The notes: generated from the sequence alone by a model not told the origin. 64,000 bases of DNA from Octopus sinensis (GCF_006345805.1 NC_043000.1:159278001-159342000); one strand, 5' to 3'. Counted from the first letter of the stretch, positions 1-64,000 are shown. A program made the numbers and translations.

Positions 1-180
1 ACTGAATTTTAGAGCAATCATTATGAAAGTTTAGAATTCCTTTTCAGCAATTATGTTTGTAAATTCATATTTTCATAGTTAGAAAAAATACCATTAAATA
101 CAGAGCCCGTTAAAAGAGTTATAATTATGCAATTAAGAACATTTATTTCACATACAACATACGTCAAAACTTTTACTCAC

Positions 181-584
181 TTTTACTCTTTTACTTGTTT
201 CAGCCATTTGACTGCGGCCATGCTGGAGCACCGCCTTTGGTCGAGCAAATCGACCCCGGGACTTATTCTTTGTAAGCCCAGTACTTATTCTATCGGTCTG
301 TTTTGCCGAACCGCTAAGTGACGGGGACATAGACACACCAGCACCGGTTGTCAAGCAATGCTAGAGGAACAAACACAGACACACAAACATATATACACAC
401 ATATATATATATACATATATACGACAGGCTTCTTTCAGTTTCCGTCTACCAAATCCACTCACAAGGCTTTGGTTGGCCCGAGGCTATAGCAGAAGACACT
501 TGCCCAAGATGCCACGCAGTGGGACTGAACCCGGACCCATGTGGTTGGTTAGCAAGCTACTTACCACACAGCCACTCCTGCGCC
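181..584 (-). mobile_element. SINE family A (about 400 bp, tRNA-like head, internal TA/TG microsatellite)
   Basis: High similarity to five other full copies in the window; head GGCGCAGGAGTGGCTGTGTGG...GGTTCAGTCCC, tail CTGAAACAAGTAAAAGAG. Confidence 0.9.
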
Positions 585-589
585 TATAT

Positions 590-681
<92 letters not shown>

Positions 682-704
682 ATATAATATATATATATAT
701 AATA

Positions 705-742
<38 letters not shown>
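585..742. repeat. (TA)n microsatellite
   Basis: Direct reading. Confidence 0.95.
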
Positions 743-743
<1 letters not shown>

Positions 744-846
744 TAGTCTTGCTAGGATGATTGTTTTGAGCAAAATCCTTAGTTTGGTAGCAATATATCA
801 TTAGGAGTCAACTTGTTGCAATTTCTAGCTTCTTAGTATTTATCAG

Positions 847-1659
847 CTGGGCCCGAATTAAGCCCCATAGAGGCCCTAAGCACTTACACGATTCTGGTGC
901 CTTCATATACATGTGTGTGTGAATCAAAATATAAACAATAATAAAGCATAAAATAAGATTATTTTTATCAAAGTGAAACAAAACTAACGGTAAGATGGAA
1001 AATAAGCTTTACTTTTGTAAACTTCCACTTCATATATATTTGAAAAGTTTTCTCCTACTTTAAATTTTTTTTTTATAATGACAATGTCTTTGATCAGATC
1101 CTCACTATAACACCGTGAACACTTTGAAATTAGTTTTGCGATTATATAAACCACTTCGAATATTATGTCAACAGAAGTGGCTGTGTGGTAAGTAGCTTGC
1201 TTACCAACCACATGGTTCCAGGTTCAGTTCCACTGCTTGGCACCTTGGGCAAGTGTCTTTTCTATAGCCTCAATCCAACCAAAGCCTTGTGAGCGGACTT
1301 GGTAGACGGAAACTGAAAGAAGCCCGTCGCATATATGTATATATATATATGTGTGTATATATGTTTGTGTGTCTCTGTTTGTCCCCCTCAACATCGCTTG
1401 ACAACCGATGTTTACGTCCCCGTAACTTAGCGGTTCGGCAAAAGAGACCGATAGAATGAGTATTAGGCTTACAAAGGATAAGTCCTGGGGTCGATTTGTT
1501 CGACTAAAGGCGGTGCTCCAGCATGACCACAGTCAAATGACTGAAACAAGTAAAAGAGTAAGTTTGTGCCCATTTACCATTTCCGTGGCCCCCCCTCCTC
1601 CCACCTCCCTTGATGCTCTAAGCATGGAGCTATTTTGCTTAATGATTAATCCAGCGCTG
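847..1659. mobile_element. Old hAT-type non-autonomous element containing a SINE A insertion
   Basis: Imperfect 14-15-bp TIRs (CTGGGCCCGAATTAA / TTAATCCAGCGCTG) and a degenerate 8-bp TSD TTTATCAG / CTCATCAG. Confidence 0.5.
1172..1562 (+). mobile_element. SINE family A
   Basis: Aligns with the copy at 181-584 in inverted orientation. Confidence 0.9.
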
Positions 1660-2001
1660 CTCATCAGATCATAGTATATTTGATAATACGATATGATGTC
1701 ATAACAAAAGCACTGTGCAATAGAAATAGTTTGAAAAGTGCATTTGTACGATGTTATCGTCTTGTAGTTTACATGCGCATTATAAATCTGTTGAATGTTC
1801 TCATTAAAGCAGCGAAGAATGCAGAAAAAGGAAATCAACGAAATAACCAGCTGTTAAAAAAAACAACATTAATTAGATTAACACTAGTATTTTTAATATA
1901 TGGAGCATCAAAAGTTGACTATAAATAATTATGCACTGAAGAAAAAATAAGAACAATATTAATTAACTAATATTATTTTATTTCGGCAAATATATTTTCT
2001 A

Positions 2002-2292
2002 TGACCCCCTTCGGTTACGACATAGACCATGGGATTGCACCTAAAAAGTTACCCTCCCAGGCACAAGTCCGGTCAATGTTGTTTATGGAAGACCAGCAGT
2101 TGCCACCAGTGTTTATCCAAGGGAAAGACAAAGGCTGATACAGCTTGGCACCTGTGACGTCGCAACTCATTTCTACAGCTGAGTGAACTGGAGCAACATG
2201 AAATAAAGTGTCTTGCTCAAGAACACAACACACAGCCCGGTCTGGGATTCGAGCTCACAACTCACGATCGTAAGCTTGACGCTGTAACCACT
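2002..2292 (-). mobile_element. SINE family C (tRNA head, GTTCTTGAGCAAG...CACTCAGCTG core)
   Basis: Aligns with the copy at 52531-52856. Confidence 0.85.
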
Positions 2293-3360
2293 TATAATTA
2301 ATTCATGAGTGAATTAGCGAAATAATGAATGAAGAATCACTAATAAGTATACAAAAAATATCATGGTTAGCTTTAAAGACTAAAATTATTTTGAGATTAT
2401 GGTTTGTGAGGACTAGCGTTTATTTTCTACATAAGAAAGAAAAGAAAAGGTTTAAAATTGTTCCAATATTTTCTATCTCTTTCCTCATTTTTTGCTTCAA
2501 ATCTAAAACATTTTTCAACTGGAATGTCATTTTTCATATATCGCCATATTAAAAACAAATCTTTTTTTCGAGAATTCTAACCGCAATTTAAAAGGCACGT
2601 TGGAAGGAATTAATAGGAGTTACTGCTAGGAATTTTAGCTGAAGCAGGAATGTAAAAGACCCAGTTTTCAGTGACGCGTCTGTGCTAGTAAAACTGTTTA
2701 TTTATTATTATTGTTATTCGCTATTTTGGTGGGGGAGGTACAAAAAAAAACCTTCATAAATAGTGATGATAGAAATTGGATTCTGCATTCTCAACTAATG
2801 TATTTTAGACTCATTAGCTGACAGATAGTTACTTGAGCAGTTGAAAGATGATAAAATAGTAGTGTAGATCTATTAGTTTTCGTTTAATTAAGTTTCAGAG
2901 ATTCTAATATAATTAAGACAACAACAACAACAACAGAAGGAATGGAGTCAGAAGCAGCAAAAACAACATCAGAAGCAGCAAATATGACGAAATATAAGAC
3001 ATAATTTAAACACATAATATCTTTGAATGTCATAGTGAAGAGTGCAATTTGTAGTCAAAGAAAATGTCAATCCTTTCTCTTTCTCAGCATTCTTTCTAAT
3101 CCTTCTTATACTCCTCCCTTTTTTAAATATCAATTCACAATTCTCTTTATCTCTTTCTATCTCTCTCTCACTCTTTCTCTGTCTCCCTCTCTCTTATTCT
3201 CTCACCTTTCTTGTGTACGCGCAAAAGAATGTCTACGTGCCGGAGATTTCTCAAAACTAAAGACAGTAAATCAGTCTTAATAAAAATGGTATTCACACAT
3301 TTATTTTCTGCGTTTTGCTATGTATAAGTGTTGTTTATACATCTAAAAGTTTTGTATACA

Positions 3361-3522
3361 GGCGCAGGGGTGGCTGTGTGGTAAGTAGCTTGTTTACCAA
3401 CCACATGGTTCTGGGTTCAGTCCCACTGAGTGGCACCTTGGGCAAGTGTCTTCTACTATAGCCTCGGGCCGACCAAAGCCTTGTGAGTGGATTTGGTAGA
3501 CGGAAACTGAAAGAAGCCCGTC

Positions 3523-3556
<34 letters not shown>

Positions 3557-3780
3557 GCGTGTGTGTGTTTGTGTGTCTGTGTTTGTCCCCCTAGCATTGC
3601 TTGACAACCGATGTTGGTGTGTTTATGTCCCCGTTACTTAGCGGGTCGGCAAAAAAGACCGATAGAATAAGTACTGGGCTTACAAAAGAATAAGTCGATT
3701 TGCTCGATTAAAGGCGGTGCTCCAGCATGGCCGCAGTCAAAATGACTGAAACAAGTAAAAGAGAAAAAGAGAGTAAAGAG
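3361..3780 (+). mobile_element. SINE family A
   Basis: Full-length match to the other copies. Confidence 0.9.
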
Positions 3781-4664
3781 ATACATACACACACAGACTC
3801 ATTTATATAAAGTGCGCGGGTGTATGCATGTATATGTATATATGTGTGTGTAAATATGTACACATATATATGTGAATACGTGTATGTATGTTCTTCCATG
3901 TATGTGTATAGATATGTATATATGAAGCACATCTGAAACGAAAATATGCATGAAAATAAAATCAAGCTACAATAGTATTTCTAGCTGCCAGACGTCTGCA
4001 AGAAATATAGGATTGCGCGATGCATTCATCAGCTGAATTACAAAGACAGACACATGAGAATTTTGCTTTTTATATACTTACGATTTAGAAACCGGTTATA
4101 TACGAAGATTCGTGATGCCTTCATAAGCGGAAACGCAAAATATGTCACGTAATGATATTTGTTTATATATATACTGCATTGTAGATATTGGTTATATCCG
4201 TAATTATCAAAACGCCAAAACAAAATATCAAAATATGCTTTATTTTGCGAACCTTCAAGCGTCGTCGAATCACCCAAGTAAACTTCGTAAATACATATAG
4301 GAACTGTTGTAATAATTATAAAAAGGAAGATATTAGCAGTTATTAGAACTTTATTCGTCTTTTTATGCAAAGTAATTAGCAGAGAGCTGAATCGAAAATT
4401 TATGAAATTAACTATACACATATGCAAATAAAAGCGAATGAATACTTGGAAATAAACCAAGATACTTTAATTAAACAAATATTTAATATATATATAATCT
4501 ATATCTTTTTTGGAAACGATCGAGTTTTTGGAAGAGATGATATCTTCATCGTGAAGACTACAAAGACAGCTATGTGGGAAGTTTATTATTTACAACACAA
4601 CGAATATAGTTAGTTTACGAATCAGTCATATCTTTTATCATTTATTTTTTTATTTGTTTGTTAT

Positions 4665-5538
4665 TAGACTGGGGTCATGCTGGGGCACTGCTTTGAAGAA
4701 ATTTTAGTCGAATGAGTCGACCTCAGTGTTTTTTATGCTTTTAAGCCTGGTACTTATTCTTATCGATCTCTTTGCTCAACGACTAAGTTACAAGGACATA
4801 AAATCACCAACATCGGTTGCCAATTGGTGGTGGTACAAGCACAGATACACGCACACATGTATATATGTATGTATGTATGTATGCATGTATAATTATATAT
4901 TATACGCTCACGTGGTCACTCTAGTTTTATCCTGTTTTAACCTCCGAACCTTTGGACTTACATATCTTAACTACTTCCTGAACTTTCTGCACCTCTCCTC
5001 ATCTACGTACCCGCACTCCACCTGGATCACCACAGGATATACTGACTCTACTTTCACGGATTTCGCTGGACTCTTCCGTTAATGTAAAATCTCTACAATT
5101 TCAGACTTCTGAACTTTGTGATTTTTCATACGCCGTACGTTATTTGCCTTTCACTCTTCTTTTCTTATTCACAAGTTTTTTTAATTCTCTCTCTCTCTCT
5201 CTCTTTTCTCTTATTCCTTTCTGTTGAAGAGCGTAGGTTCGAAACTTAAAAGACATTTTCACTTTCCAGAGTGTCAAAGTAATATAACTGCTTGTTGTTC
5301 ATACACCTGTCTGTCTTGTTTTTCAATAAATTTCAACGATATATATATATATTCAAAATGTGACCGCGTGTGTACCGTTGGCGATTTTTTTCCCTCCGTC
5401 TTCCCTTCTTTGGACCTTTCCTTTTCCTATGTTTTCTCTGCAATAGCAGAAGACTCACACAAGATGCCACTCAGTGGGACTGAACCCGGGACCCTGTAGT
5501 TGGGAAGCAAGCTTTTTACCACACAGCCACGCCTGTCC
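4665..5538 (-). mobile_element. Diverged family-A-like SINE split by a Penelope-like insertion (about 4905-5440)
   Basis: SINE 3' half at 4665-4860 and 5' half at 5441-5538; between them a C/T-rich insert containing CTGTTGAAGAGCGTAGG.TCGAAAC. Confidence 0.6.
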
Positions 5539-6129
5539 CTATGTACACATAAATACTTTCAATTTCCTTTGAATTGCCGACATTCCCTTTAAAAAATGGT
5601 TTTAAAATTATCTTACAGAAATGTGCTGTTATGGCTATCATAGAAATAATTACATAGTAATTACAACGAAATATTTCTTTGATGCAAAGACATTAGTAGA
5701 TAGCTCAATAAGAGTGGGAAAAAACGTGTAGAGCTAAGATATGACGGAGTGTAAATACAGCTGAAGTAGAGAGATACTTGAAAATAGATACATGTTAGAT
5801 TTTAATATTAATCTATAGTCTATTTCTTCGCTTGACACGATAGAGATTTTAGCAGTCAGATGTTAATAGAAATATATGGACAAGTTTTGCCTTTATTCGA
5901 AATGTGATGAGAATCGTATGAAAGTATTACTCTTTATATACAGTCATAGAAATAACTACAAACCCTTATGCAATATTAATTTTTGCATTATGCATTCCAT
6001 ACTCAAACAGATCTCCGTTATTTTTAAAGGGTACTAATGTATATGCAAACAAATACACAAATATGGTGCGTTGGTGAGGTTAATGAGTAAGGGTGAGTGG
6101 GTGTGCATACATATATAATGTCCTTTTTC

Positions 6130-6550
6130 GGACTTTTTCGGTTTGAACGGCAGTTTTTAAAAAATAATTTCCACGTAACTAAACACTTTTAAACTTCGTA
6201 TACTGGTAGAATGTGTTTATAAAACATCTTTTTCTCTTGGCTTTATTGAGGAAATTCTATAGTTTGTAAGATATTTGTTGTTTTTTTCTTCAATTTCTGC
6301 AATTTCAACCAATCAATGACGTCTATTGAGGTGAAAAACATTGTGTCGTATGAATATGTCCCTCGTTTAAGAAACAGATTGGGTTTATTTACATTTCTGA
6401 AGAAAAAGGATACTCTTCCCCCCACCCCTAACTAACCCTAACCCTAAAACAGATTGAAATGCAATAGATCGATACTAGGGTCATAATTATGGGTGACAAT
6501 TTCATATGACACCGCTAGTAAAAACTGCCGTTAAAACCGAAAAGATCCCC
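6130..6550. mobile_element. MITE with about 30-bp TIRs and internal (TAACCC)n, copy 1
   Basis: TIR TTTTCGGTTT.AACGGCAGTTTTT; near-identical to 50956-51372. Confidence 0.85.
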
Positions 6551-6619
6551 TTTTTCTTCTAGTCATTGCTATCGTTTAGCCCTAGGTAGATTTTTTATTG
6601 AACAAACACATGATAAGAA

Positions 6620-6990
6620 CAACTGTCTTTGTTGAACTTCAGCATTTGTCTTTAGCAGATCCAGCTATCACATATAAGTTCTATGAGAGCTCGGTTTTCA
6701 GGTGTTTGTTTAGTTTGCAGTGTTTGAATTCAACTCCTGTTGATATGAAGAAACTACCGCAATATTCAGTCTTAGACCAGAGTCTCTCAATCGTTTCGGT
6801 CTTCGCTCCTGTTGAATCAACACCCAAACATTGAATGTGGATGGAGACTTGTGAACAGCCACAGTCTATTCTACATTTAACTCAAGCTCAGACATTCATC
6901 ATCAGGTGTACATCTTTCAGGACTAGAATGAGTTCCACGGAGCAGCAAGGGAACTTCTGCCAGGTTAAACGACCTCCGAAAATAGGGGCC
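6620..6990 (-). pseudogene. Possible Merlin/IS1016-like transposase remnant
   Basis: VDSTGAKTETIERLWS resembles the Merlin VDP.TGAHT..IE.LW motif; an upstream IFGG lies in a broken frame. Confidence 0.35.
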
Positions 6991-7192
6991 AAGTTCTCCT
7001 TAGACAACAACTCACCGTCTTAGAAAGGATGTATTGGTTAAAGCATTCTTGAATACCTTTTCCGATAATAAAATAAAGATGTTCACGATTGTTTGATTAG
7101 AATAGGTCCCGGATTAAACGACAACTTCTATGATGTTGATACTTAGGCACCACTGGCAAGGTTTTCTCAATACTAGTCTCCTTTATTAATAC

Positions 7193-7405
7193 TGTAGCGT
7201 ACGCTTAACGAAATTCTCTCTCTCTCTCTCCTCTCTCTCTCTGTTATATATAACATAAATACGGACGTAGCAGATAACAGCTAACCTTCGGCCGCTTGGA
7301 CCCTGTTGTGTCCACTACTCTGGTTGGTTGGTATTTGGCGCAATTTGTCCAAGCAGCCGAAGATTAGCTGTTATCTGCTACGTCCGTATTTATGTTATAT
7401 ATAAC

Positions 7406-7468
<63 letters not shown>

Positions 7469-7487
7469 TCACTAAGCGTACGCTACA
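7193..7487. repeat. Foldback element with about 110-bp near-perfect arms that include (CT)n/(AG)n
   Basis: Arms about 7193-7301 and 7347-7487 are reverse complements apart from microsatellite length. Confidence 0.9.
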
Positions 7488-8615
7488 CTACTTTTCAGTT
7501 TTATTAATATGGTATGCATCTGGAGACGAGATCACTTAGAAATAATTTGTCTCATCAACCTAAAACAGCGTTCATTTTGTTGACATTGATAAGGATAAGT
7601 AAAATCGATATAAGCTTGTTATGAAATCAGTTGAGATATATTACAAATAGGCTAAAACTAGACACTGCATTTCTAGCATAAATCTGTAACTAAGGAGAAG
7701 GCGTGATAGGGCGACCTACAGGAAATAGCAGTAAAATTTCGCTTAAAAGTACACTGTTATCTTAAAGACAGAAGGTGACATTTTAGATACAGTTTCTGAA
7801 AAATGCTAAACGGTCAAAGTTGGATGTTTTAATCTTATGTTTGCTAATTAAAGCTAAACAACACTAACAACAGCAACAACAAGAACTAGTGTATCGAGAT
7901 CTACGAAATGGGGGATGAAGAAAATAATCTAGCAGAATTTGAACTTAAAAATCGAGAGAAGTAAAACGAAATATTTCATAGACGTTAATCAGTGCGCAGT
8001 TTTCTTTGACCTTCTCCACCTCTCTCCTTTACTCGAATAATTGTTGTGAATAAAGTGTAAAAATTACGACGACATTCTTATAGAGAGGGGGAAGATACAA
8101 AGACGGGTGGAGAGTTTGAGAAAACAAAGTTATATTTTGCCAAAGTTGCTCAGCGAAAAGAAAAATTCTGGAATGTGTCTTAAGGGTAATGTGTACTTAA
8201 GTCATTTAATAATTTTTTTAATAACATAATTATTCATTTTCTTGTCAATTATATTTAATAATTTCAATCGGTCTGACATTGAAGCTTTCAGCATTACGTG
8301 GCAGCGACCTTTCAAATGAAGTGACAAGCTGAAAGGTGAGTTCTTAAGAACGGTTGGTATATTTCGGGAAGAAATAGTTACACAGAGTAAAGAATAGGCA
8401 AACAGCCATCTTACCCCATTTAGTTAACCTGCCCTCATTTCACATCACCATCCAATTATTTGCATAAGTTAAATGGTATAAGTATGAATAAAGAGTAAAT
8501 GTTTTATAGACTACTGAAATATCAAACGGTAAGGGCTACGGCGTCGAAATATGGAGTATTTGACTTTAATCATCTCGTCTTTATTCAAATCCTAACATGA
8601 CTGAATTTATTTAAT

Positions 8616-9010
8616 CTCTTTTACTTGTTTCAGTCATTTGACTGCAGCCATGCTGGAGCACCGCCTTTCAGTCGAGCAAATCGACCCCAGGACATATTCT
8701 TTGTAAGCCTAGTACTTATTCTATCGGTCTCTTTTTGCCGAACCGCTAAGTGACGTAAGGGACGTAAACACACCAGCATCGGTTGTCATGCGATGTTGGG
8801 GACACAACCACAAACATATATATATACATACATACATACATATATACGACGGGCTTCTTTCAGTTTCCGTCTACCAAATCCACTCACAAGGCTTTGGTTG
8901 GGCCGAGGCTATAGTAGACGACACTTGCCCAAGGTGCCACGCAGTGGGACTGAACCCGGAACCATGTGGTTGGTAAGCAATCTACTTACCACACAGCCAC
9001 TCCTACGCCT
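8616..9010 (-). mobile_element. SINE family A
   Basis: Full-length match to the other copies. Confidence 0.9.
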
Positions 9011-9964
9011 ATTCATCACTTTTGCAATATTTGTTTTTTTATGAATAAATTAAATGGAAAGGGATAATGACCATTGTCTTTGTTAGTGCTCATATTGGTA
9101 AAGTGAGTGCTGTTGTAACTTAGATTAATGAATGTAGGAAAATCGAAGATTGATAGGAACTTCCGAGCTATTGAAGATCGAAAGTTTTTGTCCTTCTTAA
9201 GCAGCTCTGACAGAGCAAACTTATGATTAAAAGCATTTAAGATAAGACCATCTTGCCTTTTTTCTGCGTTCAGGTAATCCTGAACAATATTACCTAATGT
9301 ATCTTTTATAAGACAGTGGGGTGTAAGTTGAAGGAGATTAGACTGCTATTTCTTGCAGTGATCATAGAGGCTTTCTAAGGTATGAGATGGTAAGGTCTGG
9401 GATGTGCGCCACAGTAGACATCTGAAGGGAACGAAAGACAGGGCATCCATAAAGACCGAGAGGCACAGGATACGTAGCTAGCTACATTAGAGAAGTAGAT
9501 GTCGGTACAGAAACGATACTAGTGAATAAGAACGGCAGCTTGTCTTTGGCTTAGCGGCAATGGAATGTTACTGTGTCAATTCTAAATCATTTTCTGAATC
9601 CAAGCCCTGGCTGAGATAAATTCATTATTTGTTTTCTTTTGTACTTGCTGTCATTGCTACAGTAAGTGAACCCCCATACCAGCCATTATTGTGCCTTCTT
9701 TCTTCATTCACAAATACTCGGGTTTTAAAATGTGTTGCCCCATACCTATGTTAGAAATCATTATTAGGGGAGGACCGTGATGGCAGAATCAGGTGACCAC
9801 CGGACAAATGCTTTGCATTATTTGGTTATGCTTTTGTTAAAGTCTACTTTACATTTCATTATTTCATGGGTCACATTTCTCGTCCATGCACAACCTGGTG
9901 GAAATTTGTCGAACACTTCAATAATAAAAGTCAAGTTTGCCATTTGGTTTCAATTCTCGCATAA

Positions 9965-10146
9965 TATAATTTTTGCGTTACACTTTCGTTCTCTCACTTT
10001 AAAATCACTAAACTGTTCTTGGTCACCCTCTACGAGGCACTCGAAGGCACTAGGCATCAATTTTTTTTTTATAAATGTCTGTGCTTAATTTAAAATTGTC
10101 CCTGATTTTAAAGTGAGAGAACGAAAGTGTAACGTAAAAATTTATA
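9965..10146. repeat. MITE-like inverted repeat, about 43-bp arms, TA termini
   Basis: 9965-10007 vs 10103-10146 differ by one mismatch and one indel. Confidence 0.85.
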
Positions 10147-11802
10147 CAACTTTCTGCACATTTCCATCTACCAAATTCTGTTCACAAGCTACTGTTTGAC
10201 TTGAGACTGTGATAAAACAGTATTACGTTATGGTATCCACCTAGTTAGGAAGTTAAATTTTTTTGCCACGCAAATATTCAATCGACTGAGAATTAATTCC
10301 ATTGAAAATGAGAGGCAAAATGGGTATTTTATCAGAGTCTCAAGTCGAACAATAACTTGTGAACAGAATTTGGTAGATGGAAATGTGCAGAAAGTTGTAT
10401 AAATACCGACAAGGAAACCTAAAACAATTTGTCTTACAATGGGACCCTTTAGGATATTTGTTCTGCGCTGAATTACAACAATACTTTTGTCACTCGGTCA
10501 GTCATAAATGCAGTGAACCAATTATTGGGCAACCAGATGCCTGCAGTATTAAAAAAAAGGGTCCACATCTCTTGCTTCGTTAATATTCTTGAGAAAGTAT
10601 AGTCCTCACAACTTCTCAAAGCATCCCTTTCCGTAAAATACAGAACTGTTCTGCTCAAAATGATCTATTCATTTGTTAGCAGGAATAGGAAAGTAGCAGA
10701 TTAAACAAATGCCATGTGTTGTTTTGCTTCGTCCTTTTATGTTCAAGACCTACCTATATCACATTGCCTATCATCTCGCTGAAGTAGCTCGAATACTTTA
10801 TCAATAATTGGTTTCTCTCTCTCTCTTTTCTTTCTTTTCTGTGTTACTCCTTTGTTCCAGGCGTCCATGTTTTAGCTAAAGACGTAAGCGAAGTGAAATG
10901 GCTTCAGCAGAAATTGAAATTGACGCAGTTACAATGTGTTGAGGGCTGATCACATAGACTATGGGTATGAGATCAATTGTCTGTAATATTCCTTTCGTTT
11001 ATTCTCATTGTCATCATCGTCACTAGTTTGCATAAGTTTTTCCATATTAGAATGGAGTAGAAAGCATTTTAGTGTTTCCTTGTTGCTTGCTGAATTTACT
11101 TCTTCACTCATTCATTCATTTTGATATTGACTTGAAGGTACCTTGTCATCAAATGCTCAGCAATTATAAACTCATATTTGATTCTAAGAAATTTAGAAAA
11201 TGGAAAGGTGTAACTTTTACTGTTTGTCCAATGATAATTTACAAGTAAATCAAACGATTCTCTATTAATTATGACTCAAAAAGTGTCAGAGTTTTGATTT
11301 ACCATAAATTTCATTCTTGTTCTAAGGCGTCCGTTCTTTACTGAGTAAGTATAGCAAACTGTCCCCCACTTCTTTAAATATTGGTCCGGTATCTCGCTAA
11401 GAAGAAATATTTATCTTATACAGAGCAATGGAGATGGTTTATATATTAGACTATCGGATTAGATTGCTTTACAGAACCTTCTATGTTGATTTATTGAGAC
11501 CTAAGTTCAAACGCTGCTGTCAAATTTGACTTTACTGTCAACCTTCTGGGTGTGGTGTGAATAATGGTTGGTTAAATTGCTGTAGATCTTCCAATGCGAA
11601 AATTATATAAGTGAAGCATTAGTAACAGAAATATAATATATAACACGTGCGTAAGTGCTGCGAAGAATCGGATAACCTCTCGTTAAGTAAATACCGTGCT
11701 ACGATTTCAATTTCTGAATAAAGAAATTATTCAGTTTTGATTACTATTACTCTTGTTTACGTCACAATATTCGAGCGCCTTCTCCCTCTAAAATAAAGAA
11801 TC

Positions 11803-12021
11803 TATTTCTTTACTACCCACAAGGGGCTAAACACAGAGGGGACAAACGGATTAAGTCGATTATATCGACCCCAGTGCGTAACTTGTACTTAATTTATCGA
11901 CCCCGAAAGGATGAAAGGCAAAGTCGACCTCGGCGGAATTTGAACTCAGAACGTAACGACAGACGAAATACGGCTACGCATTTCGCCCGGTGTGCTAACG
12001 TTTCTGCCAGCTCACCGCCTT
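11803..12021 (-). mobile_element. SINE family B (young) with 16-bp TSD
   Basis: TSD TCTAAAATAAAGAATC at 11787-11802 and 12022-12037; head GGCGGTGAGCTGGCAGAA...GAGTTCAAATTCC. Confidence 0.9.
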
Positions 12022-12601
12022 TCTAAAATAAAGAATCAACTTGCATCATGACAACTGTAATAACTGGAGACAACTGCCTTCGATGTTTTCTAATCAGATG
12101 CATCTATCGGTATAATCGCTATTGACTTTTCAGGAGTAATGATTCAGCTAATATTTATAGGAGTATGTAACTAAGAACCGCAGATCAGCGAAACATTTGC
12201 AGTGATAAGATGCACTTATTTATGTATCTGCTAACAGCGAACCAACAATTGAGAACGATGTGACTTTTTCAACACGCAAGGGAAGTCATCAGAAAACAAT
12301 AAACGCAATAAACGATGACAGCCCGAAAATCTATAGAGCTCATTAAAACATGTTTACCAAAACATACAAATTCTAAAAAAGAACAGTATTTCACAAGCAA
12401 GACAAAAATACGCGATTTTAAGGAAACAATAGCTACAACAACAACAAACCCCTAAAATATTCCATCTCCCAAACTCACAGCTCTGCACAAAAATGCTTTT
12501 AACAATTACCAGCGTTTTATACACAAAAATGTCTTCAAAAACATGAACAATAACAGCCAGAAAAATAACTTTATGAAACGAAAATTGTATAACCACACAT
12601 A

Positions 12602-13113
12602 CCGTAAATCCTCGGGTATAATCTGCATTTTTTCCCTAAAATTTAAAGGTCAAAATCCCTAGTGCGTACTATATACGAAGTTAAAAATGAAAATTATTTT
12701 CTAAGCAATGTCCGAGTCTCTATTTGCTGTCCGGCAATGTTTATTCAGATGCATTTTGTGATGTCAGGCGCGAAAATACCTTAAGCTAAACCTGAAAGCA
12801 ATGAAGTCATAAAAGAATCATCCATAACTTGCAGTAAGCAACATTTATTAAATGTTATTACTGTTATTTCTTTATTTTCTGCAAACAAAATGCACAAAAA
12901 TGCTACACGTTTGCATTACGTTATATATACAATAATAATAAAAGACGTTACCGTATACATTTTTACAAACCAAGGACGTTATATAGACCCCCTTAACTCA
13001 AGTTAGAGAAAGGGTGCATATTATACACAAGGCTTAGGTTTTTCAGAGGTACAGCCCCCTAAAAATCCCCTGCGTATTATACTCAAGGGCGGACTATACA
13101 CGAGGATTTACGG
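12602..13113. mobile_element. Tc1/mariner-superfamily (Tc2-like) MITE, copy 1
   Basis: TIR CCGTAAATCCTCG.GTATA.TCCGC, TA on both flanks; three copies in the window. Confidence 0.9.
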
Positions 13114-13134
13114 TATTTACTTTGAGATAACCAT

Positions 13135-13330
13135 TGACAGGTTTATAGTTGAGCCTGTGACAGTTGAGACCTCTAGCATTCTTGGCCCCCTGACCATATC
13201 CCTGAAACCGCCATTGGAGCAGAGATGGCTACCCACAAGTGCCAACCCCATGAGTCAGTGGCTGTTCCAGTGCCTATCCCTTGCTCTCATCTGGGGCAAC
13301 CCCTTTTCCATTTTGTCTGTTGGTGCCATG
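13135..13330 (+). pseudogene. CRE-clade-like non-LTR retrotransposon 3' fragment (restriction-like endonuclease end)
   Basis: Translation FIVEPVTVETSSILGP...QWLFQCLSLALIWGNPFSIL resembles the F.P.AVET.G..GP...LFQRLS.A..RGNA.SI motif of CRE elements. Confidence 0.55.
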
Positions 13331-13689
13331 ATAGATGTTTCTATATTGTGAAAGGCAAAATTCTCCATTAATCTTTATTAAATATTATAATTGGTTGAAA
13401 AATTAACTTAATTACTTTACTTCCTCTCTCACCCATTTCCTATCTTGTTTACATTAAGGATGGCAAATTCCTAATTACATCCCAATTAAGTTCGCCTTAC
13501 CATATTCCTATTGGAGAGGCCTCATAGTATACGTAAAAAACCATATGGCCATTGTGTAAGAATATACATAAAACTACACACAAAAAAACAGAGAAAATAT
13601 AAAACCACCTGCACGAATATAAACATAAACACACATTATATACATTTATGTGTACATGCATATATGGTACATGTGTATATAGGGGGAGA

Positions 13690-14000
13690 GTTTACGTAAA
13701 AAACAAAAGACGAAGACAGGTGGTGTACAAAATAAACAGATGTATTAGTATAACGCTCAGGAATAGAAAGTCTTTTACTTTCGAGCCTACACTCTTCTAC
13801 AGAAAGGGACACAGAAAAAAAACAAGGAGAGAAACAAAGAGAAAAAAAATGTGTAGTGGCTAACGATCTATCATGGTGACTGCCGGACAGAAGGGTCACA
13901 CAGGAGAGCGAAGAAGTAGGGGAGATAACAAAGTAAAGATGACCCCCAACATGAAGGTGCATGTGTGTATAAGAGAGTATGTATGTGCGTGTGAAAGAGG
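13690..14000 (-). mobile_element. Penelope-like terminal fragment with hammerhead-like motif
   Basis: About 300 bp homologous to 22040-22360; motif CTGTAGAAGAGTGTAGGCTCGAAAGTAAAAGA. Confidence 0.6.
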
Positions 14001-14845
14001 GCTCGTGGTCTGGACGTGTGAAAATGTGGGGATGGGAATTGGTCAGTGCTGGTACCCTGCTTATTACAAAAACAATTTCAAAATTTGCAGTTTCTCAAAT
14101 GGTGCTTCACAAGGATCTGCCCTTTCATACACACCTCAGATCATGCATGCAGCTTCATACACACTCACATCCTCATGGTATTCTCTACACACAATCTTCT
14201 TACTAGTTCTTATATCAATCATCTAAACCTTACTAAATCCATTGTCTTGCTTCTTACAAGCAACACCAGATAATAACTGCACACAACTATCATACTCAAC
14301 AGCATAACATTCACACCCACAATGGGAGTTACACTTAAGGAAAAGTACTAAAACTGGAAGACTACTTATATACAAAGGGTACAGTTTGTTGCCATAACAA
14401 GTTTAAACACTCATAGTCACTGTCATTACATGAAAGATTTGTCCTCTCTCTGAAATACATATGCAACACACAAGCACTACAACTACTGCTGTATTCCAAA
14501 GAAAATTTATCTTTCACAGAAACAAGATATGGAAAATGCAAATATATAGGAACATTCCTGGGATCATTAACCTCATAAGTCTGAAATTGTATTGGGGTGC
14601 ACCCCACCAGAAGTAAATACAAATGAACAGCACCTTGCTGACCTCCTTTTGGTCATCAACTGGAACTAGAGGCGCAGAGGAAAAGATAGGAAAATGCAGA
14701 GTGCAAACAGCCTAGACTTTCACACTGCATCATGGGTAACTCTTTCCTGCTTGTTTGAGTTTTCAGTATGATTCTTAGTTAAGTGGAGACATAATAACTA
14801 CAGATGTGTGTACTGTACCTCTATGAGTTATCTTGTTACCTGCAT

Positions 14846-15270
14846 AGGTGTAGTTGTGGCTGTGTGGTAAGTAACTTGCTTATAAACCACATGGTTCCGT
14901 GTTCAGTCCCACTGCATGGCATCTTCGGCAAGTGTCTTCTGCTATAGCCTTGTGACCAAAGCCTTGTGAGTGGATTTGGTAGACGGAAACTGAAAGAAGC
15001 CCGTCGTATATATGTATATATATATATATGTGTGTGTGTATGAGTGTGTGTGTATATATGTTTGTGTGTCTGTGTTTGTCCCACCAACATTGCTTGACAA
15101 CTGATGCTGGTGTGTTTACGTCCCTGTAATTTAGTGGTTCAGCAAAAGAGACTGATAGAATACGTACTAGGCTTCCAAAGAATAAGTCCTGGGGTTGGTT
15201 TGCTCGACTAAAGGCAGTGCTCCAGCATGGCCACAGTCAAATGACTGAAACACGTAGAAGAGTAAAGAGT
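14846..15270 (+). mobile_element. SINE family A (CpG-decayed)
   Basis: Full-length match with many CG>TG/CA changes. Confidence 0.88.
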
Positions 15271-15332
15271 ATACCACAAGAGGATTCTATTAGAGTTGAT
15301 ATGAAATTAGACAAGAGCAACCTGTTGCAAAG

Positions 15333-15630
15333 TCATGGACAATGAAAATTATATACAATTGCCTGTAACATAATGTCATTGAGAAAAAAATGAATTGTTT
15401 GGATTTGATCGATAATCTTGTGCATATCAAAAATAAATAAATGCAATTCACAAAGTAGAAGATTGGAATCTGCACCAAGGAGGCTGGCAAAATGTTCAAC
15501 GTTAACATAGTTGTTTTCCTCTTCTTGAGAGTTATATAACCACTCTTCTCCAGCCATCCTTGTTTGAATCATTAGGTCAATGCTAATAATTGGTTTTCCA
15601 TAGAATAAGGCAGATGTAATAAGAAAAAGT
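15333..15630 (-). CDS. Candidate further terminal exon or small ORF (uncertain)
   Basis: Strong acceptor ttttttttttaattacattttcag at 15631, then 99 open codons in the same phase as the SDR last intron; no recognisable homology. Confidence 0.2.
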
Positions 15631-16334
15631 CTGAAAATGTAATTAAAAAAAAAAGGTAAATTTTTTAATTTCAAGGAGAAATAAATTGATGTTAAATGAA
15701 GAACAAACACAAATTTACTTTCAAAGTATTTAATTATCATCATATATAAGTATATAGCAACTGAATTTAATTTTACAACAATTAGAGCAAGAATTAAAAA
15801 GAAAATTGAAAAAAAAAATACAAAAGATCAAACCAAATAACGAATGCAGAAATGAATCATTGTACTTTGTTGTGTTTAATTACATCTTTTTTTTTTAGTT
15901 TTTAATGCCAATGTGGCAACACAAATTACCTTAAAAAGTTTTCCTGAGGTATTACTTTCATAAAATTTTTTAAGTGATCTCTCTTACAGATACAAGCCCC
16001 AAAATTCATAGGAAAATGGTTTAGTCATTTGAATCAAACCAGGCTTTGATTGGTAACACAAATAATTGACTCTCCAGAGGGGTGAAAAATATGGAAACAG
16101 TTTGGATGGAATTAAATATTGACAAACATTTTTAGCTGGAGAACTTGAAAGATTTGGCCATTATGTTGAGTCCCTACATGATGGATTTTGGGAATGGTAA
16201 TGTAGTAGTAAATAGTGTTGGTTAACAGTCTAGAGTGTGATATTTCAGAAAGATGAGGAGACAGAGCAGAGACAGGAGAATAGTGTCTCAATGAAACTAA
16301 ATGTCTGCTAAAACAACACAATAACAGTAATAAT

Positions 16335-17102
16335 AATACTTTCTACTATAGGCACAAGGCCTGAAATTTTGGAGGAAGGGTTAGTCAGTTACATCAACCC
16401 CAGTGCTCAACTAGTACTTATTTTATCAACCCTTAATTGGAAAAATGTCAACCCTGGTGGCATAATTATAATAATCCTTTCTACTGTAGACACAAGGCCT
16501 GAGACTTGGGAGAGGAGACTAGATAATTACATTGACCCCAGTACTCAATTGGTACATTTTATTGACCCTGAAAAAAATTAAAGGCAAAGTCAACCTCAAC
16601 AGAATCCGAACATAAAGATGGACAAAATGACACTAAGCCTTTTGTCTGGCATGCTAATAATTCTGCTAACTTGCCATTGTAATCATAACAAATAATAATA
16701 ATGGTTTCTCATATCTGCACAAGACCACAAATTTAGTGGGAGAGGAATAGCTGACTTTGCTGTACCTTGTATTTGACTGGTACCTTATTTGATATAGGCT
16801 GGGGGGGGAGTGAAAAACAGTGTTGACCCTGGTGGGATATGAAGTCAGAATGCAAAAACCAAGAACAAATACTGTAATGCATTTATTCCAACACTCTGCT
16901 GATTCTGCCGACGTGTCACCTTCAGCTGTTTCTGGTATAGGTAGAACGCCAGCTATTTTGAGGAGAGAGGATTCGTTGATTACATCAAAACCCAGTACTT
17001 CAATGACACTTATTTTATTGACTCCGAAAAAGATGAAAGATGAAGTTGACCTTTGTTAAATTTAAATCCTGAATGTAAACAATTCTGCCAACTTGCCTTA
17101 AC

Positions 17103-17145
<43 letters not shown>

Positions 17146-18435
17146 GTTTCAAATTTTGGCACAAGGCCAACATTTTTGGGCGAGGGGCCAGTTTGATTAC
17201 ATCAACCCCAGTGCTCAACTGGTACTTATTTTATCGACCCTGAAAAGATGAAAGGCAAAGTCGACCTCAGCAGAATTTGAACTCAGAATGTGAAGACAGA
17301 TGAAATTCTGTTAAGCACTTTGCCTGGCATGCTAATGGTTCTACCGGCTCACTGCCTTTAACATAATAGTAATAATGATCCTTTCTACTACAGGCACAAG
17401 GCCGGAAATTTTGTGCGACGGGGAATAGTTGATTATATTGACCCCAGTGTTCATTGAACCTGAAAGGATGAAAGGCAAAGTTGACCTTGACAGAATCTGA
17501 ATACAAAATATAAAGGACAGGTGAAATGCCATTAAGCATTTTGTCCACTGTGCTAATGATTCTGCCAGCTCACTGCATTAATAAGAACAACAATAATAAT
17601 AATAATGATGAAAAGAAGAAGAATATCTAATGTAGATGCAAAACCATACATTTAAACTCAAAGTGTTGAAAGATAATAAAAAAACTGAAAAGTATTTAAC
17701 ACACCCACCAGCTAATTCTGCCCATCACCACCAAAATAAGTTTACAATAAGACAAGTTTACATAATATAACAACAATAATAATATCTTAGACAGGCACAA
17801 AATACGGGGAAGGTTTATAATTGATTGAATTGATACCAATACTTGGTTGGTAATATCTGTTCTCAATGGCAGAAGGATGAAAAGCAAAGTTGATAAACAA
17901 ATATCTGAACTTGAAAAAAAAAAAACTCGCCAGTTGACAGAACTTTAATTTAGACCTGTTCCTCAAACTTTTCTTTCTGCTTCTAAGCCATTATGTCAAT
18001 AAATCCTTTCTACTAAAGGCACAAGGCCTGAAATTTGTGCGGAGGAGACTAGGCAATTACATCAATACCAGTGTTTCACTGGTACTTAATTTATCGGCCC
18101 TGAAAGAATGAAAGGCAAAGTCGACCTTGGTGGAATTTGAACTCAGAACATAAAGGCAGATGAAATGGCGCTAAGCACTTTGCCAAGTGTGCTAACAGTT
18201 CTGTCAACTCACCACCTTAATGGTAGTAATAATGGTTTCAAATTTTGTCACAAGGCCAGCAATTTTGGGGGTAGGGAACAAGTTGATTATATTGACTCCC
18301 AGTGCTTTTATTTTATTGACCCTGGAAGGATGAAAGGCAAAGTCAACCTGGGCAGAATTTGAACTCAGAACGTAAAGATGGATGAAATACCACTAAGCAT
18401 ATTGCCAAGTGTGCTATTGATTCTGCCAGCTGACT
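16335..18435 (-). mobile_element. Cluster of about 8-9 old family-B-related SINEs, mostly head-to-tail and separated by (AAT)n
   Basis: Repeated GGCACAAGGCC...GAAAGGCAAAGT.GACCT...GAATTTGAACTCAGAA blocks. Confidence 0.8.
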
Positions 18436-20428
18436 GCTTTGATGAGGATGATAATAATAATAATGTTAATATCAAAAACTCAAATATTCTTATTCCATCT
18501 TCATACTTTAATTCCATTGTAATTTCAGAGGTATATATTTTTTACTTCATTTTGCGTATTTTTTCCCAATTTTTTTTTTAGCTTTTTAAAAAATTTTTTC
18601 CATATTTAAAAAATATTTTAAACATATTTATTAATATATAATTTAATTTAGAAATTAATTTATTTATGTATGCATATTTTCAGCTGACTTTTAGTGAAGC
18701 TTGTTCTTGTTCACTCACCAATGTTTATATCAATGATGTGCAAGGCTGTGTGTGTATATGTATCATTTATATGTGTATGTGTGAATCATTTATTATCAAT
18801 ATAGTCTCATTGAAAAGTCTGAATACATTGACAAAAAAAAGTTTTAAAATGTAATTGATGATGTAAATAAAAAAAGAAGAAAAATAAGGAATGCATTTAG
18901 TAATATAATCAGATAACATAATGACTAACAAAAGAGAGATTTCTGAAGTTGGACAGGTGGTCTATCTTTCTCTACCCTAGGCGTTTTTCCTACTTCCCTG
19001 TATGCTTACAAAAGGAAATATCAATGTTATACAACTAAATATTTGGTATTATAATCACCTAACCTCTAATACAGCAGTGACATGGTTAGACATGCTTTTA
19101 ACCAAATTTTTTTATAGTAATCTCTAGTTATTTTCCCATGCAGTATCTTTTAAATTGGAAAATTATTAAACATTTTCTGTTTCAAATTTTGTTCTCAATA
19201 TAATCCTGCAGATTTTCTTTAGGGTTCAGACCAAAAGATTATGCCGGTCATTTACCCAATACAGTAATCTCATTAGCTAGCACTAAGCTATTCTTTGGAT
19301 ATATGTAGAAAATCCATGTTGGAATATATTGCAATTAAGGATGCTTATATGAATAAGGAACAGCTTCAGTGGAACATCTAGGTAAGTTTCAGAATTAATA
19401 TTGTGGGATATTATCCAAATACCAGTGCTGCCCTTTGAAGAAATAACCCTCCCACCACCACCACCCATATCATAATGGATGGCCATTGCTTGACTCATAC
19501 GAGAATATATACATAAGATTGTACTTTGAGTTTGATGGATGACAAACAAAAGGAGTTTTAGATGTAAATCTTTAATGGCTGTTTTGTCATAAACATTACA
19601 TTTAACCAGCCCACATTAGTCCAGTTTTTATTATCACTGCAGAAGCACAGATAATCCTAGATGTCTTCTGTGAAAGCCTTATTTATTTTGCTGTACTTAA
19701 AGCAATTATTTAAGTCTTCCAGCAATCAACAACTTATAGTCTTAACATAGAATTCTTCCCTGTAAATGGCGATGCAACACAAAGACAATCAATCACACAT
19801 TTGGTTTGAAGATTTTGGTACAAGGTTTACCTGACATTCCATGTCATTTGTGCACATCTATCAAATGAAAATGACAATAAGCTTTCTGGACATCGTCAAC
19901 TGATACTTTTAGCTGTGCTGATATCTTCCTGTATGGGAGTCCATTGCTAGGCAAAGGAAGAATCTAAGCCCTTATTTCAAATGATAGCTCCTTATTTTAA
20001 TAAAACACTGACATCTACTATGATAGCTTAAATCTCAAATAAACAAGAAATTATGAAGTAATATTTTATCATTCATATACAATAATACATAATATAAGTT
20101 TTCTTACTTGCGCAAGTAGCTAGTAGATAACTGATTTCTATACTTAATAAAAAAAAATTGAGAAAAAATCTTAAATTTCGTTTTTGTATTCAGACTTTAG
20201 TCCAAGATGACATTTCATTTGATAATGTATGTATGTATGTTTGAATATATATGTGTGAGTGTGTGTATTCCTGTGCACTGTGCGTTTATACATTTTTATC
20301 AGAGCAAGTGTCTGCCTCTGAATTAATTAATAAGCCTATAGATACTTATTTGTGTGCATGTATATATTTGTATATGTGTTTCTCTGTGTATGCATGTAAA
20401 TGTGGTAGTGTGAGTGTATGGAGAAGAT

Positions 20429-20522
20429 TCATTCTTGTTTTTGTCGGCCAATAAATGTCTCCATACTTTGAGTGGTAGCAAAGAAGTTACAAACCACTGA
20501 CATACATCTCACCGGCAAGTAC
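20429..20522 (-). CDS. SDR16C5-like: SDR alternative terminal exon B (YLPVRCMSVVCNFFATTQSMETFIGRQKQE*)
   Basis: Acceptor ttttatttttgtcttttag|G, phase 2; TGA at 20431-20429; aligns with exon A and with the family-type M.TF.GR C-terminal motif. Confidence 0.85.
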
Positions 20523-20770
20523 CTAAAAGACAAAAATAAAAGAAACAAGAGTTACATTTTTGTTACAATAGCTCATCATATAAAACATTACATAACTTTA
20601 TTATGGTAACTTATAGAAACTATTAGTGATATCATGCAGTTAACTTATAAAATGATAATTTATTAATGACATTTAAAATTTATATATAGTTTATAATAGT
20701 AATTTATTAATAATTAATAATTCAAAAATTAAATATAACTTAATTGAAGAATAAAATTCACCAGAAAATA

Positions 20771-21714
20771 TTAGGTCATCCCATAAGTTCTGTCCAAATT
20801 TTGAATAAAGAAAATAAGTGATCAAATGTTATATTTAATTGAAATTAATAATCAATGTACTTTCCCTGATTATCTATGACTTCCATCCATCTATTTACAA
20901 GCTTTTAAATCCTATCAATGTAAAAACTCTTCTGGTTTCAAAGCAAAGAACTGCTAGTCTGAAGGAGAACCTTTTTTTCCATGAAGTTCCCTTCTCGGTT
21001 GTGGCTGAGCTTTTCCCCTTTTACCAAGCCACTGTTTACAATGTTTAACATTTCATTAGAAGATCTATTTTTCATTACCAGTCACAAGTCTAACCAAAAA
21101 GGGTCAAATGAGTTTGCAAGAATGGAGAGAAGAGCAGATGTCAACTTGGGATTTGCGGTTGCTTTCGGACAATTCATGAGGCACCCATTTTCCAAGTTTA
21201 GGAACCTTTCCAAGTTGTTGAAGATGATGATGAACAGTTGTAACGACTTGAATTAAGCTTTATTGCCAATTCTTCAACTGATAATGCAGGATTTTCTTCA
21301 AGTAATGCCTCAAGGAGCTTATCATCAAGCTCAACTGGACGTCTTGTTCAATCTTCATCTTCAAGGCTGAAATCACTACTTTTGAATTTTGCAAACCATC
21401 TTCTGTAATTTTTCTCATTCAAGCATTCTTTCCCATAAACTGAGTGTATGTTTTGAGTCGCTTCAGCTGCAGAATTTCTCTTTTTGTACTCATAAAGCAT
21501 TATGTGCCTTAAATGCTCTTTGGATACTTCCATATTAGAAAGGGTTTTAATCAAAGAAATTTTAATTCTATTATTCTGTAAAATAATATTTAGTTTAAAT
21601 GTACACAAATGCATAAAAATAATCTTTAATTCCATTAGATATTCTAAACTACTATTAAATTTCATTCATTTTTGAAAAAGGTAAAATCAGACAGAACTTA
21701 TGGGATGACCCTGA
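20771..21714 (-). mobile_element. Mariner transposon, internally deleted and decayed
   Basis: TIRs GGTCATCCCATAAGTTCTGTC with TA flanks; transposase remnants MEVSKEHLRHIMLYEY..., RRWFAKF, KWVPHEL, LVTGNEK and C-terminal KVIDNQGKYID; most of the catalytic domain is absent; stops and frameshift present. Confidence 0.9.
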
Positions 21715-22039
21715 TATCTTTTTAGTCTTTGTGTATAAGGACTTTTGGCAAGTGGAAAATAAATTATGCAATACATGAGAATTATGTAATATATATATAT
21801 TGATAGTACATAGATAAGTTTTTGAGTTCATATGCAATAAGCAAGGAGTCTGACATCTCATCAGAAAGACAGAAAAATGTTTTTAGAACATCATGAAATT
21901 AAGTGTAAAATTTTTGACAAGCAATACCACCTATATCTATCCATATATATCTATCTACCTACCTATATCTATCTACCTACCTACATCTATCTATATCTAT
22001 CTATCTACACCATACAACATTACACATCACATCATACAT

Positions 22040-22360
22040 ACATACATACATACATACACTCTCTCATACACACACGCACCCTTATGTTGGGGCGAAGTCA
22101 TTTGACCCTGTTATCTCTATTTTCGCTCTTGCATCTCACGTTTGATCTCTGACTTCTGGCCAGAATCGCCATGTTGAATTGCTAGCTTCTGCACGCATTT
22201 TTTTCTCTCCTTGTTTCTTTTCTGTGTATCTTTCTGTTGAAGAGCGTAGGCTCGAAACGTAAAAGACTTGTTTTATTTATATTCCTGAGCGCCATACTAA
22301 TACAATTGTTTGTTTGTACTCTACCTGCCTTCATCTTTTGTTTATTTTCATAAAGCTTCC
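22040..22360 (+). mobile_element. Penelope-like terminal fragment with hammerhead-like motif, embedded in (CTAT/CTAC)n
   Basis: Homologous to 13690-14000 and 5200-5350; motif TCTTTCTGTTGAAGAGCGTAGGCTCGAAACGTAAAAGA. Confidence 0.6.
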
Positions 22361-23002
22361 CGTTATCTATCTATCTATCTACCTACCTACCTATCTATCT
22401 ATACCTATCTACCTACCTACCTATCTATCTATATATACCTACCTACCTACCTATCTATCTATTTATCTATCTATCTATACCTACCAACCTACCTGCCTGC
22501 CTGCCTAGCTAGCTAGCTATGATTTTTATCTTTTTATACTATATATCTCTCTGTATCATGCTAGTATTATCAATAAGCTTTTGTTTTTAATTTAAGCTAC
22601 CATTTTTACAGCTGGAAACTCATTCTTCAGTTATACTCAATTACAAATGATGAGAATATTAGCAGTGAATCAAACTGAAGCATGTACAGTTGTGTCTAAT
22701 ATAGATCACTAAGGTCACCACACACACCTTTTCAAAACAGACCAATGAATTTAAACTTGACCATATGACTACACAGTGAAGATTAGACATAAGAATGGCC
22801 ATCTAAAAGAGCCAAGCACATCATGCTCTGCCACTTGGGGCATCATAAATACAGCAAAACCTCACATCATAGGGTCTAAATTAGATCCCTCTAAATCACA
22901 GCAATGCTTTTCAACAAATAAAAGTTCTTAACCCTTTTCCTTTCCGTCCTTTGTTTTTACTTTGTTTGCTTCTTTTTTTATTTAAAAAAATTTTTTTTTA
23001 TT

Positions 23003-23412
23003 TCTCTTTTACTTGTTTCAGTCATTTGACTGCGGCCATGCTGGAGCACCGCCTTTAGTCGAGCAAATCAACCCCAGGACTTATTCTTTGTAAGCCCAAT
23101 ACTTATTCTATCGGCCTCTTTTTGCCGAACTGCTAAGTGATGGGGGACATAAACACACCAGCATCAGTTGTCAAGCAATGCTAGGGGGACAAACACAGAC
23201 ACACACACATACATATACATATATATATATATATATATATACATATATACGACAGGCTTCTTTCAGTTTCCGTCTACCAAATCCACTCACAAGACTTTGG
23301 TCGGCCTGAGGCTATAGCAGAAGACACTTGCCCAAGGTCCCACGCAGTGAGACTGAACCTGGAACCATGTGGTTGGTAAGCAAGCTACTTACCACACAGC
23401 CACTCCTGCGCC
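23003..23412 (-). mobile_element. SINE family A
   Basis: Full-length match to the other copies. Confidence 0.9.
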
Positions 23413-24162
23413 TATTTATTTATTTATTTATTTTTTTACACATGTATAACAAATGTGTGGGAGGGATTTGTTTTGAAATACATTTAAAATATTCAGTATC
23501 AGATAAATATACTTGATAAAACAATGTAGAGTAACCAAAATTGTATACTTATGATTATAAAAATACATATGTAGTCATTTCCCCCAGAGTAAACACATGT
23601 CAGTAATGGAAAAGGTTAATCTGGAGACAGATCTGATATTGTTTTGCAGATGCAAAACCTATCTGAAGACATCTTAAAATCACATAGATAATGCCAACCA
23701 AATTCAATCTCTAACTCAATATCCTACAATAACTATACTATTACTATGACATTCACAGCTGAACCAACACAATATTCAAATGTCTTATGCATTTGTGGAT
23801 GCATGTGTATGTATAAAATAATAGAGAATATAAAAACAGTCAGAGCAGTAAATAATTTTCCATTTTTTATATTTATTTATACAGAGATATGAAATGTCTG
23901 GATCTTCCTAAGGAAACAGCAGACCACTGCTTATTTTGTATTTAATGGGGTTTTTTTTTGTGCCTATGTAGATGTCTACACAAAAAAAAACAAAAAACAA
24001 AGATATAAAAAAAACACAAGTAGAGGTCTGCTGTTTCCTTACCAAAATCCAAACATTCTATATGTGCATATAAATGAAAAGAAAAGAAAGGAAAGAAAAA
24101 TGCCCATTGTCTAACTTTCTCTATCAAATCGTTATTAATATATTTTGCTGCAGACATCCAAG

Positions 24163-24180
24163 AACGTGTGTGTATGTGTG

Positions 24181-24235
<55 letters not shown>

Positions 24236-24274
24236 GTATGTATGTATGTGTGTGTGTGTATATATATATATGTA

Positions 24275-24319
<45 letters not shown>

Positions 24320-24350
24320 GTGTGTATATATATATATATATATGTATGTA

Positions 24351-24397
<47 letters not shown>

Positions 24398-24485
24398 ATA
24401 TATATATATACATGTATGTATGTGTGTATATATATATATATGTATGTATGTGTGTATATATTATATATGTATGTATGTATGTGTG

Positions 24486-24545
<60 letters not shown>

Positions 24546-24660
24546 ATATATATATATGTATGTGTGTGTATATATATATATACATGTATGTATGTGTGTA
24601 TATATATATATATGTATGTATGTGTGTATATATATATATATGTATGTATGTGTGTGTGTG

Positions 24661-24702
<42 letters not shown>

Positions 24703-24714
24703 TATATGTATGTA

Positions 24715-24767
<53 letters not shown>

Positions 24768-24782
24768 GTATATATATATGTA

Positions 24783-24822
<40 letters not shown>

Positions 24823-24835
24823 CACACATACACAC
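24163..24835. repeat. Compound (TA)n(TG)n micro/minisatellite, about 670 bp
   Basis: Repeating TATATATATGTATGTATGTGTGTG-type units; source of several spurious ORFs. Confidence 0.95.
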
Positions 24836-24986
24836 ACTGCTTTGCACCTGTATGCTAGTATATAAACATGGACATTTCTGCATGACTACATATTCATATC
24901 TTTGTTCTTCATATATTAGGTTACTTACCTGTCTTTATAACTACACATTCTGGATGAATACTTGAACACACACACATATATGTATG

Positions 24987-25054
<68 letters not shown>

Positions 25055-25409
25055 GCGTGTGTGTAGTTCTATGCACATGTATATCTACTTTATAGTACAC
25101 TGACACCAAGTAAAACTCATACACACACTGACAGATGCATCAGGACTACCTTTGCACACACATCTATATAGATAAATTAATTTATGTCTGATTTATTACA
25201 CTTGTATAAACACAGTTTTTTTCTTACCTAGTTAAGTATGGTTGTGTTTGTATGAATGCAACTGGTTCAATATATTTGTGCATATGTGTGTGTATTCATA
25301 GGTTTGAGTTTTTGTACATTAAAATTGTTCTATTATATTTGCCTGATATATATATTATATATATCAGATTATATGTATAAGCTTATTTAAAACTTTTTTA
25401 TGCCTGTAG

Positions 25410-25790
25410 ATTCTTCTATTCTTTTACTTGTTTAAGTCATTAGACTACAGCCACACTAGAGCACCGCTTTGAGTAATTTTAGCCAAATGAATCAACCACA
25501 TTACTCATTTTTTTAGGCCTGGTAATTATTGTATTGATCGCTTTTGCTAAATCACTAAGTTACAGGGCTGTAAACACAGTAATACTGGTTGTTATTCTGT
25601 GGTACAATACACACACACACACAATGAGTTTCTTTCATTTTTCTGTCTACAAAATCTACTCACAAGACTTCGATCAGACTGAGGATATAGTAAAAGGCAC
25701 TTGCTCAAAGTGTCACACAGATGTATTGAACCTTAAATAATGTATCAGGGAAGCAAACTTCTTACCTTACAATCACACCTGTGCCTATGA
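25410..25790 (-). mobile_element. Old diverged family-A-like SINE
   Basis: Recognisable but degenerate match; similar degenerate pieces near 30940-31070, 37150-37275 and 41490-41870. Confidence 0.6.
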
Positions 25791-26588
25791 CTGCAATGTA
25801 CATCAGCATGTAGAAATACACACACTAACAACCAAATACATCAAGGAGCCTATCATGACGAATCCATTCTCCTAAACACATGTTCAAATCTCCACACTCA
25901 ACCAAAATTCCTGCTGTTTTTTTTTTATCATGTTCTGTATCTCTCCTATTTCCTTTTCCATCCACTGTATATTACGCCAGCACTGAGATATGAACTACTC
26001 TTTTTGATGCTTCACAATTTAATTTCATTTATCTCCTAAACTGTTATTTCAGAATAACCAACCTTAACATCTATGAAGTGCATGCATACATATGCATTTG
26101 CACACACATCTTCCCCCCATTAGCTTTTGTTAATTGTACATGCCATATGAACTTTGATATGTGAACTCATGTGCCATCACTACCAAAAGTAAATATATTT
26201 CAACCTTAGTTTCTCTCATCTAGATTTCATTCCCAAATTAGCAATTTCAATATAAAACCAAAACTTAAAAATAAACATCTTAGTTACAATTATGCTTAGA
26301 GGTGACTCTTTAACATAAACCAATGAATCTGACTTGTGCTCCTATGCAAATCTAACCTCTCATATCTGTATTTACAAACATGCTTGAATGAACTCAAATA
26401 ATAAGTAAAATTAATTTACCTACACTAAATATAATAAATCTAGATAACTAGATTCAACAAGGCTTTCAAAACAAACCACTAATGTAACCAATTTTATGAC
26501 ATGTATCACATGTGTTCCTATATAAATCTAACAGTACCTGAACACTGAATGCTCCCCAAAAATAACATTTAAATAATCAATCATCTTT

Positions 26589-26815
26589 GTGGTTTAGTGG
26601 TTAGGATGTCAGCACCATGATCGTAAGATTGGGGTTTTGATTCCTGGACCGGGCGACGCGTTTTGTTCTTGAGCAAAACACTTCATTTCGCGTTGCTCCA
26701 GTCCACTCAGCTGACAAAAATGAGTAATGCTGTGATGGACTGGCGTCCCGTCCAGCTGGGGAACACATATGCCATAGAAACCGGGCCCATGAGCCTGGCT
26801 AGGCTTTAAAAGGGT
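26589..26815 (+). mobile_element. tRNA-derived SINE (family C core, different tail)
   Basis: A-box GTGGTTTAGTGG, B-box-like GTTTTGATTCC; tail shared with the element at 62270. Confidence 0.8.
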
Positions 26816-27889
26816 GTATTTATTTTTATTTAAAACCAAGATAAGAGAAGCAACCTAATTAGATTCAACAAATCATCAACTGTCAAAACCAGAAAATGGC
26901 TTTACTCTTCATTACTTGTTTATTTTATTTACATATTCTTCCTCTTACTTAAATTCTTTATTTCTTCCAGTTAAACTCTCCATAAAGATATTTCTATATA
27001 TACAACAAAAATTGACATCAAAATACATATATAAACATAAGGCCTAACAAAGCAATGTACTTTACAGTCTCATTAGGCTGAAGTTTTGAAATAACTGACA
27101 ACCATTTCTTGTAAAAAGTATGCACACACACACACAAAACACAATACACATTTATTTTCTAGTGAATTATAATTAAATGCCAATTTGTCTTTTGTTTTTA
27201 CTTTCCATATAAAGATACAATTACTATTGCAGCATCAACAATTATATAAAAATTCCTTTACACAAAAACTTTCACATAAAAATGTAATATGCTTTTTATT
27301 ATCAAGAATAAATCAAGCAAAAAAATAAACAATATGAAAATAGAAAACTCAAAATGAAACCAAATTCTTTGCATTTAATTGAAGTGGCATTAAATTTAGT
27401 TAATTTTCCAGTTGTAGAATTAAGTAGAACAAGCAAGATATATACATATATATATGTAAATACATACATTACATACATATACACACACATATACATACAT
27501 TATGTACATATTGTATATATACACACATACATGTGCATACATGATAAATATATGTGTGTATGTATGTATGTATGTATACAATTGCATATATAAACAAAGA
27601 AATCAAGAAAAGAATATAACATAAAAACAACAGGAATAAATAGTTTAAGAAATCACTAGAATTGTTAAAGACAATAAAATATAAAAATAACAGAAAACAA
27701 TGGAAATATGACAGAAACTAAATAATAAGATAATGCAAATAAAGTTTTCCAAAAGAAGAAGAAAATAGAAATAAGAAAAGAAGGAGGAAAAGTAAATACG
27801 ATGAATGAGAACAAAGTAAGCTAGAGAAAAGAAATTGGAAAAGGTTTATAAATATATATATATATATTTTGAAGAAGGTAATGAGAGAG

Positions 27890-28075
27890 AAAATAGAAAG
27901 CTTCTGACAATGTGGAGAGTTTAATAAAACCTTTATATTTCGGGCACAAAGGCCCATCTTCAGAAGAAAAGAACAGTTTGAGAAATGTCCAGTTATGAAG
28001 GTTCCGTTAGCCCATTAAAATTTAACTATAAAGGTTTTTTTAAAACTTTCTTCATTGTCAGAAGTTTTCTATTTT
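27890..28075. repeat. Imperfect inverted repeat (about 48-bp arms) enclosing a hammerhead-like motif
   Basis: 27890-27937 vs 28027-28075. Confidence 0.75.
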
Positions 28076-28131
28076 CACCTTTTATATCTTTTTCAATGCT
28101 ACAAGCGACAATACTCTTGTATATATTTATA

Positions 28132-28562
28132 CAGGTCGTCATCGACTTATGACCTATCAGACTTATGACTGATCGACTTTATAACTGGCGTGCCAGCTCC
28201 CAGCAGTAATAATAAATCGTCCAGTTGAAATCTAATGGGATTATGGATGATGTCAGCAAACAAACACTTCCCCTAGACTTGGTTATTGATCACCACTGTG
28301 TTGGATGACTATTCTGTCACAGAGACATTGAGATAACCTCAAATTTGTTTATAAGATGACTGCTTGAGACTCTGAGATTTTTAACTAACACCAGTATAAT
28401 AGTATAATACAGAATGCTGTGTGTGACTTTTACCTGAGAATGTACCTTAAGAATGTAAAAATATAAAACAAAGCTATGTAGGCCTATAGGCTGACTTACA
28501 ACCTAATTGACTTAAGACTAGTCAGTCACAACCTGCTGTGGTCATAAGTCGATCACAACCTG
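28132..28562. mobile_element. Tigger/pogo-like MITE
   Basis: 23-bp TIRs CAGGTCGTCATCGACTTATGACC / GGTCATAAGTCGATCACAACCTG (21/23 match); TA on the left flank only. Confidence 0.75.
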
Positions 28563-29164
28563 AGTATGTATGTATATATGTGTGTAAAAAGGATTACAAT
28601 TCAAGCTGTGTCCTCATGAAATACTTCTGCTAATTCTAGCTATCAGTTGTTTGGATGTAAATGTTTAATCTTTAAGGAGACAATTAAACATACCAATTGA
28701 AATTTATGGTCAAGTGTATGAGCTGCAGAGTGTGTCTATATCAAAACAAAGACTGGAATTTATGATATTGTTTCATCATCATTTAATATCTATTTTCCAT
28801 GCTGGCATGGGTCGCAAGGCTTGACAGAAGCTGGCAAGCCAGAGGTCTGTACCAAGCTTAAATGTCAGCTTTGGTATGGTTTCTATGGCTAGATGCCCTT
28901 CCTAATAATATACATATATATGTATACATACATTACCATTTAATACCAATGTGCAATTCCATTAACACCTATGTGCAACAAATTGTATAAAGGGTATTAA
29001 AGGCTAATGAATGTACATATATTATTATATCATGAATTCATTATATGCATACTATTGTTGTTACTGTTAATATCTATGCTTACAAAATATATTTCACATA
29101 TTTTAATGAAACAAGTGTAAGTACAGAATTAGAAATAATACCATATATTTCAGTCTTTGACAAA

Positions 29165-29206
<42 letters not shown>

Positions 29207-29306
29207 ATTAGAAAATTATATTTTGTGAAATTTGATTTAGTATTTCTAAATTGAACTTTTCCCTGTAAGTTTGGAATGATATTCCCTCATATTATTATTA
29301 TTAATA

Positions 29307-29312
29307 TTTATT
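29307..29312 (-). terminator. Candidate AATAAA poly(A) signal for isoform A
   Basis: First AATAAA I found downstream of the exon A stop (about 510 nt); weak evidence in AT-rich DNA. Confidence 0.3.
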
Positions 29313-29821
29313 ATCATCATCATCATCATCGTTTAACATCTGATGATGATGATGATGATATATATATATATATATATGTGTGTGAACATGCACAGAGATA
29401 AGATACAAGATTCAAAAAGATATTAGCAATTGAAAAGAAATGAAAACATTACTGAAACAATGGTGAGAAATAATATCAGATCTATAATCTGGTGTGATCC
29501 AGAAAAAAGAAGCAGTGACCTTCGTTTCTGTCTTCTTTCATGCATTAGTGCTGCTTCTGACTAGATATGAAAGCAGGAATATGAGGTGCAAAGCGGAGAA
29601 GCCAGAACGGTAAACAAAAATATTAAACAAAAGCAGTAAGAGTGAGTGATAAAGAAATACTGACAAAGTCGGATAATAGATGAGGGAGTATGTTGTGGTC
29701 AAGTGGATGACCAGTACAGAAAATAAAGGTGCAACATAAAGGTAAGACACAAAGGCAGCAATAGATTTAAAGAAGAATTATTCTCAGAAAATGTAGAGAC
29801 CTGTGAATAAACTCAGAAAGA

Positions 29822-29921
29822 TCATTCTTTCTTTTGTCCCAGTTTACCCTTGAATTTTTCCATGTCTGTAGATACTCCAAAGAAACGAGCAAGCAGGGAT
29901 ATGCATTTGTGTGGCAATATT
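29822..29921 (-). CDS. SDR16C5-like: SDR terminal exon A (ILPHKCISLLARFFGVSTDMEKFKGKLGQKKE*)
   Basis: Acceptor ttcttcttcag|A completes the GGA codon (phase 2); TGA at 29824-29822; SDR16C-like C-terminus. Too short to appear in the ORF track. Confidence 0.88.
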
Positions 29922-32629
29922 CTGAAGAAGAAGAACATGTTTAGCTATAACATGCAAATAAAATGGATCAAAATGCAAGCATGACCAGCAATGTTTTGTT
30001 GATGGTTTAAAAGGTATCTATCTGCATGTATGTGTGAGTACAGGCACTGATTTCAGGCAAATATTCTTAGAAATACAAAGACATTTCTTATAACACAATA
30101 TTGAACAAACTAATTATTTAATTATATAAATACACACACACACACACACAGTCTTCTATAATAATAAACAAGGTTTATAACTAACAGAAAATATGTGGAG
30201 CTGACAATTAAAGGAGCAGATCTCATCCTATTTGTTATTTAGCCCCAAATTAGCATTAATTGAGCAGGTCTGGAATTAAAAGCATCACAACTGTCACCAC
30301 CTTGCCTTCCTTTCGAACTTATCTTTTTAAGACAACAGTATACATTTTGAGGAAGATTTGGTTACTATTTCTAACATATCAGATTTTACATCTTCAGTAC
30401 AGTATGAGTAAGATTGAATAAATATTTCTATAAAAATTTAAAAATTCTGAAATCAAAAATGGTAAGATGTTTCTTTATAGTTTAGCCCAGTGATTTATGA
30501 ATGAAAAAGTATGCAGTGAATTTTGGCATGAATGTGAAGTAGAGACTGTTAAAATAATTTGTATGTAATACATTAATGATTATGTGAATTGATTATCGGT
30601 AAGAACATTGAAGTATTAGATAAGTTTAGTTATTGAGGTGTGCATAATCTAAAGTTCTGAGTTTGACTTTTTATCTGAGAGTAAGGGAAAAAGAAAATGT
30701 GGTGACTTAATTTGACCAGAAGCAATACTTTTGCACCAATGTAATAACAATAAATTCTATGCCTTCCTCACACCCAGACTAAAGATAGAGCTTAAGATTA
30801 GATTCTACACTCTTTAACAGCTGAACTTACCAACTCCTTTATTAACCCTCTTAGGGATGAACTGCTGTTGACACAGTTTTCTTAGATTCCTTATTTATTC
30901 GAGAGAACCAAAATGTATTATAAATATACTTTTAATTGTTCACAATTACATAATTTTAGGTTCAATTCCAGTGCAGGGCACCTTGAACAAGTGTATTCTC
31001 TTATCACTTTGGATCAAGCAAAACTTTGTGAGCTAAATTTCATAAACTGAAACTGCTTGAAAATACATCAAAGAGACTTCTCTTCTTGAGTAGAGACTTC
31101 ATCCTTTGCCAATTTTAATCTTTTCTTTGCCATATTTCTGTTGAAATAAACCACCTTAGTTTTAATTAATTTTGAAAATAATGATAAATAAAGGAAAATA
31201 ACCCAGTCAATATTAAGCTAGTGAGAAGATCAAATAAATAGAAAAGTTTGATGGAAGATTTAAATTTAGATCACTGAAAAGCAGGAAGGTTGTATCATAG
31301 GACCAGGGATGGACTCAGGTGGTAGCAAAGTCCAGTCTATTACAAGCTTTTGAGCTAAATCTCTGGTCTGAGAATAACTTCCTTCAATTCTTCCCCACCA
31401 ATTTCCAAGGCCCTAAAAGATTGTGGGTGCTACTTTCCTCCTCAGGGTATTAAATCATAAAAAAAAAACAATTCTACAGTATCATGTGATTTTTCTTTCA
31501 TGCAACACACTTGTTCTACATCTTTTAATGTTGAGCATTAAAATTTCCCTTATCTGAGATTTTTAATGTTCTTATATTTTGAACTTTGGGTGTTGTCTTG
31601 TATTTTCCTCTTTGTTAAACCCTCTACAAATGTATGGAATGCTATACATGCAACTTACACGGCATAAAAATACATGTACATGCACACACACACACACACA
31701 CACCACATAACACTTTATATGTATAACTCTGGTGAAATATCTGAAAACTATTCTGATGTCATGTTGTCTGAAGGTTTTTTTGTATCCACTCAACCAGAAG
31801 TTAAAATTTTGCAATGAGAGATGTAGAGAGGAATCTGCGAATGACTTTATACTGATGCTAACATGGAAAAGTATATGTGAAATAGGAAATGCAAATACTT
31901 GATCACTGGATTGGAATAAAACAGAACAAGGAAGCCCACAAGGAGCACCATTCAACTGTGATGGTTTAAAATATATATAGCTTCAACTTAAAGGCGCATG
32001 GCAAACATGTTGAAACAAAACCACAACGAAATATCATGTTGTCCTCTGATTTTCTTAGTTAGATTTTTCTGTTGATATAACACTTTATCATCAAAAGATT
32101 TGAAATCTTTGTGTGTTGCTATGTGTGAACAAATATATCTGCAATAGGCTTGTATAAATATGTGCACACACACACACATACACATCTATGCCTTTGCAGA
32201 TGTATGTATGTGCACACACACATGTATGTATGTCATTATATATATATATACATATACACATGCACACATATATGCATATATATATATAGTATATACATGT
32301 GTGTGTGTGTGTATGTAAGTAAGTATTTATGCATACACATATAAGAGAAACAAATAAACAATTAGTCAGGAGGTTGTGTAATCTAGGATATTTAACATGA
32401 AGCTGAAACAAAATATTTTTCATTAATAATTATTAATTAACCACATCAGAGAAGAAAATCAACATCATCATCATAATCAACAGTAGCAACATCAACAACA
32501 AAGAAACTCTTAAAGAATTATGCAAAAGGAATGTTATCATCATCATCATCATCATAAATGCACATGTTAGAATTCACTGCCAATGTTAAAGCACATTCTT
32601 ATCACTAACATTATTATCATTCTTAATCA

Positions 32630-32850
32630 GGCGATGAGCTCACAGAATTGGTAACATGTCAGACAGAATGCTTGATGCCATTTCGTCCGTCTCTATATTC
32701 TGAATTCAAATTTTGCTGAGGTTGACTTTAGCTTTCATCCTCTCAGGGTTGATAAAGTAAGTGCCAGTTGAGCAGTGGGGGTCAATGATATTGACTCACC
32801 CTTACCTCTAAATTTACTGACCTTGTGCCAAAATTTGAAATCGTTATAAT
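32630..32850 (+). mobile_element. Old family-B-related SINE
   Basis: Degenerate match ending in GGCCTTGTGCCAAAATTTGAAA; more degraded copies near 53240-53330 and 61030-61200. Confidence 0.7.
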
Positions 32851-33039
32851 TATTCTTAATCTTCAAATTTTTATCATCGTATTTTACTTCTCAGAGCTCT
32901 AGATCCTACTTGCTCTAGTCGTTTCTGTGAGAGCGGACAGCAACCTGTCGTCAAAGGTTTCAAAGGGTCTCTTTTCACGAATTATAAGAGTTGGTACCTA
33001 GATGTTAAATATCTTGGAAGATAATCATTACTATTATTA

Positions 33040-33598
33040 TTGAGTGAGAGAGCAGTGCATGACATCAAAGTGGCACTGGGGTAAAATATACGAAGCCCAG
33101 TATACCCATCATGACTATCCGTCTGATAAGGGCACACTAGGCACATGCATCACAACCATATGTGCGTGACATGGTGATCTCATATCAAGATAAACAGCAT
33201 ATGACCTTGCATGTGGGGCCCAATTAGAATTTTTTTCTGGTCGAATAATCCATCCCACTCAAAAGGTCCCCAAATAAGGGTTGTTTAAGGATGTTGAATG
33301 AAACACCCATGTTCCCAGAGGTGAATTATTCAAACCCCAAAGAATCCCTCTCAACACATGGCTATGATGCCCCCCCCACTACTTCTGCTCGTGATCAGAG
33401 ATGCACATATCGTCAGCCACTAAAGGACATGCTCAACTGGTTAAGGTCAAACAACTGACAAGCAAATCTGTGGTATTGAGCAGAATATTTGCTGTAGCCC
33501 ATCTTTTATACCAAGACAAAACAATGTACATGATAACACTCCCAATCAGTTAAGATGAGAAGCTACGAGAGCCACTGCCTGATACTGCATCAGAGCAC
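33040..33598. mobile_element. Unclassified probable interspersed repeat (about 560 bp) inserted in (ATT)n
   Basis: GC-richer block flanked on both sides by (ATT)n; only one copy in the window. Confidence 0.4.
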
Positions 33599-34251
33599 TA
33601 ATTATTATTATTATTATTATACACTAATTAGTTACTTTATATTTTTCTAGTTCAAATCTCACCAAGGTCAATTTCAAATTTCATCCCTTTTAGATTGAGA
33701 AAATAAGCAGCAGTTAATATTGGAATATGTAGCCTTGTACTTTTACAGAAATAATCTGTACAAAAAGCTGTATCACCCTGCTGAAACCCCACAGTGATTC
33801 AATTAGTAAACTAGTTAAGTGGGATTTGACAGTGGTGGTCTCTGAAGAGAACAATCAGAATAGAATTGATACTTTGAGTGAACTCCACTTTGCTGCAATT
33901 ATTCAAGCTAGATATTTGATTTGAGAAATTTGAGAAAAACTCCCCACCCCCAACCAGCTTTCGGATTCCTAAAGAAGGTCATACAAGCTACTCTTCTTCC
34001 TGTGTTATATATCTATATCAAATCGGGTAAAATAATGCAAGCAGTTCATGCAATGCATAGTAGAACAATTCGTTTGAAGAATTCATGCAATTATTTAATT
34101 CAGTCCATGCCATTTAGTTTAACATTTATCATGATGCAACAGCCATTATTTGAGATATTCAGTATTATTTAATGCTATTTGTATTGTTGTTGAAATGTGA
34201 GTTGGCTCTGATTGAGCAGAACATTGATCAAAGGCATTTAAGCCTTTATAT

Positions 34252-34614
34252 TTATGTCCACCTTAGCAAAAGTGGAGGCATTGTTTTCAGTTGTGTTTGT
34301 TTGTTTGTCCATGGACAAGATATCTCAAGAACAGCTGGATGGATTTGGATAAAACTTTCAAGGATGTTTGGCCTTATAACTGGCACTGATTAGATTTTGG
34401 GATCAATCCAGTTCTGGACAAGGATTCTGGATCATTTTTCCTATTTTTTTACTTAATTTTTGAGAGTGACTGGGTTCATTTTTAGTATTATCATTTGTGA
34501 GAGCATTTGAGTTCATTTCAGGATTTCTCATTTTAAAAATCAACTCTGGCTAATCGTTGAGAAAATGTTGATGTTGCTTTGGTGGAGGTTTGCACTTTCT
34601 GAGTGCCCTTGCTT
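34252..34614 (+). mobile_element. HINE/DINE-1-like (Helentron-associated) element
   Basis: 5' TCCACC is complementary to 3' subterminal GGTGGA; (TTTG)n near the 5' end; 3' hairpin GCACT-TTCTG-AGTGC; T-rich flanks. Confidence 0.6.
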
Positions 34615-35657
34615 TATTGTTATTCATTTATTTTAAATCACAGTGTACCCTGAAGTAGATGATTTTATTGTGTTCTTTTGCAAGATGGTAAGGTGTGATA
34701 TTAAGGAAATCAGGAGTACATTGAACAACCACAGAGAGAGGTTTCCACAGTTCCTGTAATTCTTTAGCTAGTAACCCAAGATGTGGACAGAATCTAAATC
34801 TTCAGTTTCAGATGTAGTTTGCATTGTAAAACAGCCAAATTGAAGAATATGCAAATTACAGATTGCTGGCAATCTTGTTTAGCCCCAGGTTATCTTCATT
34901 TGAAAAGACTTGCCATGTTTCCTTTTGTATATCAGAGAACTGATCAGGGTATCATTTATTACAAAAGTTGTAGCATGATTTGCAGGGTGTTTGGATGCTA
35001 ATTAGGCTAGATGCAAAAGTGAGCATAGCATTTTAATTAACCGATACAAGTCATTGAAATTACACCTGTCAGTAGAGTAAATCTTTTAATTTACAAAGGT
35101 ATTATTCAACATAGTCTCCATAGTCTCTAATACAATGCATTTGTGCCATTGATGAACCCAGCGCTCTCAAATCGTTTTCGAAAGAAATTTAAGTGCGCAC
35201 ATACACATGCACACAATTTACACAGGGTACAAGGGGTATTTGAGGACACATAATTAACAGTATATTGCTATCTTCAAATCAATTAAATGTTTTTATTTCT
35301 TTTTGATCCTCCCACCATGTCAAGTAAAAATGAAAAGATATACAGTCATTGTTACCATACAAGTGGCAGACAATGATTTAGAAATTGCCACTTTTTAAAA
35401 GTTGCAAAATCTTTTGTATATAAACTTCAGATGAAATTGGAAGCCTCTGATTGGAATATTACAGTTACATCAAATGTCATCCAATATCAGTAACTATGTC
35501 ATCAAGTTTGTATCGCATGTGATGGAATTATTATCGATTTCGTGAAGAAAGAAAAGGCTTGTAAATGACACTAAATGGAAAATAGAGAAACTTAACGCTG
35601 AAACCAAAAATATGAAACAGATATTAGTAAAAGAGATTGTTACTCTCTTATACTCAC

Positions 35658-35783
35658 CCTTTTAGTCCAAGTGTGTAATAGAGCAACCGTGGGATGTATA
35701 AAATATGAGTGTTACAACGTACAGCCTCAACAATTTTATCTGATACATATCCTGGTTCCAATATAGGCATCAGGTAAGGAAAT
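35658..35783 (-). CDS. SDR16C5-like: SDR penultimate exon (FPYLMPILEPGYVSDKIVEAV...LGLKG)
   Basis: Acceptor tttctttag|A, donor GG|gtgagt; 126 nt, phase 2 to 2; sequence resembles the SDR16C P.L.P.YV...IV.A segment. Confidence 0.93.
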
Positions 35784-37734
35784 CTAAAGAAAATGGAATT
35801 AATAGGAAATTGAAATATGCATATTTTAGTTGTATGCACACAAATGCCAACACACACACACACATACATACACAGCTACACACCTTTATATGACACACAC
35901 ACAAATACACATACTCCTACACACCATATTTATACGACAGTGTGAGAATGAGAGAATGAGGGAAATAGACAATATGCTGGTATGTGTGTGTTTGTCCAGA
36001 CAAAATTAGCTGGAATATTGCTTTTGTGTTACCTAATCCATTATTACACCACTCTATTGAATGATAAAGAATGCCCATTTATAAACCCCTCTTTCTTTGA
36101 CCATGAGATATATATCTACTTCTGTCATATTTTAGTTCTTAATGTGGTCAAATTGTTTTATGCTAGTAAGGATCTTTTGCAAACTGCACATGCTGAACAC
36201 ACCTGTAATTGAAGTTACTCAGGTAACAACAGGTGATAATTACTTGTTTTAGTTAGGCTGGGTAATAGATTTAATGTGACCTAGTTTAACACTACAACCT
36301 GCACCTCAACTGTTTTTAGCAGAGTGCACTCTGTTGCAGGCCTTCACAGCAGATTTTCCCCTCACTAACCTCACGGTCTTGCAAAGTTTATGGGTGCAAC
36401 TTTCCCTCCTTTGTTAAAGCCATGCAAAAATGCTTCTTTTGTTCCTTTTCTTTTTTTTCCTGTTATCTGTAAAACCTCAGTAGCACAGCTGTGACTAGCT
36501 GGAAACTAACACTGCCAGGTAGAGGCAGCAAAGTCATTCTAACCTATTGAAGGTAAACAATGCAACATGTTTCGATGAGTTCGTGCTTTCCTTTCTCTCA
36601 TTCCCAAACATCAAACAATTCAGTCAAACACTGACAGGGACATAAGGCGTTAGACAACTGTTTTACCTGACATACCCTGCAAAGTTATTTTTCATGAATT
36701 TCCATATGCAAATGTGATACAATCAAAAAAATTAAAGGGGAAACCTGATCACAGCATTGTATTAAGACAAGGATAGCATTGTGATAGATAACACAATAAT
36801 ATTTAGGACGAACAATGCGTTTAATTTGTAATGTGTTGCTCAATTTCCTTTAAGTAGTGTTTGTGTCTTGTTTGTATGTGTCTGGAGGGAACATTAGATA
36901 TGATTGGGTTATTTAAAAAATGCTGTTGGTGTATCACAACAATGTTACCTTTGTATTATTACACAATCATTACTTCATTTTTATTGAGGATATGTGTGTG
37001 TATGTGTGCACACGCAAACATGCGTGTATGTGCGTGTGTTTCCTAGACATCAGGAATTTATACAGAGGAGTTACTTAGTGAAGTCTTATTGATAATGTGA
37101 AGTGGATGTAAAATAAACAAGGAAAAAAATAGGTGTCATGAGAAATAAGTATTTTATTAGAGGTGGAGGTATCACTGTCTGGGTAATAAGTTCTTCTATA
37201 GCCCAAGATGACCAAAGCACTGTAAGTGAATTTGCTAGAAGAGAAACTGAAAGAAGCCTGTCATATATACATATGTTTGTATGTATCTTCTTGTCTGGAC
37301 GTTGCTCCATATTAGGGTGTTGTTACCATTCAAGTGGGGTTCACACATTTTCAGTCTTTTGTGAAAACACGTCAGGCCATAAGGAAATATTAACATGCTC
37401 TTGAAACATATTAGGGTTGGCAGCAGAAAGGGCATCTGGCTGTAAAAAAATCTGCCACAGGGAATACTGTCAAACTCATGAAAACATGGAAAAGTGAATG
37501 TTAAAACAATGATGAAGGAATGCTTGTTTATTGGGAGTGAATAACCTGGAAGGACTAGCATTCATTTCCTTCAGCTAATTGAGGTAAACTACGTTAATGG
37601 AGAATAATATATGCTGCCCCACAAAAAACCATCTGACCAGCTTTACAATATTATTAGGCAAAAATGCTGTACAACTGATCTCTTGAATGAATGCCAGCAA
37701 CAATACAGATTAATGTGGCTTTTGAAATTCTGAT

Positions 37735-37925
37735 GATGGTGATGATGTTTGGCATTAATAGTAATAGTAGTAGTACTAATAGTAGTAGCAACAGTAGTCA
37801 TAGTGATAATAGTGGTGATAATTTTATTGGTGGTTGTAGTACTGATGATTGTTATGATGATAACAATTACATTAACGATGATGATCATAATGAATGTGAT
37901 AATGGTTGTAGTGCTGGTGTTTTGT
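37735..37925. repeat. Degenerate trinucleotide (GAT/AGT/AAT) low-complexity tract
   Basis: Direct reading; stop-poor on both strands. Confidence 0.8.
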
Positions 37926-38257
37926 GGTGACAATGGAGTCAATAAAAAATATGTTAATTATAAAATTTCCCACATATAATATTTGAATTTCCTATGACCT
38001 CTAACCTGCCACATACAAACATCTGGCACAATGCATACACTAATGAGGTTCAAGTTAAATGTCAAATACCTGAGACCAAGAAGAAAAACAATTATTAAAT
38101 GTAACTTGGGACCTGAATAAGAATTAAAACATAGTAAAGAAAAATACAAACAGAAAAATATAATTATCCAAAGATCACTGAGACAGAGTCAATTGTTAAA
38201 TTGAATTATCCATCAGTAGGTGACTGAAATGATTGTCTTCTAGAAAAAATGTAAGTT

Positions 38258-38695
38258 CATCATCATCATTTAATGTACGCTTTCCATGCTATCATGGGTT
38301 GGACGATTTGACTGAGGATTGGCGAACAAGATGGCTGTGCCAGGCTCCAATCTGATCTGGCAGAGTTTTTACAGCTGGATGCCCTTCCTAATGCCAACCC
38401 CTCCGAGAGTGTAGTGGGTGCTTTTACATGCCACCGGCACGAGGGCCAGTCTGGCGGTACTGGCAACAGCCACACTCAAAATGGTGTTTTTTATGTGCCA
38501 CCTGCACAGGAGTCAGTCCAGCGACACTGGCAACGACCTTGCTCAAATGAGCCAGTAAGATGACGCTGGTAACGATCACGCTCAAATGGTGCTTTTTACG
38601 TGCCACCGGCACAAAAGCCAGACAGCTGCTCTGGTAGTGATCCCGCTCGGATGGAGCTGTTAGCGCTCCACTGGCACGGGTGCCAGTCATCAAAG
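38258..38695 (-). mobile_element. RTE-associated SINE-like repeat with (ATG)n tail and internal sub-repeats
   Basis: Tail CATCATCATTTAA.GT..G.TTTCCATGCT and GGATGCCCTTCCTAA motif; GGTG.TTTTA..TGCCACC.GCAC repeated three times; related pieces at 28773-28905, 37330-37515 (+) and 49195-49480. The RTE link is inference. Confidence 0.6.
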
Positions 38696-38789
38696 TCGGT
38701 TGTAGCCTTTGTTTCCATGGAACATTGAAATAGCTATTAGTAGAGGGCATGATCCAGGATTATAAGCAACTACGGATGCACAAACGCAC

Positions 38790-39125
38790 AAAACGGAGAA
38801 AATGAAACAAATATGGACGACTTGTACAGAAATAACCACGAGTGCATGGTCCGAGGTATATTTGTAGAGAATTTCATTAAAAAATATCCATTTTCTTGAA
38901 AGTTAAGACGAATTGAAGCGGGCCCCAGTGAATTTTCCGAAATTCCCCACCCCAACCCTTCCTAAAACACGCCCCCCCCCCAAATTTTGTATATTCGAAA
39001 TATACATGATATAATACATATTCATAGACAACTTCATTAAAAAAATCCATTTTTCTGAAAGTTAAGTTTATCCAAAGTCGTGGGCGGGGTGGGGGCAGAA
39101 ATCTGTAGTTATGCCTTTGAATCAA
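38790..39125. repeat. Unclassified probable repeat with a 35-bp internal direct repeat
   Basis: TTCATTAAAAAA.ATCCATTTT..TGAAAGTTAAG at about 38872 and 39033; composition distinct from the flanks. Confidence 0.3.
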
Positions 39126-41123
39126 ACACGAAGAGATTTCAGTTCAAGCAAAATTTTTCAACAATTTCTTCAAAAAGATTTCAGTATAAACTTTCGGAAA
39201 ATATGCTCATAAAGAAACAAAAAATATTCCGTGAATCTTCTCAGCTGCAAAAGCCTTTGTATCAATGATGGAAGTTTTTTCTTACCTTCCTAAACACACT
39301 GGTAGGAATAAAATGACCTGTTAATTTTCATCTCTGTTCATATATATATACCTGTGTGTGTTACCAATACCATAAATCTCTCTATCTTTCTCTATCTCCC
39401 TTTCTCCTCTCTCTCTCTTTCTTTGCTGATGCTACCCCTTACTTCCACTCCATCTCAACCCATTTTGCACCATTCGATTCTTTCACCCCCCCCCCCCAAT
39501 GCCATTTATTGCCCTATCAACACTCTGCGCACCACATTTTTCTTATGTACCTAGATTTTTTTTGTCACCAGAGATAAAAGAGTCAATACTACCCGCACAC
39601 ATATACCTGTCTCCAGTTTATTTCTCCATAGGGAATTAAGATGGCATTGCTTTCAGTACTAACCAGTTCTATACTACATACAAGCACACACACACGCAAG
39701 CACGCACATGCACACATACACACACATATATGCGTTTGTAATTACCTACAATGTCTTCACATACCACTAAATAAGAGGAAATAATCTATTCCCTCTTTAG
39801 TGACAACAGATCTTACGAATAAGATGAAAATGACCTGTTGTCACTAAAGTGTTCAAAATTTGATAAAATTGTCAACAGAAGGGATGTAAGGAATTTTTTT
39901 TTTAATAACACATTCTTGAATTGCCCCCTTTCTCTATTGGTATACTGAACATTGTGTACAAAAGGTATGAAAATTCAGCATAACTCTATGCATGCCGCAC
40001 CAAATATTACCATACCCCACCTGTGGGACATGTGGCCCACGTTGAGAATCATGGGTCTAGACCCTTCTCCTTTTAAGTCTTGTGTATATATTAGGAAGAA
40101 TTATGCAATATATATCCCAACATCACTCTATCGACCAGACTATGGGATGTTGTTATGCATCGCTGTTCACAGTGCACTTCCTTGCCTTGTTGTAGCTACC
40201 AAATGATGCCACCCTGCAGGCTAGGCAGACAAGCCAGCATTCTCTTTGAATGCAACACCAGTCTGTTGCAGGGTTACCCATTTAACTTTAAGTGACTGAG
40301 CAATGTGAAATGAAACGTTTTGCTCAAGAACACAATACACAGCTGATATGGGAATTGAAACAGTCTTGCAATAATGACTACAAGATCCTAACCGCTAGGT
40401 GGAAGGAACTCACTCACTCACAAAGAAGAAAAATATATCAAATATAAATCCCAGATTTATTGAAATCATCTTTCTTTGAAGAGAAGAATAAATAGCTTTG
40501 GCAATTGTGGCTAACTCCAAAAGTGAGGAGGAAAAATAACATTAAGAATCAAGAATTTCTCAGAAGCTGTCATGCGATTAAGGAAAAGACAGTCCGATTC
40601 TTTGGGGTAAAGGGTAAGCCTGCGGACACATACTGTTACTTTTGCAGCAACATGAGTCCAGCAGTCGCAATACTTAGGCATACATAAAAAGAATGGAAAA
40701 TATTTTTGACCAAGAGTAAATTGTATAATTTAAAAAAAATAAATTTAGGAACAATAATTGAAATTCAATCTAATTTACACGCATTTCAATCTCAGTAATA
40801 ATCTACTTCATTTTTAGTAATGAATACATTTTAAATTTATCAGTTTTGAAGTGGAAGAAAAAAGAAGTCTGAAAGAAAGGTAACATATTTGAAGGCATAA
40901 AAGACACAAGGGCATTTCAGAAACATTCCAATTTCAGCAAACCATATTCCAGGGAAAGACATTTTTAGTCAAACAAACAAGTAATATACGTCAACTTCTT
41001 ATATAGAACCAGAGTTATATTTTAAGACATTATTTTCATAAACCAGTACAGCTCTTATACCTTGAAATACAGTTAACTGAATCTTAGTTTCTATTTTCAA
41101 AGAGAAGTGTTTGGCAGACTTAC

Positions 41124-41368
41124 CGAACTTTGACACCATTGAACATGCCTGTGTTTATATAGAAAGGGCAGACCACTGTTGTGTGAACACCATCTTTGCC
41201 TAATACTTCAAGTTCGAATCGAAGACTCTCTTCAAATCCTACCACTGCAAACTTGCTGGCACAATAATCAGTAAGGCTATTGACACCAAGGAGACCCGCT
41301 GCACTCGCTACAGTTACAACATGTCCATGGTTTTCTTTGATCATGGCTGGTAGAAATGCTTTCACAGT
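41124..41368 (-). CDS. SDR16C5-like: SDR catalytic exon (TVKAFLPAM...DYCASKF...GVKVR)
   Basis: Acceptor tttcag|ACT, donor CG|gtaagt; 245 nt, phase 0 to 2; YxxxK and catalytic Ser. Confidence 0.97.
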
Positions 41369-44300
41369 CTGAAAATGGCAAAGAATTGATTAAAGTAAAG
41401 TTTATATATGAATGACAAACTGAATGAGGCAACTTATAACAAAGGTAATGATGATGAAACTTGCTTTACTAAGTACATGTATATAGCCATGGGCATAACT
41501 GCTGTGTATGTGATAGAGAAGTTTGTTTTATACCCATGGGGCTTCAGGCTTAGAGCCTACTGCATGACACCTTGAGTGAGTTTTGTACTAAAGTACCAGG
41601 TCAACCAATGCCTTACAAGATATGTACGGCAGCCAAAAACTGTACAGAAGTGTGTGTGTGTGTCAGTGTCTTTGTTTGTCTTTATATGATTATGTTTATG
41701 TTCATTTATGCTATTCAGTCTAGTGGTTCAACAAATAGGATTTGATAAAATAAGAACATGATCCAAATATGAAAACAGGTACAGAAGCTACTACAGTTAA
41801 CTAAGTCATCGAACATGGTGCCTCAACATGGCCATAGTTGATAGACTTAAACTTGCAAAAGAATAAAAAATGTAAAAAAAAAAATATGGTCATTTTGAGG
41901 CAATATTACACAAAATTTAATGAGAAAACTAACATGTCTATGGGCTTTCAAGCCAAACCTGTATGTTAAACAATACTAAGCAATTTCTCTGTACAATATG
42001 TGTGCAAACAGAAAAAAAATGTAACAGCTGAGTTGAAACAAATATATAATTGTTTTCTGTTTTGCAATCCACAAGCATATGCAAATTGATTGTTTACAAC
42101 TATTGTAGCATCAATTAGCCATTTAAAAACACACAAAGACTGCTAACTTCATTTGATTATTTATTATACTTTGTGTGTTTTTTGAATGATTAATATGTCT
42201 TCCATGCTGCAATCATAGATCCAGAATTGCTTACAATCTTTGTAACACTGTATTACAATGTTTATAATACAGACTATTACCCACTAGGTGTGTTCTATAA
42301 TATAGTAATGACACAACATCAGTAATTTAATGTTCGATCTCAACACCAAGAAAGTATTAGATATGTAAATTGGTCTGTCCAGTTTACTTACTTTAACTAC
42401 AAAATATTAGTGACTTTATAAGCAATGCGCTTGTAGATAAGTCAAGGTGGTACATAGCTATTAACAATGACGCCAACAGGAGTCGGTAGTACACAGATAA
42501 TGATGATGATGACTCTGACAAGAGCCACAACATATGTAAGACTATTTCCACTTTCTTCTGTCTGCACATATATTGTACAGATGAATTGGTTAGAATTGTT
42601 GAACAGGTTAAAAAAGAAAAAAAAAACAAAAGAAAGCAATAGATATGCTCAACAGTATATTGTAGCAACAAACCAAAACATTAATTTAACATGTTTGAAT
42701 CCTATTAGTAATCATAATAACATACATGTGAGAATTTAAATAAATATCAGGCAAGTCAGTGTGGGAGGATTCATGCAATTTTACAACACTGTTGTTAATA
42801 TAACCTTATGTAACAACAGTAATAGCAACATCACTGTAAAATTGCATTCAATACCTCAAGAGCTTGGAGAAGCATGAATCCTCCTAATGAAGGTTTTATC
42901 AGTCTTTGCTTGATTTTCAAGAAATAGCAGTTAAGTTTTGCCTCAAAACAAAACCTACCATTGTGACAAGTGAAGGACTCTGAGAATAATGTAATGCTAG
43001 ATATAATGGTCCCAATAAAAGTAAGAAAGTAATGGTTGGAGAGTCCTTCAAAATATTTCTGCTCAAGCAAAGTTTGGTTTAGATCTAAATACAAACAATA
43101 GAAATGAGTTGTGCCTTTCCTGTGGTTCTTTCTTATAATCAAGTGAACAACATTATGTGGTAAATCTTACAGATACATGGAAGTGCTGCTGATGAGGTGT
43201 GGCCTGAAAATCTTTAACAGCCCTGAATGTAGAATGTGTATCATATATATATTCAGTGAACAAGCAACAGTGGTAGTCAATATGTACTGGTTTAACCAGC
43301 TAGAAATAGCAGTCAAATTTCAACTGAAATCTCACTGGACTGTTTTAGAAAAAGGAAGAGATGATGTAGTTCTTGATATACTAGATTTAAAAGTACAAGA
43401 TGTGAGGGTCATAACTTCAATGTCTTTTATGCCAGGGGTCAACTGAACCAAGACTGAGAGATTTATAATTACAATTTAGAATTAATATGCTACAACAAGT
43501 ATAAACACCTAAGGGTGTGACTAAATACTGCAAACAAATTTTTTTCCGACACGTCGCTGTTTTTACCGTCCACTGACCTACATTTCACAAAGGACAAACC
43601 AGCTGTTCATTCTTCCAGAGTTAATAAAACTAATACCAACTAGTTAAGTACTATGGTCAATTTAACAAATTATAGTGCCTCATACCACATTATAATTTGA
43701 GTTTATGATATAAATCAATATGTTTACACATACTAAAATTATTTTAGTACTTGTATATGCTAGTATATGCTAGTTGGGAAATTATAACATTAGCCAAGTG
43801 TATAAACACAAGTTCAAACTTTACTGGAACTTCAACTGATTTTTTCATGCATTTTTTTTGTTCTATTAAAAAATACTTACTATCCTTATTTTTCATGAAG
43901 TTACATGATAATAGAGCTTAATTTATTAATTATTCAAAGTAGAACAGATAATGGTGCATGCTGACAACATATAAAGTGGGGATAGATATATGTTGGCAGC
44001 TAGGTATTATATTTGAATGTATTGCCTAAGGCAGTGCTTTACAAAACTGTTCTGTAACACGACAGATAAACAATTTTTAAAAATGTGCCTTTCATTAGCA
44101 TTGTTGAAAAGGGATATCGTAACTTTTAGTATAAAAATAAAAGTTCTTTTAAGTATATAGGTTAGGAACATAAGATAACCAAGAAAAAGACACAAAATGT
44201 GACAGTAGTTTAATCTAGAAATTAAAGGCAGATATAAATATTTTCCTTATACTCTCTAAATATTAGAATAGCTCCCAAAATTAACAACCTATATTGGTGC

Positions 44301-44673
44301 TGTATACCACTGATTATACACAAATATAGAGATACTGAAATGTGAGGAACAGTTCCAGATACATAATTATTAACATCAGCTTAACTCTGATTAGGCAGAT
44401 CTGTCTGCTGCTAGTCTCTTTTATTGAGACAAAATACACCCAAGATTCTTCAACGTAACAATTCATTTTTGAAGATAATAGGATACGACTTGAAACAGAT
44501 TTGTGTTAAAAAGCAAGTCAGGCAACTTCAGAGAGGTTCCCAAGTAGGCATGCATAATATATAGAAGTGTATTGAGAAACATGTACAACTCATCCATAAA
44601 ACAAGACAGAAAAACAATAAAAAAAAAAAGATACCATTATCAACAACAATTCAGTAATGTAGATACTACCTAC

Positions 44674-44805
44674 CCAGAAGTGTGCCATTGTATTGACATC
44701 AATAGTCTTTTCTATCAATTCATCAGGACACTCCAAAAATTTTCGACCAGTCACAATGCCAGCATTGTTTATTAGTATATGAACCATTCCAATATCTTCG
44801 TTCAC
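44674..44805 (-). CDS. SDR16C5-like: SDR coding exon ([20 protein letters not shown]...AHFW)
   Basis: Acceptor ttttgtcag|GTG, donor TGG|gtaggt; 132 nt, phase 0 to 0; NNAG motif. Confidence 0.96.
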
Positions 44806-45281
44806 CTGACAAAATAATGAAGAAAAGAATTAATCTTCAGCATGTCAAAGCCTTATCCATAAGTCACATAAATAACAATCTGGAAATTGATTCTAGAGAT
44901 TTGCCCTTCATCTCAGAAAAGATAAGAAAGTGATAGACATAGGTTCGTAGCTTATTATATGAAGCAATCTAGAATCCAAGGGATCTTGTCTTTGTCACCA
45001 GCAATATGCTTAAAAGAGAGTACATATAACCTGCAATTAACTAAATATATTTTGATATTATTAATAAGGGACACATTAAAGACAATGTACTTGGAAACAC
45101 ATTATGGTGGGCTATGGATGACGTCATCAGATGGTAAGACTTGGGTTTCTGTGCAATCTTTCTTCAGTATTTGCTGCTGGAGGAGGAGGAGGGAGAGAAA
45201 ACTCAAACCATACATCATGATCTGAATATACATTTGTTTGCTCATTTACTTTCATGACTGGCAGAAGCCTGAAACAATAAC

Positions 45282-45679
45282 TATTTCTTTACTACCCACA
45301 AGGGGCTAAACACAGAGGGGACAAACAAGGACAGACGGACGGATTAAGTCGAATCCCAGTGCATAACTGGTACTTATTTAATCGACCTCAAAAGGATGAA
45401 AGGCAAAGTCGACCTCGGCGGAATTTGAACTCAGAACGTAGCGGCAGACGAAATACCTATTTCTTTACTACCCACAAGGGGCTAAACACAGAGGGGACAA
45501 ACAAGGACAGACAGACGGATTAAGTCGATTACATCGACTCCAGTGCGTAACTGGTACTTAATTTATCGGCTCCGAAAGGATGAAAGGCAAAGTCGACCTC
45601 GGCGGAATTTGAACTCAGAACGCAGCGGCGGACGAAACACCGCAAAGCATTTCGTCCGGTGTGCTAACGTTTCTGCCAG
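45282..45679 (-). mobile_element. SINE family B, partial tandem dimer (about 1.7 units)
   Basis: The 175-bp 3' portion is directly repeated; junction GAAATACC|TATTTC at 45457/45458. Confidence 0.9.
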
Positions 45680-46049
45680 TCTTGATCAAACCGGAAAAAC
45701 TCTCTCCCTCTAACTTTTCAACCCACATACATTCCTCCTGTCTTTCCCTATTCCTCATTGCTTTTAACACAACCAGATATTCAGTCTACCTGCACTACAA
45801 CTAACTTTCATTCACATTACTCTGTGTGTACCAAATGAATAACCAGCAAAAGCGCTACATTAAGTAAGGAAGAACCAAAACAAACCACGGTCAGATGACA
45901 GTAAGCATGCTTTTCCTTGCCCTGTAAAATTAACGGATCCCACTACTTATGAATGTAAGTGCAATGCAAGACTTAAAGCTCACATCATGCAGCTTGATGG
46001 AAACCAATAGTGAAGTGGATTGAATCATGATAGTCGATTTGTTTCGTTT

Positions 46050-46279
46050 AAGGCGGTGAGCTGGCAGAAACGTTAGCACGCCGGGCGAAATGCGTAGTCG
46101 TATTTCGTCTGCCGTTACGTTCTGAGTTCAAATTCCACCGAGGTCGACTTTGCCTTTCATCCTTTCGGGGTCAATAAATGAAGTACCAGTTACACACTGG
46201 GGTCGATGTAATCGACTTAATCCGTTTGTGTGTCCTTGTTTGTCCCCTCTGCGTTTAGCCCCTTGTGGGCAATAAAGAA
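46050..46279 (+). mobile_element. SINE family B (young) with 20-bp TSD
   Basis: TSD ATAGTCGATTTGTTTCGTTT at 46030-46049 and 46280-46299. Confidence 0.92.
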
Positions 46280-46830
46280 ATAGTCGATTTGTTTCGTTTT
46301 TCTGTTTCGATTTGGCAATTGTAATGTATAATACCATCATCATCATCAGCAGTATTAGTAGTAGTAGTAGCAGTAACTGTGGTGATAGTGGTGGTAGTGA
46401 CGATACTGCACTGTTCATTATTGTAATTAAATGACATAAATATTAAATCATCTATGTCAATTCTTTTCATGGGTTAGTCATGAAATGATTGACGGTATCC
46501 ATGAATCCAGCCCTAGACGACTGATATTGATGTGAATAATGTTATGTCAGAACTATATTTGTAACAAATAGGCTAGTGGAGTGAGTCATATAATTTTTAA
46601 TATAATAAATAATTAGTGACAGACGCAGTATTAATATACCGAAAGGCGATCTTAATATCCAACTTAACGTGCATGTTTTGTTACTATTAGGTGTTCTAAT
46701 AAGACAGTCACGTTCAGTTGAATACAAAGATTGCCTTTTTGGAATTAATACTGTTTCTAACACTAATTATTTTATTATTAGCCTGCTGGCTATTTGTGAC
46801 ATCAGTGTCTGACAAGTCACTGTAATTCTA

Positions 46831-46938
46831 TATATCGTTGGTGGTGAGATTTGGCTGAAGAGACACAGTTTCGTTGAGATTACGTGATCTGACAGTCCCG
46901 GCACCTATACCAGATGATTCTCAGCTGCCAACGATATA
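46831..46938. repeat. Small inverted repeat (about 19-bp arms)
   Basis: TATATCGTTGGTGGTGAGA / TCTCAGCTGCCAACGATATA. Confidence 0.45.
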
Positions 46939-47077
46939 AACGTGCGTCTTTATGCACCATATGTCCTCAAGAGAAGGCCTTTCAAGGTGAACACTACAGG
47001 GTTCGACATTCTAACATAACATCCATGTTAAGTTGGATATAAAGGTTGTCTAATAACAAAGTTTTGGGAATGGTTTA

Positions 47078-47573
47078 CCGTAAATCCTCGAGTATAATCC
47101 GCATTTTTCCCCCAGAATTTAAAGGTCAAAATCCCCAGTGCGTACTATATACGAGGTTAAAAACGAAAATTATTTTCTAAGCAATGTCCGAGTCTCTATT
47201 TTCTGTCCGGCAATGTTTATTCAGACGCATTTTGTGATGTCGGGTGCGAAAATACCTTAAGATAAGCCTGAAAACAATGAAGTCATAAAGGGATCATCCA
47301 TAACTTGCAGTAAGCAACATTACTGTTATTTCTTTATTTTCTGCAAACAAAATGCACAAATAAAGCTACACATTTGCATTATGCTATATATACAATATCA
47401 AAGGGCGTTACCGTATACATTTTTACAAACCAAGGATGTTATATAGACCTCCTTGACTCAAGTTAGAGACGGGGTGCGTATTATATACAAGGTTTAGGTT
47501 TTTCAGAGTTACATCTCCCTAAAAATCCCCTGCATATTATACTCAAGCGCGGACTATACTTGAGGATTTACAG
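47078..47573. mobile_element. Tc2-like MITE, copy 2
   Basis: Same TIRs, TA flanks and internal sequence as copy 1. Confidence 0.9.
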
Positions 47574-49549
47574 TATTTAAATCCTTGTAGCCTGGAGATT
47601 AACTAATTGTTGTTGTTACTGTTGTTGTTTAGCCTAGGACCAGCCTTTAATCACCTAAAAGGATACACAATCAAAGATCTAACCAGGGCACTCAATGAAA
47701 TATTTTGATTTAGTTAAGTTAGGTTAAGTTAATTTTTTGGCTCAAAAAGCAAAAAGCAAGGCCATGTAGGGGGACATGGAGTTACGTAAAGGGGTGTTCA
47801 TGCAAAGAGTTCAGGCCATTTCTGGTCACGAGAGACTTTGATGCGAGCGGTCGTCGGCATCTCTAGAGAGCATCTTCTTTATACAATGGTCTTCCATTTT
47901 TTTTTTTGTGAATTTGTTAGGATACAATTTGACTGAAATTTGGTTGCTATTACTAGCAGTTCAAGAGAAGAGACAAGGTATTTCTCCTCAGGTGTGCTAT
48001 TGTTGGCCATCTGGACATACAAGTCATTAATCCTGTTGTAATGAGATTTTAAATGAAATCTTAATTACAATAAGTAACTTTAGCATAGCTGTCATGTATA
48101 GGCCGGTATTAAAAGAGATAAATACAAAACCCACCTAGTAGTCAATACTGTGAAATCATTCAAATGGTTTCTCAAACATAAAGCGACATTTTGTAGTGTT
48201 GTGTTTTAATAAATTAATTCAGAATTGCAAAAAAAACTTAGGATCCTAGAAAACACGTATCTGTCAAGGTAGGAAATTAATGAACAGTTCAGAGTGTAAT
48301 AATTTAGTATAGAGCTAGAAAGGGGAACAATCTAATGTTTTGTGCAGCAACCTTCATCTAAGGGTGATGATTCAACTTTCAGATATTAATGGTACTTATT
48401 TTATTGCCTATAAAAGACAAAAATGTAAACTCAGAACAGTTGGGGGCTGATCTCCTGTATACATTTAAAAATAGAAATAGTAAAACCAGTGTTTTGCCTC
48501 TAGAAATAGCAAAATAGCAAAACCAGTGTTTCGCCTCTACATAAACTAATGAAGAAAAGAACAGAAAAATATGTTCATCATGAGACCAATATCTTCGTTG
48601 GAAAACTGATATTTGAGAAGAAAAGATGTAATACGTTTTTCCATGCATGCATTGCAAAATGCATGCGAGAAGATAGACTATTAATGCTGGATTAGATTGC
48701 CTTGACTCTCAGCCTTTCCTTTAAAATCTGGCTTACACTGCTTAGTCAAAAGAAATTAATACATCAAGAAAACTAATTACGAGACCCGTTTTAAAATAAT
48801 CCCTTCGCAATTTAGTTAACTGTTTTAGGGTACACTTGTAGCATTGTATTTCACCAAAACACATAATGTAAAGGTATGTTTATATATACACAGGCACATT
48901 CCACCAGTTAATGTCTTTATATCTATTTACATATGACTATCTGTGCACACGTGGACACACAAACACACACACCATATTTACTCCTTTATAAGCTGAAGAA
49001 GGCGCACTATTTTATACTTGATTGTAATTGAAAAACAAATGGGGTTTGCCATATGTACAGAGTAAAGCGAAAACTGAAGGGAAAATGTTGTTACCAAGAT
49101 TTAATACTAAATCAATTCAATTTAAACATGAGTAAATACAGAATACACACACACAGGTAGGTATGTATATAGGTAGGTTGGTAAGTATGTATCTATGTAT
49201 CATCGTCATTATCCTAGTCAATAAGTAACGTCTGTTTCCATGGAGACATGAGTTGGACGGTTTAAGAGGAATGCACGGGGCTCCAAAGTCTGCTTTGGCA
49301 TGGTCACCAGGGCTGAATGTTCTTTTCAATGGCAATCACATTACAGAGTATACTGGGTGCTTTATACATGGCCCTGGCACTAGTGTGGTCACCAAGCAAC
49401 TTGCAAGACTAGACCTCTCAACTGAGTGGGGGACTAGTATTGAGGAAGGTGGCTTTGCGTCAGGTGATGAGCGATTACGGGAACTAATTTAAAAGAATGT
49501 AATTACATTACTTTATAGATACACTTTCAAATACATGTATTCAACAAAG

Positions 49550-49916
49550 TGGAGGCGCAATGGCCCAGTGGTTAGGGCAGCGGACTCGCGGTTTCGATTC
49601 CCAGACCGGGCATTGTGAGTGCTTATTGAGCGAAAACACCTAAAAGCTCCACGAGGCTCCGGCAGGGGGTGGTGGTGAACCCTGCTGTACTCTTTCACCA
49701 CAACTTTCTCTCGCTCTTTCTTCCTGTTTCTCTTGTACCTGTATTTCAAAGGGCCAGCCTTGTCACACTCTGTGTCACGCTGAATCTCCTCGAGAACTAC
49801 GTTAAGGGTACACGTGTCTGTGGAGTGCTCAGCCACTTGCACGTTAATATCACGAGCAAGCTGTTCCGTTGATCGTATCAGCTGGGACCCTCATCGTCGC
49901 AACCGACGGAGTGCTC
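49550..49916 (+). mobile_element. tRNA-derived SINE family D
   Basis: A-box TGGCCCAGTGG, B-box GGTTTCGATTCCC; head and body shared with the element at 62270. Confidence 0.8.
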
Positions 49917-49950
49917 CTATACTATATTCAACAAAATCAACACATATACA

Positions 49951-50075
49951 CGAGGGAGTGAAAATTTCCTGGATTTGGGTAAAAGACAACACATATTCCC
50001 CTCTCAGATTCATACACTTTATGCAATGGTCCTTGAGTTTCGCGATATCCTTAAAGCCAAGAACTCTTTGTATAT
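49951..50075. mobile_element. Possible mariner terminal remnant
   Basis: CACGAGGGAGTGAAAATTTCC resembles mariner TACGAGGG....AAAAGT termini; single end only. Confidence 0.3.
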
Positions 50076-50955
50076 ATATTCTTTCAGATTTTCTGTAGAG
50101 GTTTTACTCCTTAAACTTTCTTAATAATCTTTAAATGCAATGACCCGATGTTGCACAGGCATGGTTTGTACAGGGACAATTCCTGCCTCTTGTCCTTTAA
50201 ACTGATATTGGTCTGGTGCATCAAGTACCACGAGACCAGAGGTTATGAAGATGCAGGACTTGTATGGAGTTAACTTCTTTTAGAAGAGTAATTAAGGGAG
50301 CTGCGCTGGGTCCATTGTGAACTGTGTGATCGACCTTCTTTAAGAGGCAATTCCGAGATAATTCCGATGCTAACTAGTTAGCACGTAGCTGGGCCCCTGA
50401 TAGGTACTGCTACCCCAGGTAGACCAGGCAACAATAAGGACTAAGGGGTGCTTCCATATTCCTCAAAATCCCGGAACTCATGAATTAGTCTCATTGCTAG
50501 ATGCAGAATATACATGTACACACACACACTGCATACAGTAAAACCTCACTTTAGGAGGATCATCTTTACGAGATCCCGGATTTACGAGTTTTATTTTATA
50601 ATAAAAATAAAAAAGGTTAAACAGCCATTTTGTGTGTGTGTGTGTGTGTGCGTGTGTGGCAACGTCGCAACATGTAGCAACACTGGTTCTGACGCGTCTA
50701 TACAGCTGCATATAACGACGGCATAAAATTCCATTGCAACTATGGGAAATTATTACTCTGCTTTACGAGCGATCTCCGAGAACAAATTAACTCGCATATC
50801 GAGGCATTGCTGTATATGCATACACACGCGTGCACACGTACATGAAAATTGTTGCCTCATACTATTAACCACGTAATTAAACATAAACGCACCAGGCTAC
50901 AAATAGGCTCGTAAGTACCTACACATTTAGGTGCTCAGTATTACCAGCAAAAACA

Positions 50956-51372
50956 GGGGATCTTTTCGGTTTGAACGGCAGTTTTTAAAAATAATTTCCA
51001 CGTAACTAAACACTTTTAAACTTTGTATACTGGTAGAATGTGTTTATAAAACATCTTTTTCTCTTGGCTTTATTGAGAAAATTCTATAGTTTGTAAGATA
51101 TTTGTTGTTGTTTTTTTCTTCAATTTCTGCAATTTCAACCAATCAATGACGTCCATTGAGGTAAAAAAAACATTCTATGTCGTATGAATATGTCCCTCGT
51201 TTAAGAAACAGATTGGGTTTATTTACATTTCTGAAGAAAAAAGATACCCTTCCCTTTAACCCTAACCCTAAAACAGATTGAAATGCAATAGGTCGATACT
51301 AGGGTCATAATTATGGGTGACAATTTCATATGACACCGCTAGAAAAAACTGCCGTTCAAACCGAAAAAATCC
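50956..51372. mobile_element. MITE with (TAACCC)n, copy 2
   Basis: TIR GGATCTTTTCGGTTTGAACGGCAGTTTTT; aligns with copy 1. Confidence 0.85.
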
Positions 51373-51749
51373 AAAATAGGTTTACACATGCATACATACA
51401 GACACATACAAAAGAATAAAAACACATTCATAAAATATGCGCGCACACACACACACGTGATATATTGTTATTGACATCGCCATCGTCACTAGCGTATCTG
51501 TACACCACACACAAGTTGTCTACACGCGCGAACATTGTAAAACTAATGATAAAATGCCGATCGTTGAGGGTATATATACAGACATAAACATACAGAAAAT
51601 AAGGTATGCACACAAGTAAGAAATACCAAAAGACACATACACGCACGCACACAAATATGTAACCACAACCATATCACACTCGCTAATATGTATCCTTGAA
51701 CCACACGCACACACACACAAGTAAGCAGAAATTTGGAACCATATATGAA

Positions 51750-51815
<66 letters not shown>

Positions 51816-52530
51816 CATATATATATGAATGTAATGACATTCATGCAAAGAATATACTGATACACACACAAAATGTATATGGATGCCGCACACATGAAAG
51901 GCTAAGTCCAGTCTTTATCGTAATCGTTGCTACCCCACTTGTGAAAGCAATTGACATACCTATACATTTACATACACACACAAATACAGTGAAACAGCGG
52001 GGACTGACACACACACACACACATCTATAGGTTTAAATACGCAAGCAGCCAGGTTTACAAATATACGTTTAGTTATATGCAAATTAAATGTACAAAGAAG
52101 AAAATATTCTCACATTCATATACGAATGATTAGTCAAGACGGGAGCATCTACGTGGTTGCTTGATCTGCGCGAAATAGCAGCCGTATATACCGCAGAAAA
52201 AACAACAACAAAAACGATACATTGAATAATGTAATCTTGAAAGCAGTGTCTAAAAAAGGAAACGCGAGAATGTTTTACCATTTGAATACGCTTGATCAAA
52301 ATTTTGCTCATCGAAGTTGGCGGTCTCCTTATCCATAGTTAGTTTAACGTCACACCATCTTATACAAGTTGATAATTTCCCGGGTTATTAATCCCGTTTA
52401 AGATAATTATATTTATAAGACTTTTATTGAACTGGTTGAAATGTGATAAACAGAGCTACGTGATGAACATCAGAGTTCATCGAAACGAAGTTTAGATACA
52501 ACTATTGTAAATATACTATAAGATTATTGT

Positions 52531-52856
52531 GAAGGCGCATAGCATGAGCCTACGATCGTGAGGTTGTGAGCTCGAATCTCGGACCGGGCTCCGTGTTGTG
52601 TTCTTTAAGCAAGGCACTTTAACTCACGTTGCTCCAGTTCACTCAGCTGTAGAAATGAGTTGCGACGTCACTAGTGCCAAGCTGTATCGGCCCTTTGCCT
52701 TTCCCTTGGATAACACTAGTGGCGTGGAGAGGGGAAGCCGGTATGCATGGACGACTGCTGGTCTTCCATAATTAATCTTGCCCGGACTTGTGCCTGGGAG
52801 AGTAACTCTCTAGGTGCAATCCCATGGTCTGTGTCGTGACCGAAGGAGGTCTCACA
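52531..52856 (+). mobile_element. SINE family C with 13-bp TSD
   Basis: TSD ATAAGATTATTGT at 52518-52530 and 52857-52869. Confidence 0.88.
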
Positions 52857-53808
52857 ATAAGATTATTGTAAATATACACTTTAAAGATAGTTGATAATTC
52901 AGAAAATTTTAATATTGATTTCTAATATTGGCACAAGAGCACGTAATTTGAATATGAGCACACATTTATAAAATGTAGAAAAGGGCACCAATTTTGAGGA
53001 AGAGTATATTTGATAACGTTGTCCTTGGTATTTCTCTGGTGTGTATTTCGTCGCCCGAGGGCGGTTGAAAGGGAAACAGCGCCCTCTGGCACGATCTGAA
53101 TCTACAAGATAAAGCAGCTGCAAAGCATATTTCGTTCAACATTTCACTAACAATTTCTTCCATCAACTCTCTATTCTTGGAAAAAGTTAATTCTTACATA
53201 AGTGCAAGTCTCAAAGTCAGAGGAGAGATATAAGCGATAACGTCGATTCATAGAAGTTTTATTGACCTGCAGAAGGATGAAAGGTAAAATAGATCTCATG
53301 AAGATCTGAATTTAGAATGTAAAGGTTCGTAATTAGATACCACTTGGCGTTGTAAAGGTTCAGCCAATGCACGACCCCTGGAAAATTAACAGCAACGCCT
53401 TTCCAACAACAAAGAACAACATACGGCTTTTCTACCTTTCTGCATTTAGTATTTTTAATTTATAGAATATTAAAGAAATATATAAAGCAAATAAAGAAAT
53501 ATATAGAATATTATTAACTTAAAGTTAATTCCATAATTCATCTTGAGAATTCCTGAATATAAAGAGAACTTTTGGAGGAAGAGGGTTAAATGTTGTAAGA
53601 GTTTAAGTAATGAAATATCATCGTCAATATTTTTACTTATTTTATTGGTCTAGAAGAGATGAAACTTCACTGCAGCAAGATATGAACTTGAGAACAACAG
53701 CTGGAGAATAAGAAACCAACAGCAGCAGAACAAGATCTTAACAGCAGCAGCAGAACAACAGTAGGATAAGAATGGTGTGACAGAAGACAACGACAAAATC
53801 AGTCTTAC

Positions 53809-53993
53809 CTTTCGAGCCGTTTCATAAATCTCGTCTTTGTTACCGAGATCCACTTTATACTGGTAACAGCTACCACCAAGTTCTTTGATGGCTTTGGCAG
53901 TTGCATCATTGCCTGGAACATTAACATCCCAGAGGACCATTCGACAGCCGAGTTTGGCAAACCGAAGGGCTAGCTCACGGCCGATTCCGCTTC
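53809..53993 (-). CDS. SDR16C5-like: SDR internal coding exon (GSGIGRELALRFAKLGCRMVLWDVN...ETARK)
   Basis: Acceptor ttttacag|GAAGC at 53993, donor AAG|gtaag at 53809; 185 nt, phase 1 to 0. Confidence 0.95.
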
Positions 53994-54129
53994 CTGTAAA
54001 ATGAGACAAGAAAGAAATATTAAACTAGTGTAAAGGATGGTATTACAGACATGCGAAATTTAATTTGGCAAATTGATAACATATCACGTGATCATGTGAA
54101 TGGTCAGAGCATCAGAGTTTGTTATACAT

Positions 54130-54310
54130 TACTAACACAATGTGCATTGCATCGTTTTAGCAATGTGAGCAGGCCAGCATCTTCCCTGATCGCAAGAAGA
54201 ACCGGGACGACGTGAAATGAAGAACACAACGTGCCACCCGGTCTGGGAATCGAACCACGATCTAGCGATCGTGAGTGCAACTGCCTAACCACTAAGCTAC
54301 GAGTCTTCAC
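54130..54310 (-). mobile_element. Short tRNA-derived SINE
   Basis: Minus-strand head GTAGCTTAGTGGTTAGG...GGTTCGATTCCCAGACCGGG related to families C/D. Confidence 0.7.
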
Positions 54311-54841
54311 ATAGTATTTACTGATGAAAATATTTCAGTATTTTGATATGCTGACCCTTGTTTCTAATTCCCGACATTTTACAGAGACACCTGTAAACGA
54401 CCATCTCCTTCTGCAAACTGTAATATCCCTTAGTGAGCAACAGTGAGGCATCAATAGAGTAAGATCTACAGGACATTTGTTATCCCACGAACACACGTAC
54501 GATGTGTCTTGCTTTCCAGAAGTTCACAAAATTTATGACGCTCCCTTCAATGATACCGAATCTTTCCACCCATGTCCGACACGAGGACATCATTACAACC
54601 TTACGCATATCATCTCGCTCATCTCTCACCATTCGAAATAAACTATACTCCCAGGATGTCACCTAAATGATCGGTGCGAAACTGAAAAGTACCGTTGGTC
54701 GATAACTGACGAAGGATTATGGACTTTCTGTTTCTCTCCCATTTGATTTTACATTCAGTATACGCTATGTCGTTTGTTTATATATTTTTTAATTTATCAA
54801 GCAATGGAATGCAACACACACCGAATTTATACTAAGACGTT

Positions 54842-55158
<317 letters not shown>

Positions 55159-57962
55159 GATTGATTGATGATTGATTGATTCTAGTTTCAGCTTATGAGC
55201 TGTGGCCATGCTGGGGCACCGCCATTTGGTGTTGCTACTTGGTTTCACTTCATGGAGGCTTTCTAGCAACTGCTATTTGGTGCATGAGAGAGTTCGATGC
55301 AGCTGCCCTCATCTGCCCCTCCTGCCGTGAAGTTGGTTCATCTGGGACACCTGACAGGAAGAGATCCAGCTTCCTTTTAAAGACATCTGTATCCACCCCA
55401 TGCAGGTCTCTCAGGTTCTTCGGGAGGATATTGAAGAGCTGTGGGCCTCGGAAGCCCAGGCTATCACAGAATCTTGTCCTACATCTTGATGGCAGGTTTG
55501 GAGTCCTAGGCACCACGCAGTGGCGCCCAGTTCTGGCATTTGCGTAACTCTCGATGCCAAAGTTCAGGACACTTCCCTCCAGGATCTTCCAGATGTATAT
55601 TATGGCATATCTTTCCCGCCTACGCTCCAGAGAATATAATTTTAATCTCTTGAGTCTTTCCCAGTAGCTTACATTCTGCATAGAGGCTATCTTCTTTGTG
55701 TAGCTTCGTTGGATCGCCTCAAGTTCTGTGATCAACTTGACACTGGATGGTGACCATAGCTGAGAGCAATAGTCAAAGTGGCTTAGGACAAGTGTCTTCC
55801 AGAGGACCATCATGGTTTTTTGTTCTCTTGTTCTAAAGGTTCTGAGAATCCATCCAGCCAGCCGTCTACATTTCATTGTCAGTTTAGCAACATGTACATG
55901 AAAGGTCGCGTCATCACTCATGTGAATACCCAGGTCACGCACTGATTGTGCCTCTGGGATTGCAATCCCTCCGGGTCCAGTGTATTCATTGGGTATTGCA
56001 TTCAGTTTTGCATGCTGATAGTATAAAGCTTGAAACTTTCTAGCATTGAACTGCATGCTATTCTTTTCAGCCCACTTGTATATTTCGTCCAGCTCACATT
56101 GCAGGTGTTTAGTGTCCTCAGGGTTCTGTATTGCCTGTGAAACTTTTGTATCATCTGCATAACTTGTGATCGTGGCTCTCTGCGTGGCTGAGGGCATGTC
56201 TGAGAGGGCCATTATGAACAGTAGTGGTCCCAGAACAGTGCCCTGCGGAACACCGCTCACTATTTGTGTGTTAATGGAGGTGGCCCCATTGGCTACTACC
56301 ACCTGACTTCTATCCTTCAGAAAGTCATGAAGCCATTCTCCCAGTTTTCCAACTATGTTGAGATCACGCAGTTTGTGACATATCATTCCATGATCGACTT
56401 TATCAAAGGCCTTTGCAAAGTCGAGATATATCACTTCCACATTTGAGTGGTTGAGCAGCCGTTTCAGCACCCAGTCATAGTGTTGTAGGAGCTGAGTTAA
56501 ACAGCTTCTCCCTGGTCGGAAACCATGTTGGGTGTCGGGCAGCAAGTCATTCTCTTCAAGGAAGGTGATCAGCTTCCTTCTGACTATTCGTTCCATGACC
56601 TTGCTGATGTGTGAGGTCAGAGAGATAGGTCTATAGTTCTTGGCTTCCGCTCTGCTACCTCCTTTATGAATGGGGCATATTTTACCTTCCTTCAGTTTTC
56701 CTGGAAGTTTGCCAGCTGCAAGGAAGCTCTGAAAGAGGAACTGCAGTGGTCTTGCTAGGACTCTCTTACATGCTTTTAGGAGGATTGCCGGGAATCCATC
56801 GGGGCCAGTAGCTGAGTCTGTTTTCATTTCATCTATAGCCTTGGTTACATCGTCTTCCTTTATATCGATGTAATCTATCGTCGCCGCCTCTGATTTTATA
56901 TCTGCAGTGGTAAAAAAGTCAGTTGGATTGGTGATTTGGAGATGCCCAAGGGGTGGAGTGAAAACACTCTTGAATTGCTCATTCAGTATTTCACTTACCC
57001 TCATGGTTTTCCTGTAAGTGTGCCATCCTTTTCGAGGAGTGGCCCTATTCTACAGTGCACTGTAGCTGTTTCTTTGGCATACCTGTAGAAAGCTCTGGGG
57101 TTAGATTTTATGTTTTCTATAGCCCAGGCTTCTTTGTCTGCTCTTTCTTTTTCATGGGAGAGTTGCAGACATTTTTCGATTTCCAACAGTTTTATTTTTA
57201 GGCGGGACTTTTCACCGCTTTCAATCTGTTTGTTTAGGCGATTTGAAAATTTCGTACGCCGTCTCATTAAAATTTTCCTCTCTCTGGGGATTTTGTTCTT
57301 GTGTACAGTGGCCTTTCTCTCTGGGACACATTTGTAGCATATGGCTTGCATTACAGACATGAATTGTTGAAGTTTCACGTCGATGTCTGGCGAGGAGAGA
57401 CATTTAGGCCAGTTTTGTTTGAGGATCTCTTTCTCAATTTGTTTCCAGTTTGCCTCATGGTAGTTCAAGCTGGAAAGATTTTGAGGGTTCTTGTAGGCTG
57501 CATGTCCGTGCTCTCTTTTGGCCCGTACATGGTCAGCTCTATCATGTTGTGATCCGAGAGTAGTGTCGGTGTCACTTTCACATTATGGATGAGATCCATG
57601 TCATTTGTGAAGCAGAGATCCAGTGTGTTACCTGCCCTGGTTGGTTGGAGTATTACCTGCTCCATGTACAGGGTGTTGATGAGGTTCAGGAGGGACCTCG
57701 CCTGTCCTCGTTCACATCTTGTCATTCCTGGGAGAGAAAGGCCCTCGGGCCATCTGACATTGGGCAGATTGAAGTCTCCCATAAGGAGCACACCTATGTG
57801 TTGCTCTAATGTGGTTAGAATTTCTTCTATTTTTATAAGGCAGTCTTCAAACTTGCCCACATGGCTTGGGGCACCTGGAGGGCGATATGTAGCACACACA
57901 ACTACATCAAGTTGCCTAATATGTACAATTAGTGTGTCACACACCGAGTTTGAGTATGACAA
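55159..57962 (-). mobile_element. 5'-truncated CR1/L2-type LINE with (AATC)n tail, in SDR intron 1, same orientation as the gene
   Basis: APE endonuclease motifs (YRPP, GDFN, TRAGNTLDL), RT motifs (YRPISLTS, QHGFRPGRSC, YLDFAKAFDKV, GVPQGTVLGP, YADDT), CR1-like SLERRRER C-terminus, short 3' UTR and AATC-repeat tail. Confidence 0.93.
55250..57960 (-). pseudogene. LINE ORF2 (endonuclease-reverse transcriptase), broken by two 1-bp frameshifts near 57005 and 57480 and truncated within the endonuclease domain
   Basis: ORF track segments 57465-58079 (real part only below about 57960), 57001-57468 and 55250-57004 join into one continuous APE-RT protein. Confidence 0.9.
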
Positions 57963-58993
57963 TATACATACATGTATATATATAGTATATAATAGATATA
58001 TAACAGACAGTATATATATAGGTATATTATATATAGATATACATACATGTATATATATATATATATAATATATATACATACGCAGGGATTATATATATAT
58101 ATAGATATATAGACATATACATACATGTATATATATAGATATATATATATATATATATTGTATACAGACATGTATATAGATATATATAATAGATATAATA
58201 TTAACAATACATACATGGGTATAGATATATATATAGATATTACATAATGTATATAGAGATATATATATATATATAGAAACATGGATATATAAGAGGAGAG
58301 AGATATATAGACATACAGTAGATATAGAATATATATATATATATACATAATGTATATATAGATATATATATATATAGACATGACATGTATATATATATAT
58401 ATAATATATATATAAATCAGGTATATATATATATATAGATATAATAGACTACATGTATATATATATATATAATATATAGATACTACATGTAATATATAGA
58501 TATATATATATATATATAGTAATAGATCCATACATGTATTATATATATATATATATATATATATACCTACATGTATATATATATAGATATATATACATAA
58601 TTGTATATATATATAGAGAATATATATATATATATATACATACATGTTATATATATATATTATATATAATACATGTATATAATATATATACATACTATAT
58701 AATAGAATTACATACATATATATATATTATACATACATGTATTATATATATATATACATACATATAATATATATATATACATACATGTATATATATATAT
58801 ATCAGACATATAATAATATATACATAATGTATTATATATATATACATACATGTATATATATATATATACATACATATATATATATATATACATACATGTA
58901 TATATATATATACATACAGTATATATATATATACATACATTATAATATATATATACATACATGTATATAATATATATATATTATACATACATG

Positions 58994-59044
<51 letters not shown>

Positions 59045-59130
59045 CATGTATATATATATTATATATATACATACAGTATATATATATTATTATATATTAT
59101 ATAATACATGTATATATATTATATATATAT

Positions 59131-59177
<47 letters not shown>

Positions 59178-59209
59178 CATGTAGATATATATATATATAT
59201 ATAATATAT

Positions 59210-59250
<41 letters not shown>

Positions 59251-59472
59251 CATGTATATATATAATATATATATATATATACATACATGTATATATTATA
59301 TATATATATATAATATATACATACATGTATATATATATACTATATAATATATATACTACATGTATATATATTATATATATATATATATACATACATGTAT
59401 ATATATATATACATATATATATAGATATACATACATGTATATTATAATATACATACAGGTATATATATATAG

Positions 59473-59514
<42 letters not shown>

Positions 59515-59652
59515 CATTATATATATATATAGATATATATATCTACATACATTGTATATATATATATTATATACATACATGTATATATATAATATATAAT
59601 ACATGTATAGATATAGATAAATATACATACATGTATATATATATTAATATAT

Positions 59653-59683
<31 letters not shown>

Positions 59684-59841
59684 CATACATGGATAGATAT
59701 ATATATATATATAGACATACATGTATATATATATAGATATATAGATACATACATGTATATATATATATATAGAATATATACATACATGTAGATATATATA
59801 TAAGATACATATATGTATTAGAATATATATATATAATATAT

Positions 59842-59875
<34 letters not shown>

Positions 59876-60420
59876 ACATACAGTGTATAATATATATATA
59901 TAATATACATACATGTATATAGTAGATATATATATATAGACAACATGATTATATATATATATATATAGATAGACATACATGTATTATATATATAAGATAT
60001 ACATACAGGTATAGATATAGATAGAGATATATATATACATACATGTATATAGTGATATAGATATATAGATATATACATACATGTATATAATAAGATATAG
60101 ATATATATAGATATACATACATGTATATATATAGGATAATATTATATATACATAATGTAGATATATATATATATATATATATATACATACATGTATATAT
60201 ATATTATATATATATATATACATACATGTATATATATATAATATTATATATATACATACATGATATATATATATATATATATATATATAATCTATATATA
60301 TATATATATACATACATGTATATATATATATATATATTATAATATATATATATATATATACATACTGTATATATATATATATATATTATACACACATACA
60401 TACATGTGTATATATGTATA
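57962..60420. repeat. About 2.5-kb degenerate (TA)n-CATACATG satellite
   Basis: Recurrent TATACATACATGTATATA units with scattered insertions. Confidence 0.95.
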
Positions 60421-60637
60421 TATATATATTATTCACTAAAATGTTCTTCGTGATAAAATCATTTTAGCATTTTATATCTTGTCCTATTTTCCTTATATAT
60501 ATTATATATATATATTTCACATTAACACACACACACACACCCCTACACACATACGCGTTTGGCGATTACAAAGTGCTTATGTACGAAACCCTTGAGGCTG
60601 TAATTTCTGCTGATTAATAACAATAATGTATATATGT

Positions 60638-60675
<38 letters not shown>

Positions 60676-61508
60676 AAACGGGCGGAGAGTAGCCGGCCGC
60701 AACAACTATTAAAACACCGATAACATAGTAAAAAGTACAAAAATCAAGAAAATAAAATCTCTCCGAAAAATTTAATGAAATAATTATGGTGACACAGAAA
60801 CATTTCATCAGTAACACTGTGTCCCTTTTTTCCCCTTCCTCTGTTGCACTAATAAGGAATGTTAGACAGGGTGCTCGTAATATACTCCCGAGAGTATATG
60901 AAGAGAAAGAAAAAGGCATACTATGATTGCCTAAACGTTGACATTTCATTCGTAATTTAGAACGATCATCATAATAATCATCATCATCGTCGTCAGCAGC
61001 AGGAGGCTGTTCTGAATTATTATTCTTGTCGAACAAAATGCTTTGTGGAGTTTTAGTTATGTTCCATTACTGTCTAAGTTCAAATCCCGTCAGGCCAACT
61101 TTATCTTTTGCTATGTCAGTGTCGATAAAGTACCAGTCAACTACTACGGTCAAGATAAACGATTATTCCTCTTTTCGCAAACACTGACCTTTGGCAAATA
61201 TAAAATTTCATTATGATCATCACCGTCGTCGTCGTTTGACGGCAGTAGCAGACTGCATTCGGAGCCTGTGGGACGTGTTGAGCATAAAAAAAAAGCAACC
61301 TAAAATCATCTTTTTCTAACGTAAATTCAAACGACGTCTGAATTCATTTTGCCTAGGAACTGACTGTAGAGAACACAGAAAATGCTTGGTCGCGGTGAGT
61401 TGGAACTTGATATGTTTCCTCTCTGACGCCCGATAGTTAAATATGGTAGGGCTAATATCATGGCTTGGAGCAGTGCACTAAGAAAAAATAAACACAGCAG
61501 AACCCATA

Positions 61509-61971
61509 CCGTAAATCCTCGAGTATCCGCACCCCTCCCCCCAATTTAAAGGTAAAAATCCCTACTGCGTAGTATATACGAGATTAAAAGTGAAAATTAT
61601 TTTTTAAGCAATGTCCGAGTCTCTATTTGCTGTCCGGCAATGTTTATTCAGACGCATTTTGTGATGTCGAGCGCGAAAATCCCTTAAGCTGAGCCTGAAA
61701 GCAATGAAGTCACAAAAGAATCATCCATAACTTGCAGTAAGCAACATTTATTAAACGTTATTACTGTTATTTCTTTATTTTCTGCAAACAAAATGCACAA
61801 AAAAGCTACACCTTTGCATTATGTTATATATACAATAATAATAAAGGACGTTGATTCAAGACAGAGAAGGGGTGCGTATTATACACAAGGTTTAGGTTTT
61901 TCAGAGGTACAGCACCCTAGAAATCCCCTGCGTATTATACTCAAGGGCGGACTATACTCGAGGATTTACGG
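61509..61971. mobile_element. Tc2-like MITE, copy 3 (about 50-bp internal deletion)
   Basis: Same TIRs and TA flanks; lacks the segment between two GACGTT motifs. Confidence 0.9.
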
Positions 61972-61979
61972 TATATCAG

Positions 61980-62200
61980 ATGAAGGACATCAAGAAAAAT
62001 AGGATCCATTTGGGGGCCTTGGAGAAAACTATGTTTTAACGTTTTGAGTTATTTGAGCCGGTCGAGGACTTTCCAACAAAATGATCCAAAGCATATTGCA
62101 GGAATAATCAAAAGTACGAATTCGAGAGCTGCAGAGGCCAATACAATTCTTGAAGCGAAACCGGACAGCAATATCAAAACAGATTCACATGAAAAGAAAT
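61980..62200 (+). pseudogene. Decayed Tc1 transposase fragment
   Basis: TFQQNDPKHIAGIIK resembles the Tc1 FQQDNDPKH motif. Confidence 0.45.
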
Positions 62201-62269
62201 CCAGAAAATTAAATATACCCGCCATCAACTCTCAAAAAAACAAGAAAAGAAAAATCTAGATATCACATT

Positions 62270-62579
62270 GTGGAAGCGCAATGGCCCAGTGGTTAGGGCA
62301 GGGAAGATTGCGGTTTCGATTCCCAGATCGGACGTTGTGGTTATTGAACGAAAACACCTAAAAGCTCCACGAGGATCCGGTAGGGGTTGGGTGGCGACCT
62401 CTGTTGTACTCTTTCGCCACAACTTTCTCTCATTCTCTCTTCCTGTTTCTTGAGTAACGCTGCGATGGACTGGCGTCCCGTCCAGCTGCGTGGTGGGAAC
62501 ACATACGCCACAGAAACCGGGAAACCGGGCCCATGAACCTGGCTAGGCTTGAAAAGGGCGAAAAAAGAAAAGAAAAGAG
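62270..62579 (+). mobile_element. Chimeric SINE (family D head, tail as at 26589), A-rich end, 8-bp TSD
   Basis: ATCACATT at 62262-62269 and 62580-62587. Confidence 0.8.
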
Positions 62580-63014
62580 ATCACATTATCTGTGATTACC
62601 AAACTTAAAAATTCACTGTCTCGAGAAAGGGATTCCGTTTTTGAGAAATTTTGGATACTCGATCAAATACTTGTCATATGGCTACAGTATTTAATTATTT
62701 ATCTTTGATGGATATATTCCAGTTAATTGAAAAAAGAAAAACATGCTTAACTCTTAATTTAAGTGACATATTTCTGGAGATATCGATACTGTCATTTGTA
62801 GTATCAGATTAATTAAAATTTTTCGTGTTTAAAATCATATTAAGAAAGCAAAGCAAAATGTTTCATTCTAAGCATATGTGGTTTGAGTTGCAAGGGATTA
62901 AGATATTATTTATTGCCGTTCTGGTGATACATCTCACAACTTGGATGGATTTAAAAGCATTTAAGCATTTGCAAGCGAGTCGCTTCCTCTGATTTTTCTG
63001 AAGGCGCAACGGAG

Positions 63015-63024
<10 letters not shown>

Positions 63025-63081
<57 letters not shown>
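63025..63081. repeat. (GATA)n(GA)n microsatellite
   Basis: Direct reading. Confidence 0.9.
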
Positions 63082-63083
<2 letters not shown>

Positions 63084-63229
63084 AGAACTTGACTGATTCT
63101 TGTCTGTCTACATTGAAGGAATGAAAGTTAAACTCGGATTTGCAAAGAGCCGGAACAAATACCACAAGGCACTTTCTCCGATTGAAGGAGGGGAGAAATA
63201 TTTAATCATCAATAAACTCGCCAATGAAT

Positions 63230-63576
63230 TCCTTTCTTGGAAAGGTCTGAAATTTTGTGAAATGGGGATAGTCGATTACATCCACCCCGGTGCTCAACTA
63301 GTACTTATTTTATCCATCCCGAAAGTATAAAAAGCAAAGCCGACTTCGGCGAAGACAGACGAAATACCTATTTTCTTACTACCCACAAGGGGCTAATCAC
63401 AGAGAGGACAAACAAGGACATACAAACGGATTAAGTAATTGGTACTTATTTAATCGACCCCGAAAGGATGAAAGGCAAAGTCGACCTCGGCGGAATTTGA
63501 ACTCAGAACGTAGCGGAAGACGAAATACCGCTAAGCATTTCGCCCGGTGTGCTAACGTTTCTGCCAGCTCGCCGCC
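63230..63576 (-). mobile_element. Young SINE B copy abutting or nested in an older B-related copy
   Basis: Young copy at about 63352-63576, older remnant at 63230-63351. Confidence 0.8.
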
Positions 63577-64000
63577 CTTAACTCACTTTTAAATTGATAA
63601 CATATATACACGTATAGGTGAGAGCTCATGCGCAGGCATTGCCCATGGTTAAAATGTTCGCTTCTAGATCAACTTGCTTCGGTTTCAGTCCGACTAATTG
63701 ACAGCTCATCGTGTGTGTTTGTGTGCATGCGTGTGAGTGTATATATGTATTCGGGTATGTGAGTGTACTTATATGTGTGTGTTTAATCAAAGGATACTGT
63801 AAACTACAAGCTATCAAAAGAATTCACTGCAGACTAGGGGGGAAATTGATAAAGAACTTTTGTTTTCTTTTTATATAAAACCGAATGCTACAAATAGATA
63901 TTGTTTATCTCTTTATGGGAGGTCGTCAAACATTAAAACAACATTGTTAATTATGCCATTAATGAGCAAATGAAGATGGAGCGTGAAAGAGAGAGATGAG

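What the first reader, a model, noticed from the sequence alone, without database searches (positions are those of the whole stretch)
20429..29921. Two duplicated, mutually exclusive terminal exons give an SDR16C enzyme interchangeable C-termini
Seen: two separate minus-strand exons 9.3 kb apart, each with a strong acceptor in exactly the phase (2) left by the donor at 35658, and each ending ...GAA TGA. A = ILPHKCISLLARFFGVSTDMEKFKGKLGQKKE*; B = YLPVRCMSVVCNFFATTQSMETFIGRQKQE*. Thirteen residues are identical (L,P,C,S,F,F,M,E,F,G,Q,K,E), and many of them use different synonymous codons (CCA/CCG, TGC/TGT, TCC/TCA, GAA/GAG, TTC/TTT, GGT/GGC, AAG/AAA). That is the signature of an old duplication with both copies under purifying selection. 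I found no duplicates of the upstream exons between or near them, so a second paralogous gene is unlikely. Established: in vertebrate SDR16C members (RDH10, HSD17B11/13) the C-terminal segment contributes to the substrate pocket/dimer and to membrane or lipid-droplet association, and vertebrates diversify this family by whole-gene paralogs. Inference: one cephalopod locus makes two retinoid/lipid dehydrogenases of different specificity or localisation by alternative last-exon/polyadenylation choice. Neither exon is in the ORF track, so annotation may miss one of them.
Basis: partly seen in the sequence, partly recalled or inferred. Interest (0 to 1): 0.85.

Follow-up and report, generated by a model that had tools for sequence, protein, structure and literature searches.

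The report
Octopus dehydrogenase gene, two swappable tails
One Octopus sinensis lipid/retinoid-type dehydrogenase gene carries two old, duplicated versions of its last coding exon and so makes two proteins that differ only in the roughly 30-residue C-terminal tail; both forms are already in RefSeq, and similar arrangements occur in cuttlefish, bivalves and a brachiopod, so this is a real but fairly ordinary case of a known splicing pattern.

Summary
Two homologous, phase-matched, stop-terminated exons (A 29921-29822, B 20522-20429, minus strand) follow the phase-2 donor at 35658 of an SDR16C-type dehydrogenase gene of Octopus sinensis. No second copy of the upstream exons exists in the window.

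Both proteins are already annotated in RefSeq: X1 has tail A and X2 has tail B. O. bimaculoides has the same pair. The same exon pair, in the same order, is present in Argonauta and in the cuttlefish Acanthosepion, and both exons are under purifying selection.

The proposed mechanism is probably wrong. In Sepia esculenta mRNA contigs the A form is exon 5 + A + B. A is therefore a 123-nt stop-containing cassette exon, and B is the constitutive last exon with a shared 3'UTR, not an alternative last exon with its own poly(A) site. Octopus has a matching weak donor (CAG|GTCTCT) 21 nt after the A stop, but no octopod transcript could be reached.

The same cassette layout is shown by mRNA in oysters. 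Multiple tail exons also occur in Mya and Lingula (three), but not in the one annelid or one hemichordate gene examined.

The swapped exon corresponds to HSD17B13's second amphipathic anchor helix plus its substrate-site plug. Verdict: real, a new member of a known kind (tandem-duplicated C-terminal exon substitution), moderate interest.

The parts
53809..53993 (-). Exon 2 of the SDR16C-type gene (…GSGIGRELALRF…ETARK; second half of the TGxxxGxG cofactor motif). Exon 1 lies outside the window.
   Evidence: 100% match to RefSeq protein P0001. Exon 1 was not found in the window.
44674..44805 (-). Exon 3 ([18 protein letters not shown]…AHFW; NNAG motif)
   Evidence: Collinear conserved block with Argonauta and Acanthosepion.
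41124..41368 (-). Exon 4 (TVKAFLP…VASAAG…YCASK…NGVKV; catalytic Ser and YxxxK)
35658..35783 (-). Exon 5 (FPYLMPILEP…LLYYTLGLK-G). Phase-2 donor AGG|GTGAGT at 35658/35657. [quoted passage not shown]
29822..29921 (-). Tail exon A, coding part including the stop (ILPHKCISLLARFFGVSTDMEKFKGKLGQKKE*). Used by RefSeq isoform X1 (311 aa).
   Evidence: Orthologues in Argonauta (L001 54221-) and Acanthosepion (L011 36428-36550). pN 0.18 against saturated pS.
29795..29821 (-). 21 nt of post-stop exon A sequence (29821-29801), followed by the putative weak 5' splice site CAG|GTCTCT (GT at 29800-29799). This would make A a 121-nt cassette exon spliced to exon B.
   Evidence: Inferred by homology. The mRNA-proven cuttlefish donor is CAG|GTGTCT, 26 nt after the stop, in a 123-nt exon. 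Argonauta has CAG|GTCTTT. A crude PWM score is low. No octopod transcript is available.
20429..20522 (-). Tail exon B, coding part including the stop (YLPVRCMSVVCNFFATTQSMETFIGRQKQE*). Used by RefSeq isoform X2 (309 aa) and by the O. vulgaris model. Probably the constitutive last exon, with the 3'UTR continuing to lower coordinates.
   Evidence: Orthologues in Argonauta (L001 57773-57865) and Acanthosepion (L011 from 42031). pN 0.09. Poly(A) signals at 20001, 19687 and 19632.

Best explanation
The window holds exons 2-5 and two tandem-duplicated versions of the last coding exon of the Octopus sinensis gene that RefSeq calls 'epidermal retinol dehydrogenase 2'. It is an SDR16C-type, HSD17B13/HSD17B11/SDR16C5-like membrane or lipid-droplet dehydrogenase. 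Exon 5 can be joined either to exon A or directly to exon B. This gives two enzymes with the same Rossmann/catalytic core and the same N-terminal anchor. They differ in the C-terminal module, which corresponds to the second amphipathic helix of the membrane-anchoring helix-turn-helix plus the terminal peptide that plugs the substrate site in HSD17B13. Most likely, as shown in cuttlefish, exon A is a short internal cassette exon with its own stop codon about 20-26 nt before a weak donor. When A is included, translation ends in A and exon B becomes 3'UTR. When A is skipped, exon B is translated. The A/B pair predates the octopod-decapodiform split. The same kind of arrangement exists in bivalves and a brachiopod. 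Shown here: the exon anatomy, homology, conservation, purifying selection, annotation of both proteins, and cassette splicing in Sepia and oysters. Inferred: cassette splicing in Octopus itself, avoidance of nonsense-mediated decay (NMD) through the short stop-to-junction distance, and any functional difference between the isoforms.
For: The window is O. sinensis. P0001 (X1, tail A) is 100% identical to the model, and P0123 (X2, tail B) is also in RefSeq. The same X1/X2 pair exists in O. bimaculoides, and O. vulgaris and Argonauta models use tail B. There are no other copies of exons 2-5 in the window. Argonauta has e5, then A, then B in the same order, and so does Acanthosepion. Between octopus and Argonauta, only e3, e4, e5, A and B are collinear conserved blocks. 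pS is saturated at 0.75-0.94, while pN is 0.18 for A and 0.09 for B, against 0.07-0.08 for e4 and e5. Sepia esculenta mRNA contig L004 reads e5 + 123-nt A + B + shared 3'UTR, while L005-L010 read e5 + B. In the Acanthosepion genome A and B are 5.5 kb apart, with donor CAG|GTGTCT. Octopus has CAG|GTCTCT 21 nt after the A stop, and Argonauta has CAG|GTCTTT. Oyster mRNA L012 carries the second tail exon in its 3'UTR, 25 nt after the first stop, and the M. gigas genome shows the introns. Structure: the closest solved proteins are HSD17B13 and HSD17B11. The tail's LP aligns with HSD17B13 L273-P274. In PMC10449848, P274-N286 is the anchor/dimer helix and N286-K300 plugs the substrate site. AlphaFold models of both isoforms (pLDDT 88.5 and 89.5) give the same helix 283-293 followed by an extended peptide.
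Against: No octopod transcript could be examined, so the 29801-to-20522 junction is not demonstrated. The octopus donor has C at +3 and scores low in a crude PWM (2.2, against 5.9 for the proven cuttlefish site and 7-11 for the gene's constitutive donors). The Argonauta candidate lies 56 nt after the stop rather than 21-26 nt, and the post-stop sequence is not conserved at the nucleotide level. An AATAAA lies 509 nt after the A stop, so an independent poly(A) site for A in Octopus is possible. In Sepia assemblies the A form appears in 1 contig against about 40 for B-type proteins, so it may be a minor form. No enzymatic or localisation data exist for either isoform.
Confidence: 0.7

Rival explanations
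1. One reading: exon A is a true alternative last exon with its own cleavage and polyadenylation site, and exon B is a second, distal last exon. The choice would be made by competition between splicing and polyadenylation.
For: The octopus candidate donor after A is weak. An AATAAA lies 509 nt downstream of the A stop and several ATTAAA lie further on. The post-stop sequence is not conserved between Octopus and Argonauta.
Against: In the nearest lineage with transcripts (Sepia), A is spliced to B and both forms share one 3'UTR. The same holds in oysters. Octopus and Argonauta both keep CAG|GTCT.T as the first CAG|GT behind the stop, resembling the proven CAG|GTGTCT. The predicted exon length of 121 nt matches the 123 nt in Sepia.
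Confidence: 0.25
2. Exon B, or exon A, is the relic last exon of a lost tandem paralogue. It is a decaying pseudo-exon that gene predictors pick up but that makes no functional protein.
For: Gastropods, chitons and Mercenaria have separate paralogous genes with different tail types. Collapse of a tandem paralogue is therefore a plausible origin of the extra exon.
Against: Both exons keep the acceptor, the phase, the open frame and the stop in three cephalopod genomes, across saturated synonymous divergence. pN is 0.09-0.36, far below pS. Both tail types are present in complete ORFs of Sepia mRNA contigs. The family-invariant tail residues P, M, F and G are kept in both.
Confidence: 0.03
3. Inclusion of exon A is mainly a regulatory 'poison exon' event that lowers output of the B-type enzyme through premature termination and NMD, rather than a way to make a second functional protein.
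For: A carries an in-frame stop upstream of an exon junction. The A form is rare among Sepia assemblies (1 contig against about 40). The Argonauta stop-to-donor distance of 56 nt is at the NMD threshold known from mammals (my knowledge of the 50-55 nt rule).
Against: The A peptide itself is conserved at the amino-acid level across coleoids and keeps the family-invariant tail residues. A pure poison exon has no need for that. The stop lies only 21-31 nt before the junction in six of seven cassette-position exons across three phyla, which is the arrangement expected to escape EJC-dependent NMD.
Confidence: 0.07
4. The arrangement is an assembly artefact: a chimera or a duplicated contig end.
For: None found. 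The Lingula assembly does show a suspicious duplication of exons 2-3, so artefacts do occur in this gene family's loci.
Against: A and B are only 38-43% identical and differ at synonymous sites. The same two exons, in the same order, are found in independent assemblies of Octopus, Argonauta and Acanthosepion, and in annotations of O. bimaculoides and O. vulgaris.
Confidence: 0.01

Closest known systems
Vertebrate SDR16C dehydrogenases: HSD17B13, HSD17B11, SDR16C5 (RDHE2)
   Same: Same fold and motifs (TGxxxGxG, NNAG, S/YxxxK), an N-terminal hydrophobic helix, and a C-terminal helix-turn-helix plus terminal peptide. These are the best sequence and structure matches (HSD17B13 E 1e-69, TM up to 0.95). 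The last-exon boundary falls at the same place: the human exon-6 donor variant isoD truncates the protein at P274, which aligns with the LP at the start of the octopus tail exons.
   Different: Vertebrates carry one tail exon per gene and diversify through whole-gene paralogues. The octopus gene carries two homologous tail exons. The substrate and localisation of the octopus enzyme are unknown, and the RefSeq name rests on homology only.
Tandem duplicated exon substitution events, C-terminal class (for example the tropomyosin 3' exons); PMC9741552, PMC8373072
   Same: Homologous tandem exons give isoforms that are identical except for a homologous region. C-terminal swaps are an enriched class (77 of 236 human events). 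Most such events are ancient. The tropomyosin 3' exon triplets appear to have arisen independently in different phyla, which mirrors the unresolved question here of one origin versus several.
   Different: This family and these taxa are not in that catalogue, which covers human genes, and I found no paper describing this case. Here the upstream copy is, where tested, a stop-containing cassette exon, so the two exons are exclusive only at the protein level.
Classical mutually exclusive exons (Dscam, insect Mhc)
   Same: Tandem homologous exons of equal phase, with one version per protein.
   Different: In Sepia and oysters the A-type mRNA contains both exons. No mechanism enforcing exclusivity at the RNA level, such as competing RNA structures or steric hindrance, is needed or seen.
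Alternative last exons with alternative polyadenylation
   Same: The outcome is the same: two alternative C-termini from one locus.
   Different: In Sepia both forms share the B exon 3'UTR. Separate poly(A) sites are not shown for Octopus.

Membership tests
SDR16C-type classical short-chain dehydrogenase (HSD17B13/HSD17B11/SDR16C5-like) | Rossmann cofactor motif TGxxxGxG and NNAG motif | tested here: met
   TGSGSGIG spans the exon 1/2 junction (P0001; exon 2 GSGIGR). INNAG is in exon 3. Pfam adh_short E 2.5e-48 over residues 43-232.
SDR16C-type classical short-chain dehydrogenase (HSD17B13/HSD17B11/SDR16C5-like) | Catalytic Asn-Ser-Tyr-Lys tetrad | tested here: met
   VASAAG…YCASK is in exon 4. 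N149, S177, Y190 and K194 are invariant in the 50-sequence alignment. The tetrad is described for SDR16C in PMC9859523.
SDR16C-type classical short-chain dehydrogenase (HSD17B13/HSD17B11/SDR16C5-like) | N-terminal hydrophobic anchor helix, C-terminal amphipathic helix-turn-helix and terminal peptide | tested here: met
   The models have helices at residues 4-29, 270-280 and 283-293, followed by an extended end. The sequence aligns with HSD17B13 through the FLPERA helix. Element roles are taken from PMC10449848. The N-terminal helix is encoded outside the window.
SDR16C-type classical short-chain dehydrogenase (HSD17B13/HSD17B11/SDR16C5-like) | Closest relatives are SDR16C members rather than other SDR families | tested here: met
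   The top PDB sequence hits are HSD17B13 (1e-69) and HSD17B11 (1.5e-66), with the next at 2e-38. Foldseek ranks 1-21 are all HSD17B13 or HSD17B11. Homologues are named SDR16C5, RDHE2 or dhs-3.
SDR16C-type classical short-chain dehydrogenase (HSD17B13/HSD17B11/SDR16C5-like) | NAD(P)-dependent retinol, steroid or lipid dehydrogenase activity | not testable with these tools
   No biochemical data. The name is by homology only.
Tandem duplicated exon substitution (homologous alternative exons) | Two adjacent exons of the same gene that are homologous to each other, with the same phase and about the same length | tested here: met
   A is 32 codons and B is 30. Both follow the phase-2 donor at 35658. 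Both hit the tail profile (E 1e-12 and 6e-14), and they are 38-43% identical.
Tandem duplicated exon substitution (homologous alternative exons) | Isoforms that are identical except for the homologous region | tested here: met
   RefSeq X1 (P0001) and X2 (P0123) have 100% identical bodies and different tails.
Strict mutually exclusive exons | Exactly one of the two exons is present in every mature mRNA | tested here: not met
   Sepia esculenta contig L004 and oyster contig L012 contain both tail exons. This was not testable for Octopus itself.
Alternative last exon with alternative polyadenylation | Each terminal exon has its own 3'UTR and poly(A) site | tested here: inconclusive
   Not met in Sepia, where about 1 kb of 3'UTR is shared at 99.6% identity. 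In Octopus only sequence signals exist: AATAAA at 29312.
Stop-containing cassette exon giving an alternative C-terminus | Internal exon with a functional acceptor and donor, an in-frame stop, and the downstream exon becoming 3'UTR | tested here: inconclusive
   Met in Sepia/Acanthosepion and in oysters. In Octopus the acceptor and the stop are present, but the donor CAG|GTCTCT at 29801/29800 is only inferred.

The most novel reading that the evidence does not exclude
The duplicated tail exon may be a single, very old (pre-mollusc-brachiopod, Cambrian or earlier) splicing switch, retained for more than 500 million years. It would swap exactly the substrate-gating C-terminal plug and second anchor helix of SDR16C dehydrogenases. 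Lophotrochozoans would then achieve by splicing what vertebrates achieve with the HSD17B11/HSD17B13/SDR16C5/SDR16C6 paralogues. The conserved 21-31 nt distance between stop and junction would be a selected device for evading nonsense-mediated decay.
Probability: 0.3. Interest if true: 0.6.

Novelty: new member of a known kind. Interest (0 to 1): 0.4.

Why it matters
HSD17B13 is a heavily pursued liver-disease drug target whose physiological substrate is still unknown. Its crystal structure suggested that the C-terminal peptide gates the substrate site and that the preceding helix anchors the enzyme to lipid droplets. The human protective variant isoD removes exactly this exon-encoded module.

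Molluscs and a brachiopod keep two or three alternative versions of precisely that module under purifying selection. This is independent evolutionary evidence that the module tunes function, whether substrate access, stability or membrane targeting. It also offers a natural pair of tail-swap isoforms to test the idea.

For genome annotation, it is a reminder that a stop-containing cassette exon can be mistaken for an alternative last exon. Beyond that, it is one more example of a well-known class of splicing event, and both proteins are already in public databases.

Tried and rejected
- **First protein search.** A search with only exon 5 plus tail A (74 aa) found nothing, because the query had too few indexed words. 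It was repeated with the 262-aa model.
- **50%-representative library.** This search returned only distant SDRs and added nothing about close relatives.
- **Exon 1.** Motif-plus-donor scanning and tblastn did not find it in the window.
- **Second paralogue.** A sensitive tblastn (word size 2, E up to 100) found no further copies of exons 2-5. The one weak hit, at 6974-6729, contains two stops.
- **Contiguous A and B in cuttlefish.** The idea that cuttlefish A and B are contiguous in the genome, which would mean alternative 3' splice sites, was tested and rejected. They are 5.5 kb apart.
- **O. bimaculoides DNA.** It could not be fetched: X2 is not indexed, and the X1 gene range of 334 kb is too long.
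- **dN/dS.** Ratios could not be computed properly because synonymous sites are saturated, so pN and pS are reported instead.
- **Tail tree.** The NJ/bootstrap tree of tail peptides is too weak to decide between one duplication and several.
- **Other searches.** NCBIfam is a prokaryote-oriented library, all its hits were below cut-off, and it was uninformative. Rfam found nothing in the window. Literature searches found no description of this exon pair.

Full report
**1. The observation**

Reading the minus strand confirms every sequence statement in the finding.
- Exon 5 ends ...CTA AAA GG|gtgagt at 35658, which is phase 2.
- Exon A starts at 29921 behind ...ttcttcttcag. It encodes (G)ILPHKCISLLARFFGVSTDMEKFKGKLGQKKE and ends with TGA at 29824-29822.
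- Exon B starts at 20522 behind ...tttttgtcttttag. It encodes (G)YLPVRCMSVVCNFFATTQSMETFIGRQKQE and ends with TGA at 20431-20429.

I mapped the rest of the gene in the window:

| Exon | Coordinates (minus strand) | Notable content |
|---|---|---|
| 2 | 53993-53809 | GSGIGR (part of TGxxxGxG) |
| 3 | 44805-44674 | NNAG |
| 4 | 41368-41124 | Ser, YxxxK |
| 5 | 35783-35658 | phase-2 donor |

Exon 1 is not in the window.

A sensitive tblastn of both isoform models against the whole window finds no second copy of exons 2-5. It finds A and B as each other's best non-self hit (E 0.014). A profile built from 111 distinct homologous tails hits only these two places above noise in the six-frame translation of the window (E 1.8e-12 and 5.6e-14).

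**2. What the locus is, and what is already known**

The window is Octopus sinensis. My A model is 100% identical to RefSeq 'epidermal retinol dehydrogenase 2 isoform X1' (XP_029635639.1 and others, 311 aa).

The same 90% cluster holds these related entries:
- O. sinensis isoform X2 (XP_036358503.1, 309 aa), which ends with exactly the exon B peptide.
- O. bimaculoides X1 (tail A with I>L) and X2 (tail B with E>D).
- O. vulgaris CAI9720612.1 and an Argonauta hians model, which both use tail B.

So one gene with two C-termini is already in public annotation. I found no paper that describes the exon pair.

**3. Conservation**

The Argonauta hians locus has exon 5, then an A-type exon (FLPAKCQSLFARFFGISSDMETFRGKMCRKTD*) about 3.5 kb downstream, then the B-type exon (YLPVRCMNVVCEFFATTQSMETFVGRTKQE*) another 3.5 kb or so further on. 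The cuttlefish Acanthosepion pharaonis has exon 5, A and B in the same order.

Between Octopus and Argonauta, the only collinear conserved blocks in 31 kb are exons 3, 4, 5, A and B. All other matches are dispersed repeats.

Synonymous sites are saturated between these taxa (pS 0.75-0.94). Non-synonymous divergence stays low:

| Exon | pN, Octopus vs Argonauta | pN vs cuttlefish |
|---|---|---|
| A | 0.18 | 0.31-0.36 |
| B | 0.09 | 0.27-0.31 |
| 4 | 0.07 | 0.11 |
| 5 | 0.08 | 0.20-0.21 |

Both tails also keep the family-invariant tail residues (P282, M299, F302, G304). Both exons are therefore functional coding sequence. The duplication predates the octopod-decapodiform split, and A is somewhat less constrained than B.

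**4. Mechanism**

Assembled RNA-seq contigs from a sepiid give direct evidence. The run SRR19578101 is Sepia esculenta larvae. All contigs carry complete, intron-less ORFs.
- Contigs L005-L010 join exon 5 (...AAAAGC) directly to exon B (GTACCTACC...).
- Contig L004 is 99.5% identical upstream and 99.6% identical over about 1 kb of downstream sequence. It carries 123 extra bases between exon 5 and exon B: exon A, its TGA, and 26 further bases.

On the Acanthosepion genome these 123 bases form an exon at L011 36428-36550, with donor CAG|GTGTCT. The exon is separated from exon B (from 42031) by a 5.5-kb intron. I had considered that A and B might be contiguous in the genome, which would mean alternative 3' splice sites. 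This result excludes that.

So in cuttlefish A is a stop-containing cassette exon and B is the constitutive last exon. The A-type mRNA contains both exons and uses the same 3'UTR. This is neither an alternative last exon with its own poly(A) site nor strict mutual exclusion.

Among the assemblies, B-type proteins are seen on about 40 contigs and the A-type on 1. This suggests, only roughly, that skipping of A is the major form.

In Octopus sinensis, the 21 bases after the A stop end in CAG, followed by GTCTCT (exon end 29801). This would give a 121-nt exon. Argonauta has CAG|GTCTTT as the first CAG|GT behind its stop, though 56 nt away. The octopus site is weak by a crude PWM: 2.2, against 5.9 for the proven cuttlefish donor and 7-11 for the gene's constitutive donors. 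An AATAAA also lies 509 nt after the A stop.

No octopod transcript was reachable with these tools. I therefore rate the cassette mechanism in Octopus as probable (about two in three), not shown.

**5. Beyond cephalopods**

Protein pairs with identical bodies and different tails also exist in Mya arenaria (X1/X2), in Lingula anatina, and in oysters.
- **Oyster.** The mRNA contig L012 ends its CDS with CLPGKC...FMDTFKGRNPN*. Twenty-five nt later its 3'UTR carries the other oyster tail exon intact (IFPVKV...SMDEFKGRAATKLD*). On the Magallana gigas genome the two exons are separated by about 2 kb. The cassette layout is therefore proven there as well.
- **Mya.** It has two tail exons 5 kb apart.
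- **Lingula.** It has three in tandem.
- **Outgroups.** The single orthologues examined in the annelid Owenia and the hemichordate Ptychodera have only one tail exon within the gene plus 10 kb downstream. Other paralogues in those species were not examined.

In six of seven upstream-position tail exons, the best donor lies 21-31 nt after the stop. From my knowledge of the mammalian 50-55 nt rule, this spacing is expected to spare a transcript from EJC-dependent NMD. Whether that rule holds in molluscs is not known.

Whether all these exon pairs descend from one duplication is unresolved.
- Tails of the same gene never cluster together in bootstrap trees: cephalopod A+B 0%, Mya 0%, Lingula 0%, oyster 12%.
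- Mya's terminal tail groups with a tail from a separate Mercenaria gene at 90%.
- Octopus B is closer to Lingula tail 1 (61%) than to its own paralogue A (38%).
- These results argue against recent lineage-specific duplication or concerted evolution.
- However, support for any cross-phylum grouping is low (18-37%). The apparent tail types also sit in the opposite order in cephalopods compared with Lingula and oysters.

The literature on tandem duplicated exon substitutions notes the same ambiguity for the tropomyosin 3' exons.

**6. What the swapped piece does**

The closest solved structures are HSD17B13 (E 1e-69; Foldseek E 1.6e-33, TM up to 0.95) and HSD17B11. The alignment places the L-P at the start of both octopus tails on L273-P274 of HSD17B13.

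According to the HSD17B13 structure paper (PMC10449848):
- P260-N286 is an amphipathic helix-turn-helix. It anchors the enzyme to the membrane or lipid droplet and contributes to the dimer.
- P274-N286 is its second helix.
- N286-K300 fills and blocks the substrate site and contacts the substrate loop.
- The human exon-6 donor variant isoD truncates the protein at P274 and destabilises it.

The human last-exon boundary and the octopus swap point therefore coincide. The swapped exon encodes exactly the second anchor helix plus the substrate-site plug.

AlphaFold models of both octopus isoforms are confident (pLDDT 88.5 and 89.5, pTM 0.88). They give the same topology: helix 270-280 from exon 5, a turn at the junction, helix 283-293, and an extended peptide from the tail exon. 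pLDDT is about 85 in the tail helix, about 76 in the extended peptide, and about 55 at the extreme end.

Across coleoids the two tail types differ consistently at a few positions:
- First residue: I/F in A, Y in B.
- Position 12: basic R/H in A, N/E in B.
- Near the invariant Gly: F-[KR]-G in A, F-[IV]-G in B.

It is a reasonable inference that the isoforms differ in substrate access, stability or membrane association. This is not tested.

**7. Classification and verdict**

The gene meets the sequence and fold criteria for an SDR16C-type dehydrogenase. Its activity is untested and its name rests on homology.

The exon pair is a tandem-duplicated, homologous C-terminal exon substitution. This is a recognised and even enriched class of alternative splicing: 77 of 236 human events are C-terminal (PMC9741552). 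It fails the strict definition of mutually exclusive exons where that could be tested. In cuttlefish it also fails the definition of alternative last exons.

The proposed mechanism and the annotation claim are not right, and the phenomenon is neither new to databases nor restricted to cephalopods.

What this analysis adds is fourfold:
- the cassette mechanism;
- the cross-phylum distribution;
- the short, conserved distance between stop and junction;
- the mapping of the swapped exon onto the HSD17B13 plug-and-helix module.

Interest is moderate (0.4). It would rise if a single ancient origin and a functional difference between the isoforms were shown.

Noticed in passing
window 55253-58088 (minus) and 58000-60400: A LINE-type retroelement lies in intron 1 of the gene. 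It has an RVT_1 ORF at 55253-57049 (E 6e-31) and an endonuclease (Exo_endo_phos_2) ORF at 57468-58088 (E 1e-12). It abuts a block of about 2.5 kb of AT/TG-rich microsatellite (GC 12%).
   Followed up: partly
window 21351-21665 (minus): A fragment of a Mos1/mariner transposase (HTH_48 domain, E 3.5e-20) lies inside the 9.3-kb intron between tail exons A and B.
   Followed up: partly
window 11700-12040; 16526-18440 (five copies); 45281-46283 (three copies); 63368-63579: A SINE-like repeat of about 220 bp has at least 10 copies on both strands (69-89% identical). Related copies are scattered through the Argonauta locus. No Rfam or tRNA-like family matched at the gathering threshold.
   Followed up: partly
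L003 (Lingula anatina) 18755-18847, 19453-19545, 20744-20836: Lingula has three tandem tail exons, not two. Whether the middle one (LLPFHLTRLICEFMGNQTFMDTFRGRAKQN*) is expressed is unknown. It has the strongest candidate donor (AAG|GTGAAG), 27 nt after its stop.
   Followed up: partly
L003 (Lingula anatina) 11067-11963 and 14911-15804: Exons 2-3 of the Lingula gene occur twice in the assembly. This explains an older 419-aa protein model (P0004) with an internal repeat. Whether it is a real tandem duplication or an assembly artefact was not resolved.
   Followed up: no
Proteins P0016 and P0022 (Mercenaria mercenaria, same chromosome): These are two separate paralogous genes with bodies 82% identical. 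One is annotated with the tail type that is the cassette exon in Mya, the other with the type that is Mya's terminal exon. This could be sub-functionalisation of the two tails after gene duplication, or each gene may still carry both exons.
   Followed up: no
Orthologous locus in O. bimaculoides (GCA_001194135.2): The annotated gene range is 334 kb, against about 48 kb in Argonauta. This implies far-upstream alternative first exons or a very long intron 1. Exon 1 of the O. sinensis gene likewise lies outside the 64-kb window.
   Followed up: no
window 24181-25050 and L001 53141-54191: Long TA/TG microsatellite arrays lie in the A-B intron of Octopus and immediately upstream of exon A in Argonauta. 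These are low-complexity matches, not evidence of conserved regulatory sequence.
   Followed up: partly
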